This document shows, one piece after another, positions 1 to 64,000 of a DNA stretch of 64,000 bases. The stretch comes from Bacillota bacterium (GTDB lineage: Bacteria > Bacillota > Clostridia > TANB77 > CAG-465): assembly GCA_023410645.1 (NCBI GenBank), contig JAEYPQ010000023.1:3168-67167 (forward strand), written 5' to 3'. Each line of letters starts with the position of its first letter. Positions within the stretch are counted from its first letter, which is position 1. The position numbers were made by a program, and so were the translations under genes. The notes below the pieces were generated by a model, which was given only the letters and a program-made list of their open reading frames with translations, had not been told where the DNA came from and made no database searches.

Positions 1-1
1 T

Positions 2-1702
2 GCTATACAATCAAATCAAAATGATCAACATGGTGGTCAAAGTATACCAAACTTTGAGTATGCAATGGCAATAGGTGTAAGAAAAACATACAAAAAAGAA
101 CATCTTAAAAATTTAACAAAAGCTATTGAGTTATTAACTGATAGAGAAGATGCAACTAAATATGCAAAATCTATAGTACAAGAAATTAAATATGAAAAGG
201 ATTTAGTAGCAACTTTAGAAGATTCTAATGGATATTTAAAAGAAGAAAAGAAATATCTATCAAAAGATTTTGATGAAAAAACAGTAAATAAAATACAAGA
301 ATTTGTTAAAAAATATACTGAAAAAGAAGTTGAAAAAGCAACTTACCAAGCAATGGAAGGCTTTATACATAATTTAAATACTATGCATTCAAGAGCAGGC
401 GCTCAAGTTCCATTTAGTAGTATAAACTATGGACTTGATACCACTCCAGAAGGTAGACTTGTTATGAAACAATTACTTCTTACAACTGAAGCAGGACTTG
501 GTAATGGTGAAACACCAATATTCCCTATACAAATATTAAAAATAAAAGATGGAATTAACTATAATGAGGGTGAACCAAACTATGATATATTTAAGCTTGC
601 TTGCAGAGTATCTGCAAAAAGATTATTTCCAAACTTTTCATTTATAGATGCACCATTTAATTTACAATATTATAGACCAGGTGATTACAACACTGAAGTA
701 TCATATATGGGATGCAGAACTAGGGTTATGGCAAATGTATATGATAGAACAAGAGAAGTAACTGCTGGTAGAGGTAATTTAAGTTTTACTTCAATAAATC
801 TACCAAGACTTGGAATTTTGGCAAATGGTGACATAGACGAATTCTTTAAAATGTTAGATGAAAAAATGGATTTAGTAGTTGACCAATTACTTCATAGATT
901 AGAGATTCAATCTAGTAAAAAAGTTAGAAATTATCCATTCTTAATGGGTCAAGGCGTATGGCTTGATTCAGAAAAATTAAGTATAGATGATGAAGTAAGA
1001 GAAATATTAAAACATGGTACATTAACAGTTGGATTTATAGGTCTTGCAGAAACTTTGAAATCTCTAATAGGCGTTCATCATGGTGAAAGTGAAGAGGCAC
1101 AAAAATTAGGTCTTAGAATAATTGGATATATGAGAGACAGAATGGATAAAGAATCAGAAAATAGAGGACTTAATTTCTCACTTATTGCTACACCTGCTGA
1201 AGGACTTTCTGGAAGATTCGTTAAAATGGATAGAAAAAGATTTGGTAAAATTGAAGGCGTAACAGATAGAGATTATTATACAAATTCATTCCATGTACCT
1301 GTATATTATAAAATTAATGCATTTGATAAAATAAAAAGAGAGGCTCCATATCATGAGTTAACTAATGGCGGTCATATAAGTTATGTTGAATTAGATGGAG
1401 ATCCTACAAAAAACTTAGAAGCATTTGAACAAATAATTAGATGCATGAAAGAATCAGGAATAGGATATGGATCTGTAAACCATCCAGTAGATAGAGATCC
1501 AATTTGTGGATACACTGGTGTTATTGAAGATGTTTGCCCACAATGTGGAAGACGTGAACATGAAGATAATAAAGGTGGATTTGAAAGAATAAGAAGGATA
1601 ACTGGATACTTAGTTGGAACTGTTGATAGATTTAACAATGGAAAAAGAGCAGAAGAACATGATAGGGTGAAACATTTCGTAACAGAATGTGATTGTGATT
1701 AA
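2..1702 (+). CDS. nrdD: Anaerobic (class III) ribonucleoside-triphosphate reductase NrdD, 5'-truncated by the window edge. The reading frame is open from base 2, upstream of the first ATG at 65.
   Basis: Long ORF. The C-terminus carries the Zn-ribbon CPQC...CDCD flanking the glycyl-radical motif RRITGYLVG, and the product resembles NrdD throughout. nrdG follows. Confidence 0.9.
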   Translation, partial: AIQSNQNDQHGGQSIPNFEYAMAIGVRKTYKKEHLKNLTKAIELLTDREDATKYAKSIVQEIKYEKDLVATLEDSNGYLKEEKKYLSKDFDEKTVNKIQEFVKKYTEKEVEKATYQAMEGFIHNLNTMHSRAGAQVPFSSINYGLDTTPEGRLVMKQLLLTTEAGLGNGETPIFPIQILKIKDGINYNEGEPNYDIFKLACRVSAKRLFPNFSFIDAPFNLQYYRPGDYNTEVSYMGCRTRVMANVYDRTREVTAGRGNLSFTSINLPRLGILANGDIDEFFKMLDEKMDLVVDQLLHRLEIQSSKKVRNYPFLMGQGVWLDSEKLSIDDEVREILKHGTLTVGFIGLAETLKSLIGVHHGESEEAQKLGLRIIGYMRDRMDKESENRGLNFSLIATPAEGLSGRFVKMDRKRFGKIEGVTDRDYYTNSFHVPVYYKINAFDKIKREAPYHELTNGGHISYVELDGDPTKNLEAFEQIIRCMKESGIGYGSVNHPVDRDPICGYTGVIEDVCPQCGRREHEDNKGGFERIRRITGYLVGTVDRFNNGKRAEEHDRVKHFVTECDCD

Positions 1703-1747
1703 GTAATAGTTGTAGTATTTATCATAGTATTAAGAGGGGGAATTATT

Positions 1748-2032
1748 ATGAAAATAAACGTTATAGGTGGGGAAATGAATCAAAAGGAAATTGATGCATA
1801 TGTAAAGCACATTAATGCAGAATATCCTGATAAGACAGTAAGTACTTTAGATATAAAAATTGATGGTGAATATGTCGATATTAATTATACATTTGAAACT
1901 GTACCTTTTGAGAGAATAAGAAGAATAACTGGATATCTAGTTGGAACTGTTGATAGATTTAACAATGGAAAAAGAGCAGAAGAACGTGATAGAGTAAAAC
2001 ATTCATTAGAATGTAGTTGTGCTGAGTTTTAG
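1748..2032 (+). CDS. Small (94 aa) autonomous glycyl-radical-domain protein. Its C-terminal 40 aa duplicate the NrdD glycyl-radical tail, so it may act as a GrcA/YfiD-like spare part for NrdD.
   Basis: Strong RBS AAGAGGGGG lies 7 nt before the ATG. nt 1903-1996 are about 90% identical to nt 1579-1672, the nrdD 3' end. The protein retains FERIRRITGYLVGTVDRFNNGKRAEE(R/H)DRVKH. It sits between nrdD and nrdG, and its stop overlaps the nrdG RBS. Confidence 0.6.
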   Translation: MKINVIGGEMNQKEIDAYVKHINAEYPDKTVSTLDIKIDGEYVDINYTFETVPFERIRRITGYLVGTVDRFNNGKRAEERDRVKHSLECSCAEF

Positions 2033-2045
2033 GAGATGTATTTAA

Positions 2046-2555
2046 TTGGAAGAGACTATAAGAATTGCTGGTGTTGTAAAAGAATCTATTGTTGATGGGC
2101 CAGGTATAAGATATGTTATTTTTACCCAAGGTTGCCCACATAAATGTGAAGGTTGTCATAATCCGCAAACTCATGATTTTAATGGTGGAAAAATAGTTAA
2201 TATTTCTAAATTATTAGATGATATTAAAAAGAATCCATTAATAAAAGGAATTACAGTAAGTGGTGGAGAACCATTTGCACAAGCAAGTAATGTTGCTAAA
2301 TTAATATATAGTTTAGACAAAAATAGGTATAATATAATGGTTTATACTGGATATACATACGAAAATTTAATTAAAAATTCAACAGATAAAAATGGATTTT
2401 TAAAATTACTTAATCTAACAGATATATTAATTGATGGTAAATTTGAGATAACTTTAAAAGATAGTTTTATTCCATTTAGAGGTAGTTCTAATCAGCGCGC
2501 AATCGATGTAAAAGAAAGTTTAAAATCAAATGAGGTTATATTATATAACTTCTAG
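2046..2555 (+). CDS. nrdG: Anaerobic ribonucleotide reductase activating enzyme (radical SAM)
   Basis: GCPHKCEGCHN provides the CxxxCxxC radical-SAM cluster. The size (169 aa) fits, and the gene lies downstream of nrdD. It has a TTG start with AGGAG 10 nt upstream. Confidence 0.85.
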   Translation: MEETIRIAGVVKESIVDGPGIRYVIFTQGCPHKCEGCHNPQTHDFNGGKIVNISKLLDDIKKNPLIKGITVSGGEPFAQASNVAKLIYSLDKNRYNIMVYTGYTYENLIKNSTDKNGFLKLLNLTDILIDGKFEITLKDSFIPFRGSSNQRAIDVKESLKSNEVILYNF

Positions 2556-2570
2556 AATATGAGGTAATTT

Positions 2571-3020
2571 ATGCATTGTATTAAGTGTGGATACGAAGAA
2601 AGTAAGGTAGTAGATTCAAGATCTATTGAAGAAGGAAATTCAATTAGAAGGAGAAGAGAGTGTTTAAATTGCAAAAATAGATTTACAACTTACGAGAAAA
2701 TAGAATATACACCTATTATGGTAATAAAGAAAAATGGCATGAGAGAGCAATTTGATAGAAATAAAATAATAAATGGAATGCTTAGAGCATGTGAAAAAAG
2801 ACCTGTTTCTATTGAGGCAATTGAAAAATCAGTAGATGAAATTGAAATGGAAATAAATAATTCAATGGCAAAAGAAATTGAAGCAACTAAAATAGGTGAA
2901 CTTGTAATTGATAAAATAAAAGCTTTAGATGAAATTGCATATGTAAGATTTGCATCTGTATATAGACAGTTTAAAGATATAAATGAATTTAAAAAAGAGT
3001 TAAATAAACTATTAAAATAA
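2571..3020 (+). CDS. nrdR: Transcriptional repressor NrdR (zinc ribbon plus ATP-cone)
   Basis: The N-terminus [17 protein letters not shown]...[12 protein letters not shown] is a Zn ribbon. ATP-cone-like residues follow. The protein is 149 aa. Confidence 0.9.
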
Positions 3021-3026
3021 ATGAGA

Positions 3027-3056
3027 AGACTGTTGATAATTTGGTATCAACAGTCT
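3027..3056. terminator. Bidirectional intrinsic terminator between nrdR (+) and the Crp-family gene (-)
   Basis: Inverted repeat AGACTGTTGATA-atttgg-TATCAACAGTCT. Confidence 0.6.
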
Positions 3057-3741
3057 ATTCTATGTATCTAATTAACTCTTTTAAATTTATTATCTTAAAA
3101 TATGATTTATTATAATCAATAATTTTTTCATCACGCATTCTTGATAGTTCTCTTGACATTGAAGGTCTTGAAACGTTTAAAAAGTTCGCTAAATCTTCTC
3201 TGTTAAATGGTATGGTAAATATATCACTCTTTACATTTGTATACGAATTATATATGAATGTGGATAATTTACATCTCATACTTTTTATAGATATATAATC
3301 AATTTTTTGATTTAATATACTGGCTTTAGTTGCAAGCTCAAAAATCATATTCTGTAAAATAACATTTTCTTTATTTGAAAAATGAGTATTCAAATGCAAT
3401 AAAGAATCAATAGATATAAACATTACTTTGACATTACTTAATGAAGTTGCAGTAATATTTTTATTAAATCTAGTAGATAATGCTATTACTTCTCCAAATA
3501 TATCTCCTTTGCCAAATATAGAAATTGTAGTTTTATTTCCAGATATACTTGTTTTTGCAATTTCTACTTTACCATCTAGTATTAATCCTATTTTTTCCAA
3601 TATATCATTTGGATATATTATTATATTTGATGTTGAATAATCAATTATCTCAATGTCTAATTCTTTTAAAGTTTCTAATATGTCATTTTCATTTAATGAC
3701 TTAAATAAATAGAATTTTTTTAATGTATCTATATAATTATT
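3055..3741 (-). CDS. Crp/Fnr-family transcriptional regulator (cNMP-binding domain plus C-terminal HTH). No N-terminal Cys cluster is present, so it is CRP-like rather than FNR-like.
   Basis: The C-terminal HTH reads REDLANFLNVSRPSMSRELSRM. The frame stays open 120-150 nt upstream of the TTG used by the ORF track, and that stretch encodes a typical cNMP-domain beginning (YIDTLKKFYLFKSLNENDILETL...). There is no ATG, GTG or TTG between the upstream in-frame stop and the track's TTG. The true start is therefore uncertain. Confidence 0.7.
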   Translation of the reverse strand, partial: NNYIDTLKKFYLFKSLNENDILETLKELDIEIIDYSTSNIIIYPNDILEKIGLILDGKVEIAKTSISGNKTTISIFGKGDIFGEVIALSTRFNKNITATSLSNVKVMFISIDSLLHLNTHFSNKENVILQNMIFELATKASILNQKIDYISIKSMRCKLSTFIYNSYTNVKSDIFTIPFNREDLANFLNVSRPSMSRELSRMRDEKIIDYNKSYFKIINLKELIRYIE

Positions 3742-3828
3742 TATATAATCACCTCATTTTGTAGCCATAGCTACTGAAATTTTAGTTAAATTATACTATA
3801 ATTAGTTATATAAATCAAGGAGGAAGAA

Positions 3829-4530
3829 ATGAAAAGAAAAATAATAAAAGTAATTGAAGAGAAATGTAATGGTTGTGGTTTATGCATAAATGCATGTCAT
3901 GAAGGTGCGTTACAATTAATAGATGGAAAAGCAAAGTTAGTAAGTGATACATATTGTGATGGATTAGGAGCTTGTTTACCTAATTGTCCTGTTGGAGCAC
4001 TAGAAATAATAGAGAGAGAAGCAGATGATTTTGATGAAATATCTGTTAATAAAAATATGAATTTAAATATGCATTTTAGTGGATGTCCTTCAACAAGAAT
4101 GAGGATGAATGTTAAAAACAATACAGATAATAATATTAATTACAAAAAAAAATTAAATGATAATATAGGATCAGAATTAAAACAATGGCCATGTCAAATA
4201 AGATTGGTTCCATATAACGCGCCATTTTTAAATAATTGTAATTTGTTAATTGCAGCTGATTGTACTGCTTTTGCATATCCAAATATACAAGAAGTAATGA
4301 AAGATAAAATCACACTTATTGGTTGCCCAAAATTGGATGATGTAGATTATACTAATAAGTTAACTGAAATCTTAAAATATAATAAAATTAACAGTGTAAC
4401 TGTAATACGTATGGAAGTTCCATGTTGTGGAGGTATAGCTTCTGCAGTTATAAGAGCTATAAAAGGCGCAAGCATTAATATGGACCTAAATGTAATAACA
4501 ATATCAGTAGGGGGTAATGTTATAGAATAA
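3829..4530 (+). CDS. 4Fe-4S dicluster (ferredoxin-type) domain protein
   Basis: Two ferredoxin motifs, CNGCGLCINAC and CDGLGACLPNCP, plus extra C-terminal Cys pairs. The RBS is AAGGAGGA. Confidence 0.7.
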   Translation: MKRKIIKVIEEKCNGCGLCINACHEGALQLIDGKAKLVSDTYCDGLGACLPNCPVGALEIIEREADDFDEISVNKNMNLNMHFSGCPSTRMRMNVKNNTDNNINYKKKLNDNIGSELKQWPCQIRLVPYNAPFLNNCNLLIAADCTAFAYPNIQEVMKDKITLIGCPKLDDVDYTNKLTEILKYNKINSVTVIRMEVPCCGGIASAVIRAIKGASINMDLNVITISVGGNVIE

Positions 4531-4574
4531 CTTATTTACTTTTATGTAGAAATACAAATTTATAAAAAATTAGA

Positions 4575-4615
4575 AGAATATATTTTACTTATAATGTGAA
4601 TATATTCTTTTTTTA
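4575..4615 (+). terminator. Intrinsic terminator after the ferredoxin-domain gene
   Basis: Perfect 10-bp inverted repeat AGAATATATT...AATATATTCT followed by a T7 run. Confidence 0.6.
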
Positions 4616-4648
4616 TGTACAATAATGCCTAAAACAAGTTAAAATATA

Positions 4649-4677
4649 TTGATTTTATATTTATTATTTGATATACT
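4649..4677 (+). promoter_or_regulatory. Putative sigma-A promoter of the NRPS operon
   Basis: TTGATT, a 17-nt spacer, then TATACT, about 50 nt upstream of the NRPS start. Confidence 0.4.
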
Positions 4678-4725
4678 TATAAATATCGAAATAGTAGTGA
4701 ATTTGTCAAAAAAAGAGGTAAAGAT

Positions 4726-7700
4726 ATGGATAAAAAATACAAATTAAGTTTTCCACAAGAAAATATATTATTGGTTGAAAAGTTAAATACTAGATCATCT
4801 GTAAATACTATAACAGGTACAATAAAAATTGATGATATATTTAACGAAGAATACTGTAAACTTGCAATAAATAAACTTCTTAAAAATAATGAATTATTAA
4901 GAATAAAAATTGTAGATGAAGTAAATGACTCATATCAAATAATTCAAGATTTTGAATATCAGGAAGTTGAGGTTTTAGATTTACAAAATTATTCAATTGA
5001 ACAAATAAATGAGACTTTATCTAAAATTGGAACTCAATCAATTAATTTAGAAAGTAAATTATTAATTGAGCCTAAGATTTTAAAATATTCAGATAATTGT
5101 GGCGCAATAGTTATAAAGATACATCATATCATAGCTGATGCATGGAGTCTTTATGAAATAGCAACAAAATTAAGGGAGTACTATATTGATGCTTTAAATA
5201 AAATCGAATCACGTGATAATTTCTCAGAAAGTTATTTTGATTATATAGAATCTGAGAAGGAATATTGTAATTCTGAAAAATATGAGAATGATAAAATGTT
5301 TTGGAATGAATATCTGAATAATATTGGTAATCCAGTAAATATAAAAGATAAATCGATAAAAACTTCTAATAAAGCAAAGAGATTTTCTGCATCATTAGAT
5401 TCTGAATTAAATGGATGTATAAATAATTATTGTAAGTCCAACGGAGTTTCAGTATATTCATTGTTTTTAGCTGCGATTTCAACATATATATATAGAGTTA
5501 GAAATGAAAAAGATATTATACTTGGTACACCATTACTTAACAGATCTAATTTTAAAGAAAAGAATATGTTAGGTATGTTTATATCTACTTTACCTATTAG
5601 AATTAAAATAGATGAAAATATGAAATTTATGGAACTAGTAAAAATGGTATCTAGTAATACTAAATCTATATTTAAACATCAAAAATATCCATATTATAAA
5701 ATATTGGAAAATATACACAGTACTACCAATATAAAAGATAATTTATTTGATATAGTTTTATCATTTCAAAATGGAAAAGTTAAATATCAGGATCAAAATT
5801 TCAACATAGATTGGTTGTTCTCTGGAGATATTCAAAATAGTTTAGAAATACATATATTAGATCCACAAAGTACAGGAATATTAAAAATTAATTATGATTA
5901 TTTGGTGGACTTATTTAGTGAAGTTGATATTATGTATTTACATAGAAGAATAATTAGTATAATAAAAACTGCAATAAACGATGAAAATTATAATTTAAAT
6001 GATATTAATATATTGGATAATTTAGAAGAAAAAATGATATATAGTATTAATGAAAATAATATAGATTATCCATCTGATAAGAGTATAGTACAATTATTTG
6101 AAGAACAAGTTGCAAAGAACCCTAATAATATAGCGCTTAAATTTCAAAATACTAGCATGACTTATTATGAATTAAATAAAGAATCAAATAAATTGGCAAA
6201 TTTTTTAAAGAATAAAATGGGAATATCAAGAAATGATGTTGTATCTATAATTATTAATAGAGGCTTTAATATGATAATAAGTATTCTTGGAATATTAAAG
6301 GCTGGAGCATCATATTTGCCGATAGAACCAACATTTCCAAAGGATAGAATAGATTACATTATTAAAGATAGTAATACTAAAATTATAATATGTTCTGATA
6401 ATGTAAAATTAGACTATAATAATATACCAAAAATAAACATAGATAATTATGAGTTTAGGAATACTGAAGACAATAATATTAATATTGTTAATGATATAGA
6501 AGACTCAATATATATAATGTATACTTCTGGAACAACTGGAAAACCCAAAGGTGTGTTAATAACTCACAAAAATATAACTAATCTAATATTTTCAGTTATA
6601 AATCATCAAAACTTATATGAATGTAATGTATGGGGAAATTTTTCAACATATTCTTTTGATATATTTATTTTAGAGGCTATAGTTCCACTTGCAATTGGAA
6701 AACAAGTTGTAATTTTAGATGAAACGGAACAAAAGACCCCAAAGAATATGAAAGAATGTATTATAAAAAATCAAATTGATGTTATGAATATGACACCAAC
6801 GAAATTTAAACTTTTACTTGAATATGATAAGGAAAATAATGCATTAATTGGATTAAAGAGATTGATGCTTGGAGGGGAAGTATTTCCAACTAATTATTAT
6901 GATAAAATAAGAAAAAGAACTAATGCAATTATTTATAATGGATATGGACCAACTGAGACTACAGTGTGGTGTACTTCAAAGATATTAAAAGATCCTAATG
7001 ATATAAATATAGGGGTACCGCTTCCAAATATAAAAGCATATATATTAGATGATAAAAATAAAATCTTACCACTTGGAATAACTGGTGAGTTATGTATTGG
7101 TGGAGATGGTGTCGGTAAAGGATATCATAATCGAGAAGAACTTACAAATCAAAGATTTATTGATACTGAATATGGAAAATTGTACAGAACTGGTGATTTG
7201 TGTTATTTGAATTACAACTGTGACATTAATTATGTGGGAAGAAAAGATTCACAAGTAAAAATACATGGATTAAGAATAGAGATTGAAGAAATAGAAAATG
7301 TAATTAAGTCTTTTGATGGTATAAGCCAAGTAGCTGTTATTGTAAATGAAAATCAAAACTTATGTGTATATTTTACTTCAACCCAAGAAATTATAATTGA
7401 AGATTTAAAATCATACTTGAAGTCTAAATTACCTAATTATATGGTTCCAACTATGTATATGAAAATTGATAAATTTTATATTACTGATATAGGAAAATTG
7501 GATAAAAAAAGATTACCAAAATTTGAATTGAATATTGATTACAATAAATACATAAAACCTGAAACAAAAACAGAATTAATATTGGAAAAAAACTTAAAGG
7601 AAATATTAAAAGTAGATAAGATAAGTATTGATAAAGATTTAATTGAATTAGGACTTGATTCTCTAGGAACTATAAAATTAATATCCCTACTAAATAATAT

Positions 7701-10700
7701 GGGAATTGATATTACTTATCAAGATATTTTCAATAATTCTACTATTCATAGAATTGGTAAATTAATTGATGAAAATAAAAAAGTAAGTCATATAACCAAA
7801 GCTATTGAAAATAAGATTAATGCTCCTATTACTCCTGCTCAAAAGGGAATATTCATAAATTCATCAATGACTGAAAATAAAATGCTATATAATGTTCCTT
7901 TTGAAATAAAGTTTTCAAATAAAATTGATATAGAAAAATTGAAAAAGTCAATAGAGTCAGCTATATTAAAAAATAAGTCATTATTTACAAAATTTAAAAT
8001 TGAAAATGATGAAATACATCAATACTTAGACTATGATAAAAATTATAGGGTTGTCGAGCATAATGTAACTTATGATGAGTATTTACATACAAAAAATATA
8101 TATGATAAGAGTTTTGAAATATTAGAAGACAGATTATTTGATTTTAATATATATACTACTGAAAGAGCTATATATGCAATAGCAAATTTCCATCATATAA
8201 TATTTGATGGTACATCAATATACATTTTTTTAAATGACATCATAAATAGTTATAATGGATCTAAAATCAATGTAGATAAATGTGAATTAATCGAGGATTT
8301 AAATACAGAGGTTAGTGAAATTAAATATAATACTGCAAAAAAATACTTTCTTGATGAATTTAGTGACGAATTACCAGTTAATTCATTACCACTTGATATG
8401 CCAAGATCAAAATTTAGATCGTTTAATGGTGATAAAGTTAAATTAATTGTTGATGAGGATATTGTTGAAAAATTAAATATTTATTCTAGAAATAATAAAG
8501 TAACTATGAATAGTATATTTTTATCATTATTTAATTTTACATTATCAAAGTACATGTATAATGAAGATATAATAATAGGAATTGCAGCAGATTCAAGGAG
8601 TTCAAAAAGACAGTTTAATTCTACGGGGATGTATGTATCAACTTTACCTTTTAGAACAAAAATAAATTTTGAAGATAAATGTTTAGAATATATAAAAAGT
8701 ATTCAGAATAAATTAATATCCACTTTAGATAATATTTCATATAGTTATGATGACCTTATAAAGGAACTAAATATACCAAGGGACTCTGCAAGAAATCCAT
8801 TGTTTGATGTAATGTTTGTGTATCAAAATTCTGGAATACCAGAAGTTACCTTAGAAAATGAAACTGTTGAAATATCACCAATTTATTATAATACTTCAAA
8901 ATTTGATTTAACTTGCGAAATACTTCCTAATGATAATATAATTGAAATAAATATTGAATATTGTAGAGATTTATTTTTTAGAGAAACAATAGAAAGATTT
9001 TGTGAAAATTACTTAAACTCAATTAGATGTATAATAAATAATGAAAAATTATTATTAGAAGATATAGATATTATTTCTGATTATGAAAAAAATAAAATCT
9101 TAAACGAGTTCAATAATTCTAGTGTAAAGTATGATGATAAACTAAATATAGTAGAGATATTTGAAAACCAGGTAAAGATAAATCCAAACTCTATTGCAGT
9201 AGTATCTGAGAATAATAGTTTAACTTATACTGAACTTAATGAAAAATCAAATATTGTAGCGCATAATTTAATAAAAAATGGTGTTAAAAAAGGTGACATG
9301 ATTTGCATAATGGTAGATAAATCATTAGAGGTAATGGTAGGAATACTTGGAATACTAAAAGCTGGAGCTGTGTATGTACCAATTGAAATTGATTGTCCAC
9401 CATCAAGAATTAAATATATAATTGAGGATACAAAATCAAAATATATATTAACATCTAATAAAAATAAAATTGATTCTAGTCAATGTACATTAATAGATAT
9501 AACAATAGATAAAAGTGAAATATTTAAGGATGGCAATAAGCATAATTTAGCAATAAGCATAAATTCTAACGATAATGCATATGTCATGTATACTTCTGGT
9601 ACAACAGGTAAGCCAAAAGGCGTAATTATTACTCATAAGAATGTAGTTAGTTTAATTCAAAATACCAATTACATAAAATTAGAAAAAGATGACAGAATAC
9701 TTCAAACAGGATCTTTAGCTTTTGATGCAACTACATTTGAATATTACTCTGCACTATTTAATTCACTACCTCTTTACTTTATGAAGAAATCCAATTTACT
9801 TGATTTAGAGAAATTTGAAGATTTTGTTATTAAGAATAAAATTACTGTAATATTTTTAACTACTCAATTATTTAATCAGATAGTAGAGTATAATCCTTTA
9901 GTATTTTCAAATGTTAGAGTTATACTTACTGGTGGTGAAATACATTCAATAAAACATTTAAATGTTGTTCTTCAAAAATGCAAAAATTTAAATTTAAGTA
10001 ATGTATATGGACCTACTGAAAACACTACGTTTTCTACTTATTATCCTATAAAAGATAAAGTGAATAAAAATGTACCAATTGGTAAACCAATTGCTAATAA
10101 AACATGTTATATTGTTGATAAATGTAATAAGCTATGTCCAATAAATGTACCAGGTGAATTAGTAGTTGGCGGCGATGGTGTTGCAAATGGATATTTAAAC
10201 AAGCCAGAAGTCACAAAGGATAAATTTATTAAAAATATATTCTCTAATGACGGTAATATATTATATAGGACAGGAGATTTATCTAGGTATTATAGTGATG
10301 GAAATATAGATTTTATTGGAAGAATTGACACACAAATAAAGATTAGAGGATTTAGAATAGAACCTGATGAAATTAGCCATAAAATGTTAGAAAATAAAAA
10401 TATAAAAGATGCAGTTATAATTTTAGAAAAAATAAAAAATAATAAAGTATTAGTTGCATATTACACTTCAGATGAAATTATTGAAGAAGAGTATTTATCT
10501 AAAGAATTAAAAAAATATTTTAATAATTATATGATACCATCTTATTTTATAAAAGTAGATAAGATTCCTATGAATTCCAATGGTAAAGTAAATAAAAGTG
10601 AATTAAATATTATTTTTAAAAAATATTTAATAAAAAGAAATAAATCTAAGAAAAATACTAGTTTATCAGGTATATACTTGGATATATATAAACTTTTCAA

Positions 10701-18281: not shown

Positions 18282-19763
18282 ATGAAAAAAGAAGATATTT
18301 ATGAAAGTATATCATCAAGAACAAATGGTGATATATATATAGGAGTTGTAGGTCCAGTAAGAACAGGAAAATCTACGTTTATTAAACAATTTATGGAAAA
18401 CTTTGTTATACCTAATATAGAAAATGAATATAAGCAAGATAGGGCGAAAGATGAACTTCCACAAAGTGCAGCAGGAAGAACAATTATGACTACTGAGCCT
18501 AAATTTGTTCCAAACGAATCAGTTGAAATCAAACTTGATAATAACGTTCGTATGAAAACAAGACTAGTTGATTGTGTTGGATATTTGGTTGATGGTGCAG
18601 TAGGACATTTAGAAAATGATATGCCTAGAATGGTTAAGACACCATGGTCAGATAATGAAATGACTTTTTCAAGAGCAGCTGAAATAGGTACTGAAAAGGT
18701 AATAAAAGATCATTCTACTATAGGTCTTGTTGTGACAACTGATGGAAGTATTACAGATATATCAAGAGATAGTTATATAGAAGCTGAAAATAGAGTAATA
18801 AAAGAGTTAAAACAAATAAATAAACCATTTGTTGTACTTTTAAATTCTACACATCCAGAAGCAGAAGAAACAGTGAGACTTGCAGAAGATCTAAAAGAAA
18901 AACATAATGTTTCAGTAATGCCTGTTGATATTGAAAAGTTAGATCAAAAAGATTTAACTGATATATTCTCAAGAGTACTTGAAGAATTCCCTATAACAGA
19001 AATTGGATTTAAGTTACCAGAATGGTTTAGTATACTTGATTTTGAACATTGGTTAAAACAAGATGTTATTACGCTAGTAAAAAGTAGTTTTAATGAAGAT
19101 TATTCTTTAAGGGAGATAAATGATTTAGTTCAAAGGCTTACAAGTGAAAATGAAATATTTGATAAGATTACAGTTGATAATGCAAAAATGGAAGATGGTA
19201 GCATAAAAGTTAGAATAGATATTAATCCAAGTATGTTTTATAGAGTTCTTAGTGAAATGTCTAATTTTGAAATAACATCAGATGGAGATATATTTGCATT
19301 ACTAAAAGATTTTTCTAAGACTAAAATGGAATATGATAAGATTGCAATGGCATTAGAAGAAGTAAGAATTAAAGGCTATGGAATAGTTACTCCTCAAATG
19401 GATGAATTAACTCTTGAAGAACCAGAAATAGTAAGACAAGGAAATAAATATGGAGTTAAATTAAGAGCAAGTGCACCAAGTATTCATATGATTAGAGCAG
19501 ATATAGAAACAGAAGTTTCACCAATAGTTGGAAGTGAAAAACAATCTGAAGATTTGGTAAAATATCTATTATCAGAATTTGAAACAGATCCAAGAAAGAT
19601 ATGGGAGTCAAATATATTTGGTAAATCTCTACATGAACTTGTAAACGAAGGCCTTCATAACAAATTATATAGAATGCCAGATGAAGCTCAAATGAAATTA
19701 CAAGAAACTTTACAAAAAATAATAAATGAAGGAAGTGGAGGACTTATTTGTATAATATTATAA
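18282..19763 (+). CDS. spoIVA: Stage IV sporulation protein A (spore coat morphogenetic ATPase)
   Basis: MKKEDIYESISSRTNGDIYIGVVGPVRTGKSTFIKQFMEN... is the characteristic SpoIVA N-terminus with a Walker A motif. The protein is 493 aa. Confidence 0.9.
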   Translation: MKKEDIYESISSRTNGDIYIGVVGPVRTGKSTFIKQFMENFVIPNIENEYKQDRAKDELPQSAAGRTIMTTEPKFVPNESVEIKLDNNVRMKTRLVDCVGYLVDGAVGHLENDMPRMVKTPWSDNEMTFSRAAEIGTEKVIKDHSTIGLVVTTDGSITDISRDSYIEAENRVIKELKQINKPFVVLLNSTHPEAEETVRLAEDLKEKHNVSVMPVDIEKLDQKDLTDIFSRVLEEFPITEIGFKLPEWFSILDFEHWLKQDVITLVKSSFNEDYSLREINDLVQRLTSENEIFDKITVDNAKMEDGSIKVRIDINPSMFYRVLSEMSNFEITSDGDIFALLKDFSKTKMEYDKIAMALEEVRIKGYGIVTPQMDELTLEEPEIVRQGNKYGVKLRASAPSIHMIRADIETEVSPIVGSEKQSEDLVKYLLSEFETDPRKIWESNIFGKSLHELVNEGLHNKLYRMPDEAQMKLQETLQKIINEGSGGLICIIL

Positions 19764-19809
19764 AGGTAAAAATAAATTGAAGAATGCCGAATAGATTATA
19801 TATAGTAGG

Positions 19810-19842
19810 CCTAGATTAGTTGAAGACTAATCTAGGTTTTTT
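19810..19842 (+). terminator. Intrinsic terminator after spoIVA
   Basis: CCTAGATTAG-ttgaagac-TAATCTAGG followed by T6. Confidence 0.7.
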
Positions 19843-20025
19843 AATTTTCAGTTACATTAAAAAATGCATGATATGATTAAAATAATTATACATTTTTTTG
19901 CTTTTTTAATAATAATTTGATACATAAAATTTGCATTTTGGAAAATAAAGTATTATAATATTATTTAATAGTTATTAAATTGAAAATAAAAATAATCAAA
20001 ATTCAATGGATGGAAGGATTTTAAA

Positions 20026-20679
20026 ATGTATAAACGAGTTATAATGATAGAGATTATTATTCTTTGTTTTTCAGTTGGAATATTAATAGCTGGAATATAT
20101 ATAAATAGTTTAAAAGAAAATAAGGTATCTGAAGAAAATATAACTAATAATGAGGATGAATATAGTGAAGAAGAAAAACAGATGATAGAATATAATAAGA
20201 GAATAGAAGTAGATTGGATAAATCTGGAGTCCTTATTTGATCCCACAGTTAAAAGGGAAGATGGGATTTACTTATTCTTTGGTGATGAAATATTAAAGCT
20301 TGAAAAAATGCCAAATGATTTTTCATTTGACGATTTTATAGATGGTGATATTGCTAAAGAAACATTAAAGAACTCATGGCCTATAATAAAAAACAAAGAA
20401 ATAGAATTAAAAAAAGATAAATCAATAAAAGCTTTAATTTTTTATATAGAAAATAATAATATAAAGCAACTTTCTATAAATGATATCATTTTTATACGAG
20501 AAAATGGAACAAATGGTTTATATTTTTCTCCATATACTGTAACATTAAATGATTCAAAAATATCTAATATTTATAGATATAAAATAGAATCTGGAAACTT
20601 AGGAAAAGAACTCATTATATTAAAAATACCTATTAATGGTATTATACAGTATTATGTAATTAAATTTGTTACTTCTTAG
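20026..20679 (+). CDS. Hypothetical protein with an N-terminal membrane anchor
   Basis: The ORF has a sigma-A-like promoter upstream (TTGCAT, 17 nt, TATAAT at about 19945-19975) and a terminator downstream. Confidence 0.5.
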   Translation: MYKRVIMIEIIILCFSVGILIAGIYINSLKENKVSEENITNNEDEYSEEEKQMIEYNKRIEVDWINLESLFDPTVKREDGIYLFFGDEILKLEKMPNDFSFDDFIDGDIAKETLKNSWPIIKNKEIELKKDKSIKALIFYIENNNIKQLSINDIIFIRENGTNGLYFSPYTVTLNDSKISNIYRYKIESGNLGKELIILKIPINGIIQYYVIKFVTS

Positions 20680-20716
20680 CAGACATTTTTTAAATTTTAA
20701 ATACTAATTAAAGAAA

Positions 20717-20752
20717 AAGAAGGTATCTAAGATCAGATACCTTCTTTAAAAT
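20717..20752 (+). terminator. Intrinsic terminator
   Basis: AAGAAGGTATCT-aagatc-AGATACCTTCTT. Confidence 0.6.
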
Positions 20753-20896
20753 TTGTTATATGGTTTTATATATTAGTATTAAAATTCAAGCTTAAAAGTT
20801 ACATTAGAAAGCCTATTTTATTAGTGAATAAAATTAGATATATATAGAAAAAAGATGACGTGATAGTTGGATTTATAAAAAATAATATTAATATAT

Positions 20897-21250
20897 TTAG
20901 CAAGCATGTAATTGTATGCTTATATAATCCATATTAGTATAGTTCTCAATTCCTAATTCTATTTTAATAGAATTTCTTAATTCATCATCAAAACGGAAAT
21001 AATTATCTTTTTCAGGATATACTTTTATAGTTTTATCTAAGAAAAATAAATTAATAAAAATCTTTAGATTATTTCTAAATTGTTTAATAATTCTCAATTT
21101 TAATCTTTTAGAATCATTTAAAATATCTTTACATACATCATCAATTTCTATTTTAATTATATTAGATTCTAAGAAAAATGTTGGATTAGTAATATCTATC
21201 CGTATTAACTTAGGATTTTCTCTATTTGTTATAATAATGTCTGTATTCAT
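20897..21250 (-). CDS. Hypothetical small protein (117 aa from MNTDIII)
   Basis: ORF with RBS GGAGGG before the internal ATG. No domain was recognised. Confidence 0.4.
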   Translation of the reverse strand: MNTDIIITNRENPKLIRIDITNPTFFLESNIIKIEIDDVCKDILNDSKRLKLRIIKQFRNNLKIFINLFFLDKTIKVYPEKDNYFRFDDELRNSIKIELGIENYTNMDYISIQLHAC

Positions 21251-21432
21251 TATTTTCCCTCCATTATGATTACACATAGATTTTTAAAATTTATAAAAGT
21301 ACAATAAAGTATAACATGTGAATTTAATTATGTCAACACACTTTGCAAAATTTACAATAATTTACATTTTATAGTATATTGCAAAATTTTATTTTTTTGT
21401 ATAAAATATATTAATAGTCTAGGAGATGAAAT

Positions 21433-22551
21433 ATGAACTATTCAAAGTTATATATAAATTTAGAAAATATAAAATCAAATATATTAAAAATTAAAGAAAA
21501 ACAAAATAACAAATGCTGTGTAATAGCAATGTTAAAGGCAAATGCATATGGACTTGGAATGATTGAAGTATCTAAATATTTAGAAGAAAATAAATTAGTA
21601 AGTTATTTAGGAGTTGCATATATAAATGAAGCAGTTAAAATGAGAGAAAATGGAATAAAATTTCCAATAATAGTATTAAATGCAAGTTTAGCATCAGAAA
21701 TAGAAGATATATTAAAATATAATGATATAATACCAGGTGTATCTAGTTATGAATATGCAAAAATATTAAATGAAATGTGTAAAGAAAATAATAAAACGAT
21801 AAAAATACATATTGAAGTAAATACTGGGATGAATAGATTTGGCTTAAGTTATAATAATTCATTAGACGAAATAATAAAAATAAGTAAATTAGAAAATATA
21901 GATATAAATGGAATATATATGCATTTTTCAGATGCGGACTTAAGTGAAGAATATACAGAATTTCAAAATAGATTATTTAATAAATTATTAGAAAAATTAA
22001 AACAAAATAATATAATCATACCATATGTTCATTCTAGTAATAGTGCGGCGAGTATAAATTTAAAAAATAATAATAGCAATTTGATTAGACCTGGAATTAT
22101 GATATATGGATATTACCCTGATAAATCCTTAGAGTCAAAAATTAAATTAAAGCCATCTTGTAAATTAGTTAGTACTATAACTAATATTTTTGAAGTAAAA
22201 GAAGGGACTCCAATAGGTTATAATAGAAAATATATAACTAAAAGAAATACTAAAATTGCAACTGTAAATATTGGTTATGCCGATGGACTAAATAGACAAT
22301 TGTCAAACAGAGGATATTTGCTTATAAATGGTAAGAAATGTAATATTATTGGCAATATATGTATGGATTCATGTATGGTTGATATAACAGATGTTGAAAA
22401 TGTTAAAGTAAGTGATGAAGCTATAATATTTGATAATTTAAATATAACATTAGATGAAATTGCAAAAGAATGTAATACTATAAATTATGATATATTAACT
22501 AGTATAGGAAGTAGAGTAGAAAGAATATATAAAAAGGCACTATCACAATAA
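21433..22551 (+). CDS. alr: Alanine racemase
   Basis: PLP-Lys motif AMLKANAYGLG. The size (372 aa) and overall similarity fit. Confidence 0.85.
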   Translation: MNYSKLYINLENIKSNILKIKEKQNNKCCVIAMLKANAYGLGMIEVSKYLEENKLVSYLGVAYINEAVKMRENGIKFPIIVLNASLASEIEDILKYNDIIPGVSSYEYAKILNEMCKENNKTIKIHIEVNTGMNRFGLSYNNSLDEIIKISKLENIDINGIYMHFSDADLSEEYTEFQNRLFNKLLEKLKQNNIIIPYVHSSNSAASINLKNNNSNLIRPGIMIYGYYPDKSLESKIKLKPSCKLVSTITNIFEVKEGTPIGYNRKYITKRNTKIATVNIGYADGLNRQLSNRGYLLINGKKCNIIGNICMDSCMVDITDVENVKVSDEAIIFDNLNITLDEIAKECNTINYDILTSIGSRVERIYKKALSQ

Positions 22552-22580
22552 ATATGTGATGGTGCCTAAATTATTTTTGA

Positions 22581-22985
22581 TTACTTTAAAATAATCTCAA
22601 AACTTGCCTTTTTTCCTTTATTTCTTTGTCCCCAACAGCAAAGTGTCAACTCTGTTGTTCTGGGGTCAAGTTCAGTTAAATGAAACATTCCGAGGTTTCC
22701 AGAGAAAATGCAAGGAAACTCAGAATATTTTTCACCTTTTACCTTGGCCTCAAGTTTCAGATTTAAAGGTTCACCCTCTAAAAGGTTTATTTCTGCATCG
22801 ATAGTCTCAGGAAATTCTTCAGTGTTTCTAAAAAGAATTGCTATTCCTGCACATACAGGAATAGTATTTCCTGTCATATCAAACATTCCTTTGATTGTGC
22901 TATCGTTAATTTTTTCAGCATCTCTTGTATCCAGATTTTCAGGATCAAAAGCAAAAGGATTAACGTAAAAGTTTTTTAAATTCAT
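22581..22985 (-). CDS. Hypothetical protein (134 aa)
   Basis: ORF only. Confidence 0.35.
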   Translation of the reverse strand: MNLKNFYVNPFAFDPENLDTRDAEKINDSTIKGMFDMTGNTIPVCAGIAILFRNTEEFPETIDAEINLLEGEPLNLKLEAKVKGEKYSEFPCIFSGNLGMFHLTELDPRTTELTLCCWGQRNKGKKASFEIILK

Positions 22986-23161
22986 TTTTATTCCTCCAAA
23001 ATTTTAAAAGATTACAAAAATTTATTGTTACATTAATATTATATCACATCTTTAATATTATGTAAACAATACGCAATATATTTTTATTATAGAATTTAAA
23101 ATATAAGTATCATATAGACTTTTTATATTTTTTTTAGTATAATTTATACTGGGTGATAAAC

Positions 23162-26100
23162 ATGGGTTTTGTACATTTACATATGCATACTGAATATAGC
23201 TTACTTGATGGTGCAATAAGAATAAATGATTTAGTTGAAAAGGTAAAAAATATGGGTATGAATGCAGTCGCAATAACTGATCATGGTAACATGTTCGGTG
23301 CTATTGATATGTATAAAAAGTGCAAAAGTGAGGGCATAAAACCAATAATTGGTTGTGAGGTTTATGTAGCACCAAGAAGTAGATTTGAAAAGCAAGGTAA
23401 AATTGATACTGAACCAAATCATTTAATTTTACTTGCTATGAATAATACAGGATATAAAAATTTAGTAAAACTCGTATCTAGCGGATATACAGATGGTTTT
23501 TATTATAAACCACGTATAGATATGGATATATTAAAAGAATGCAATGAAGGAATAATATGTTTGTCTGCTTGCCTTGCTGGAAAAGTTGCAAGACAAATAG
23601 TAAACAAGAATATAGATGGAGCGAAAGATACGATTCAAGAATTTATTAGTATTTTTGGAAAAGATAGATATTATCTTGAAATTCAAGACAATAAATTAAG
23701 AGAACAAATACTTGTAAATCAACAACTAATACAACTTTCAAAGGAGTTTGGATTGGGTCTTGTTGCAACAAATGACTGTCATTATCTTGAAAAAAATGAT
23801 TATGATTTTCACGAGGTTCTGTTATGCATTCAAACAAGAACGACTATGAATGATGAAAATAGAATGTCTTTTCCTGTAAATGAATTTTATGTTAAATCAG
23901 AAGAAGAAATGTCAAACGCCTTTATAAATTTCAAAGAAGCAATAGAAAATACACAAAAAATTGCAGATATGTGCAATGTTGAAATTGAATTTGGAAATAC
24001 AATTTTGCCTGAATTTAAAGTCCCAGATGGTATAAGTCACTTAGAGTATTTTACAAAACTTTGCCATGATGGAATTAAAGTAAGGTATAAAGATGAAAGA
24101 AAAGATGTAGTGGATAGATTAAATTATGAGATTTCAGTGATAGATAAAATGGGATACATAGATTATTTTCTTATTGTTGCTGATTTCATAAATTATGCAA
24201 AATCTGAGGGAATACCTGTTGGACCAGGTAGAGGTAGTGGCGCAGGTTCAATTGCCGCATATTTAATAGGAATAACAGACATTGATCCTATAAAATATAA
24301 CCTAATCTTTGAACGTTTTTTAAATCCTGAGAGAGTAAGTATGCCTGATTTTGATGTGGACTTTTGTTTTGAGAGAAGACAAGAGGTTATAGACTATGTT
24401 TGTAATAAATATGGACATGATCATGTGGCTCAAATAATTACGTTTGGTACAATGGCAGCACGTGCAGCTGTAAGAGATGTTGCTAGAGCATTGGAAATAC
24501 CATATCAAAAAGCTGATATGATTGCTAAAATGATACCACAAGAAATAAAAATGACAATATCTAAGGCACTGGATATAAATGAAGAATTAAAGTTGTTATA
24601 TGATACAGATGAAGATGTACATAAAATAATTGATATATCAAGAAAAGTAGAAGGACTTGCAAGACATGCTTCAACTCATGCTGCTGGTGTGGTCATAACT
24701 AAGGAACCAGTTGTAAATTATGTGCCATTATATACAAATGCAAATTTAATATCAACACAGTATACAATGACAACACTTGAGGAATTAGGACTTTTAAAAA
24801 TGGATTTTCTTGGACTTAGGACATTAACTGTTATTGATGAGTGTAAAAAATTAATAAAAAAAATTCATGGAATAGATGTAGATTTTGAAAATGATATGGA
24901 AGATAGAGATACTTTCAAGATACTTTGTGAAGGAAAAACAACTGGAATATTCCAAATGGAAAGCCCTGGATTTAGACAAGTAATGATGAGATTAAAGCCT
25001 GATTCAATTGAAGATATTATTGTTATGATATCTCTGTATAGACCTGGTCCTATGGATCAGATACCAAGGTATATAAAAAATAAAAATAATCCCGAACATG
25101 TTGAATATACTCATGAATCATTAATACCGATATTAAAGCTTACATATGGGTGTATGGTATATCAAGAACAAGTTATGCAGATATTTAGAGATTTAGCGGG
25201 ATATAGCCTAGGTAGGGCTGATCTTGTTAGACGTGCTATGAGTAAAAAGAAAATAGATGTAATGAATAAAGAACGTGAGATTTTTATTGAAGGCGCATTA
25301 AAAAACGGAATTGATAGAGAAAGCAGTAATAAAATATTTGATGAAATGTCTGAATTTGCAAAATATGCTTTTAACAAAGCACATGCCGCTGCATATGCAG
25401 TAGTTTGTTATCAAACAGCATATCTAAAGACACATTATCCACATGAGTTTATGGCTGCACTTATGAATAGTATGATTGGAAACTTGAATAAAATTCCTGA
25501 ATATATTAATGAATGTAAAGAACTTAGAATTAAAGTTTTAAAACCGGATATAAATGAAAGTTATATGCGTTTTGCGGTAATAAATAATAATATTAGATTT
25601 GCACTAAGTTCAATAAAAAACGTTGGTGATAATGCCATAAGAGAAATTATTGATGATAGAAAAATAAATGGACCATACAAAAATTTTATTGATTTTTTAG
25701 AGAGGACATCTGGTGAAAACGTTAATAAAAAGTGTGTAGAAAGCTTAATCAGAGCTGGTTGCTTTGATGAAATTGAAAAAAATATAAATAGATTTGACAT
25801 GTTAGATTCTTATGAAAGTATAATGGATGGTATAAATCAAACTAGAAGAAGTAATTATAAAAATCAGATAAATATGTTTGATATTGGAATTGAAGAAGAA
25901 AGTATAAAGGTTGAAATAAGAAAGAGTGGAAGGGAGCCAAGTAATAAAGAGTTATTAGAGATGGAAAAGGAAATACTTGGACTTTATGTATCTGGGCATC
26001 CATTAGATGAATATTTAGATTTTATAAAGAAAAATGCAACTGTTTATAGTAATGAGTTAAATAGTTCCAATGAAGAAAATGAAGAAGATAGTGATAATAA

Positions 26101-26614
26101 TGAAGATAATCAAAAAATAGATTATGAATCAAAAATAGTAACTTATTGCGGTATTATCACTAGTTCAAGAATACTTTATACAAAAAATAATAAACAAATG
26201 ATGTTTGCTGAAATAGAAGATTTATACGGAAGTATAGAAGCAGTGATATTTTCTACTGTATTTGAAAAATATTCGAATATTTTAATTCCTGAAAATGTTG
26301 TAAAAATAACTGGTAGGGTCAATTTAAAAGAAAATGAAAAAGCTAAAATTCTTGTTACATCAGTAGAATCTATAACAAAGCAAAAAAACATATACATTAA
26401 GTTACCAAAAGATAAGTTTGACATGGAAGAAAGAGTAGTTGAATATATAAAAAATCTACCCGGAGAATGCTTTGGAAATAATCCTGTGAATATATTTTAT
26501 GAAGGTACTAAAAAAATCAAGTTATTAAATAGAAAGATTTGGTTAAATGTTGATAATAATACGATAGAAAAATTGGAAGTTGCATTCGGCAAAGAAAATG
26601 TAAAAATAAAATAG
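23162..26614 (+). CDS. dnaE: DNA polymerase III alpha subunit (DnaE type)
   Basis: PHP domain MGFVHLHMHTEYSLLDG, a polymerase core and an OB fold. RBS GGTGAT lies before the ATG at 23162. Confidence 0.9.
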   Translation: MGFVHLHMHTEYSLLDGAIRINDLVEKVKNMGMNAVAITDHGNMFGAIDMYKKCKSEGIKPIIGCEVYVAPRSRFEKQGKIDTEPNHLILLAMNNTGYKNLVKLVSSGYTDGFYYKPRIDMDILKECNEGIICLSACLAGKVARQIVNKNIDGAKDTIQEFISIFGKDRYYLEIQDNKLREQILVNQQLIQLSKEFGLGLVATNDCHYLEKNDYDFHEVLLCIQTRTTMNDENRMSFPVNEFYVKSEEEMSNAFINFKEAIENTQKIADMCNVEIEFGNTILPEFKVPDGISHLEYFTKLCHDGIKVRYKDERKDVVDRLNYEISVIDKMGYIDYFLIVADFINYAKSEGIPVGPGRGSGAGSIAAYLIGITDIDPIKYNLIFERFLNPERVSMPDFDVDFCFERRQEVIDYVCNKYGHDHVAQIITFGTMAARAAVRDVARALEIPYQKADMIAKMIPQEIKMTISKALDINEELKLLYDTDEDVHKIIDISRKVEGLARHASTHAAGVVITKEPVVNYVPLYTNANLISTQYTMTTLEELGLLKMDFLGLRTLTVIDECKKLIKKIHGIDVDFENDMEDRDTFKILCEGKTTGIFQMESPGFRQVMMRLKPDSIEDIIVMISLYRPGPMDQIPRYIKNKNNPEHVEYTHESLIPILKLTYGCMVYQEQVMQIFRDLAGYSLGRADLVRRAMSKKKIDVMNKEREIFIEGALKNGIDRESSNKIFDEMSEFAKYAFNKAHAAAYAVVCYQTAYLKTHYPHEFMAALMNSMIGNLNKIPEYINECKELRIKVLKPDINESYMRFAVINNNIRFALSSIKNVGDNAIREIIDDRKINGPYKNFIDFLERTSGENVNKKCVESLIRAGCFDEIEKNINRFDMLDSYESIMDGINQTRRSNYKNQINMFDIGIEEESIKVEIRKSGREPSNKELLEMEKEILGLYVSGHPLDEYLDFIKKNATVYSNELNSSNEENEEDSDNNEDNQKIDYESKIVTYCGIITSSRILYTKNNKQMMFAEIEDLYGSIEAVIFSTVFEKYSNILIPENVVKITGRVNLKENEKAKILVTSVESITKQKNIYIKLPKDKFDMEERVVEYIKNLPGECFGNNPVNIFYEGTKKIKLLNRKIWLNVDNNTIEKLEVAFGKENVKIK

Positions 26615-26644
26615 TAAAATATTAATTATATAGTGAGGAAATAA

Positions 26645-27121
26645 ATGAAGAATTTAGAAATCTTAAAAATAGTAAATGAAAATAATAAATATTTTGAAAT
26701 AATTTGTAATTGGATGTATGAATGGTGGGGGGAAAAAGATAACTGGAGTTTAGAAAAGGTAAAAGAATATATGAGAAATTCTATGTGTACAGATAGAATA
26801 CCTCAGACATTTATTGCAGTACATGATAATGAAGTGGTTGGAATGTATCAAATTTCAATGAATGATTTAGATGTTAGACCAGATATATATCCTTGGCTTA
26901 TAAATGTATATGTTGAACCTAAATATCGTGGTAATGGTATTTGTAAAAAAATGGTTGAACATTGTATAAATGAAGCTAGAGAATTAAACTTGGAAAATAT
27001 CTATTTATACACTAAACATGTTGGCTTATATGAAAAATATGGATTTAATTTTATTAAAGAAATTAATACTTTTAAAGAAGATAGTTTAGTTGAGAGATTA
27101 TATGTATTTAATATTATATAA
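26645..27121 (+). CDS. GNAT family N-acetyltransferase
   Basis: Acetyl-CoA-binding motif RGNGICKKMV. The protein is 158 aa. Confidence 0.7.
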   Translation: MKNLEILKIVNENNKYFEIICNWMYEWWGEKDNWSLEKVKEYMRNSMCTDRIPQTFIAVHDNEVVGMYQISMNDLDVRPDIYPWLINVYVEPKYRGNGICKKMVEHCINEARELNLENIYLYTKHVGLYEKYGFNFIKEINTFKEDSLVERLYVFNII

Positions 27122-27152
27122 TAATCAGAAAATACGATAATTTGGAGGTTTT

Positions 27153-27752
27153 ATGAATTTATATACTATATCAATATTTTTAATAACATATTTAATATGC
27201 AGCATTAGCCCATCTATTGAGATATGCAAAATAAAAAAGGGGGAAGATATTAGAAATCTTGGGAGCAGAAATGCTGGAACTACTAATGCAATAAGGGTAA
27301 TGGGAAAATTCTGGGGAATAGTTGTGTTCCTATTAGATATATTAAAAGTATTTATATCATATGGAATAATATATTTTATAGGAAAGACATTTAATCAAGA
27401 TATTAATGTTACTTTAAAAAGTATATTTATTGTTGCTGCAACTCTTGGACATTGTTATCCAATATACTACTCTTTTAAGGGTGGAAAAGGAGTTGCCGTA
27501 ACACTTGCCGCATCGTTTATATTAGATTATAAAGTAGCACTTGTATGTTTGATTGTGGGTATATTATTAATAATTATAACACGTATGGTATCGATAGGAA
27601 GTGTAGGTGGAATAATACTTTTTGTCATTATTACTTTTGTGATGAATAAGGAATATATAATACCTAATATAATTGTTTCTATAATAATACTATTAAAGCA
27701 TAGAACCAATATAATTAGAATAATGCAAGGTAAGGAAAATAAAATATATTAG
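27153..27752 (+). CDS. plsY: Glycerol-3-phosphate acyltransferase PlsY
   Basis: GSRNAGTTNAIRVMGK motif in a polytopic membrane protein of 199 aa. Confidence 0.85.
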   Translation: MNLYTISIFLITYLICSISPSIEICKIKKGEDIRNLGSRNAGTTNAIRVMGKFWGIVVFLLDILKVFISYGIIYFIGKTFNQDINVTLKSIFIVAATLGHCYPIYYSFKGGKGVAVTLAASFILDYKVALVCLIVGILLIIITRMVSIGSVGGIILFVIITFVMNKEYIIPNIIVSIIILLKHRTNIIRIMQGKENKIY

Positions 27753-27768
27753 AGGTGAAAATAAACTT

Positions 27769-28773
27769 ATGAAGATTTTAATTGACGTTTTCGGTTCAGA
27801 TGATGATATATCTGCGCCAATAATTGCTACATGTAATATGATAGATAAAATTGATTCTGAGATTATACTTGTAGGAAAAAAGGATGATATTGTATCTGTA
27901 ATAGAAAAAAAGTATAAAAATAAAAGTAAAGAAATAATTAAAAAAATTCAAATATTAGAATGCAAAGACTATATAACAAATAATGAAGAGCCTGCTTGGG
28001 CAATAAAAAATAAAAAGGAATCAAGTATAGTTGTAGCGTATAATTACATGAAAACAAATGATAATACTGTATTTATATCTGCAGGTAGCACAGGAGCTGT
28101 AATGGCTGGTGCATTACTTAAAATTGGAAGAATTGATGGAATACATAGACCAGCTCTAATTACAATACTTCCAACAATAACAGATAAGAAAGTAATATTG
28201 CTTGATTCAGGATCAAATCCTCAGGCAAAAGATATATCAATACTTCAATATGCAAAACTTGGAATGATATACTCAGAGACTGTACTTAATGTAAAAAAGC
28301 CTAAAATTGCATTATTAAATATTGGTGAAGAAGAAGAAAAGGGAACACCAGAACTTAAAGAGACATATAAAATGCTAAAAGAAAATATAGATAATTTTAC
28401 AGGAAATATTGAAGCTAGATATATATTAAATGGTGATGTTGATGTTGTTGTATGTGATGGACTTCTTGGAAATATTGCTTTAAAATCAATAGAAGGAACA
28501 GCAAAGATATTGAAAACCGTTATTTCTAATGCTTTTAAAACTAGTTTATTAAATAAATTAAAGGGAATTATAATAAAATCTACACTTACTAATGTGTTAA
28601 AAAAATATGATTACAAGGAAAATGGTGGAGCAGTTCTTTTAGGTGTAAAAAAACCAGTAATAAAAGTACATGGTAGTTCAAATGTTTCAACTTTCGAAAA
28701 AGCAATTATTCAGGCACAAAATATGTTAGAAAATAATATAATTGAAAAAATAGAAAAATCTATAAAAAATTAA
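27769..28773 (+). CDS. plsX: Phosphate acyltransferase PlsX
   Basis: MKILIDVFGSDD..., SAGSTGA, LLNIGEEE and VVVCDGLLGN motifs. Confidence 0.85.
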   Translation: MKILIDVFGSDDDISAPIIATCNMIDKIDSEIILVGKKDDIVSVIEKKYKNKSKEIIKKIQILECKDYITNNEEPAWAIKNKKESSIVVAYNYMKTNDNTVFISAGSTGAVMAGALLKIGRIDGIHRPALITILPTITDKKVILLDSGSNPQAKDISILQYAKLGMIYSETVLNVKKPKIALLNIGEEEEKGTPELKETYKMLKENIDNFTGNIEARYILNGDVDVVVCDGLLGNIALKSIEGTAKILKTVISNAFKTSLLNKLKGIIIKSTLTNVLKKYDYKENGGAVLLGVKKPVIKVHGSSNVSTFEKAIIQAQNMLENNIIEKIEKSIKN

Positions 28774-28893
28774 TATTGTTATTTTTAGGGAGTAAAGTTT
28801 TTATTCTCTTTTAGTATAATGAAAATTTATATAGAATATTGAAAAAAGATTTCTTATAGTATAATATATAAAAATATGAGTGAGGTATGACAA

Positions 28894-30302
28894 ATGAAAA
28901 AAGGTATAAGTTTAATTGTTTTAGTAATAACAATAATAGTAATAATAATACTTGCTGGTGCAATAATTTTAAATTTAACAAATAATAATCCAATAGATAC
29001 AGCTAATAAATCAGTATTCCAAAATGATGTAAAAAGTTTTCAAGAAGAACTTACACTTAGAGTTTTAAAAGAAAAAACTGATATTAATAATGAAAGAGAA
29101 AAGATTACAACAACTGACTATGATGAAATAAGAGGATACATACCAAGTTTTAAGGAAAAATATAGGGATAAATTGTACATTTTTGAAGATGAAGTTGTTT
29201 ATTCAAATAATGTAGATGATAAAGAAAAGGATTGGCTAAAGGCAATAAATATTAAATCAATAGTTGAAAAAGGTACTGTTATTAAACCAATAACTACAGC
29301 AACTGTATTTACTAAAGGTACTGATAAACAAGTATCAGACTTTTTTACTATTATTGGTACAGAACAGGTTTCATATAAAGTAAATGGAAATGAAATAAAC
29401 AATTTGAATGAATTAGATGTTGGTGAAAATAAAATTATTTGTAGTGATATTACTAACACAGTTAGTGCTAGTGTAAACTTAAATATTATTGATAAAGAAT
29501 ATGCATTTTCATATACTGGAGATTATCAAATATATGAAGTAAAATATGATGGCATATATAAGTTAGAATGTTGGGGAGCAAGCGGTGGTGCAAGTAGAAC
29601 TGACAATAAAGGAGGTTATACATCTGGTAATATTGGTTTATTAAAGGGACAAATATTATATATTTATGTAGGTGAAGAAGGAAATGCTAATGTAGGAAAT
29701 GCAGGTGGACTTGCATCATACAACGGTGGTGGTGCTGGCGGTAATGGAAGTTCTGGATATGGCGGAAGTTATTCAGGTGGTGGCGCTACAGATATTAGAC
29801 TCGTACAAGGATTATGGAACAATACAGATAGCTTAGCATCAAGAATTATGGTTGCAGGAGCCCGGTGGAGGATCTGGTAATGGATCTGTATCAACTTCTG
29901 GATATGGCGGTGGATTAGTAGGTGGAAATGCAAGAAGTACTGGTGGTGGTGTATCATTAGGCGGAACTCAAACAACTGGATTTGCACTTGGAATAGGTCA
30001 AGTAGGAAAAACTAAATCTTCATATGCCGGTGGTGGTGCAGAAGGAAATGCAGGAGGAGGAGGCCGGATATTATGGCGGATATGCTTTTCAAGGAACTGG
30101 AACTAATTCTTGTTCCGGAGGTGCTGGTGGATCATCATATGTATCTGGAATGAGTGGATGTACAACATACAATAATTATGTATTTAATAATGGGATTACT
30201 ATAGCTGGTAATGCATTGATGCCAAATCCAAACGGTGGTGCCCAAGTAACTGGAAATTCTGGAAATGGTGTTGCAAAGATAACTATATTAAGTTTAGATT
30301 AA
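28894..30302 (+). pseudogene. Pilin-like secreted protein with a C-terminal ALK-type glycine-rich domain, disrupted by two +1 frameshifts (single-C insertions)
   Basis: Three consecutive ORFs in frames 1, 2 and 3 (28894-29880, 29852-30106, 30024-30302) give one continuous Gly-rich protein if one C is removed at GCCCGG (about 29860) and one at GGCCGG (about 30071). The N-terminus MKKGISLIVLVITIIVIIILAGA resembles a prepilin but lacks Glu+5. A CWGASGG motif is present. Confidence 0.6.
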
Positions 30303-30429
30303 AATTTGTAAAGGATGTTGAATTTGTTTTAACATCCTTTTATAATTAATAAAGAATTTGATAATTATATATAGAAAAATGTTGAAAAAAGATTTTATAT
30401 ATACTATAATTATTCAAGTGGTGAGATAT

Positions 30430-31701
30430 ATGATAGATTTTGCTAAGAGGAATGTTGACATGTATAAGGTATATCGTATGGTTGGATATGATTATTTATT
30501 TTATACTGTCATATCTTTTTTATTTTATAGTATAGCAAAGGGATTAAGTGTAGCACAGATATTATATTTATCTGGATTTTATGCTATATTTGTATCTGCT
30601 TTTCAAATACCTACAAATTATTTGGTAGAAAAGATTGGACTAAAGAAAAGCATAGTAATTGGAAACTTATTTTGGGTAATACATTGTTTTATATACATTG
30701 TGTCAAATGAATTTATATTTTTTGTTTTAGCTGAAGCATTTTGTGCATTTGGAACAACTCTAAAAAATTTATCTGAAACGCAAATGTTATATACAAGTTT
30801 AAGTAAGATTAATCAAAAAGAAAAATTTTCTAAAATAGAAGGTAGTGGAGTAGCATTATTTTATATTTGTGAAGCAGCTTCTGCTATTGTAGTTGGTTAT
30901 TTATTTAATTTTGATAATTATTTACCAATATATATTACATTTACAATACTTGTAATTTCATTTGTAATGTCATTGTTTTTTGTAGATGTTCAAGATAGAA
31001 GAACTAAAGTTACAGAAATAAATATGAAAGATTATATTAAAGGTATAAAGTTAGTACTTAAAAGTAACAGAGCAATTTCAATGTTTTTATATGGTTTCAT
31101 TATAAATGGGATTATTAACATATTTTCGACTGTTCAAAAGAGTTTACTTGTTGAATTAAATGTAGATACAATAAATTATTCATATATACTTGCGATATTA
31201 ACTCTTTGTGTAGGAATTGGCTCAAAAACACAGTTCATATTTGAAAAGGTTACTGGAAGAAAGACGCTTACTGTAATTGGATATATATTTACTGCAAGTA
31301 TGGTATTGCTTGGTGTATTTAATCTTTTATTTATTGATTCAGGTAATATATTAAATGTAACAATTACATTATTAGTAATATGTAATTTATTAATTGGTAC
31401 TTATAGAATATCTATAAAAAAATATATGAATAATTTTACAACATCTGAAACTAGAGGAAAAATACTTTCCATTTTTTATATATTTGAAAATATAGGAAGA
31501 GCTTCAATGGTATTTGTTGCTGGAATAATCCTTGATAATGCTGGTACTAGAATCACAACTATAATAGTAGGAGTATCTGTAACATTAATTCTTTATATTG
31601 TACTCAAATTTATGAAATCAAGACTGGGACTTAATCCAGAAGAATATAAGAGAAAAGATGTGTTTGGTCTAGATATTAATGAAGAATTAGAGGATGCATA
31701 G
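30430..31701 (+). CDS. MFS transporter
   Basis: About 12 TM helices. RBS GGTGAG lies before the ATG at 30430. The track's upstream start has no RBS. Confidence 0.7.
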   Translation: MIDFAKRNVDMYKVYRMVGYDYLFYTVISFLFYSIAKGLSVAQILYLSGFYAIFVSAFQIPTNYLVEKIGLKKSIVIGNLFWVIHCFIYIVSNEFIFFVLAEAFCAFGTTLKNLSETQMLYTSLSKINQKEKFSKIEGSGVALFYICEAASAIVVGYLFNFDNYLPIYITFTILVISFVMSLFFVDVQDRRTKVTEINMKDYIKGIKLVLKSNRAISMFLYGFIINGIINIFSTVQKSLLVELNVDTINYSYILAILTLCVGIGSKTQFIFEKVTGRKTLTVIGYIFTASMVLLGVFNLLFIDSGNILNVTITLLVICNLLIGTYRISIKKYMNNFTTSETRGKILSIFYIFENIGRASMVFVAGIILDNAGTRITTIIVGVSVTLILYIVLKFMKSRLGLNPEEYKRKDVFGLDINEELEDA

Positions 31702-31762
31702 TAAAATGTAATAAATAAAAAAGAAGATAACTTATATTATCTTCTTTTTTTGTTTAAATTTA

Positions 31763-32329
31763 TTATTTGTTATTTAACAATTTATCTTTAATATCTTGCC
31801 AATCATTTACTCTCTCGATACCTTGAATACCTAAATCATTATCATTAATATTTAAGTTATGATAAGCACTAAATAGTAATTTTCTATCTGAACCTTCTAA
31901 ATTATCAAGTTTATCATCTATTTTTATATCAAATTTTAAAATATTTTTATTGCTTATAAATATGTATTTATATGGATTTATGAAAGGCAAATGTTTTAAT
32001 AAATAATCATATTTTTGTAATAATATTTTTCCAGATTCATTTGGAATTTCCTTATAAATGTATGATGTACCAATAAAAACATCATAATGTTCATTTAGTT
32101 CTTTTAATACATCATAAGCGTCTGGTAACATTTCGCAATGATCATATAAATTATTTTCCAGAAAGTATTTGAAAAATTCATCTTTATTTGGTATAGAATC
32201 TTGCATATAAAAATCAGTAAAATCATTTTCTGTATAATTTGTTCCTAAAAAATTATTTATTAAATAAAGGAATCCACCTTTTACAATAACATCATCCATG
32301 TCAACCATAATTGTCTTTCTTTTATCCAT
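31763..32329 (-). CDS. HAD-family 5'(3')-deoxyribonucleotidase-like protein
   Basis: HAD motif I (MVDMDDV). The protein is 188 aa. Confidence 0.6.
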   Translation of the reverse strand: MDKRKTIMVDMDDVIVKGGFLYLINNFLGTNYTENDFTDFYMQDSIPNKDEFFKYFLENNLYDHCEMLPDAYDVLKELNEHYDVFIGTSYIYKEIPNESGKILLQKYDYLLKHLPFINPYKYIFISNKNILKFDIKIDDKLDNLEGSDRKLLFSAYHNLNINDNDLGIQGIERVNDWQDIKDKLLNNK

Positions 32330-32356
32330 ATAACCCCCGAAAAATTAATTATATTT

Positions 32357-33289
32357 TTATTTACTCTTTAATATATCTCCAGCAGCACCTAAAGCACCCA
32401 TTGCTTTTGTTGCATCAAAAGGAATAAATACTTTGTTTGCACTTCCTTGAGAAACCTTTTCTAATGCTTCTAAAGATTTAATTGCAACAAGATTTTGATC
32501 TGGTTTAGCATCCATTATAGCAGTATAAACCATTGTTATTTCTTTTGCTTTTGCATCTGCTACTTTTTTTATAGCTTCTGCATTACCTTCAGCTTCTAAT
32601 ATTCTTGCTTCTCTAACACCTTGTGCACGTCTAATACTAGATTCACGCTCTGCTTCTGCATCAAGTATAGTTGCTTGTTTTTTACCTTCAGCAAGAGTTA
32701 TATCAGCTTGACGTTTACCTTCAGCTTCTAATATTGCAGCTCTTTTGTTTCTCTCTGCATTCATTTGTTTTTCCATTGCATCTCTAATATCAACTGGTGG
32801 TTTAATATCTTTTATTTCAACACGTTCAACTTTACAACCCCATCTATCAGTTGCTTCATCAAGTATTTGTCTTAGTTGTGTATTAATTAAATCTCTTGAG
32901 CTAAATGTACTATCTAAATCCATTTTACCAACTATATCACGAATAGTTGTAATAGCAATATATGCTATACCTTTTTGTAAACTTTCTATTTCATATACAG
33001 CTTTTTCAGGTTCTGTAATTTGATAGAAAACAACAGTATCTATTGTTATTGTAACGTTATCTTTTGTTATTACACTTTGAGGAGTTACATCCATTGTTTG
33101 TTGCTTTAAACTAACAACAGCTCTTACTTTATCAACAAAAGGTAATATGAAGTTAAGGCCAGCTTCTGCTGTACTATTATATTTACCAAAACGTTCTATT
33201 ATGCGTACTTCTGATTGTCTAACCACTTTAATAGATGCAAGAGCAACTATTATAACGATTACTATTAAAATACCAAAAAATATTTCCAT
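32357..33289 (-). CDS. SPFH/band-7 (stomatin-like) membrane protein
   Basis: N-terminal TM segment followed by an SPFH domain (VRQSEVRIIERFGKY...) and a coiled-coil tail. Confidence 0.8.
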   Translation of the reverse strand: MEIFFGILIVIVIIVALASIKVVRQSEVRIIERFGKYNSTAEAGLNFILPFVDKVRAVVSLKQQTMDVTPQSVITKDNVTITIDTVVFYQITEPEKAVYEIESLQKGIAYIAITTIRDIVGKMDLDSTFSSRDLINTQLRQILDEATDRWGCKVERVEIKDIKPPVDIRDAMEKQMNAERNKRAAILEAEGKRQADITLAEGKKQATILDAEAERESSIRRAQGVREARILEAEGNAEAIKKVADAKAKEITMVYTAIMDAKPDQNLVAIKSLEALEKVSQGSANKVFIPFDATKAMGALGAAGDILKSK

Positions 33290-33308
33290 AAAATTTCCTC
33301 CTAAATTT

Positions 33309-33758
33309 TTAATCTTTGTTTTTCATTTTCTTTACTTTTAATTTAACTCCCTCAAGATCCTCAATAGTTACTTCAGTTCCTTCTTTTATAACTTTTGCTT
33401 CATCTGTAAATGCAGACCAAAGTTCACCAGAAACTTTTACTTGACCTGTAGATTCGAAAGGTTCAATATCTTTTATAACAATTCCAGTTTTACCAACTAT
33501 AGATTTGTTATTCATAGATACATCTTTTGTTTTGAACAATTTTTTTACAAGTGGTTTCATAAATAATATCATAATAGTAGTAGAAATTGCAAAAACTCCC
33601 AATTGCACAGGAAAACTTGCTCCCATTACTGCTGCAAGAAATGCTAGAAAAGCACCAATTCCTGGCCAAAACATTAAAAATGATATAGTAAATATTTCAA
33701 CTAAAAGAAATACACCACAAGCTATAAGCCAAAGAGCCCATATAGGTATTAGTGACAT
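33309..33758 (-). CDS. NfeD-family membrane protein, the partner of the SPFH protein
   Basis: TM N-terminal half plus a C-terminal OB-fold-like region. It lies immediately upstream of the SPFH gene in the same operon. Confidence 0.75.
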   Translation of the reverse strand: MSLIPIWALWLIACGVFLLVEIFTISFLMFWPGIGAFLAFLAAVMGASFPVQLGVFAISTTIMILFMKPLVKKLFKTKDVSMNNKSIVGKTGIVIKDIEPFESTGQVKVSGELWSAFTDEAKVIKEGTEVTIEDLEGVKLKVKKMKNKD

Positions 33759-33905
33759 ACATATTCCTCCTCTCTAGTGATATAAACTATAATATAATTA
33801 TACACTAAAAGTTACATAAATACAACATATTTATATTAGCTTTTTCAAAAAATAAACATTTTATGACAAAAGTAATTATATTAATTTATTTTTATAAAAA
33901 AATAG

Positions 33906-33934
33906 TTGACATATTTGAATAATTATGTTAATAT
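33906..33934 (+). promoter_or_regulatory. Sigma-A promoter of the ABC-2 exporter operon
   Basis: TTGACA, a 17-nt spacer, then TAATAT. Confidence 0.55.
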
Positions 33935-33939
33935 ATATG

Positions 33940-34066
33940 TTATATAGAGAGTGTGCATAAGCATTTTAGCGAGCTGCACAGCCGATAAGGTACACACATG
34001 AAAATATTTTCATAAAAGGAGTCTCAAGAAATTTGAGAAGCTTTTTATGAGAATATTTTTTTTCTG
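33940..34066 (+). promoter_or_regulatory. Structured leader: a 5-codon uORF (MKIFS, 33998-34015) whose stop lies in the 5' arm of an intrinsic terminator (34010-34063, T8 tail)
   Basis: The hairpin is TCATAAAAG..TCTCAA-gaaat-TTGAGA..CTTTTTATGA followed by TTTTTTTT. Upstream alternative pairing is possible between GTGTGCA and TGCACAG. Confidence 0.5.
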
Positions 34067-34127
34067 TTAATTATACAGAAAGAAGTGTATTCCTAAAAAA
34101 TAAAAATAATAAGGAAAGGTGATGTTT

Positions 34128-35090
34128 ATGCTAATTACTGTAAGGAATTTGAGCAAAGATTTCAAAATGAAAGTAAAGAAAAATGGAGGTTTTGCAAAAA
34201 AAGAAATTGTAAATGTAAATGCGGTAAAAAATGTATCATTTGAGATTAATGAAGGTGAAATTTTAGCTTTTATTGGACCAAATGGTGCAGGTAAGTCAAC
34301 CACAATAAAGATGCTTACAGGAATTATTCAACCAACAGATGAAAAAATAAAAGTCGCAAACTACAATCCATGTGTTCAAAGAAAGAGTTTAGCATATGAC
34401 ATTGGATGTATGTTTGGGCAAAAGTCTCAGTTATATTTGCATTTATCTGTAATTGATAGTCTTAGACTTCTTGGCAGTATATATGATATGGATAAAGTAA
34501 GATTAGAAGAAAGAATATCATATATATCAAAGTTGTTTAAAATTGAACATTTACTTGATTTAACAGTAAGAAAATTATCACTTGGGCAAAGAATGATATG
34601 TGAGATTGCGGCGTGTATTTTACATGAACCAAAGATTATATTTCTGGATGAACCGACTATTGGACTTGATATAATTGCAAAATTAAGAATAAGAGAAATA
34701 ATTAAAATGCTAAATGAAAAGCATAATACAACTATTTTTCTTACAAGTCATGATGTGGGTGATGTTGAAGCACTTTGTAACAGAATCATTGTAATAAATG
34801 AAGGCACAGTTATAATGGATAGTAGCATGAGAGAATTAAAAGAAAAATATCTTTCTAAGAAAATTGTTACTATATATTATGATAATGATATTCAAGTTAC
34901 TAATTTAAAATACGATGTTACATCAAAAGAACCAACTAAAGTAGTTGTTTCAGTTGATACAAACAAGGATAAAATTGGTGATATATTATCATATTTTACA
35001 TCTATTGGTAGCGTTGCTGATATACAAATAGATTCAACGCCATTAGAAGAAGTAATAAAAGAAATATATGAAAAGAGGTGCATCTTATGA
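34128..35090 (+). CDS. ABC transporter ATP-binding protein
   Basis: Walker A GPNGAGKST, the LSLGQRM signature and Walker B IIFLDEPT. The start could be 34119 or 34122 (plus or minus 9 nt). Confidence 0.85.
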   Translation: MLITVRNLSKDFKMKVKKNGGFAKKEIVNVNAVKNVSFEINEGEILAFIGPNGAGKSTTIKMLTGIIQPTDEKIKVANYNPCVQRKSLAYDIGCMFGQKSQLYLHLSVIDSLRLLGSIYDMDKVRLEERISYISKLFKIEHLLDLTVRKLSLGQRMICEIAACILHEPKIIFLDEPTIGLDIIAKLRIREIIKMLNEKHNTTIFLTSHDVGDVEALCNRIIVINEGTVIMDSSMRELKEKYLSKKIVTIYYDNDIQVTNLKYDVTSKEPTKVVVSVDTNKDKIGDILSYFTSIGSVADIQIDSTPLEEVIKEIYEKRCIL

Positions 35091-35857
35091 ACAAATACTT
35101 TGAGATATTTAAGTTTAATTTGAAATCTAAACTTAACTTTAAATTAAACTATATATTTACACTTTTCTCTTTCACAATTCATGTATTAGTGTTTAATACA
35201 TTATGGGATTTTATTTTAAAGGATAAAACTATTTTAGGATACACAAAGCCAGAACTTATCTGGTATATAATAATTGGAGAATTTATAATTTACACAACAT
35301 CTCACAACTATAAAAGAATTTCTTATATGATAAAAAGTGGAGATATTGTAAATTTACTTGTAAAACCTGTAAGCATGATAAAATATATACTTGCGGAAGA
35401 ACTTACTTGCGTAATAAACTTAAGTGTTAATTTGATTTTTGCTTGTATTCTTGGCGTTATAATGGCAGGTATTCCTCATATAACTCTAATTAATTTAATT
35501 GTATTTTTAGTATCGTCAATACTTGGAATAAGCATATGGATTGGAATAAATATATCTATTGGTCTATTTGCATTTATCACAGAGGAAAATGAACCTTTTT
35601 ATTTGATATTATCAAAAGGTGTATTGATCCTAGTTCTAACTCCACTTGAATTTTTTCCCAATATGATACAAAAAATATTATTATTTATTCCTACTACTTA
35701 TGTTTCATATCCTGCTTCAAAGAATTTTGTCCATTTTAATGTTAATCAAAGTTATAATTTAATTATAGGGCAATTGATATTTTTTATATTAATAATTATT
35801 TTTAATAATTTATTAAGTATGAAAGGAGAGAGAAATATAAATGTTAATGGTGGCTAA
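35078..35857 (+). CDS. ABC-2 family permease
   Basis: Polytopic membrane ORF that overlaps the ATPase stop. Confidence 0.6.
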   Translation: MHLMNKYFEIFKFNLKSKLNFKLNYIFTLFSFTIHVLVFNTLWDFILKDKTILGYTKPELIWYIIIGEFIIYTTSHNYKRISYMIKSGDIVNLLVKPVSMIKYILAEELTCVINLSVNLIFACILGVIMAGIPHITLINLIVFLVSSILGISIWIGINISIGLFAFITEENEPFYLILSKGVLILVLTPLEFFPNMIQKILLFIPTTYVSYPASKNFVHFNVNQSYNLIIGQLIFFILIIIFNNLLSMKGERNINVNGG

Positions 35858-36653
35858 AAGTATATTAAACAATTTAAGATTTTTTGTTAAAGCGGTTAAA
35901 TGTAGTATAAAATCCGCTATGGAATACAAAATTAGTTTTATAACACAAAGTATATTTATGTTTTTAAATAATGGAGTTTGGCTTCTTTTTTGGGGAATAA
36001 TATTTAATGTAAATGGTAGTGATATAAATGGTGTAACTTTTAATTCAATACTATACTTATGGTCACTTCCTGTAATATCATTTGGAATAGGATATTTTTT
36101 CTTTGGAGGTATGGATAATATAAGCAATTATATTATTTCTGGGCAAATGGATAGTTATATGCTTCAACCCAAACATCCACTTCTTAATGTACTTACATCA
36201 AAATGTAATTTTTCCGCATTTGGAGATTTAATCTATGGGTTAATAATTGGACTTTTTGCAGTAAATTTTGATATAGTAAGATATATAATATTAATTTTAC
36301 TTGGTGTATTGGGTTCTACAATATATATTTCAACAAGTGTAATTTTTAGATCAATATCTGTATGGTTTGGTGATACAGATGTTATAGCCAAAAAATACAC
36401 AGATACATTACTTACAACTTTTTCTATATATCCAGAACAAATCTTCAGTAGCACTATAAAGATAATATTATATACTGTTATCCCAGTAGGTTATATGGCT
36501 TTTATGCCAATTAATTTTGTAATTACATTTAATATAATATATTTAATTTATACTATAATTGGGTGTATTGTATTTATGATTGTTGCAATAATTGTTTTTA
36601 ATAAGGCAATGAAATGTTATGAATCAGGTAATACAATATCAATGAGAAACTAA
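35841..36653 (+). CDS. ABC-2 family permease (second subunit)
   Basis: Polytopic membrane ORF that overlaps the preceding gene. Confidence 0.6.
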   Translation: MLMVAKSILNNLRFFVKAVKCSIKSAMEYKISFITQSIFMFLNNGVWLLFWGIIFNVNGSDINGVTFNSILYLWSLPVISFGIGYFFFGGMDNISNYIISGQMDSYMLQPKHPLLNVLTSKCNFSAFGDLIYGLIIGLFAVNFDIVRYIILILLGVLGSTIYISTSVIFRSISVWFGDTDVIAKKYTDTLLTTFSIYPEQIFSSTIKIILYTVIPVGYMAFMPINFVITFNIIYLIYTIIGCIVFMIVAIIVFNKAMKCYESGNTISMRN

Positions 36654-36658
36654 GATAA

Positions 36659-36695
36659 AACCTATGAACTAATTAAAGTTCATAGGTTATTTATT
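36659..36695 (+). terminator. Intrinsic terminator
   Basis: AACCTATGAAC-taattaaa-GTTCATAGGTT followed by an AT-rich T run. Confidence 0.65.
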
Positions 36696-36776
36696 ACTAT
36701 ATTATAGACAAAACTAGACGTTAAAACACTTATTAAAACTGTTTAATCTATTAAAATAATATGATAAAATTAATAT

Positions 36777-39038
36777 ATGAAAAATAAAAGAAAATATTTA
36801 TTAATACTTTTAATTATTGGAATATTGATTATTCGATTTTGCTATATGTATTATTTATTTAATATTAAGTATAAGAATATAAGTGCTATAAAAATGAATG
36901 CAATGATTATAGAAAATCAGGAGATAAGTGAAGATAAAATATCTTATTTAATTGAATATGATAATAACAAATTTTTACTTAATATTTATAAAGATAAATA
37001 TAATTTAAATCAAAGTGAAAGTTTATATGATAAATTTGGAAAGCTAAAGTATGGAGATTTTATTGAGTTTACTGGTAATATTTCTGAAACTAAGAAATTA
37101 AATAATCCTTTTGAATTTGATTACAAAAGATATTTAAATTCTAATAATATTGTAGCTTCAATATCAACATATAGCGTTAAGAAAATTGGTAATAACTTTG
37201 GAAATATATTATATAGATTTTCATATTATCTAAAGGATTATATTAGCAAGAAGATTGATATAGTCTTACCACAAGATGAAGCTAATTTATTTAAGAGTAT
37301 AATGTATGGTGATGATAGGAATTTAGATGAAAATATAAAAGATATATTTGAGAAAAATGGAATTTTGCATATTATATCTGTTTCTGGATCACATATGATG
37401 TTGCTTATTACATTTATATCGATTTTAAAAAAATGTCTTAACAAATATTTATTCTTAGTGTTTAATTTATTCTTTATTCTTATATTTTGTATAATTTCTT
37501 CTATGCAACTTTCAGTGTTAAGGGCTGGAATCATGGCAATAATTCTAGTTGTTTTTAACTGTTTTGAATTTAAAATAAATATTTACAAAAGAATTTTACT
37601 TTCTTTTTTTCTACTTATTTTATATAATCCATATTGTATTTTTAATACTGGTATGCTTATGTCGTATGCAGCAGTTTTAAGCATAGTAGTATTTTATTCA
37701 CAAATTTACAGTTATTTTAATGTAAAGTTTTTTAAAGCAATGAAAATATCATATTTAAAGAAAAAGACTCCAAAACATTATATATATTTAATGTTTGATA
37801 ATATTAACAAACTTTTTTCATTAAATCTTGCAGTGCAAGTTCTGTTATTACCATTTGAAATTCAGTTATTTAATAAATTTGAACTTTCTTCGTTTATTTC
37901 TAATTTAATTGTAGTTCCAATAGTAACTTTTCAAAATATAATTGGCTTTTTAACATTGTTTTTTATTCATATACCTTTTATATCTGACATACTAATAAAT
38001 TCAAATTATATTATATTAAAAGTTATAATTTCCATATCTGACTTAATCTCAAAATTAAATATTTCAACAATATATATACCAGATCTAAGTTTTTTATTAA
38101 TTCTTTTATATTATTTTATAATTTTAATAAATAATTTCAAAAAATATATACTAGTTAGATTAAATAAAAAAATTAAAAATGTATTTAATAAAATAATATT
38201 TATAACAACATTTATAATATTTTTATTAATGTATCTAAATTACATGTATGTTGTTTACATAGAAGATTATATATACTTCTTTAATGTGGAACAAGGAAAT
38301 ATGGCACTAATTAGAGAACAAGGAAAGACTGTTATAATAGATATGGGATCTACAAAAGAAAAGGTAGCATCAAATATATTAAATAATTTTTTACAGGCAA
38401 AAGCAATTAAAAATATAGATTTAATTGTTCTTACACATATGCATACAGATCACATAAATGGAATTTTTGATTTAGATAAGGAAGTAGGTATAAAAAATAT
38501 TGCTTATTCGTTCCAAAAGGATAATTTAGCTTTAGAATATGTAAAGTTAAAAGAATATATTGAACAAAACAATATTGGGACCTTAATACTAGATCAATAT
38601 GATAATATAAAGTTTGGCGGTATTAACATAGATATACTATCACCATCAATAAATAAAAATATTTTATCTTCTGATTTGGCAAATTCAAATAGTGTTGTAT
38701 CACTTGTAACAATTAAAAATAAAAATTACTTATTTATGGGAGATGCTACAAAAGAAACTGAAAAATATGTGTTAGATAGTTTTAATTTTATTAAAAGTGA
38801 AGAAACTAAAAATATGATATTACAAAGATTACAAGATATATATGTTTTACAAGTTGGTCATCACGGCTCTAAGACATCTACTTCAAAATACTTTTTAGAA
38901 AATATTAAAGTAAAAAATGGAATAATATCTTCAAAAAAAAGTGTATATGGACATCCTTCAAATGAAACATTGGAAAATTTAGATGAATATAATATAAATA
39001 TACTTATTACGGAAAATTCAGGTGCAGTAAAATTTTAA
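36777..39038 (+). CDS. comEC: DNA internalization-related competence protein ComEC/Rec2
   Basis: Multi-TM competence domain plus a C-terminal metallo-beta-lactamase (LTHMHTDHINGI, VGHHGSK). The protein is 753 aa. Confidence 0.85.
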   Translation: MKNKRKYLLILLIIGILIIRFCYMYYLFNIKYKNISAIKMNAMIIENQEISEDKISYLIEYDNNKFLLNIYKDKYNLNQSESLYDKFGKLKYGDFIEFTGNISETKKLNNPFEFDYKRYLNSNNIVASISTYSVKKIGNNFGNILYRFSYYLKDYISKKIDIVLPQDEANLFKSIMYGDDRNLDENIKDIFEKNGILHIISVSGSHMMLLITFISILKKCLNKYLFLVFNLFFILIFCIISSMQLSVLRAGIMAIILVVFNCFEFKINIYKRILLSFFLLILYNPYCIFNTGMLMSYAAVLSIVVFYSQIYSYFNVKFFKAMKISYLKKKTPKHYIYLMFDNINKLFSLNLAVQVLLLPFEIQLFNKFELSSFISNLIVVPIVTFQNIIGFLTLFFIHIPFISDILINSNYIILKVIISISDLISKLNISTIYIPDLSFLLILLYYFIILINNFKKYILVRLNKKIKNVFNKIIFITTFIIFLLMYLNYMYVVYIEDYIYFFNVEQGNMALIREQGKTVIIDMGSTKEKVASNILNNFLQAKAIKNIDLIVLTHMHTDHINGIFDLDKEVGIKNIAYSFQKDNLALEYVKLKEYIEQNNIGTLILDQYDNIKFGGINIDILSPSINKNILSSDLANSNSVVSLVTIKNKNYLFMGDATKETEKYVLDSFNFIKSEETKNMILQRLQDIYVLQVGHHGSKTSTSKYFLENIKVKNGIISSKKSVYGHPSNETLENLDEYNINILITENSGAVKF

Positions 39039-39080
39039 AAAAATGTATAATTCTGCTAAAAAGACAAACCATATTAGTAG

Positions 39081-39677
39081 GTGATAGAATTGGAAATTAG
39101 TACAAAATATAGATTATTAATTATATCAGTTTTTTTTATATTACTTATTCTTGGTGTATATCTTGGATTTAAGTTTTCATCAAATCAAGAAGCTAAAGAA
39201 AATAATCAATCTGAGCAAGTAGTAAATAATAATGATAATGAAGATGATATTGATATATATGAAGAAGTATCAACTAAAACATATGATATAAAAGTTACAT
39301 ATGAAGATTATTATAGTTTATGTGGTCATACAATAAAAAACGAAGAAACTATTTATAACACGACTGTTGATAAAGTGAAGTCAGATATATTATCAAAAGA
39401 TGAAAATAAAAATTATGAAGTATCAGAAGAAACAAATGAAACACTAACATTGAAGAGAACCTTAGATAGAAATTGCCCAAATCATTTTGAAGTAAGATAT
39501 GAAAATGGAAGTATAATAATAGATACAATAGTTGATGAAACTATTAAAACAAGGTATAAAACAATTGATATACCACAAGAACTTATTAGACCGGAAATGC
39601 TTGAAGAATTAAATAATGGTATAAGAGTAGACAGTAAAGAAGAACTTAATCTTCTAATTGAAGATATAGAAAGTTAA
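39081..39677 (+). CDS. Hypothetical membrane-anchored protein
   Basis: ORF with a GTG or TTG start and an N-terminal TM helix. Confidence 0.45.
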   Translation: MIELEISTKYRLLIISVFFILLILGVYLGFKFSSNQEAKENNQSEQVVNNNDNEDDIDIYEEVSTKTYDIKVTYEDYYSLCGHTIKNEETIYNTTVDKVKSDILSKDENKNYEVSEETNETLTLKRTLDRNCPNHFEVRYENGSIIIDTIVDETIKTRYKTIDIPQELIRPEMLEELNNGIRVDSKEELNLLIEDIES

Positions 39678-39739
39678 TAAATTAATAATGAAACATAATT
39701 AAAAGTAATGAATATATATTCATTACTTTTAATTATTTA

Positions 39740-40315
39740 TTATAATACTTTTTCTTTATATCTTTTTATAAGTAATGGAATTGTTGCAAAATTCAAGTAA
39801 TAACATATAAGGCACCATGATAGTAAACTAAAATCTATAATTGTTTTAGTAATTATTATTCCTTTATAAAAAAATAAAATAGAAGATGTTACAAATAAAA
39901 TTATTATAGTTAGTTTATGCAATGATTTATATTTTATCTTAATAAATAGAAATGATAAAATTAATGTCAATACCAGACTTACTATTCCAAATGTTATATT
40001 TAACTCATTTACTATGTTAAAAAATGTTGTTATTTGCTCCTCAGAATTATAAAATTCTTTAATAATTGCATTAATATAATGTGAGTTCAATAAAAATATG
40101 TGATATGTGGAAAATATTAAAGATACAATTCCGATAGTTAATACAATGGTTTTAAGTTTAGTTTTATTATATAAAATAATCAAATTTATTATATTTAATA
40201 TTATAAAAAATATTAATGAATAAAAAAAATACAAATTTAACACCTCAATGATATTATTTAAAATAATTATATCATAATTGGAAAAAAAAACAAAGTTTAT
40301 GGTAATAAATTCCAT
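39740..40315 (-). CDS. Hypothetical polytopic membrane protein
   Basis: ORF with at least 5 hydrophobic segments. Confidence 0.45.
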   Translation of the reverse strand: MEFITINFVFFSNYDIIILNNIIEVLNLYFFYSLIFFIILNIINLIILYNKTKLKTIVLTIGIVSLIFSTYHIFLLNSHYINAIIKEFYNSEEQITTFFNIVNELNITFGIVSLVLTLILSFLFIKIKYKSLHKLTIIILFVTSSILFFYKGIIITKTIIDFSLLSWCLICYYLNFATIPLLIKRYKEKVL

Positions 40316-40428
40316 AATATTGATTTACATATATATTTTTGTATTTTACATAATAGTAAATATCTACTTTACTTATTCATATATGCATGGTATAATATAC
40401 GTATAATCTAATCCGGAGGGAAAAAGAG

Positions 40429-42048
40429 ATGTTTAATGTAGTTTCAAAAAATATAGAAAAAATCACTATTATTAGCATATTTTTTTGTGTATTATTGTTT
40501 TCACAAAATGTCTTTGCTGACGAAGATAATATAACGTATAAAATACAATCTGAAGATAACACAAATCTTTCAGAAGAAGAATTAAAGAGTAAAGAAGAAA
40601 GATTAAATGTAATAAATGAATGCATTAATGAATTAAAGAAAAATTTAAGTGATATAACGAAAAGTTTTGAAGTTATCAGATCGCAAAAAGAATACGAGAC
40701 TTATCCTGCCATAAGACTTAATGTTGACACACCACTTTTTGGATTAATTTCTATTGTTAATAATAAACTTAAAATTACAAGTGAAGTATCTACTATTGAT
40801 GTCGCAACAGGTTTTTCTATTAAAGATGTGGTAAGACAAAATAATATCAAAGTACCAAGTCTTTCTGTTGGTTCATTAGTTGTACTTACACGTGATGTAA
40901 AATTAGATAAAGATATTACTATTTCAGATGCAGACACAGCTATATTATATCTTTTTAAGTATATAAAACAAACTGAAAATGTTAAGGATTTTTTAGATAA
41001 TCAGATTAATAAAATATTTGTAGAATATATACCTAAAGAAAAAAAAGATAAGATTGATGAAACTAATAAAAGGCTTGATAGTTTAAATCAAACATTACTT
41101 AATTTAGATGATAAGATTGTATCAATAAACCTTTTATATAGTGATAATGAAAATTATTCTAGTTATATTTCAGATTACAAAAAAATGTCTGACAATATAT
41201 ATGATTTGAAAACTAAATTGAAAAATATTTTAATTTCTGATAGTGATCTCCAACAAATACAGAAATCATGTGCAAATTTAGAGGCTTCTATTATTGATTT
41301 TTCAGAAAAAACTGACACTATTTACGTTGAAATTACTGCAAATGTTGACTTAATTAAAATGTTTAAAAATGTGAAAAAAGAGCTACATAATACAAGAGAC
41401 TTAATAAAATCATATATAGATAATTCATATGTAAAATCATCAGATAATACTAAATCAGACACAGATGAGAATAATGAAGTTAATAAAACTCAAACACAAA
41501 ATCAAGAAAAGATATATAGTGTTATATCAACTGAAAGTTTAGAAAATATTAATGATGATATAAGTAAAATTGATGAAATGATTATAAAATACATTCCATC
41601 TGATAGTTATATAACAGAGATACCAGAAGAAGTAATAAATAGAACTGATGTTATAAATGTTGAAAATCAAGGTGAATTAACAGCTAAAGATAAAGTAGAT
41701 ATTTTAAATAAGGTTACTAGCATATATAAAGATGTACTTCAAATTAAATACCAATTCTTTATAAATAATATAGATAACTTACTTCAAGATAGCACAAATA
41801 AAATTAATGATATAATTAAGTATTCAGATGAAAGTTCACTTAAGGATATTAGATATGTATATATTGACTTACCAAAAGAAATAAATTCTATTTTATCTAA
41901 GACAAATACTGGTTATTCAATTAAAACTATGGATTTAAATAATACACTAAAATCTGAATATGATAAATTATTACAATTGAATATAAATATTAGCAATATA
42001 TATAAAGAAAAAAATAAAAATAATGAAATAAATTCTGATAGACAATAA
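40429..42048 (+). CDS. Hypothetical secreted coiled-coil protein (signal peptide ...SQNVFA/DE)
   Basis: The N-terminal signal peptide is followed by a long acidic, heptad-rich sequence. The protein is 539 aa. Confidence 0.5.
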   Translation: MFNVVSKNIEKITIISIFFCVLLFSQNVFADEDNITYKIQSEDNTNLSEEELKSKEERLNVINECINELKKNLSDITKSFEVIRSQKEYETYPAIRLNVDTPLFGLISIVNNKLKITSEVSTIDVATGFSIKDVVRQNNIKVPSLSVGSLVVLTRDVKLDKDITISDADTAILYLFKYIKQTENVKDFLDNQINKIFVEYIPKEKKDKIDETNKRLDSLNQTLLNLDDKIVSINLLYSDNENYSSYISDYKKMSDNIYDLKTKLKNILISDSDLQQIQKSCANLEASIIDFSEKTDTIYVEITANVDLIKMFKNVKKELHNTRDLIKSYIDNSYVKSSDNTKSDTDENNEVNKTQTQNQEKIYSVISTESLENINDDISKIDEMIIKYIPSDSYITEIPEEVINRTDVINVENQGELTAKDKVDILNKVTSIYKDVLQIKYQFFINNIDNLLQDSTNKINDIIKYSDESSLKDIRYVYIDLPKEINSILSKTNTGYSIKTMDLNNTLKSEYDKLLQLNINISNIYKEKNKNNEINSDRQ

Positions 42049-42082
42049 AATTTTCATGTACAAAGGAGAATATATAGTTATG

Positions 42083-43870
42083 CAAAATATTACAAGGCAG
42101 GACTTGCTAAATGTTGAAAAACCCGCCAGATATGTTGGTGGGGAATATAATCAGGTTATAAAGCCAAAAGAACATATCAAATGTAGGTTTGCATTTTGCT
42201 TTCCAGATGTTTATGATATAGGAATGTCTAATCTAGGAATGAAAATATTATATAATGTATTAAATAATAGATATGATACATGGTGTGAAAGAGTGTTTGC
42301 ACCATGGTATGATTTTGAAAATGTAATGAGGTCAAAGAAATCTCCTTTATATGCATTAGAATCAAAGGATCCCATAAGTGGTTTTGATATTATCGGTTTT
42401 ACCCTGCAATATGAAATGAGCTATACTAATATTTTAAATATGTTAGATTTATCAGGTATACCAATCTTTTCTAAGGATAGGGAAAATTCTTTCCCTTTTG
42501 TTATTGCTGGTGGACCTTGTGCTTCAAATCCTGCTCCTTTGAGTAAATTTATTGATATATTTTTACTTGGTGAAGGTGAAGAATTGTTAAATGATATTGT
42601 AGAAAAGTATATAATATGGAAAGATGCAAAGCTTCCCAAAATTGAATTTTTAAATAGCATAAAGGATATTCAAGGTGTATATATACCAAGATTACATACT
42701 AAGGATGATATAATAAAAAAAGTTGTAATTAAAGATATGGATAGTGTTATATATCCAACTAATTTTGTTGTTCCAAATACAGATATAGTTCAAAATAGAA
42801 TATCACTTGAAGTATTCAGAGGTTGTAGTAGAGGATGTAGGTTTTGCCAAGCAGGATACATATATAGACCAGTTAGAGAAAAGTCATCTTCAAAAATAAT
42901 TGATTTAGCAAGGGAATCTATTTGCAGAACTGGATTAAATGAAATTTCACTTTCCTCACTTAGCACTAGTGATTATTCTGAATTTAGTGAACTAACTAGT
43001 GAGTTACTTAAATTATGTGAAAGTAAAAAAATTGGAATTTCACTACCATCATTGAGAATAGACTCGATAAATCTAGAACTTCTAAAAAAAGTACAAGCTG
43101 TAAGGAGAGCTTCACTCACACTTGCACCTGAGGCAGGAAGTCAGCGATTAAGAGATGTAATAAATAAAAATATAACTGAAGAAGAAATACTGCAAGGATG
43201 TAGATTAGCTTTTGAAAATGGTTGGTCATCAATAAAATTATACTTTATGATAGGTCTTCCTACTGAAACTTATGAGGATTTAGAAGCAATAGTAATTCTT
43301 GCAAATAAAATAGTAGATGAATTTTATAGTATTCCAAAAAATAAAAGAGTTTCTAAATGTACTGTTACGATTAGTACTTCAACTTTTGTTCCAAAACCAC
43401 ATACGCCATTTCAGTGGTTTAGTCAAAATACAATTGATAAGATCGAATTAAAGCAACAATTTCTAAAAGAAAGACTTAATAGAAAAAATATTAAGTATAA
43501 TTGGCATAATCCTAAAATAAGTGTACTTGAAGCTGTAATATCACGTGGAGATGAAAAAATAGGTGATTTAATATATGAGGCTTTTAGAAATGGTGCTAAA
43601 TTTGATAGTTGGGAAGAAATGTTAAATTTTGAAGCTTGGGAAAAAGCATTTAAAAATATTGGAATAAGTGTAAAAGATTATGCAAATAAAGAATATAATT
43701 TGGATTATATTTTCCCTTGGGATAATATAATGCATGGGGTAGAAAAATCATTTTTAAAAAGAGAATATGAAAAGGCAATAAATTCAGACACTACTCCAAA
43801 CTGCATGTTAAAATGTTCTACATGTGGAGTTACTAGGATATCTGAGTGTAAGTTTATAAATAATAAATAA
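42083..43870 (+). CDS. Radical SAM protein (TIGR03960-like, of uncharacterised function)
   Basis: CSRGCRFCQAG provides a CxxxCxxC motif. The N-terminus is ...VEKPARYVGGEYN. The RBS AAGGAG precedes the ATG at 42083. Confidence 0.65.
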   Translation, partial: QNITRQDLLNVEKPARYVGGEYNQVIKPKEHIKCRFAFCFPDVYDIGMSNLGMKILYNVLNNRYDTWCERVFAPWYDFENVMRSKKSPLYALESKDPISGFDIIGFTLQYEMSYTNILNMLDLSGIPIFSKDRENSFPFVIAGGPCASNPAPLSKFIDIFLLGEGEELLNDIVEKYIIWKDAKLPKIEFLNSIKDIQGVYIPRLHTKDDIIKKVVIKDMDSVIYPTNFVVPNTDIVQNRISLEVFRGCSRGCRFCQAGYIYRPVREKSSSKIIDLARESICRTGLNEISLSSLSTSDYSEFSELTSELLKLCESKKIGISLPSLRIDSINLELLKKVQAVRRASLTLAPEAGSQRLRDVINKNITEEEILQGCRLAFENGWSSIKLYFMIGLPTETYEDLEAIVILANKIVDEFYSIPKNKRVSKCTVTISTSTFVPKPHTPFQWFSQNTIDKIELKQQFLKERLNRKNIKYNWHNPKISVLEAVISRGDEKIGDLIYEAFRNGAKFDSWEEMLNFEAWEKAFKNIGISVKDYANKEYNLDYIFPWDNIMHGVEKSFLKREYEKAINSDTTPNCMLKCSTCGVTRISECKFINNK

Positions 43871-43898
43871 TAAATAATTTGAAAGTGTGGTGATATAG

Positions 43899-44369
43899 TT
43901 GGATAAAAAAGTTTTTAAAGATAAAAGTAAGGTATGTATTAAAAATAGGGAGATAACCTTTAAGTATGAAATTATAGATAGTATAGAATGTGGAATAGAA
44001 CTAAAAGGAACAGAAGTAAAATCTATCAGAGAGTCAATGTGCAATTTGAAAGATAGTTTTGCAATAATATACGGTAGAGAAATAATACTTAAAAATATGC
44101 ATATTAGTCCTTATGAACATGGCAATATAAATAATGTAAATCCAACTAGAGATAGAAGACTTCTATTACACAAAAAGGAAATATTAAAGTTTAGTAATAG
44201 TATAAAACAAGGTGGTTTTGCATTAATACCAAGTAAATTATATACATCTAGAAGTTTAGTAAAAATTGAACTTTGTCTTTGTAAAGGTAAGAAACTTTTT
44301 GATAAAAGAGAAAGTATGAAAGAAAAGGATGCAAAAAAACAGATTAATATATTTAAAAATAATGATTAA
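43899..44369 (+). CDS. smpB: SsrA-binding protein SmpB
   Basis: FKYEIIDSIECGIELKGTEVKSIR... and the C-terminal basic tail are typical SmpB. The start is TTG. Confidence 0.85.
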   Translation: MDKKVFKDKSKVCIKNREITFKYEIIDSIECGIELKGTEVKSIRESMCNLKDSFAIIYGREIILKNMHISPYEHGNINNVNPTRDRRLLLHKKEILKFSNSIKQGGFALIPSKLYTSRSLVKIELCLCKGKKLFDKRESMKEKDAKKQINIFKNND

Positions 44370-44371
44370 AA

Positions 44372-44398
44372 ATGTAGATATTATATCTACATTTTTTA
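44372..44398 (+). terminator. Intrinsic terminator after smpB
   Basis: ATGTAGATA-tta-TATCTACAT followed by T6. Confidence 0.7.
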
Positions 44399-44491
44399 TA
44401 CTTAATTTTATTTTCGTTATAATTTTTTAGCAGTAAAAAAGAGAGCTTTTTGCTCCCATTTTTATATCAAGAAAATAAATTACAAGGAAGA

Positions 44492-44791
44492 CTATTGTGG
44501 TGATAAAATCTCACCACTGCAAGTGATTGATTGCCTACAATTTGTCCCTGGCAGTATACATGTTTGTGGATAACTAGTGTATATATTACGTATAAATACA
44601 TTTACTCCATTTTGCATAAGAACAGTAAAATATGTATCTGTAACTCTTACTATATTTAGAGTGTAATTATTAAATAAATTAATAGTTTGATTAACGCTTG
44701 TTACTGTTATTTCTCTTTCATATATGTGTTTGCAGCAACATTCATCAGTAAAACACTCAATTAAATTTAAACGAACATTAAAATCATTCAA
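44492..44791 (-). CDS. Small Cys-rich hypothetical protein (99 aa, contains IECFTDECCC)
   Basis: ORF with a TTG start preceded by GAGAGGTGAT. Confidence 0.35.
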   Translation of the reverse strand: MNDFNVRLNLIECFTDECCCKHIYEREITVTSVNQTINLFNNYTLNIVRVTDTYFTVLMQNGVNVFIRNIYTSYPQTCILPGTNCRQSITCSGEILSPQ

Positions 44792-44892
44792 TTATATCAC
44801 CTCTCTAAATAGTACAACATACTACAGTTTCAGCACATTCAATACTTGTTGCACCAACAAAAACTCTAAAACTTCCATTAGGTGTTGGTAAA

Positions 44893-45150
44893 TCAAATAT
44901 CTTGTAACCGCCCGCTAGGAATGTTAAAAATTAAATTTGGAATTTGATCCGGGTTTGATAGCTGTATTGTAGCAGCAGAAGGAGTTCCAGTTATAAATTT
45001 TATACTATATCCAAAGCTAAGAGGGATAATGCTATTTGGATTAACGTTAGTATATACATTATCTATTCTTCTTGATATTCCATTTTGGCAAGCTCTTTGA
45101 CGTACAGCCAAAGTATAACAAAATCTATCCATATAAACACCTCTATACAT
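44893..45150 (-). CDS. Small hypothetical protein (85 aa)
   Basis: ORF only. The intervening 100 nt encode, in a third frame, a related Cys-rich peptide (ATSIECAETVVCCTI). Confidence 0.3.
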   Translation of the reverse strand: MYRGVYMDRFCYTLAVRQRACQNGISRRIDNVYTNVNPNSIIPLSFGYSIKFITGTPSAATIQLSNPDQIPNLIFNIPSGRLQDI

Positions 45151-45261
45151 TTGATATAGTATATTATGAAAAATATATATAAATTGTTAATAAATATAGG
45201 AATTATAGTTTGTTTTAAGTAAAAAATAATGATATAATTAGTTTAATTAAAGGAGGATTTT

Positions 45262-45738
45262 ATGGATGTATCAATGATAATGGAAAATATAAAGTTTAAT
45301 TATAGAGTAGCAGGAATGATAAGATATGGTGAAAAAATTTTATTACATAAAAGTAAAAATGATGAATTCTATGCTTTACCTGGTGGAAAAATAATGATTA
45401 GTGAGAATTCTAAAGAGGCATTAAAAAGGGAAGCCATGGAGGAATTTGGAAAAGAAATTATTGTAAATGATTTATTTGCAGTAGTTGAAAACTTTTTTAC
45501 ATTAAAATCTCAAAGATATCATGAGATTTTAATGATACATAATGCGTTAATTAAAAATGAACTTAATGAAGAAGAAAAAATAAAGATAATAGGAATTGAA
45601 AAAAGAGGGGACTTAGAGTTTATTTGGAAAAATGTCAAAGAAATTGAAACTACAGATTTAAGACCAGTAGCTATTAAAAATTTGATTATGCAAAATGATA
45701 ATAAAACAAAACATTTAATTAATATAGATAATAATTAA
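45262..45738 (+). CDS. NUDIX hydrolase
   Basis: Nudix box GGKIMISENSKEALKREAMEEFG. The RBS is AGGAGG. Confidence 0.75.
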   Translation: MDVSMIMENIKFNYRVAGMIRYGEKILLHKSKNDEFYALPGGKIMISENSKEALKREAMEEFGKEIIVNDLFAVVENFFTLKSQRYHEILMIHNALIKNELNEEEKIKIIGIEKRGDLEFIWKNVKEIETTDLRPVAIKNLIMQNDNKTKHLINIDNN

Positions 45739-45813
45739 TTGATCGATATTTATATAAATTGTTGTAAAGTAAATATAATTTTGGTATAATAAATAACATA
45801 AGGAGTGAAACTA

Positions 45814-46731
45814 ATGTTTAAAATGGGATATATTACAATAGTTGGTAAACCAAATGCAGGTAAATCAACATTAGTTAATAAATTGGTTGGATTTAAAGTA
45901 GCAATTACTACACCTAAACCACAAACAACAAGATTTAATATAAAAGGAATAATAACAAGTGATTCATCACAAATGGTTTTTATAGATACTCCAGGTGTTC
46001 ATAAACCAGAAAATAAGCTTGGAACATATATGATGGAAGGTGTTGAAAAATCAATAAATTCTGTTGATGTAATTATCTATTTAGTTGATGCCATAAAACC
46101 AAAGCTTGATTTGGTAAGTGAAAGAATAATAAAAAATATTGTAGAATCTAATAAAAAAGTAATACTTGCTATAAATAAAATTGATAAAATTGAAAAATCT
46201 AAAATACTTACTATTATTTCTGCATATAATGAATATATACATAAAATTGGAGGGTCTTTTAATGAAATTATTCCTATTTCAATATATAAGAATGATGGAA
46301 TAGAGGAATTAATAAAAAATATAGAAAAGTATTTGCCAGAAGGTGAAAAAATTTATTCGGATGATGAGATAACAGATATAACAGAAAAAGAAATAGTTGA
46401 AGAAATAATTAGAGAAAAAGCATTAAATAATCTTGATGAAGAAGTTCCACATGGAATAAAGGTTGAAGTTGAAAAATTTAAGAAAAGAAAAAATAGAGAA
46501 AAGCAAAGTGTTTATGATATTGAAGTAAATATCATTTGTGAAAAAAATTCCCATAAAGGAATAATTATAGGTAAAGATGGTTTAATGTTAAAGAAAATTG
46601 GTAGTGAATCTAGAAAAGAAATAGAGAATATGTTGGAAGATAAGGTAAATTTAAAATTATGGGTAAAGGTCAGAGAAAAATGGCAACAAAATGATAATTA
46701 TCTAAAAAACATTAAAGAAAAATATGATTAA
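45814..46731 (+). CDS. era: GTPase Era
   Basis: G1 motif GKPNAGKST, G3 motif DTPG and a C-terminal KH domain. The start is the ATG at 45814 after AGGAGTGA. Confidence 0.9.
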   Translation: MFKMGYITIVGKPNAGKSTLVNKLVGFKVAITTPKPQTTRFNIKGIITSDSSQMVFIDTPGVHKPENKLGTYMMEGVEKSINSVDVIIYLVDAIKPKLDLVSERIIKNIVESNKKVILAINKIDKIEKSKILTIISAYNEYIHKIGGSFNEIIPISIYKNDGIEELIKNIEKYLPEGEKIYSDDEITDITEKEIVEEIIREKALNNLDEEVPHGIKVEVEKFKKRKNREKQSVYDIEVNIICEKNSHKGIIIGKDGLMLKKIGSESRKEIENMLEDKVNLKLWVKVREKWQQNDNYLKNIKEKYD

Positions 46732-46818
46732 TCACGATTAATGTAACATTAAAAGCTATTACGAAATTTTTAGTATAGGCAATTATCATATGCATAAAAT
46801 AATAGTGTAGGTGGTATT

Positions 46819-46989
46819 ATGTATGAAAAATTAGCATGGAATAGTTTTTGTAAGACAGGTGATATAGAAAGCTTTTTAGAATATAAGAAACTTTCAGAAG
46901 CAGGATATAGTTATGAAAATGTGAAGGGTGAATTTTTAAGTGAATCTAATAAAAGTAAAGGGAATAGTAATAAAGGAAACACAATATAA
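46819..46989 (+). CDS. YqzL-like small protein (56 aa) between era and recO
   Basis: The ORF is MYEKLAWNSFCKTGDIESFLEYKK.... Its position is syntenic with Bacillus era-yqzL-recO. It overlaps the recO start by about 50 nt. Confidence 0.35.
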   Translation: MYEKLAWNSFCKTGDIESFLEYKKLSEAGYSYENVKGEFLSESNKSKGNSNKGNTI

Positions 46990-47695
46990 AGATAATGACA
47001 AGATAATTACAATTTTAACAGATAAATTAGGTAAAGTATCTTGTATTGCAAAAGGGGCTAAAAGAACAAATAGCCCCATACTTGCATGTTCTCAATATCT
47101 TGTATATAGTGAATTTATATTATATAAAGGCAATAATTTTTATTATATAAATTCTGCATCTGTTATAAATACCTTTTATAATTTAAGAATAGATTTGGAC
47201 AAGTTGCAAGTAGTCTTTGATTTAACTAAATTAATTCAGAATATTGTTGATGAAAATGAAGATACATCTTCAATATTGAAATTATTTTTAAATACCATAT
47301 ATGTAATTGAAAATTATGATAAAAATATTAAAGTTGTAGTTGCAACATTTAAGATTAAATTATTCGACTTACTAGGGTATTCACCTAGAATAGATAAATG
47401 TTCTATATGTGGAGAACAACTTTATAAAAAAGAAAATAATGAAGGAAAAAATGCAGATATAAAACTTAATAATATAATATATTATGATTATGTAAGTAAT
47501 ACATTTTGCTGTGAGGATTGTATTAAAGATAAAGATAAGAGAAGATATATAGAGTTATCAAAAACAAGTGTAATAGCTATAAAATATGTACTAGCATCAG
47601 AAATAAAAAAGATTTTTTCTTTTAATTTGAAAGAATCTAAAGATTATGAAATATTTGGACAAGTATATGCTGATACAATGTCAAATGGAATATAA
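46940..47695 (+). CDS. recO: DNA repair protein RecO
   Basis: N-terminal OB fold and a C-terminal Cys4 zinc finger (CSICGEQ...CCEDC). The start is GTG. Confidence 0.85.
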   Translation: MNLIKVKGIVIKETQYKDNDKIITILTDKLGKVSCIAKGAKRTNSPILACSQYLVYSEFILYKGNNFYYINSASVINTFYNLRIDLDKLQVVFDLTKLIQNIVDENEDTSSILKLFLNTIYVIENYDKNIKVVVATFKIKLFDLLGYSPRIDKCSICGEQLYKKENNEGKNADIKLNNIIYYDYVSNTFCCEDCIKDKDKRRYIELSKTSVIAIKYVLASEIKKIFSFNLKESKDYEIFGQVYADTMSNGI

Positions 47696-47697
47696 TA

Positions 47698-47732
47698 AAT
47701 CCTAGAAATAGTACTTTATTTCTAGGATTTAT
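47698..47732. terminator. Bidirectional terminator between recO (+) and the 572-aa gene (-)
   Basis: AATCCTAGAAATA-gtacttt-ATTTCTAGGATT. Confidence 0.6.
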
Positions 47733-47738
47733 TGAAAT

Positions 47739-49457
47739 TTATGAGAATACTAATGAAAATACTGATAAAACTTTTGTTAAAAAGTTTTCCTTCTTCTTGT
47801 AAAGTACTGGCAAGTTAGAAGAATTATTAAAATCAAATATAGAATATCTTTCAGATAATTTCAATAATTTAGAATGTATATCATTATTCTTATTAACAAT
47901 ACTTAATATACTAAAATTATCTTTTTCAACTGCTAAAACTAATTCAGAATCATTTAAATCAAATCTATAAAAGTTGTCTATTCCAAGATTAGAAAATTTA
48001 GGATATTTATTTTTTATTTCTGTGTAGATTCTTTCTATTTTATGTACATCACTATTCCTACTTGGATTATCAAGTAAATACTTCATATTATCAATTTGAA
48101 TTAGCTTTGTATTAGAGTTAATTAATTTCATTGAATTGTTCAAGTTACTAACTTCTACTAGTTGAATAAATGAATTATCAATGGTTATTGCAATAAGTGA
48201 GTAGTTATCATTATTATCATCTAGATTTATTTGTTTAAAACTTAAACTCTTATATATTTTAATATATTTATCACTAGATAATATTTCATTAATTAATGAA
48301 TATTTTATTTTTTGTGTTAAATTTGAAGCAGTATTTTCAGATGCGTTAAGAAGCTTCCTAGAGATTACATTAAAAATTGTATCTGTTAGTTTATCATTCT
48401 TTTTAATTAACATTTTTTCTAATTCTTTTAATTTTATAGAATAATCCATAATAGAATAAGATAGCTCATTTTCAACTAGATAATCAACTAAAGCATTTTG
48501 TAATAAATTAATATTATTTAAAATACTTTCTTCAAGTTCATTTATTTTTTCAGATAGACTAGAATCAATATTTAATTCATCACTATTTTCCTCAATATTT
48601 TCAGGAATTAATTTTAATAATGCAGATTTTATTGCTCTTTTTATCTTGGTATTTTCTTTTTCAAGTTCATTTGTATCTTTATTTAATATATTTTTCTTAA
48701 TTTCAATATAGTTTTTATCTAATAATAAATTTAGATAACATAGTTTGTTATAATTTGAATACTCTTTACTAATATTATCAAATAATTCAAAAATATATTC
48801 TACTGTATTTGATGGAATCTTTTTAAATAGGATATCTAGAAACTTAATTGGTGATTTAGAAAACAAGTTTAAGTATAGATTTTCTTCCGAAATATTAAAT
48901 GTAAAACAAATCTGTTTTAAAATTTTTCCTTCCAAAAAATATATATCATTATCACTGCTTAGTTTGTTACCAATAAAATCGTTTTCATATGTTCTGTATG
49001 TTGGAAGTATGCTTAAAGTAGTAGGTGTAGTATGTAAAAGTCTACATACTAAATTAGAAGTAATAGCCCTGTTTAACCCATAATTTTTATGCATAATTTT
49101 GTAACTATTTTTTGATATAGCAGCAGAGGAGTAGCCAACATTGTACACACCATCAGAAATTTCATTTGTTGATAATATATATAAAATGCGTAAATATACA
49201 GATTCTAGATTAGATAAATCCCTTATATATAATTCTTTTTTTATTGAATCATAATATCCAGACTTATAATCAAGTGATATATCATTTCCTATTAAAACTG
49301 TATTTATGTTATCAAATAATTTTTTTTGCAATTTTTTCTTTTCACTAGATGTTATATATCCAAAATAGATTAATTTTTCAAATAATTCATCAACTACATC
49401 AATAAATTCATTATTTACATTGCATTTTTCTTTTAGTTTTTCTAAATAATTAATCAT
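47739..49457 (-). CDS. Large hypothetical protein (572 aa, Asn/Lys/Ile-rich, no recognisable motif)
   Basis: Long ORF with a terminator downstream and no overlap with neighbouring genes. Confidence 0.5.
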   Translation of the reverse strand: MINYLEKLKEKCNVNNEFIDVVDELFEKLIYFGYITSSEKKKLQKKLFDNINTVLIGNDISLDYKSGYYDSIKKELYIRDLSNLESVYLRILYILSTNEISDGVYNVGYSSAAISKNSYKIMHKNYGLNRAITSNLVCRLLHTTPTTLSILPTYRTYENDFIGNKLSSDNDIYFLEGKILKQICFTFNISEENLYLNLFSKSPIKFLDILFKKIPSNTVEYIFELFDNISKEYSNYNKLCYLNLLLDKNYIEIKKNILNKDTNELEKENTKIKRAIKSALLKLIPENIEENSDELNIDSSLSEKINELEESILNNINLLQNALVDYLVENELSYSIMDYSIKLKELEKMLIKKNDKLTDTIFNVISRKLLNASENTASNLTQKIKYSLINEILSSDKYIKIYKSLSFKQINLDDNNDNYSLIAITIDNSFIQLVEVSNLNNSMKLINSNTKLIQIDNMKYLLDNPSRNSDVHKIERIYTEIKNKYPKFSNLGIDNFYRFDLNDSELVLAVEKDNFSILSIVNKNNDIHSKLLKLSERYSIFDFNNSSNLPVLYKKKENFLTKVLSVFSLVFS

Positions 49458-49555
49458 CTTTTTTCCTTCCTTCGTATATATTTCAAATATATTATATTTT
49501 ATATCAAATAAAAAGAATATGCAATATGATTTAGTTAAATAATGTTAAAATAAAC

Positions 49556-49590
49556 AATAAAAAATCACTGAGTTATTCAGTGATTTTAAA
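49556..49590 (-). terminator. Intrinsic terminator of glmU
   Basis: AAAATCACTGA-gttat-TCAGTGATTTT. Confidence 0.6.
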
Positions 49591-49599
49591 ATTAAGAAT

Positions 49600-50964
49600 C
49601 TATTTTTTAAAATAATCATTTTTTGTTACTTGTTTGCTTCTTGCAACTGCAAGTGAGTTAGCAGGAACATCTTCAGTTATAACGGAACCAGCACCAACAA
49701 TTGAATTTTCTTCTATTGTTACTGGTGCAAGAAGAGCACTATTACATCCAATAAAGGCACCATCTTTTATTACAGTCCTATTTTTTTCCCATTTAGTATT
49801 CATGTTAGCAGTTATAACTCCACATGCAATTTCAACATTTTTTCCAATATCTGCATCTCCAATATATATGTGATGAGGTACTTTTGTACCAGTTCCAACA
49901 TTTACATTTTTAGTTTCAACGAAACTTCCTACTTTACAATTTTCACTAATATTTGATTTTGGTCTTAGGTGAGCAAATGGCCCAATTTTAGAGTTACTTT
50001 GTATAACGCTACTATCTACTTTACTTGTTTCTATAACAACATTATCACCGATTATAGAAGAGATAATATGTGAATTAGGTCCAATAATACAATTTTCCCC
50101 TATAACAGTTTCACCTTGTATATTTGTTCCAGGATAGATGATTGTATCTTTACCAATTTTTGCATCTAAGCTTATATATGTATTGTCAGGATCAATTAAT
50201 GTAACTCCATTATTCATGTGTTCTCTTCTTGTTTTGTTAAGTAAAGTACAAGTTGCAATAGATAATTCTTCTCTTGAATTAATACCTTGGAACTCAGAAA
50301 TATCAGGTATAGTATACACACCAAAATTATATCCCATTTCTTTTATATGATATGGAATATCAGTAATATAGTATTCTTTTTGTGCATTATTGTTATTAAG
50401 TTTACCTAAAGACTTTTTAAGCAACCCACCTTTAAAGCAGTAAACACCAATATTTACTTCATCTACTTTTTCTTCTTCTTCAGTGCAATCTTTCTTTTCC
50501 ACGATTTTATTTAAGTTTCCAAATTCATCACGAATTATTCTACCAAGTGATCCTGCTTCATCAACTATTGCAGATAAAACTACACCACCATAATTTCCTT
50601 GTTCACAAAAGGAAATTAATGATTTTATAGTTTGTGAAGAGATAAGAGGTTGATCTGCATTTATTACAAAAACAAGATCCTCATCTTTTATATATTCTTC
50701 AGCTTGCATTGTTGCATGACCAGTTCCAAGTTGTTCAGCCTGAAATACACATTTTAAGTTTTTTCTTGATTTTAAATGCTCCTCAACAACTTCAGCCTTG
50801 TGACCAACAATTACAAAGGTTTCTTTAATATTTGCATCTTCACATGCATCACATACATAATCTATGATACATCTATCATAAATTTTATGTAGTACTTTTG
50901 GAAGTTCAGATTTCATTCTAGTTCCTTTACCACCTGCAAGTATAATTGCTTTAATATTAGGCAT
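49600..50964 (-). CDS. glmU: Bifunctional UDP-N-acetylglucosamine pyrophosphorylase / glucosamine-1-phosphate N-acetyltransferase
   Basis: The N-terminus reads MPNIKAIILAGGKGTRM. The C-terminal half carries left-handed beta-helix hexapeptide repeats. Confidence 0.9.
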   Translation of the reverse strand: MPNIKAIILAGGKGTRMKSELPKVLHKIYDRCIIDYVCDACEDANIKETFVIVGHKAEVVEEHLKSRKNLKCVFQAEQLGTGHATMQAEEYIKDEDLVFVINADQPLISSQTIKSLISFCEQGNYGGVVLSAIVDEAGSLGRIIRDEFGNLNKIVEKKDCTEEEEKVDEVNIGVYCFKGGLLKKSLGKLNNNNAQKEYYITDIPYHIKEMGYNFGVYTIPDISEFQGINSREELSIATCTLLNKTRREHMNNGVTLIDPDNTYISLDAKIGKDTIIYPGTNIQGETVIGENCIIGPNSHIISSIIGDNVVIETSKVDSSVIQSNSKIGPFAHLRPKSNISENCKVGSFVETKNVNVGTGTKVPHHIYIGDADIGKNVEIACGVITANMNTKWEKNRTVIKDGAFIGCNSALLAPVTIEENSIVGAGSVITEDVPANSLAVARSKQVTKNDYFKK

Positions 50965-51095
50965 TTTATATCACACTCCTTAATTTAATATATACTATGC
51001 GAAAATTATAAAATAATTTACGGATTTATTTTACCATAAAATATTAATATTGTAAACTAATAAGAAAAATATCACTTAAATTTCACAAATATAAA

Positions 51096-51135
51096 GTCGA
51101 AAATAGGAGATAAATATGTATTATATTTATCTCCT
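51096..51135 (-). terminator. Intrinsic terminator of rmuC
   Basis: AGGAGATAAATA-tgtatta-TATTTATCTCCT. Confidence 0.5.
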
Positions 51136-51149
51136 ATAAAGCTTAAATA

Positions 51150-52421
51150 CTAGACTACATCTAGGTTATCATCTTCACTTAAAAGTAAAAATTCAGTTTC
51201 ATCTGACGGTATTGGTAATGCCTCGACATTTTTTAATTTTCTTTCAATAGTCCTTGTTTTTTTAGTTGCTTGTTCCATTGTTGAAGAAATTTCAAGTAAT
51301 TTTTTATTTGTTTTATCTAATATATCACCAAATTTCATAAATTCAGATTTAACTATACCAAGTAATTGCCAAACTTCACTAGTTCTTTTTTCAATAGCAA
51401 GAGTTTTAAATCCCATTTGTAAACTGTTAAGTAATGCTACAAATGTAGTAGGACCAGATACTACAATCCTATATTTTTGAGATATAAATTCACAAAGGCC
51501 GGTATTTTTTAATACTTCACAATATAGACTTTCAGTTGGTAAAAACATTATACCAAAATCTGTAGTGTAAGGTGATTCTATATATTTATCATGAATATCT
51601 TTAGCAAAAGATTTAATTGAATTTTCTAGTTTTTTTCTAGATTCTTGAATTGCAACTGTATCTGCTAAGTCTTCTGCATCAACAAGTCTAGAATAATCTT
51701 CAATCGGAAATTTTGAATCAACTGGTAACCAGACAAATTCATTATCATTTCTACCAGGAAGTTTAATTGCAAATTCTACTAAATCATTTGATTTTGGCTT
51801 TGTTTTTACATTTTGTTCATATTGATCGTTAGTTAAGAATTGTTCTAATATATTTCCAAGCTGTATCTCACCCCAGAAACCTCTAGATTTTACATTTGTA
51901 AATACTTTTTTTAAATCACCAACACCTTGTGCAAGTGTTTGCATTTCACCTAAACCTTTATATACAGATTCGAGTCTATCATTTACAACTTTAAAAGATT
52001 CACCAAGTCTTTGTTCTAGAGTATTATGCAATTTTTCATCAACTGTAACTCTCATTTTTTCAATTTTTTCTGCATTATCCTTTTGAATTTCAGTTAGTTT
52101 TCCTTCAACACTCATACGTATAATCTCAAGCTTTTCATCTATATTTTTACGTGTGTTTTCAAGTTTTGTTTCATTTAAATTAGTTAGATTAGCAAGTTGC
52201 ATTTGTTGAGTATTTGCATTTTCATTTATTTTTGTTCCAATATTTCTTGTAAGTTCTTCACGTGTTTGCATTAGCATAGTTGAAAGTTCTTTTCTTACAG
52301 AATTAAATTCATCAATAAATTCTTTTGAGTTTTTTTGCTTATTATTAAAGTATATTAATAAAATTATTGTAACAATAAGTAAAACAATTGTTACAATAAA
52401 TAGTAGTATTGTTATATCCAT
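51150..52421 (-). CDS. rmuC: DNA recombination protein RmuC
   Basis: N-terminal TM segment, a long coiled coil and a C-terminal RmuC domain. Confidence 0.7.
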   Translation of the reverse strand: MDITILLFIVTIVLLIVTIILLIYFNNKQKNSKEFIDEFNSVRKELSTMLMQTREELTRNIGTKINENANTQQMQLANLTNLNETKLENTRKNIDEKLEIIRMSVEGKLTEIQKDNAEKIEKMRVTVDEKLHNTLEQRLGESFKVVNDRLESVYKGLGEMQTLAQGVGDLKKVFTNVKSRGFWGEIQLGNILEQFLTNDQYEQNVKTKPKSNDLVEFAIKLPGRNDNEFVWLPVDSKFPIEDYSRLVDAEDLADTVAIQESRKKLENSIKSFAKDIHDKYIESPYTTDFGIMFLPTESLYCEVLKNTGLCEFISQKYRIVVSGPTTFVALLNSLQMGFKTLAIEKRTSEVWQLLGIVKSEFMKFGDILDKTNKKLLEISSTMEQATKKTRTIERKLKNVEALPIPSDETEFLLLSEDDNLDVV

Positions 52422-52499
52422 ATATTTACCTCTTTTCTAGATAAATATATTATATCAAATGAACTTTTGTTTGTCAATTAAATAAATAGTAAATATATT

Positions 52500-53672
52500 T
52501 TATAGTTTTGAAATATAAATTAGAGTATTTAAAATAGCAATTTTATTATTTTGAATTTCACTAAGTAAAGAATTAATATTAGCAAATGGACCAATCGGAT
52601 TACCATTTAATTTTGAAAGTTCTATGGTAAGAGCGTATACTTTTTTTAAACTAATTCTATAATAGTCCATTATTCCATATTTTATTTCTTCATCCATTAT
52701 TTCATATCCAGTATAGCTTGAATATTTTTTCATAACTCCAGCGTAGCATGCAATTTTATTATTTGTGGCATGATCTTTATCTGGAGAACTATATATTTCT
52801 CCACCAGTTGAATGAAATGAAAAAATAGCAATAAATTTTTCATCAGTAGTAGTATAATTTAAGTTATATAAACTATTTATATATTTATGAAGAGCAAGAT
52901 TTTCAGGGCATCTTGTATCAAATGGAAAATCTCCAGGATATCCAATAGGACTTGGCTTAGTTGTAGGTATATCATTATATCTTAGGTTTGCAAATTTCTT
53001 TTTGTTTGCAAGTTTTTTTGCTTGCTTAAAATTATGAATAGAATTTCTGTTTAAATCAATTCCCATGCCATTTGCTGACCAAGTTGGTAAAACAGAAGAA
53101 CTAAGATTACAATTTTTTAATATTCTTTCAACATTCTTTCTTAATTTTTCATCTGGAATATATTCAGTTGAAGTTTTAAGTACATTTCTATGTTCTTTAT
53201 TTGCTTTAATATTTTTCTTTGCTATTTCATCATCAAGATTATATTTTTTCAAATATTCTTTAGCTAATTCTTCAAATTCAGTAGTTGTAAGTCCCTTTAC
53301 ATTTTGACATACATTAGATGTTGATATGATATATCCTTCAGGATTTAAAATAGGTATTATGTGAAAGGTATAATATTTAGAATACTTTTCATATAACTCG
53401 TCATCATTTAATATAGTCAAAATAAACTCAAGTAAAAAATATGTAGTTACAATTTCACATCCATGTGTATCACCTAATAGTAGAACATGTCTTTTACCAT
53501 AGCCTATTTTATAACAGTCAATTGGATAGTTAAACGTAGTATATCCAATTGGACTTGCAGTGTCTCTAATAATCTTTGATTTATATTTTGGGTTATTTAT
53601 TATTGAATATAGATAATTACATACATTTTGATAAGATAGAACATAATCTGTTAAATAAATTTTATTTTTCAT
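52500..53672 (-). CDS. M14-family zinc carboxypeptidase (gamma-D-glutamyl-diamino-acid endopeptidase-like)
   Basis: Zn ligands GDTHGCE and FSFHSTGG. The protein is 390 aa. Confidence 0.65.
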   Translation of the reverse strand: MKNKIYLTDYVLSYQNVCNYLYSIINNPKYKSKIIRDTASPIGYTTFNYPIDCYKIGYGKRHVLLLGDTHGCEIVTTYFLLEFILTILNDDELYEKYSKYYTFHIIPILNPEGYIISTSNVCQNVKGLTTTEFEELAKEYLKKYNLDDEIAKKNIKANKEHRNVLKTSTEYIPDEKLRKNVERILKNCNLSSSVLPTWSANGMGIDLNRNSIHNFKQAKKLANKKKFANLRYNDIPTTKPSPIGYPGDFPFDTRCPENLALHKYINSLYNLNYTTTDEKFIAIFSFHSTGGEIYSSPDKDHATNNKIACYAGVMKKYSSYTGYEIMDEEIKYGIMDYYRISLKKVYALTIELSKLNGNPIGPFANINSLLSEIQNNKIAILNTLIYISKL

Positions 53673-53916
53673 ATTACCACCTTTTAAATAATATTAAAGT
53701 TGGACAAATAATATGAATGATTTGGCAAAGATTAAATTATTAAAAATACAATTTTTTAAATAAATAAAAAATATTATTTTTCCAGGCATATATTAATTTT
53801 ACTTGGAAAATAAGGAAAGGGTTATTAGAGTAAATACTTGGAAAAAATTATATCAAATATTGAATTGTAAATGAGTTTGTGATATTATAAAAATGTAAAA
53901 TGTTTATTTTATGTTA

Positions 53917-56309
53917 GTTTAACTTTAACAAGAGTTGTATTTAAATTATTTTTGGGTTATATGTCTTTCCAAAATTTGATAGTTTAACTTTAACAAGAGT
54001 TGTATTTAAATTTCTAAGAATTTCTTTAATTCTTTTTCTTCTACACTGTTTAACTTTAACAAGAGTTGTATTTAAATGTTTCTTTGTTGAACATTAGCAT
54101 TTTAGGTTCTTCGTTTAACTTTAACAAGAGTTGTATTTAAATTACATTTCTTCTGTAATCATAATACCACTCCTTATTGTTTAACTTTAACAAGAGTTGT
54201 ATTTAAATAAGAATACAAGAGGCAGGAGGAAATTATATCGAAAGTTTAACTTTAACAAGAGTTGTATTTAAATTATGGAATTATCTAAACGTTTAACACA
54301 GTTAAGAGGTTTAACTTTAACAAGAGTTGTATTTAAATCGTAGCAGTAAATGAACTTATAGATGGTTATGAAGCGTTTAACTTTAACAAGAGTTGTATTT
54401 AAATATAAATAAAACTAAGCAAGCTGTTAAAAGACATATGTTTAACTTTAACAAGAGTTGTATTTAAATTTTGATTGTCTGTTTGACCATCTATGTACTC
54501 TATGTTTAACTTTAACAAGAGTTGTATTTAAATTTTTTTAATTTTTCAATTATTTTATTTCTATTTAAGTTTAACTTTAACAAGAGTTGTATTTAAATAG
54601 TAATTGAAATAGCTAAAAGAGAAAAGAAAGCAGAGTTTAACTTTAACAAGAGTTGTATTTAAATCAAAGAAGAAAAAATGAATTTATGTGGAAGTATGAG
54701 TTTAACTTTAACAAGAGTTGTATTTAAATTTGCTTTACCTGGAGCTTTATCTTGTGTATCAATTCCGTTTAACTTTAACAAGAGTTGTATTTAAATAATA
54801 TTTATGAGAATTGAAACAACTTATACATTTGGTTTAACTTTAACAAGAGTTGTATTTAAATAGCTCAGAAAGATATATGGTTGATATGCACATGATAGTT
54901 TAACTTTAACAAGAGTTGTATTTAAATCGATAAGAGATTTGACACAATTCCTTTTAACGAAGGTTTAACTTTAACAAGAGTTGTATTTAAATGTTTAATA
55001 AATAAGGAGTGGTATTATGATTACAGAAGTTTAACTTTAACAAGAGTTGTATTTAAATACTGGAAGAACGATGGAAGATGTAATGGAACGTATACGGTTT
55101 AACTTTAACAAGAGTTGTATTTAAATGTATTCAAGCCCTGATTATGGAGGTGTTAGTTATATGTTTAACTTTAACAAGAGTTGTATTTAAATTTTTGTAG
55201 TTTATTAACTCAAAAAAATTTTTAATAGTTTAACTTTAACAAGAGTTGTATTTAAATCCTCAATTCTTAACTATTGTAAGTTGGCAATAGTTAGTTTAAC
55301 TTTAACAAGAGTTGTATTTAAATATTATATTATTTTCTTGAGATTTATCCTTTGCTTTAGTTTAACTTTAACAAGAGTTGTATTTAAATTTATTACCTGA
55401 TGTTGGTGTACTATTCATACTATGTTTAACTTTAACAAGAGTTGTATTTAAATCTAGATTTATAATTGAGTCTATGATTTATATATTTAGTTTAACTTTA
55501 ACAAGAGTTGTATTTAAATATATTAAAAATAGAGTTAATCATTTTTACTTTTTTGTTTAACTTTAACAAGAGTTGTATTTAAATTGCGTATTCCATTTAA
55601 ATATTAATGTTCCATTTGGTTTAACTTTAACAAGAGTTGTATTTAAATTCAGGTTCAATTCCAACTCCTAAACTTAAATTACTGTTTAACTTTAACAAGA
55701 GTTGTATTTAAATAGTGCATTTGTTTGTTCATTTAATTTTCCTAAAGTAGTTTAACTTTAACAAGAGTTGTATTTAAATCCTAATTAATATTATACATTA
55801 ATTATTGTAAAAAAAGTTTAACTTTAACAAGAGTTGTATTTAAATAGATTTATGATGTTAATAAAGACCTCATTTGGTTCAGTTTAACTTTAACAAGAGT
55901 TGTATTTAAATCTTTCAGAAGATATAATTTGTTTTAATCTATTTGCTGTTTAACTTTAACAAGAGTTGTATTTAAATAGATAAAATGTTTCCTTATATCT
56001 TTTTAACTGTAATGTTTAACTTTAACAAGAGTTGTATTTAAATTTTAGCATGTGAAAGTGGGCTATTACAACATAGTTTAGTTTAACTTTAACAAGAGTT
56101 GTATTTAAATATTATATAAAATAGAAGACGATCTAGTAAATGGTATAGTTTAACTTTAACAAGAGTTGTATTTAAATTCGGAATATATATTATGACCACT
56201 TATGCTATCTACGTTTAACTTTAACAAAAGTTGTATTTAAATCCCATTTTTTTGCTATTATTTTTTGTTCTTTTTCAGAGTTTAACTTTACATAGGATGT
56301 TCTTAATTT
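53917..56309 (+). CRISPR. CRISPR array of about 37 repeats (36 spacers). The repeat is GTTTAACTTTAACAAGAGTTGTATTTAAAT (30 nt) and spacers are 34-38 nt. It is type I-B-like. The leader lies at the 53.7-53.9 kb end, and the repeats nearest the cas genes are degenerate.
   Basis: Identical 30-nt repeats recur every 65-67 nt. The penultimate repeat carries a G-to-A change (56213-56242). The last repeat is strongly degenerate (56280-56309). Confidence 0.97.
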
Positions 56310-56491
56310 TTAATCTTTTTTCATGTAATTAATCTCACTAATAATTTAAATTTTTTCTAATATTTAATTAACTTCTATATATTTTATAAAACAATATGTG
56401 AATAAAAAACTAAAAATAGAATATTATTTATATAAAATAACTTTTACATTCTGATGTATTTAAATATATTTTAGTACTAATAAAATTTTTC

Positions 56492-56520
56492 CATTTAACT
56501 CTAACAATTGTTGTATAAAT
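56492..56520 (+). repeat. Isolated degenerate CRISPR repeat remnant about 180 nt beyond the array end
   Basis: ATTTAACTCTAACAATTGTTGTATAAAT matches the repeat consensus at about 24 of 30 positions. Confidence 0.5.
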
Positions 56521-56809
56521 TATACACTTAATCAATATTATAGTAATAATAAATCATGGTGGTGATAAACATTGAAATTTATTATTATAAAAGAACAAAA
56601 ATATTCAAAATTAACAAATAAAATATTAAACTTAAATGCTAATGAAAATATAATATTCTTTAAAAAAGAATTTGTAATGGAACAAATTGTATTACAAATA
56701 AATATTTATAGTTAATTTTATTATATTGTTAAATTTATTTTTTCGACAAAAAAAGACATTGAAATGTCTAATAAAGTAGTATAATGTTGAAAAGAAAGGT
56801 GGTGAAAAA

Positions 56810-57490
56810 ATGATATCATACAATATAAAAGTTGTATTAAATCCTATAGAGGATATTTACTATGAAAATACATATGAGTATTTATCTAACTTAATAGCAT
56901 TTGCTATGTCAAAAGATATAGAACTAAGAAATTTACATGAACAAAATACATATAAGTTATATTCATTTTGCTCATTATATCCTTATCAAAAGGATGGAAT
57001 TTATAAAGCGGGAAATATATTTCAATTTGATATTAGAACAATAGACTTTAAATTTGCTATAAAGATAAAACAATTATTTTCAGATGTACAAACTAAACAT
57101 TTTAAAGTTATAATGACTAATATTCAAACAAATGAACAAAGGAAAATTAATAAATTAATAACTCTTACGCCATCAATAATCACTACAACAGAAAAAGGCT
57201 ATAAAATTGATGACGATCTTGAACTAATAAAGAAAAGAATTATTGCTGGTGCTGAAAAAAAATATAAAAAAATATTTGATAAAGAAATTTCACATGATTT
57301 TATAAAAAGCATAAATAAAATTAATATTAAGCCTATAAAAATACCATACAAGTCAATTAGTTTCCTTGCAAATAAGTTTGAAATTTATATAAATCAAGAT
57401 GAAATATCACAAAATCTAGCATATATACTTTTTAGTACAGGAGTATTAGAAAAGAATTCATTAGGTTTTGGATTTTGTAGAGCAAACTAG
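56810..57490 (+). CDS. cas6: Cas6 (type I-B crRNA endoribonuclease)
   Basis: It is the first gene after the array. The C-terminal Gly-rich loop reads GVLEKNSLGFGFC. The protein is 226 aa. Confidence 0.7.
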   Translation: MISYNIKVVLNPIEDIYYENTYEYLSNLIAFAMSKDIELRNLHEQNTYKLYSFCSLYPYQKDGIYKAGNIFQFDIRTIDFKFAIKIKQLFSDVQTKHFKVIMTNIQTNEQRKINKLITLTPSIITTTEKGYKIDDDLELIKKRIIAGAEKKYKKIFDKEISHDFIKSINKINIKPIKIPYKSISFLANKFEIYINQDEISQNLAYILFSTGVLEKNSLGFGFCRAN

Positions 57491-57503
57491 AGGAGGTGTT
57501 ATA

Positions 57504-59300
57504 ATGATTAAAGAATTGTTAAATAATTTTGGAAAATATTTTGAAGATGAAAAAGTTGTACTTTCTTCATATAAGTTACAAAATGGAATCTATTATTTAT
57601 TCTCTAAAGACGGTAATTTAATTAATAAATTAGAAGTTTCTAAAGATACAGATAATTCAAGTAGCATATATCAATATTTTAAAGTTCGTGATTTTTATAG
57701 TAATTATATAGATTCAAATAAAGCAGTGGAAAATAGTGTTAAAGAGAAATACGATAATATTGAATATTCAATGAATAAGAAAATATGTAGTAATAATCAT
57801 TTAACACTATTTTTTAAAAATAAATTTGTTCAAGGAATAAGTGGTAAAATTAACGATAAGGATGCAGTTCCAGTACAGATATTTAAAAATGGAATTAATG
57901 AATATTTTAAATCGTTAGCTAATTTAGGTGAAAATAGCAAAAAAGGCGAAAAAGAGATAATTGAAAATATTACAAATATTATTTCAGAAAAAGAAGATAT
58001 ATATTCCAATAAGGATAATTTGCAGAATTCATTTGATAAAGTAATAGATGACCTAAAATCAAAAGAAGATATAAAGTACGATATATGGATTAAAGTATTT
58101 ACTGAAGCTTCAATAGAAGAGTATGAGAAAGCATCAAATAAATATATAGCATTGAAGCTATTTAATAAAAATGATAATAATGTTGTAATAAATAATGAAA
58201 TATATGGAATTAATAATTATAATTTTGGACTTAATTCAAAGAAACCATTTTTAGAATTAAAATCCACTCCATATAAAATTGGTCTAATAGGCTCAGATGA
58301 AATAAGAAAAACAAGAAATTTATACACATGGTTACTAAAAAATTGTTCTGTAAAAAATTATACACTTATACCAGTCGATTTTGATTTTAAAACAGATTTA
58401 TATGAAAAAAGAGAAATAGATAATAAGTCAGTATATCTTATGAGAGTTATAAATGATAATGGCAATGCTAAAGTAGAAGATTTCGAGATAATACCTAGGT
58501 ACAGTACTAAGATAAGAAGATTTGAGTGCGATAATTATATAAATAATAAATTAAATTTAGATAATATATATATAAATACAGAATTTATTAATGAATTAGA
58601 GTCTTTTGTTAGTGAAATTTGGTTTTCAAAATATTTAATACAATCATATTACAATTTTAAAGATAGTGTATCAAAAGCAAAAATACAAGAATGGAAGAAA
58701 AATGTTTTAAAACGATATTCTAAAATATTTAGAGAATTATTTCTAAAGGAAGATCCTACTTTATTTAAACAAAACTTAGATAAAATTGCAAGTGAAATAA
58801 CTATATGTATGTTAAAAGATGAAATATCTAAAAAACAATATTTTAATGCATCAAAATCTATGTGTTTATGGATAGCACTAGATTCATATTTTCAAGATAA
58901 GGAGATGAATTTGAATATGAAAATTAATAATACTATTGAAAAAGCTAAAGAAATAGCAAAAAATTCTGGTACCATAAATGATGATAAATTATACTATTTC
59001 CTTGTTGGTCAAGTTACTTATTATTTAGTGAGCTTAAGTAGAGCATCAAGTTTAAAACAAGATATAATAGAACCAATTATTAAATCAAATAATATTTTGA
59101 AACTTAAATCATCATTACAATTTTTACATAATAAATATAAACATGAAATCTATTTGAAAAATGAGAAGTTTAATAATATTTTTTCACAAATATTATTAAA
59201 TGAACCTGATGAAAGTGTAAAAGAAAATACAGATATGATACTTTCTGGTATTCTATCAAAAAATATTTTTTTTGAATCAATTAAAGAGGAGGAAAATTAA
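57504..59300 (+). CDS. cas8b: Cas8b (type I-B large subunit)
   Basis: About 600 aa protein between cas6 and cas7. RBS AGAGGAGGTG precedes the ATG at 57504. Confidence 0.65.
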   Translation: MIKELLNNFGKYFEDEKVVLSSYKLQNGIYYLFSKDGNLINKLEVSKDTDNSSSIYQYFKVRDFYSNYIDSNKAVENSVKEKYDNIEYSMNKKICSNNHLTLFFKNKFVQGISGKINDKDAVPVQIFKNGINEYFKSLANLGENSKKGEKEIIENITNIISEKEDIYSNKDNLQNSFDKVIDDLKSKEDIKYDIWIKVFTEASIEEYEKASNKYIALKLFNKNDNNVVINNEIYGINNYNFGLNSKKPFLELKSTPYKIGLIGSDEIRKTRNLYTWLLKNCSVKNYTLIPVDFDFKTDLYEKREIDNKSVYLMRVINDNGNAKVEDFEIIPRYSTKIRRFECDNYINNKLNLDNIYINTEFINELESFVSEIWFSKYLIQSYYNFKDSVSKAKIQEWKKNVLKRYSKIFRELFLKEDPTLFKQNLDKIASEITICMLKDEISKKQYFNASKSMCLWIALDSYFQDKEMNLNMKINNTIEKAKEIAKNSGTINDDKLYYFLVGQVTYYLVSLSRASSLKQDIIEPIIKSNNILKLKSSLQFLHNKYKHEIYLKNEKFNNIFSQILLNEPDESVKENTDMILSGILSKNIFFESIKEEEN

Positions 59301-59302
59301 TT

Positions 59303-60229
59303 ATGGAAGAAATGAAACAAAGAGTATATGGAGTTATTGGAATTAAAAGTAAAATGGCTAATTGGAATGCTGATTTTACTGGAATGCCTAAAACTACATC
59401 AAATAATGATATATATGGTAGTGATAAGGCATTTAAATATCCTATTAAAAAAATGTGGGAAAATGATCCTAATAATAAGGTATTATACGTTAAATCATAT
59501 AAAAAAGAAAAAGAAAATGTTCAGGCCAGAAATTTGAGTGAAAGATATAATTATATATTTGGAAAAAGTCTAAAAGATATCAAAAATAAAGATGAAGTAA
59601 TACTTGATTTATTTAGCGCAATTGATGTATTAAATTTTGGTGCTACTTTTGCAGAGGAAAAAAATAATATTAGTATAACTGGAGCCGTTCAAATAGGACA
59701 AGGATATAATAAATATGATGGTACAAATATTGAAATAATTGATATTTTATCACCTTTTAGGGACTCAACTAAAGATGATGCAAATAATAGCTCTATTGGT
59801 ACTAAAATAGTATCTGATGAAGCACATTATATGTATCCTTTTGCAGTTAATCCTTATAACTATAATATATATAAAGAATTACTAGGTAATAAATTTGTAG
59901 GTTATACAAGGGAAGCATATAATCAATTAAAAAAAGGATGTCTAATAGCTGCGACAGCATATAATACTAATAGCAAATTAGGGTGCGAAAATGAGTTTGC
60001 ATTATTTGTAGAATGCAAAGAAAATAGTAAATTATACCTTCCGAATTTAGATGAATACGTATTTTTTAGGAAAAATAATGGTTCAAAAGATATTATAGAT
60101 ATATCGAAAATATCAGAAATGTTATCGGAAGTAAAAAATGAAATTGAAAAAGTAGAAATATACTATAATAAATATACTATAGAAATATTAGGAGCAAAAG
60201 AAGATTATATAATAAAAGAACTATTTTAG
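59303..60229 (+). CDS. cas7: Cas7 (Csh2/Cst2 family)
   Basis: The size (308 aa), the position and N-terminal similarity to I-B Cas7 (VYGVIGIKSKMANWNADF) all fit. Confidence 0.75.
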   Translation: MEEMKQRVYGVIGIKSKMANWNADFTGMPKTTSNNDIYGSDKAFKYPIKKMWENDPNNKVLYVKSYKKEKENVQARNLSERYNYIFGKSLKDIKNKDEVILDLFSAIDVLNFGATFAEEKNNISITGAVQIGQGYNKYDGTNIEIIDILSPFRDSTKDDANNSSIGTKIVSDEAHYMYPFAVNPYNYNIYKELLGNKFVGYTREAYNQLKKGCLIAATAYNTNSKLGCENEFALFVECKENSKLYLPNLDEYVFFRKNNGSKDIIDISKISEMLSEVKNEIEKVEIYYNKYTIEILGAKEDYIIKELF

Positions 60230-60238
60230 GAGGAGTAA

Positions 60239-61006
60239 ATGAAGGAAGTTATAAAATTTAACCTTAAAGGTATAAGTGGTATATTTAAAAAATCTGATAG
60301 TAATACTACATATTTTACATATAATAATATTCATAAAATTGCTTTACTTGGAATAATAGGATCAATAATCGGTGAAAATGGTTATAACTATAATAGTTTA
60401 TTTAAGGACAAGCAAAATAAATTACCTGATTTTTATAATTCATTAAAAAACTTAAAAGTTGGTATTAAACCGAACGCGAATAATATATTTACAAAAAAAA
60501 TACAATCTTTCAATAATAGTGTTGGATATGCCTCAAAAGAAGATGGAAATAATTTAATTGTATCAGAACAATGGATTGAAAACCCATCATGGGATATATA
60601 TATTTTGAAAGATGATAGTCCACAGTATAAAAAGTTAAAGGAGTATCTTATTGATAAAAAATGTGAATATATACCATATATAGGTAAAAATGATCATTTT
60701 GCAAATATAAATGATGTGAAAATTTTAGATGCTAGTATACTTAATAATGTAATAAAAATAGATAGCATTTTTAAAGAAATAGATTATACCATAGTTGATG
60801 ACATGGTGGATATAATTTATGGATTTGATACAAAAAAAGAAATAAAATATGAATATAAAGAGGTATTACCAATAAGTCTTGATAGCAAAATTGGGTATAC
60901 TGATTTCAAAGAATTTGTGTATACAAATAATGAGATAAATATTAATAATAAGTCTGATATAAACGATATATATGAGATAGATAAAGATAATATTTATTTC
61001 TTTTAG
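60239..61006 (+). CDS. cas5: Cas5 (I-B)
   Basis: 255 aa protein between cas7 and cas3. Confidence 0.7.
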   Translation: MKEVIKFNLKGISGIFKKSDSNTTYFTYNNIHKIALLGIIGSIIGENGYNYNSLFKDKQNKLPDFYNSLKNLKVGIKPNANNIFTKKIQSFNNSVGYASKEDGNNLIVSEQWIENPSWDIYILKDDSPQYKKLKEYLIDKKCEYIPYIGKNDHFANINDVKILDASILNNVIKIDSIFKEIDYTIVDDMVDIIYGFDTKKEIKYEYKEVLPISLDSKIGYTDFKEFVYTNNEININNKSDINDIYEIDKDNIYFF

Positions 61007-61017
61007 GTGAGGTAAAA

Positions 61018-63441
61018 ATGTATAATAAGTATATAGAAGCAATTTTTATTAAAGATATGATATTTTATGCACATACAAAAGAAGGCGGCCCAAAAGAGCC
61101 GCTTTATGATCATTTAAAACTTACATATAGTTATTATGAAAAGATGGAGAAATATAAAAACTTAAATATTATTATAAGAAATATAATTAAAAATTTAGGT
61201 AAAAATATAACCGAAAATGTACTAAATTATGCTTATGATTTATTTAAATCTGCAGTATTTTATCACGATATTGGAAAAATAAATCCAGTTTTTCAGATCA
61301 AGAATATGAATAATAATATAACAGATAAAGAAATTAATAGTAATTCAGAACATGCAATATTTTCAGCTAGAATATATATTGATGCATATATAAAAGATAT
61401 AATTGATAATAAAGATATATTTTCGCTTGAAGATACAATTTTTCTAATTTATCTTACATATACATTTGGTTATGTTATATCTAGACATCATACTGGACTT
61501 ACTAATATAGATAAATTTACATCTGATTTATTTTCTATTGATTTAGATGATATATATACATTTAAATTAGAAGATATTACATTGAAAAAAATATTGGATT
61601 CTTCAAATTTAGAAAAAATATGCAAAAATTTAGAAATAAATGGTGAATCAATATATATATTAAATAAATTATTGTATTCCATTTTAGTAACGGCTGATTA
61701 TTACGCAACATATGAATATGTGAGTGGAAAAAGTGTAGAATTTGATATAAAAAAAGATTATAAATTATTTGATAAATACAAAAGTAGTGAGTTATTTAAC
61801 AAAATAAATGATTATAAAAATAATAAGATAAATATACAAGGAATAAATAAATTAAGAAGTGACATGTTTATTGAAAGTGAAGATGTAATAAAAAATAATA
61901 TTGATAGGAATATATTTTATTTAGAGGCTCCGACTGGTGCTGGAAAAACGAATATTTCTATAAATCTTGCAAGGATAATATATGAGAATTTAGAATCTAT
62001 TAACTCTATTAATTATATATTTCCATTTAATACACTAATTGAACAAACGAGTAACACTTTTAAAAAATACTTTAAGGAATATGACGATTATATAGTAATT
62101 AATTCTATTAATTCAATGGTTGATGAGAAGAAAGAAATACTAGATTATGAATCAGCATATATTCAAAATTCATTTTGTCACTATAATATTCAAATTACTT
62201 CACATGTGAATTTATTCGATATATTATTTGGAGTTCATAAATCATCAAATTATACTTTATATAACTTTATAAATAGTATTGTTATAATAGATGAAATTCA
62301 GGCATATAGCAATGAAATTTGGAGAAATATAATTAATATGCTTGATAAATATGCTAGTCTTTTAAATATAAAATTCATTATAATGTCAGCAACTTTACCT
62401 AGATTAGATAAAATGCTAGGTAGTCATGATTCACAATATTGTAATTTAATTAAAAATAGGGATTTGTATTATGACAATGAATTATTTAAAGGTAGAGTAA
62501 AATTAGATTATAGTTTATTAGATTCTGAAATTAATATTGAATTGTTAAAAGAAAAAGTATTACAGTATAAGAATAAAAAGGTTTTACTTGAATTTATTAA
62601 AAAGCAAACGGCACGTGAGTTTTATAATTTAATAAAATCTGATATAAATAATGTGTATGAATTAACAGGTGATGATAATAATTATAATAGAAAAAAAATA
62701 ATTGAAATCATAAATAAAAGTGATAATGTTATTGTAGTGGCAACACAGACAATTGAGGCTGGTGTTGATATAGATATGGATGTTGGATTTAAAGATATAT
62801 CATTTTTAGATAGTGAGGAACAATTCCTAGGTAGAATAAATAGATCCTGTAAAAAAAGTGATTGTGTTGCATTTTTCTTTAATTTAGATGATGCAAAGAC
62901 AGTATATAAAAGAGATTTCAGATTAGAATATGATTTAAATAATGTGGAGTCAAGAAAAGTATTAGAAGATAAGAATTTTATTACATTCTATGAAAAAGTG
63001 CTAGAAAAAATATATAATTCAACAGAAGAATATAATAAAAATAATATTGTAAATTTATATATTCAATGTTTAAGATTAGACTATGAAAATGTAAGTAATA
63101 AATTGAAATTAATAGATAATAATACATATCAGATTTTCTTAAATCATACTATATATGCTAGTGATGAGATAATAATTGGAAATGAAGTATGGAATAAATA
63201 TAAGGAAATTTGTGTAAATAATAAATACTCTTTTGCATACAAATCAATTGAATTATCTAAATTAAAAGAAAAATTTAATCTATTTATATATAATATGTAT
63301 GATAATTCTGGAAATAGTTGCAAACATTATGATGAAAAATTAGGAAATGTTTTTTATATAGAGAATGGTGAGGACTATATTGAAGACGGAAAATTTAATA
63401 GAATAAAATACCAAGAATCAGTAGGAGGAATATTTCTATGA
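61018..63441 (+). CDS. cas3: Cas3 helicase-nuclease (HD plus DExH)
   Basis: N-terminal HD domain (HTKEG...FYHDIGK), Walker A LEAPTGAGKT and DEIQ motif VIIDEIQAY. Confidence 0.9.
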   Translation: MYNKYIEAIFIKDMIFYAHTKEGGPKEPLYDHLKLTYSYYEKMEKYKNLNIIIRNIIKNLGKNITENVLNYAYDLFKSAVFYHDIGKINPVFQIKNMNNNITDKEINSNSEHAIFSARIYIDAYIKDIIDNKDIFSLEDTIFLIYLTYTFGYVISRHHTGLTNIDKFTSDLFSIDLDDIYTFKLEDITLKKILDSSNLEKICKNLEINGESIYILNKLLYSILVTADYYATYEYVSGKSVEFDIKKDYKLFDKYKSSELFNKINDYKNNKINIQGINKLRSDMFIESEDVIKNNIDRNIFYLEAPTGAGKTNISINLARIIYENLESINSINYIFPFNTLIEQTSNTFKKYFKEYDDYIVINSINSMVDEKKEILDYESAYIQNSFCHYNIQITSHVNLFDILFGVHKSSNYTLYNFINSIVIIDEIQAYSNEIWRNIINMLDKYASLLNIKFIIMSATLPRLDKMLGSHDSQYCNLIKNRDLYYDNELFKGRVKLDYSLLDSEINIELLKEKVLQYKNKKVLLEFIKKQTAREFYNLIKSDINNVYELTGDDNNYNRKKIIEIINKSDNVIVVATQTIEAGVDIDMDVGFKDISFLDSEEQFLGRINRSCKKSDCVAFFFNLDDAKTVYKRDFRLEYDLNNVESRKVLEDKNFITFYEKVLEKIYNSTEEYNKNNIVNLYIQCLRLDYENVSNKLKLIDNNTYQIFLNHTIYASDEIIIGNEVWNKYKEICVNNKYSFAYKSIELSKLKEKFNLFIYNMYDNSGNSCKHYDEKLGNVFYIENGEDYIEDGKFNRIKYQESVGGIFL

Positions 63442-63929
63442 ATATAAATGGTACTATGGTAAATTATTATTTTCATTGTAAAAGACAATGTTATTTATTT
63501 GCAAATAGAATAAATTTAGAAGATAATTCGGAAGATGTTAGAATAGGCAGGATAATACATGAAATAAAGGCTGAAACAGAAAACAATTCTGAAATTAAAA
63601 TTGAAAATATATCTGTTGATAAAATAACAAGTAAATATGTGATAGAATTAAAAAAAAGTGATGCTGATATCAATGCGGCCAAAATGCAAGTGTTATTTTA
63701 TTTAGATAAATTAAGGTCTAAAGGAATAATCAGAGAAGGTAAATTAAAGTTTTCAGAAAAAAACACTAATGAAATATCCGAGATTATAAGTTTAAGTGAT
63801 GAAAATCAAAAGAAATTAGAAGAATGTAAAAAATCTATATATGAATTAATTACATCTGATATAGCTCCAGAGCCAAGCAAAATAAAAGGATGTAAAAAAT
63901 GCGCCTATTATGAATATTGCTATATATAG
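63438..63929 (+). CDS. cas4: Cas4 (RecB-like nuclease with an Fe-S cluster)
   Basis: Cys ligands: N-terminal C...C and C-terminal CKKCAYYEYC. The gene overlaps the cas3 stop. Confidence 0.8.
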   Translation: MNINGTMVNYYFHCKRQCYLFANRINLEDNSEDVRIGRIIHEIKAETENNSEIKIENISVDKITSKYVIELKKSDADINAAKMQVLFYLDKLRSKGIIREGKLKFSEKNTNEISEIISLSDENQKKLEECKKSIYELITSDIAPEPSKIKGCKKCAYYEYCYI

Positions 63930-63938
63930 GAGGTGTAA

Positions 63939-64000
63939 ATGAAAGAAGAAACAAAATATATATTTTCTACTGGTGATTTATCAAGAGAAGATTTCTCAAT
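63939..64000 (+). CDS. cas1: Cas1, truncated at the 3' end by the window edge
   Basis: The ORF begins MKEETKYIFSTGDLSR directly after cas4 and runs off the window. Confidence 0.6.
   Translation, partial: MKEETKYIFSTGDLSREDFS

Follow-up and report, generated by a model that had tools for sequence, protein, structure and literature searches.

The 94-aa open reading frame (ORF) between nrdD and nrdG at positions 1748 to 2032, whose product we call the mini-protein, probably encodes a stand-alone glycyl-radical subunit of class III ribonucleotide reductase (RNR) that serves here as a GrcA-like spare part. With somewhat less confidence, we favor a broader picture in which many Clostridia and phages have a two-component class III RNR, with a 6- to 11-kDa radical-glycine subunit that is charged by NrdG and plugs into an NrdD lacking the glycine; the organism studied here would have both an intact NrdD and the small protein, and the latter would be the first spare part for a glycyl radical enzyme (GRE) other than pyruvate formate-lyase (PFL). 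Oxygen cuts GREs irreversibly at the radical glycine, and to our knowledge GrcA/YfiD, which acts on PFL, is the only known remedy for a GRE cut in this way. Whether other GREs have spare parts is posed as an open question in a 2026 GRE review (PMC13450708) and in a 2021 review. Our literature searches turned up no account of a split NrdD or of a spare part for NrdD, and the mini-protein family is large and undescribed.

The window, i.e., the whole 64,000-nt stretch of DNA analyzed, opens inside nrdD (Table 1). The start of the gene lies upstream of the window, and the full protein, whose length was taken from locus L334, has 779 aa and an ATP-cone. A sequence-only reading had placed a 94-aa ORF with a strong ribosome binding site between nrdD and nrdG, and both points were borne out: nrdD ends at 1702, nrdG begins at 2046, and GAGGGGG lies 7 nt 5' of the ATG of the ORF. 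The AGGAG of nrdG (2031 to 2035) overlaps the stop codon of the mini-protein gene. A single terminator-like site was found within 1500 to 3900, the hairpin that follows nrdR, and nrdD, the mini-protein gene, nrdG, and nrdR are, as judged from the sequence, one operon.

Table 1. Features at the nrdD end of the window (positions are those of the window)
Feature	Position	Strand	Basis or remark
nrdD, 3' 566 codons	2..1702	+	Pfam NRDD, E = 5e-173; NCBIfam PRK07111, E = 4e-264
NrdD's own glycyl-radical loop and next helix (FERIRRITGY...VKH)	1580..1676	+	Repeat copy 1; codon 1604-1606 for the radical Gly
Mini-protein gene Shine-Dalgarno sequence, AAGAGGGGG	1733..1741	+	Read from the sequence
Mini-protein, putative 94-aa stand-alone glycyl-radical protein	1748..2032	+	ORF with ATG start; homologues
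Predicted N-terminal beta-alpha-beta-beta domain of the mini-protein (N-domain), aa 1-52	1748..1903	+	AF2; candidate domain for docking or recognition
Mini-protein glycyl-radical loop and helix	1907..2003	+	Repeat copy 2; radical Gly62 codon at 1931-1933
nrdG activase, TTG start	2046..2555	+	TIGR02491, E = 1.4e-43
nrdR repressor	2571..3020	+	Pfam Zn_ribbon_NrdR and ATP-cone
Bidirectional terminator-like hairpin, end of the nrdD-mini-nrdG-nrdR operon	3027..3056		Terminator scan
Crp/Fnr-family regulator, convergent with the operon	3055..3600	-	Pfam cNMP_binding and HTH_Crp_2

The same reading had proposed that the end of the ORF repeats the 3' end of nrdD. The direct repeat is real, spanning 97 nt at 93% identity (1580-1676 and 1907-2003); the coordinates first given, 1579-1672 and 1903-1996, describe the same repeat about 3 nt out of register. 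A tail of the NrdD type, with the RRITGY loop and its invariant Gly, does terminate the ORF, and this tail, FERIRRITGYLVGTVDRFNNGKRAEE(H/R)DRVKH, differs at a single residue between the NrdD copy and the mini-protein copy. Both copies of the RxxGY loop and helix, an NrdD feature, align with PcNrdD residues 707 to 738, including Gly711. A Pfam scan of the mini-protein returned NRDD (aa 54 to 85) alone, and PF01228 (Gly_radical, the C-terminal domain of PFL) was absent from that scan. Against the NrdD models PF13597 and TIGR02487, the mini-protein matches only the last ~32 profile positions, and its scores of 30 to 44 bits, set against equivalog cutoffs of 326 to 764, mean that it is without the ten-stranded barrel, the thiyl-radical Cys loop, and the substrate-binding motifs. 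The first ~50 aa had been called unrelated to NrdD, and residues 1 to 52 indeed had no similarity to it detectable by Pfam or hhalign; the idea that the N-domain might be homologous to the C-terminal half of NrdD was rejected, since hhalign aligned the tail only. One detail was not confirmed: the terminal C-x-C had been read as the final Cys pair of the Zn-binding ribbon, whereas the Zn site sits upstream of the Gly loop (PMC11226230). Moreover, the terminal Cys is conserved neither in the mini-protein family nor in NrdD, and many sequences end in ...VKHGI or ...VKHAL.

A homologue search with the mini-protein gave at least 8,000 matches and 1,592 clusters at 50% identity with E values of ≤1e-10. 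The best 120 of these at least 8,000 homologues are 86 to 109 aa long and 64 to 91% identical, with 90 to 100% of the length covered, and family members are known from Clostridia and phage contigs. In 71 sequences, Gly62 is invariant together with 26 further residues, giving the pattern FERIRRITGYLVGT..RFN..K..E..DR..H, and dN/dS values are 0.12 for the tail and 0.45 for the N-domain. The search thus turned up a conserved family, and the ORF, for which an assembly artifact or a decaying duplicate had initially been entertained, is neither. The high nucleotide identity of the two window copies is what would be expected if the ORF were an artifact or a partial copy of the nrdD 3' end, functionless and either decaying or neutral, but thousands of homologues are conserved full-length with the unrelated N-domain included, the exact protein sequence is also found on independent contigs, the radical Gly is invariant, there is purifying selection, and the ~93% identity of the two tails is accounted for by an invariant peptide combined with extreme AT codon bias (GC3 of the compared tails, 0.03 to 0.16). 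Conservation therefore refutes this reading on sequence grounds, and we assign it a negligible probability. The more specific suggestion of a recent intragenic duplication likewise fails, as the family is old and widespread and synonymous divergence also speaks against it: the mini-protein tail of the window has a pS of 0.15 relative to the L001 mini-protein, from another species, versus 0.30 relative to the NrdD tail of its own genome. Recent duplication or gene conversion was rejected with paralogous tails within genomes at pS values of 0.30 and 0.40, slightly under those of cross-genome paralogues (0.44 to 0.46) and orthologues (0.49 to 0.55). The idea of a module like GrcA is upheld: the mini-protein is genuine and conserved, and it is a free-standing module of the glycyl-radical type that is specific to class III RNR.

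Where the mini-protein gene lies beside nrdD, NrdD lacks RRITGY in 21 of 23 loci. The frames of these Gly-less NrdDs stop at the Gly position or shortly before it (...ERLKRFVTH.., ...ERILRIRR[stop], and ...EKVRRIK[stop]), and the nrdD stop often overlaps the start of the mini-protein gene. The proteins retain HxHD, the NxN flap, Cys171, MGC416RTRV, RGN435, E581, and the Zn-ribbon Cys residues (numbering after PMC11226230). With dN/dS values of 0.04 to 0.12 between pairs, they are evidently under strong purifying selection and are not pseudogenes. In an unbiased sample of metagenome NrdDs, a small Gly ORF was found downstream of 15 of 23 Gly-less and 0 of 53 Gly-containing NrdDs (Fisher P = 1.7e-10), and in an unbiased sample from phage contigs the counts were 10 of 13 and 0 of 56, for pooled figures of 25/36 versus 0/109. 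The 11 of 36 Gly-less NrdDs without a small Gly ORF comprise 8 metagenome loci (3 kb scanned) and 3 phage loci (1.8 kb downstream scanned). In those 8 metagenome loci and in L252, nrdG directly follows the Gly-less nrdD; therefore, the activase is kept without a substrate in cis. The flanks of L129, a split phage locus, and L273, a fused relative, align closely at the nucleotide level. These two closely related phages differ only by one ~186-nt cassette with a stop, a Shine-Dalgarno sequence, a start, and the coding sequence of the N-domain, and their tails agree down to a C-terminal extension specific to the clade. Split and fused forms of NrdD evidently interconvert among close relatives. 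Among 519 proteins, none has NrdD, the N-domain, and the tail joined in a single frame.

Since many NrdDs of Clostridia and phages lack the loop, it most likely comes from the small protein in trans, and since natural NrdDs without the Gly loop nevertheless occur with NrdG, such a supply very probably works. At most loci, the radical glycine appears to be carried by the small protein alone, which would then be an obligate subunit and not just a repair part. The obligate-subunit state and the commonness of the family on phage contigs were both absent from the sequence-only reading. We infer that NrdG activates the small protein, that the loop inserts in trans, and that enzyme damaged by oxygen is rescued, as follows. 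The C-terminal ~35 residues of the mini-protein represent the NrdD Gly loop and the helix that follows it. NrdG, whose gene lies next to the mini-protein gene and whose recognition sequence is the same in the mini-protein and in NrdD, would use SAM to abstract the hydrogen atom from Gly62, and the loop would then enter the NrdD barrel in trans beside the thiyl-radical Cys and start catalysis as an attached loop does. The ~50-residue N-domain would dock on NrdD or NrdG and so stand in for the covalent tether. With the NrdDs of most relatives and of many phages having lost their own loops, the small protein would be the sole radical carrier, and oxygen would destroy a replaceable ~10-kDa cartridge instead of an 80- to 90-kDa enzyme. 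A regulator or decoy that competes with NrdD for NrdG or fills the NrdD barrel, and in this way buffers, stores, or limits radical formation with no part in catalysis, would fit the exact NrdG recognition sequence and the predicted disorder of the tail alone, and regulators do adjoin the gene in many loci. However, such a role fails to explain the purifying selection, catalytic residues, and adjacent activase of the Gly-less NrdDs, as well as the restriction of the small downstream ORF to Gly-less NrdDs, and we consider it very improbable.

The window differs from the split loci in that its NrdD has an intact Gly loop, which puts it outside the split class, while a small Gly-loop ORF is present beside nrdD and nrdG. 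It represents a rare dual state of intact NrdD tail plus mini-protein. With the NrdD loop intact, the mini-protein is here a second, exchangeable copy, compatible with a repair role or with a primary-carrier role. The arrangement fits a GrcA-like spare-part scenario, in which the window NrdD, after oxygen cleavage at the glycyl radical, would resemble the naturally tail-less NrdDs and would be restored by a freshly activated mini-protein. Alternatively, the mini-protein could be the routine radical carrier of this organism, with the locus in transition to a split enzyme, the NrdD tail redundant, and no special repair role. The predominance of loci that are already split, the constitutive cotranscription with nrdD and nrdG expected of a single operon, and the interconversion of split and fused forms among close relatives would all agree with such a transition. 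If the tail were redundant, however, it should decay, as it has in L001, whereas the NrdD tails of the window and of L008 match the family consensus perfectly, with one amino acid change relative to the mini-protein, and are therefore still under selection. We regard the routine-carrier role as unlikely; because it shares one molecular mechanism with the repair role, the two differ in physiology only.

AF2 modeled aa 1 to 50 of the mini-protein with pLDDT values of about 81 to 86 and predicted the tail to be disordered when alone. In the solved structure of PcNrdD, the glycyl radical domain is highly mobile and exits the barrel (PMC11226230). A Foldseek search of the PDB with the N-domain found no significant match; the lowest E value was 0.08, and the matches were generic beta-alpha-beta-beta folds. 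Given moderate constraint (dN/dS, 0.45) and no fold match, the role assigned to the N-domain above is a guess.

[quoted passage not shown] Like the mini-protein, they are small, exist as separate polypeptides, and contain the C-terminal Gly-radical segment of a parent enzyme (PFL in their case, NrdD in the case of the mini-protein), by whose activase they are presumably activated. Both systems have cellular and phage versions and links to oxygen stress and Fnr-type regulation, and GrcA, like the window mini-protein, exists alongside an intact parent enzyme. The architecture is reversed, however: the mini-protein has a folded N-domain and a Gly tail predicted to be disordered, whereas in YfiD the N terminus is disordered and the glycyl radical domain is folded (PMC13450708). 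Furthermore, the mini-protein appears to be obligatory in most lineages, the parent Gly loop having been lost, while such a situation is not reported for PFL.

One-piece class III RNRs (T4, Thermotoga maritima, and P. copri NrdD) have the same loop, RITGYLVGT..R(F/W)N..K.AE..DRV.H, and an adjacent activase gene in the same operon arrangement as the mini-protein loci. The split form differs in that the Gly loop and helix are on a separate 55- to 110-aa polypeptide, leaving NrdD with the barrel and Zn ribbon only. The class I RNR gene nrdA of Aeromonas phage Aeh1 is also in pieces, through insertion of a homing endonuclease gene, and resembles the split NrdD in that an insertion divides an RNR catalytic subunit in two, apparently with function retained, and in its occurrence in a phage. 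In Aeh1, a mobile endonuclease gene splits the protein inside the class I barrel, whereas in the split NrdD the cassette consists of a stop, a Shine-Dalgarno sequence, a start, and a small domain, and the detached piece is the putative radical cofactor module.

The radical loop appears to have moved repeatedly onto a separate small protein during the evolution of class III RNR, in abundant Clostridia of the gut and rumen (Ruminococcus, Oscillospiraceae, and Butyricicoccus-like organisms) and their phages. If the proposed role is correct, it answers the spare-part question of the 2026 review (PMC13450708) for an essential DNA-precursor enzyme of strict anaerobes and suggests a way in which gut anaerobes withstand transient oxygen. 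It would also provide a directly testable system built from three small genes and natural experiments on substrate recognition by the activase and on entry and exit of the glycyl radical domain at the barrel. Annotation would be corrected as well, both for the 55- to 110-aa proteins, at present named "anaerobic ribonucleoside-triphosphate reductase" or "hypothetical protein," and for Gly-less NrdDs that are otherwise scored as complete enzymes.

Other mini-protein genes are free-standing and often have neighbors related to oxygen stress. In 8 such loci, among them those of R. flavefaciens FD-1 and ATCC 19208, the gene immediately downstream encodes rubrerythrin; L004 to L006 have a flavodiiron protein gene downstream, and metK lies downstream in 7 loci. 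Gly-less NrdDs annotated as Ruminococcus sp. belong to the same genus as free-standing mini-proteins, a link at the genus level only; the assemblies found in two look-ups of Ruminococcus NrdDs are not among the mini-protein loci. A divergent Crp/Fnr regulator gene lies upstream in 12 loci, and this family, to which the regulator convergent with the window operon belongs, is the commonest neighbor of free-standing mini-protein genes.

The nrdD, mini-protein, nrdG and nrdR genes of the window (see the table) form one operon, since a bidirectional hairpin is the sole terminator-like site across this stretch. The sequence-only reading, which placed a copy of the NrdD 3' tail in the 94-aa ORF between nrdD and nrdG, held up: the two tails form a 97-nt direct repeat with 93% identity, and both copies encode FERIRRITGYLVGTVDRFNNGKRAEE(H/R)DRVKH. 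The Pfam NRDD match to the mini-protein was limited to aa 54 to 85, and only the tail aligned in a profile-profile comparison with NrdD; by these comparisons, residues 1 to 52 (the N-domain) are unrelated to NrdD. The terminal C-x-C, taken in that reading for a Zn-ribbon pair, was variable or absent in both the mini-protein and NrdD families, and in NrdD the Zn site precedes the Gly loop (PMC11226230).

Features of the window and of homologous loci
Feature	Position	Strand	Remarks
nrdD	stop at 1702		5' end beyond window
Repeat, NrdD tail	1580-1676
Mini-protein ORF	1748-2032		94 aa
Repeat, mini-protein tail	1907-2003
nrdG	2046-2555		TTG start
nrdR	2571-3020
Bidirectional hairpin	3027-3056
Crp/Fnr-family regulator	3055-3600	minus
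4Fe-4S protein gene	3829-4530
NRPS gene	from ~4726		L334 8979-12285
CRISPR array	53917-56242	minus	36 repeats of 30 nt
L129, end of split nrdD	~5960-6005
L088, nrdD with in-frame TAA	7056-9320
Locus with 55-75-aa subunit, L090	29-1685
Loci with 55-75-aa subunit, L187, L190, L198, L213, L217, L234, L236

The repeat had also been attributed to a recent duplication, and here the synonymous divergence (pS) over the 32-codon tails pointed the other way: the window mini-protein was closer to that of another species, at locus L001 (pS, 0.15), than to its own NrdD tail (0.30). The corresponding NrdD/mini-protein value was 0.40 at L008 (90% identical; a Bacillota MAG), with 0.44 to 0.46 for cross-genome paralogue tails and 0.49 to 0.55 for orthologue tails. 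Because GC3 is 0.03 to 0.16 and the peptide is invariant, a nucleotide identity of ~90% is expected without a recent event.

The homologue search proposed in the sequence-only reading returned a large conserved family, with at least 8,000 candidates among 5.8 billion proteins; the best 120 were all 86 to 109 aa long and 64 to 91% identical, with 90 to 100% query coverage that included the N-domain. When 1.84 billion representatives at 50% identity were searched with a profile, 1,592 clusters reached an E value of ≤1e-10, and nearly all of the best 150 were 52 to 236 aa long. Residues F54 to T67, including the radical Gly62, and R70, F71, N72, K75, E78, D81, R82 and H85 were invariant across 71 aligned mini-proteins, and over 84 pairs (dS, 0.1 to 1) the dN/dS was 0.12 in the tail versus 0.45 in the N-domain. 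AlphaFold2 predicted a beta-alpha-beta-beta N-domain (pLDDT, ~81 to 86 for aa 1 to 50) and a tail without structure of its own; comparison of the fold with the PDB gave no significant match. Family members are named “anaerobic ribonucleoside-triphosphate reductase” or “hypothetical protein,” and we found no dedicated NCBIfam or PHROG model. In five proteins (P0239 [535 aa], P0127, P0178, P0196 and P0257), the N-domain and Gly tail form the C terminus of a far longer product with an unannotated N-terminal region and a distinct acidic tail (…VKHEVPQQNFEDVYVDN…); these may be mobile-element proteins.

Among the matches listed, the NrdD lacked the RRITGY radical-glycine motif (Gly−) at 21 of 23 loci with the mini-protein beside nrdD, the window and L008 alone having an intact tail. 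At L001 to L003, from an abundant gut species, the adjoining 827-aa NrdD ends in ...CGRKEHESDIKCSERLKRFVTHGECASLESFE without RRITGY. Truncated ends differed in many independent ways (...ERVRRISCSTC, ...ERILRIRR, ...ERIKRITCGC, ...ERIPRLKA or a ~40-aa replacement extension). Two Gly− NrdD C-terminal halves served as queries, and among their best 120 homologues the motif was absent from 39 of 120 for one and from 28 of the 79 sequences scored for the other. In samples drawn without regard to the mini-protein, a small Gly ORF lay downstream of 15 of 23 Gly− and 0 of 53 Gly+ metagenome NrdDs (Fisher P = 1.7e-10) and of 10 of 13 Gly− and 0 of 56 Gly+ phage-contig NrdDs. At the eight Gly− metagenome loci without the small ORF, nrdG was directly downstream and no Gly motif was found anywhere within 3 kb, as was also the case at L252 (Ruminococcus sp. 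MAG). Such NrdDs are expected to be partners of free-standing mini-proteins, a link made at the genus level only.

The Gly− NrdDs look functional by sequence criteria. Aligned to PcNrdD (8P23; numbering from PMC11226230), the L001 protein retains HxHD, the NxN flap, Cys171, MGC416RTRV, RGN435, E581 and the Zn-ribbon cysteines; the catalytic motifs of the C-terminal half were invariant in 32 aligned NrdDs, ~12 of them Gly−. Pairs of Gly− NrdDs had dN/dS values of 0.04 to 0.12, and NrdG was always kept beside them. One Gly− nrdD, seen in two independent samples of a species (L088 and L089), has an in-frame TAA (…EDIVK*IKYDKD…) that divides it into 273-aa and 439-aa products; this may represent an additional genuine split, a pseudogene or a case of read-through.

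Two phage loci, one split (L129) and one fused (L273), align closely in nucleotides across their flanks and differ solely by one ~186-nt insertion between ...CGR(N/T)E and PFERIRRITGY. The insertion supplies HITITEKVRRIK-stop, a Shine-Dalgarno sequence (AGGAGG), an ATG and the N-domain. The last split-nrdD codons of L129, V-R-R-I-K (GTC AGG AGG ATT AAG TAA TG), contain this AGGAGG, so the apparent “ERIRRI relic” is, as read from the sequence, also the ribosome-binding site for the mini-protein. The tails match, including the clade-specific extension ...VNQD(L/F)GNN(A/S). Since a single cassette interconverts the two forms, the loop appears in nature to be equivalent in function whether in cis or in trans.

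Together, the comparisons show a conserved small protein that bears the exact NrdG/NrdD recognition loop and is tied genetically to NrdDs missing that loop alone. NrdG would install the radical on Gly62, and the loop would then enter the NrdD barrel in trans, with docking supplied by the N-domain. Such an exchange is plausible because the glycyl radical domain of PcNrdD is reported to be mobile (PMC11226230). O2 cleaves NrdD at the glycyl radical (PMC3019208), and natural Gly− NrdDs end at about that position, so they mimic by genetic means an enzyme damaged by O2, and the mini-protein evidently serves them. For the window, where an intact NrdD tail and the mini-protein coexist, the latter is best read as a GrcA-like spare part; alternatively, it may already be the routine radical carrier there, which would differ from a spare part in physiology only. 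Whether glycyl radical enzymes other than pyruvate formate-lyase (PFL) have spare parts is not known, according to a 2026 review (PMC13450708) and a 2021 paper (PMC8683613). In the full-text collection searched, which covers a minority of subscription-journal papers, neither a split NrdD nor a spare part for this enzyme was described; an earlier description elsewhere is possible.

With one genome scanned per species, at least 80 mini-protein loci were found, and hosts among the matches listed included Ruminococcus (R. flavefaciens FD-1 and ATCC 19208 both being carriers), Oscillospiraceae, Christensenellales, Lachnospiraceae, Erysipelotrichaceae and others. Only the window, L008 and L001 to L003 had the gene between nrdD and nrdG among these matches; the rest were free-standing. 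Recurring beside these were, upstream, a Crp/Fnr-family regulator in divergent orientation (12 loci) and, downstream, rubrerythrin immediately adjacent on the same strand (8 loci), metK (7 loci) or a flavodiiron protein (L004 to L006); a Crp/Fnr regulator is present in the window as well. Anaerobes use rubrerythrin and flavodiiron proteins as defenses against O2 and peroxide.

The mini-protein was also common on IMG/VR contigs (at least 80 loci), adjoining genuine phage DNA-metabolism genes (MazG, exonuclease, helicase, dCMP deaminase and SSAP). The order nrdD-mini-nrdG occurred at 17 of the 80 loci listed (L092 to L171), and in all 17 the NrdD was Gly− with its stop overlapping the mini-protein start. 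The other 63 had no nrdD or nrdG within 6 kb, which suggests that phages give the host NrdD the radical cartridge alone. T4 Y06I is likewise a phage-supplied radical module, but for PFL rather than, as proposed here, host NrdD.

A second small Gly subunit (55 to 75 aa; ...GEGVGFERIRRITGY...) lacks the N-domain and partners NrdDs with a ~40-aa replacement C-terminal extension, some of which contain a degenerate “TIGYHGD.” It appears to have arisen by a separate gene fission; L226, a still-fused NrdD in which an insertion occupies that same position, is a fused intermediate. A 56-aa member shares a 90%-identity cluster with 452- to 477-aa “putative nucleotidyltransferase with HDIG domain” proteins, perhaps through fused gene calls or an artifact of clustering.

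Elsewhere in the window, a large NRPS gene (Condensation, AMP-binding, PP-binding and Epimerase; product of >2,400 aa), also present on L334, a contig with a full-length window-type nrdD, starts ~200 nt past the 4Fe-4S protein gene, and the CRISPR array (Rfam CRISPR-DR3) has a spacing of ~65 to 66 nt.

Follow-up and report, generated by a model that had tools for sequence, protein, structure and literature searches.

Gene content and domain organization of the locus

The window, which is the whole 64-kb stretch of DNA analysed here, has a GC content of about 24% and comes from a host that encodes SpoIVA, and is thus a spore-former. It contains an NRPS gene that starts with ATG and is followed, after a gap of only 4 nt, by a gene for a sensor histidine kinase. 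The position and length of the NRPS gene agree with the original prediction from the sequence; the kinase gene immediately 3' of its stop codon had been overlooked. The features of the locus are as follows.

4531-4725, AT-rich intergenic region of 196 bp upstream of the NRPS gene, the presumed location of the promoter
4714-4718, forward strand, ribosome-binding site AGAGG of the NRPS gene, 7 nt 5' of the ATG, read from the sequence itself
4726-12141, forward strand, NRPS gene, C1-A1-T1-C2-A2-T2-R, 2471 aa
4726-6045, forward strand, C1, N-terminal (starter-position) condensation domain, with HHIIADA at residues 133-139
6097-7497, forward strand, A1 adenylation domain (Pfam, residues 458-801 plus 855-924)
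7573-7770, forward strand, T1 carrier domain, with the phosphopantetheine-attachment Ser in LGLDSL, residues 975-980
7822-9102, forward strand, C2, LCL-type condensation domain, with HHIIFDG at residues 1156-1162 (Pfam, residues 1033-1459)
9163-10605, forward strand, A2 adenylation domain (Pfam), code DAFFLGVTFK
10684-10863, forward strand, T2 carrier domain, with the attachment Ser in GGDSL, residues 2010-2014 (Pfam, residues 1987-2046)
10999-12138, forward strand, terminal thioester reductase (R) domain (Pfam NAD_binding_4, residues 2095-2346)
12132-12137, forward strand, ribosome-binding site GGAGGA of the kinase gene, within the last NRPS codons
12146-13915, forward strand, sensor histidine kinase of 589 aa (Pfam HisKA_7TM, HisKA and HATPase_c; AF2 model)
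12146-12841, forward strand, 7TM sensor domain of the kinase with a predicted GPCR-like fold (AF2 model)
13920-13954, no strand assigned, AT-rich inverted repeat in the gap between the kinase gene and the nth gene, which are convergent, read from the sequence itself; a consensus scan made no call

The Pfam matches in the NRPS (two Condensation, two AMP-binding with AMP-binding_C, two PP-binding and NAD_binding_4/Epimerase at residues 2092-2387) confirm the predicted order C-A-T-C-A-T-R. The arrangement of the C, A and T (PCP) domains is that of a type I modular NRPS, and their core motifs, HHxxxD, A3-A10 and the carrier-domain serine, are all intact. The attachment serines are present in the carrier domains of both modules, which had been named as a point on which the prediction could fail. 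In the R domain, the motifs TGVTGFLG, ISTLSV and YAYTK were located at residues 2096, 2224 and 2265, respectively, and the latter two align with the active site of the AusA R domain. Alignment to AusA and to 6vtj thus identifies both the nucleotide-binding motif TGxxGxxG and the Thr/Tyr/Lys triad of an SDR-type reductase, and the intact domain supports the expectation that the product is off-loaded by reduction. The closest solved structure is 6vtj (207 bits), which together with 6vtz represents archaeal and other PCP-R termination modules, while the R domain of AusA (4f6c) scored 122 bits.

The condensation domains gave a less uniform picture. The best PDB match of C2 is the LCL domain of TycC (165 bits). 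C1 scored 66 bits against the starter C domains of SrfAA (8f7h) and RzmA (7c1k), as compared to 33 bits for C2 against 8f7h, but its own best PDB matches, with 79-95 bits, are non-starter C domains. The similarity thus supports a starter type for C1 in relative terms, and the subtype assignment is not decisive. Across the NRPS family, the motif consensus of C1 is HHxxxD(A/S)W.

In the original prediction, the substrate specificity could not be read reliably by eye from the adenylation domains, and the strings quoted for their pockets, DIFILE and DATTFE, turned out to belong to the A4 motifs FDIFILE and FDATTFE. By alignment to GrsA-PheA the ten-residue codes are readable after all. The A1 code, DILNMGGVWK, has its nearest glycine codes among those of the form DILQLGxIWK and suggests, with low confidence, a small or Gly-like residue, while the A2 code, DAFFLGVTFK, points to a branched aliphatic residue of the Ile/Val type. 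The best NCBIfam match of the NRPS is the AusA model NF047350, although the score of 1527 bits lies below the equivalog cut-off of 2500 and the protein is thus not assigned as an AusA equivalog; the score for MxcG was 804, below a cut-off of 2300.

Pfam searches of window ORFs with a length of 100 aa or more, and of several shorter ones near the NRPS, revealed no gene for a phosphopantetheinyl transferase (PPTase), a thioesterase, MbtH or a tailoring enzyme, and neither did a six-frame motif scan, in agreement with the original statement that MbtH, thioesterase and tailoring genes are absent from the window. The Rfam search identified no riboswitch or leader near the operon, its sole matches being CRISPR repeats, and the promoter scan, with 121 sites against 119 expected, is uninformative in DNA of 24% GC. 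An upstream gene for a Fer4-domain protein and a Crp/Fnr regulator gene were also considered as cluster members, but are mere neighbours, since their conservation is limited to one syntenic MAG (L001) and does not extend to the other contexts.

The kinase gene and the operon

The ATG of the kinase gene (12146) follows the NRPS stop codon (12139-12141) after 4 nt and, because its ribosome-binding site lies inside the 3' end of the NRPS gene, translational coupling of the two genes is implied. As judged from the sequence, positions 4726-13915 are a two-gene operon with the NRPS first and the kinase second, which probably ends at the inverted repeat behind it, a likely bidirectional terminator.

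The kinase consists of the 7TM domain (aa 1 to about 230), a PAS-like domain (about 233-345), a HisKA domain with the histidine H375 (GGVAHDINTPIS) and a HATPase_c domain (474-582). With AHDINTPIS as its H-box, the kinase resembles AtoS/ZraS in its best NCBIfam matches, and KinD scores far under the cut-off. The 7TM domain carries an invariant motif, TNDxHHLFYxxYS (residues 113-125), in a loop that is probably extracytoplasmic. No response regulator lies beside the kinase and no receiver domain was detected in the 64-kb window, such that the gene adjacency of classical two-component systems is missing here.

Pairing of NRPS and kinase across relatives

We examined the pairing in both directions. 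In the forward direction, a HisKA_7TM kinase gene was located directly 3' of the NRPS gene in 8/8 homologue contexts with 34-69% identity in the NRPS. Seven of these (L001, L002, L003, L004, L006, L009 and L010; 35-69%) have otherwise different neighbours, and the eighth, L092 (34%), encodes three modules. In the reverse direction, 80 metagenomic loci, many of them from the human gut, were fetched by peptide patterns for the kinase only, and 72 had enough upstream DNA to be informative. An NRPS R domain was found upstream of the kinase, on the same strand, in all 72. In 70 of them, the distance from its end to the kinase is 10-170 bp; in the other two, the best R-domain match stops 533 bp upstream, and the overall NRPS match about 22 bp before the kinase. 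The pairing is thus essentially invariant, and it holds across one to three NRPS modules and unrelated flanks. The two genes form a conserved cassette of anaerobic Clostridia. One A-starting, R-terminated NRPS (L093) is encoded without the kinase. These data do not agree with the idea of a single-gene, self-contained biosynthetic cluster, since the kinase is coupled to the NRPS and co-conserved with it in every homologue context examined.

Apart from one MAG with 69% identity, no homologue found is more than 50% identical to the window NRPS. Two MAG relatives were recovered in a scan of species-representative genomes, and relatives are present in metagenomes from the human gut, where they are abundant, from the Hadza and from marmots. 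The family displays natural swaps of A domains and modules, as well as the deletion of a module, by which C-A-T-C-A-T-R becomes C-A-T-R.

The relatives separate into the clade of the window (clade A), the kinases of which are orphans with no adjacent response regulator, and a sister clade (clade B), in which 19/24 representatives have a REC-HD_5 (REC-HD-GYP) regulator gene downstream; at least two of the five clade B representatives that lack it have less than 600 bp of downstream sequence. Genes for an HtrA-like protease and an M14 peptidase are located upstream of the cassette in 20/24 clade B and 6/14 clade A representatives, respectively. Neither these two nor Tex were accepted as cluster members, since their presence is explained by clade synteny.

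Mosaic alleles and co-variation

Mosaic nucleotide profiles were obtained from relatives of the window locus, which itself has no close allele pair. L037 and L056 share about 100% nucleotide identity in C1, in the PAS-transmitter half of the kinase and in the response regulator, but their identity falls to 45-68% in A1 and over a block that begins with A2-T2-R and extends through the 7TM domain. In the clade of the window, the cassettes of L006 and L012 are near-identical at the ends and about 55% identical in the centre, and the 3' breakpoint falls in the distal part of the 7TM domain, immediately ahead of the PAS domain. In both pairs, a polymorphic block thus covers the signal-specifying region and the sensor domain, while the transmitter is conserved, and the kinase has been exchanged together with the NRPS, which is a further departure from a self-contained single gene. 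Three further locus pairs display an identity profile of the same shape, and one pair shows the inverse. The flanks of L006 and L012 are unrelated and, because near-identical cassette ends are found at unrelated genomic sites, the NRPS-kinase cassette appears to be able to move between sites as a unit.

We also compared pairwise distances. The distance in the sensor domain tracks that in the NRPS R domain (r ~0.62-0.63), but not that in the kinase core (r 0.17, clade B), which in turn tracks the response regulator (0.90) and the housekeeping gene Tex (0.79). Covariation of the specificity code with the sensor was considered as a sign of ligand-receptor co-evolution at the level of residues, but was rejected: the raw correlation of r = 0.56 and the partial Mantel value of 0.50 were gone once the divergence of the NRPS A-core and R domain was included, for which reason the mosaic nucleotide profiles were used instead. 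In L025 and L028, the A2 code differs at five positions and the sensor by just 19%. Since the R and 7TM domains are physically adjacent, any recombination tract over the gene junction carries both, and co-transfer is also possible without selection.

Comparison to known systems

Gut-commensal Clostridia reportedly harbour an NRPS family that makes dipeptide aldehydes and pyrazinones, and ruminopeptin, from the rup cluster of Ruminococcus bromii, is said to be an N-acyl dipeptide aldehyde. The window NRPS has the (C-)A-T-C-A-T-R order in a small cluster that defines this family, and it also shares the predicted reductive release and, probably, an anaerobic Firmicutes host, which supports the kinship proposed earlier; it differs in the low identity to the homologues found and in that the product is a prediction only. 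It is best regarded as a new addition to this known family of gut peptide-aldehyde NRPSs, encoded in what is probably a signal-receptor cassette.

AusA of Staphylococcus aureus, which makes the aureusimines phevalin and tyrvalin and functions with the PPTase AusB, is likewise a two-module NRPS ending in a homologous R domain (4f6c). It has the order A-T-C-A-T-R with no starter C domain, which leaves a free amine and leads to a pyrazinone, whereas the window NRPS has an extra N-terminal C domain, suggesting an N-acyl tail, and is partnered by a kinase rather than a PPTase. Single-module members of the family resemble the C-A-T-R logic of MxcG in myxochelin biosynthesis; the substrates and biological roles of MxcG and of the PCP-R modules are different.

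The gene arrangement has parallels in signalling systems. In agr (AgrBDCA) and comQXPA of Firmicutes, a signal gene lies beside a gene for a polytopic-membrane histidine kinase, and a polymorphic block covers the signal-specifying part and the sensor while the transmitter is conserved. Both properties are shared by the NRPS-kinase cassettes, in which the two genes are adjacent and co-conserved. In contrast to a signal of ribosomal origin, the one made here would be a non-ribosomal lipopeptide aldehyde; the sensor is a 7TM domain with a predicted GPCR-like fold, and the clade of the window has no adjacent response regulator. The sister clade shares with the Rpf/DSF system of Xanthomonas (RpfF-RpfC-RpfG: DSF synthase, sensor and c-di-GMP phosphodiesterase) the order of synthase, membrane kinase and REC-HD-GYP regulator. 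The proteins are unrelated, with an NRPS instead of a crotonase and a non-hybrid 7TM kinase instead of the hybrid RpfC, and the HD-GYP regulator is missing beside the window cassette. The searchable literature (HisKA_7TM, orphan kinase, peptide aldehyde and R. bromii) contained no mention of the NRPS-kinase pairing or of the mosaic allelic structure; the primary papers on the family were outside the scope of this search.

Interpretation of the cassette

We consider it probable, by a modest degree, that the locus is a cassette of a signal synthase and its cognate receptor, which makes an N-acyl dipeptide aldehyde that is sensed by the 7TM kinase. The sequence data show the domain architecture, the integrity of the motifs, the organization as an operon, the strict co-occurrence of both genes and their mosaic co-inheritance. 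The product, the ligand of the kinase and the downstream output that we infer are as follows. C1 at the starter position would acylate the small first residue selected by A1, and C2 would join it to the branched aliphatic residue selected by A2. The NAD(P)H-dependent R domain would then free the N-acyl dipeptide by reduction, which most likely leaves an aldehyde at the C-terminus, with over-reduction to the alcohol being possible. Since the N-terminal C domain is intact, conserved in the family and relatively starter-like, acylation of the amine is expected and would prevent cyclisation, such that an N-acyl dipeptide aldehyde is more likely than a pyrazinone. The aldehyde of the original prediction is thus retained, preferably in its N-acyl form, and the pyrazinone has become less likely. 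For gut dipeptide aldehydes, N-acyl tails are reported as stabilising (PMC8210680, citing Guo 2017). After secretion, the lipopeptide aldehyde or a compound derived from it would be detected through the 7TM domain, and phosphotransfer would carry the signal onwards, in the sister clade to the adjacent REC-HD-GYP regulator, which suggests c-di-GMP turnover as the output, and in the clade of the window to an unlinked partner regulator.

Several observations weigh on the other side of this explanation. Binding of the product by the kinase is putative, adjacency of the R and 7TM domains could account for their co-transfer, no correlation between code and sensor is left after control for NRPS divergence, and the A2 codes of L025 and L028 have changed with little change in the sensor. 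The clade of the window also lacks an adjacent response regulator, the best matches of C1 are non-starter domains, the substrate call for A1 is weak, and aldehyde and alcohol release cannot be told apart from the sequence.

Alternatively, the NRPS could make a protease inhibitor, the aldehyde of which hits cysteine or serine proteases of the host or of competitors, while the kinase is a dedicated regulator or sentinel. Rather than read the product as a signal, the kinase would then respond to a cue from the environment, or to stress caused by aldehydes or arising in the envelope, and adjust physiology or production. Inhibition of cathepsins is reported for peptide aldehydes from members of the gut NRPS family (PMC12282076; PMC12327764), and the sensor-loop motif is invariant despite very different peptide codes. 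The proteases upstream of many cassettes point in the same direction but carry little weight, since they follow clade synteny in the same manner as Tex. However, the cassette contains no DNA-binding regulator, its sole linked regulator being the REC-HD-GYP protein, and allelic blocks that swap the sensor together with A2-T2-R are hard to reconcile with an unrelated cue; we regard this explanation as unlikely. The kinase might even be an unrelated neighbour of a self-contained single-gene cluster for a dipeptide aldehyde or pyrazinone, given that no further biosynthetic genes are located nearby and that such NRPSs can work alone with a PPTase encoded elsewhere, as AusA does. This is very improbable and already contradicted by the linkage data, which place the kinase next to the NRPS in every informative locus, its ribosome-binding site inside the NRPS gene and the cassette as a unit at an unrelated genomic site; the intact, conserved N-terminal C domain also argues against a free amine, and hence against the pyrazinone.

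A link to sporulation, in which the orphan kinase phosphorylates Spo0A directly and the lipopeptide aldehyde sets the timing of sporulation, be it as a cue for density or differentiation or as a protease inhibitor, falls within the signal-receptor explanation as a special case rather than competing with it. It is suggested by the SpoIVA gene of the host and the orphan status of clade A kinases, and both the action of clostridial orphan kinases on Spo0A and effects of secondary metabolites on sporulation are documented (PMC8102284; Steiner 2011, as cited in the literature). Nevertheless, the H-box and the AtoS/ZraS-like matches of the kinase, with KinD so far under the cut-off, speak against it, as does the use of an HD-GYP regulator rather than Spo0A in the sister clade, and we find it quite improbable.

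Signal synthesis paired with a cognate receptor, the explanation that we favour, has practical consequences. In heterologous expression of the window NRPS, the kinase should be included or considered, and the products to expect would be N-acyl-X-Ile/Val aldehydes or alcohols rather than pyrazinones. The pairs L037/L056 and L006/L012 are natural allele pairs suited to specificity swaps, and the natural A-domain and module swaps and the module deletion in the family are useful templates for NRPS engineering.

More broadly, we tentatively propose, as a possibility that could well prove wrong, that the [C-A-T]1-3-R NRPSs of gut Clostridia are the synthase half of a lipopeptide-aldehyde signalling cassette and not primarily factories of host-protease inhibitors. 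Such cassettes would diversify in a pherotype-like manner, with a GPCR-like 7TM kinase as the receptor and joint allelic exchange of signal modules and sensor. One clade would respond with c-di-GMP turnover through its REC-HD-GYP protein, and the clade of the window through a regulator encoded elsewhere, perhaps Spo0A. Work on the abundant gut peptide-aldehyde NRPS clusters has mainly concerned the inhibition of proteases, host cathepsins among them. Because the NRPS is always accompanied by a gene for a membrane sensor kinase, protease inhibition may not be the sole role of the peptide aldehyde, which may also be a bacterial signal. With a sensor kinase as an obligate and co-evolving partner, a concrete and testable alternative is at hand, namely that these compounds could be strain-specific bacterial signals that are read by a GPCR-like two-component receptor.

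The NRPS gene and its neighborhood

The NRPS gene was recovered where the original prediction had placed it, at 4726–12141 on the forward strand, with an ATG start, a length of 2471 aa and an AGAGG ribosome-binding site 7 nt upstream. Its Pfam domain series comprises two Condensation, two AMP-binding (plus AMP-binding_C) and two PP-binding domains followed by a C-terminal NAD_binding_4/Epimerase domain, so that the order is C-A-T-C-A-T-R (condensation, adenylation, carrier, reductase), as had been claimed. We looked for an inactive R domain or a carrier domain lacking its serine and found neither; all catalytic landmarks are in place:

C1 catalytic motif: HHIIADA, present
T1 motif: LGLDSL, present
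C2 catalytic motif: HHIIFDG, present
T2 motif: GGDSL, present
R-domain motifs: TGVTGFLG, ISTLSV and YAYTK, all present

Full-length alignments of the R domain were obtained with NRPS R domains of solved structure (6vtj, 207 bits; AusA R domain 4f6c, 122 bits), with which its YxxxK and Ser/Thr positions agree. C2 is a clear LCL domain (PDB match to TycC, 165 bits). C1 occupies the starter position and carries an HHxxxD(A/S)W motif that is kept across the family; it scored 66 bits against the starter C domain of SrfAA (8f7h), as compared to 33 bits for C2, and its best PDB matches were non-starter domains. The neighboring genes are:

Upstream of the NRPS: nrdD, nrdG and nrdR
Upstream, divergent: Crp/Fnr regulator
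3829–4530 (+), just 5' of the NRPS: Fer4-domain protein, 233 aa
12146–13915 (+), starting 4 nt past the NRPS stop codon: histidine kinase, 589 aa, HisKA_7TM-HisKA-HATPase_c
3' of the kinase: nth (convergent), then pyruvate kinase

Because the GGAGGA ribosome-binding site of the kinase (12132–12137) lies within the final NRPS codons and an AT-rich hairpin follows the kinase gene, the two genes are predicted to form a transcription unit. The description of the NRPS as a single-gene, self-contained cluster can thus not be retained, since the kinase also adjoins the NRPS in all contexts examined. The reported absence of MbtH, thioesterase and tailoring genes was confirmed, and no PPTase or receiver domain was found in the rest of the 64-kb window either. 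The remaining content consists of housekeeping genes, a CRISPR-Cas locus and SpoIVA, which identifies the organism as a spore-former. In the Fer4-domain protein, a 2x[4Fe-4S] ferredoxin domain at the N-terminus is followed by a C-terminal two-thirds that matches no assigned domain; its conservation is limited to the syntenic MAG L001.

Linkage of the NRPS and the kinase in relatives

A HisKA_7TM kinase gene was located directly 3' of the NRPS in every context examined, namely in seven NRPS homologs (35–69% identity) and in a three-module (C-A-T)3-R homolog (34% identity), while the other neighbors of the seven homologs differed (RloB/AAA_21, M14 peptidase, uvrA, HtrA and others). An A-starting, R-terminated NRPS with 29% identity was adjoined by methyltransferases and an MFS transporter, not by a kinase. 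In the reverse direction, two kinase-only peptide patterns scanned against metagenomes yielded 80 loci, many labeled human gut, with kinases 35–77% identical to that of the window. After exclusion of eight loci cut less than 300 bp from the kinase start, a same-strand NRPS R domain was present in 72 of 72, ending 10–170 bp ahead of the kinase in 70; in the other two, the best R-domain match stops 533 bp upstream and the overall NRPS match about 22 bp before the kinase. That the kinase is a chance neighbor is ruled out.

The number of modules in the family ranges from one to three, and a C domain opens nearly every complete member. Across the seven homologs, the kinases (76, 68, 66, 62, 63, 56 and 37% identity to the window) are better conserved than their partner NRPSs (69, 50, 42, 42, 42, 41 and 35%). 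In the closest relative, the MAG L001 (69% identity), the NRPS frame is split into two ORFs (7639–9240 and 9272–15031), which reflects a pseudogene or else a faulty assembly. The downstream side of the cassette (kinase, nth, pyruvate kinase) is syntenic between the window and the related locus L003. The genes for GlmU, RmuC and an M14 peptidase adjoin the NRPS on its 5' side in L003 (144–5861) and about 40 kb downstream of it in the window (49600–53672, reverse strand), and the upstream region has therefore been rearranged between relatives.

Substrate codes and predicted product

All A domains of the family were aligned to GrsA-PheA to extract 10-residue codes; as a check, extraction on the reference itself yielded the canonical DAWTIAAICK. 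The window codes are DILNMGGVWK for A1 and DAFFLGVTFK for A2. Compared to published Stachelhaus codes, A2 is identical at 8/10 positions to DAFFYGITFK (Ile) and at 7/10 to DAFWIGGTFK (Val), and is of the branched-aliphatic type. A1 is nearest to the Gly codes DILQLGxIWK, except for Gly at position 322, and its substrate is likely, at low confidence, a small residue. Given these codes, the starter-position C1 and the LCL-type C2, the product would most likely be an N-acyl-(small)-(Ile/Val) aldehyde; the broader class, an N-acyl dipeptide aldehyde or alcohol, is predicted with considerable confidence. The architecture and chemistry class proposed originally were upheld, but not the pyrazinone alternative, since an acyl group on the N-terminus would prevent the cyclization. 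Gut dipeptide aldehydes are reportedly stabilized by N-acyl tails (PMC8210680).

Clades and mosaic alleles

Two clades make up the family. Clade A, defined by kinases at least 47% identical to that of the window, has 14 representatives including the window, and its kinases are orphans. In clade B (kinases 35–39% identical; 24 representatives, mostly human gut), 19 representatives carry a REC-HD_5 (HD-GYP type) response regulator 3' of the kinase; of the five without it, at least two have less than 600 bp of downstream sequence. An HtrA-like Trypsin_2-PDZ protease is encoded divergently 5' of the NRPS in 20/24 clade B representatives, e.g., L010 (3939–4799, reverse strand) and L025 (12024–13088, forward strand). 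This may be clade synteny only, although a serine protease adjoining a peptide-aldehyde synthetase is worth attention.

With the flanking housekeeping gene Tex as phylogenetic yardstick, the kinase core, response regulator, Tex and C1 co-vary in clade B (r = 0.77–0.90). For the 7TM sensor domain, co-variation was seen with the R domain (r = 0.63) and the A2 code (r = 0.42), but not with the kinase core of the same protein (r = 0.17). Between the clade B loci L037 and L056, the nucleotide identities are:

C1: about 100%
A1: 54–67%
T1-C2: 88–98%
A2-T2-R and kinase residues 1 to ~230: 45–68%
PAS-kinase and response regulator: 98–100%

Profiles of this shape recur in three more pairs, and the L031/L037 profile is the inverse, with one central allele within differing backgrounds. 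In clade A, the genomic flanks of L006 and L012 are unrelated (about 42% identity); the ends of the two cassettes are nearly identical (NRPS residues 1–460, 97–100%; kinase residue 170 to the end, 91–99%), and the cassette center is about 55% identical. The 3' breakpoint lies in the distal 7TM domain, just ahead of the PAS domain. As judged from these identity profiles, the two genes appear to be transferred horizontally or relocated as one cassette, inside which the product-specifying part of the NRPS is swapped jointly with the kinase sensor domain.

The L037/L056 pair also displays a clean natural swap of A1 only (NRPS residues ~430–900), on which the boundaries of A-domain exchanges could be modeled. 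In L013, L017–L024, L035 and L039, the kinase accompanies a single-module C-A-T-R variant. L013 resembles an L003-type two-module gene with residues ~939–1990 deleted, a natural module deletion, and retains the A1 code DILNMGGVWK common to the window.

The kinase as candidate receptor

By the positive-inside rule, basic stretches at kinase residues 24–29 (RKKRKN) and 161–164 (KKSG) would place the N-terminus outside and the invariant TNDxHHLFYxxYS (113–125) in an extracytoplasmic loop. The transmitter is nearest to AtoS/ZraS-type kinases, with a score far under any equivalog cut-off. Since the R and sensor domains are contiguous, hitchhiking could account for their joint exchange. Once NRPS divergence was included in a multiple regression on distance matrices, the specificity codes had no residual link to the sensor domain, and in the L025/L028 pair the A2 code is altered and the sensor little altered. 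That the kinase is the cognate receptor of the NRPS product is, from the sequence evidence combined, a reading to which we give slightly better than even likelihood.

Other features of the window

A 94-aa ORF directly 3' of nrdD (1748–2032, forward strand) is a near-verbatim copy of the NrdD C-terminal glycyl-radical segment (1550–1702), FERIRRITGYLVGTVDRFNNGKRAEE(R/H)DRVKH. One possibility is that it serves the anaerobic ribonucleotide reductase as a "spare-part" glycyl-radical protein, much as GrcA/YfiD does for PFL; another is a mere duplication remnant. A CRISPR array at 53917–56242 (reverse strand) has 36 identical 30-nt repeats (Rfam CRISPR-DR3) and adjoins genes for Cas6, Cas7, Cas3-helicase, Cas4 and two unassigned ORFs (56810–63929, forward strand), an arrangement resembling type I-B. 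A 328-aa protein (28894–29880, forward strand) matches the ALK/LTK glycine-rich domain PF12810, which is unusual for a Clostridia chromosome.

Relation to described systems

The NRPS adds a new member to an already known gut-commensal family, in line with the kinship first proposed; two reports describe 47 such NRPS BGCs, found widely across HMP stool samples, of which a subset was shown to make cathepsin-inhibiting peptide aldehydes (PMC12282076, PMC12327764). The searchable literature, short of Guo 2017, Donia 2014 and Schneider & Balskus 2018, contained no histidine kinase tied to these NRPSs. Assignment as an AusA equivalog was rejected because the score was 1527 bits against a cut-off of 2500 and the NRPS carries one C domain more than AusA.

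At agr and comQXP pherotype loci, the signal-specifying part and the kinase sensor domain form an exchanged block, and the joint exchange in the cassette resembles this arrangement. The cassette pairs a [C-A-T]n-R synthetase with a GPCR-like 7TM kinase, shows mosaicism of the pherotype kind and is joined by an HD-GYP regulator in one clade; it is best classed as a putative new variation on known signal-receptor logic.
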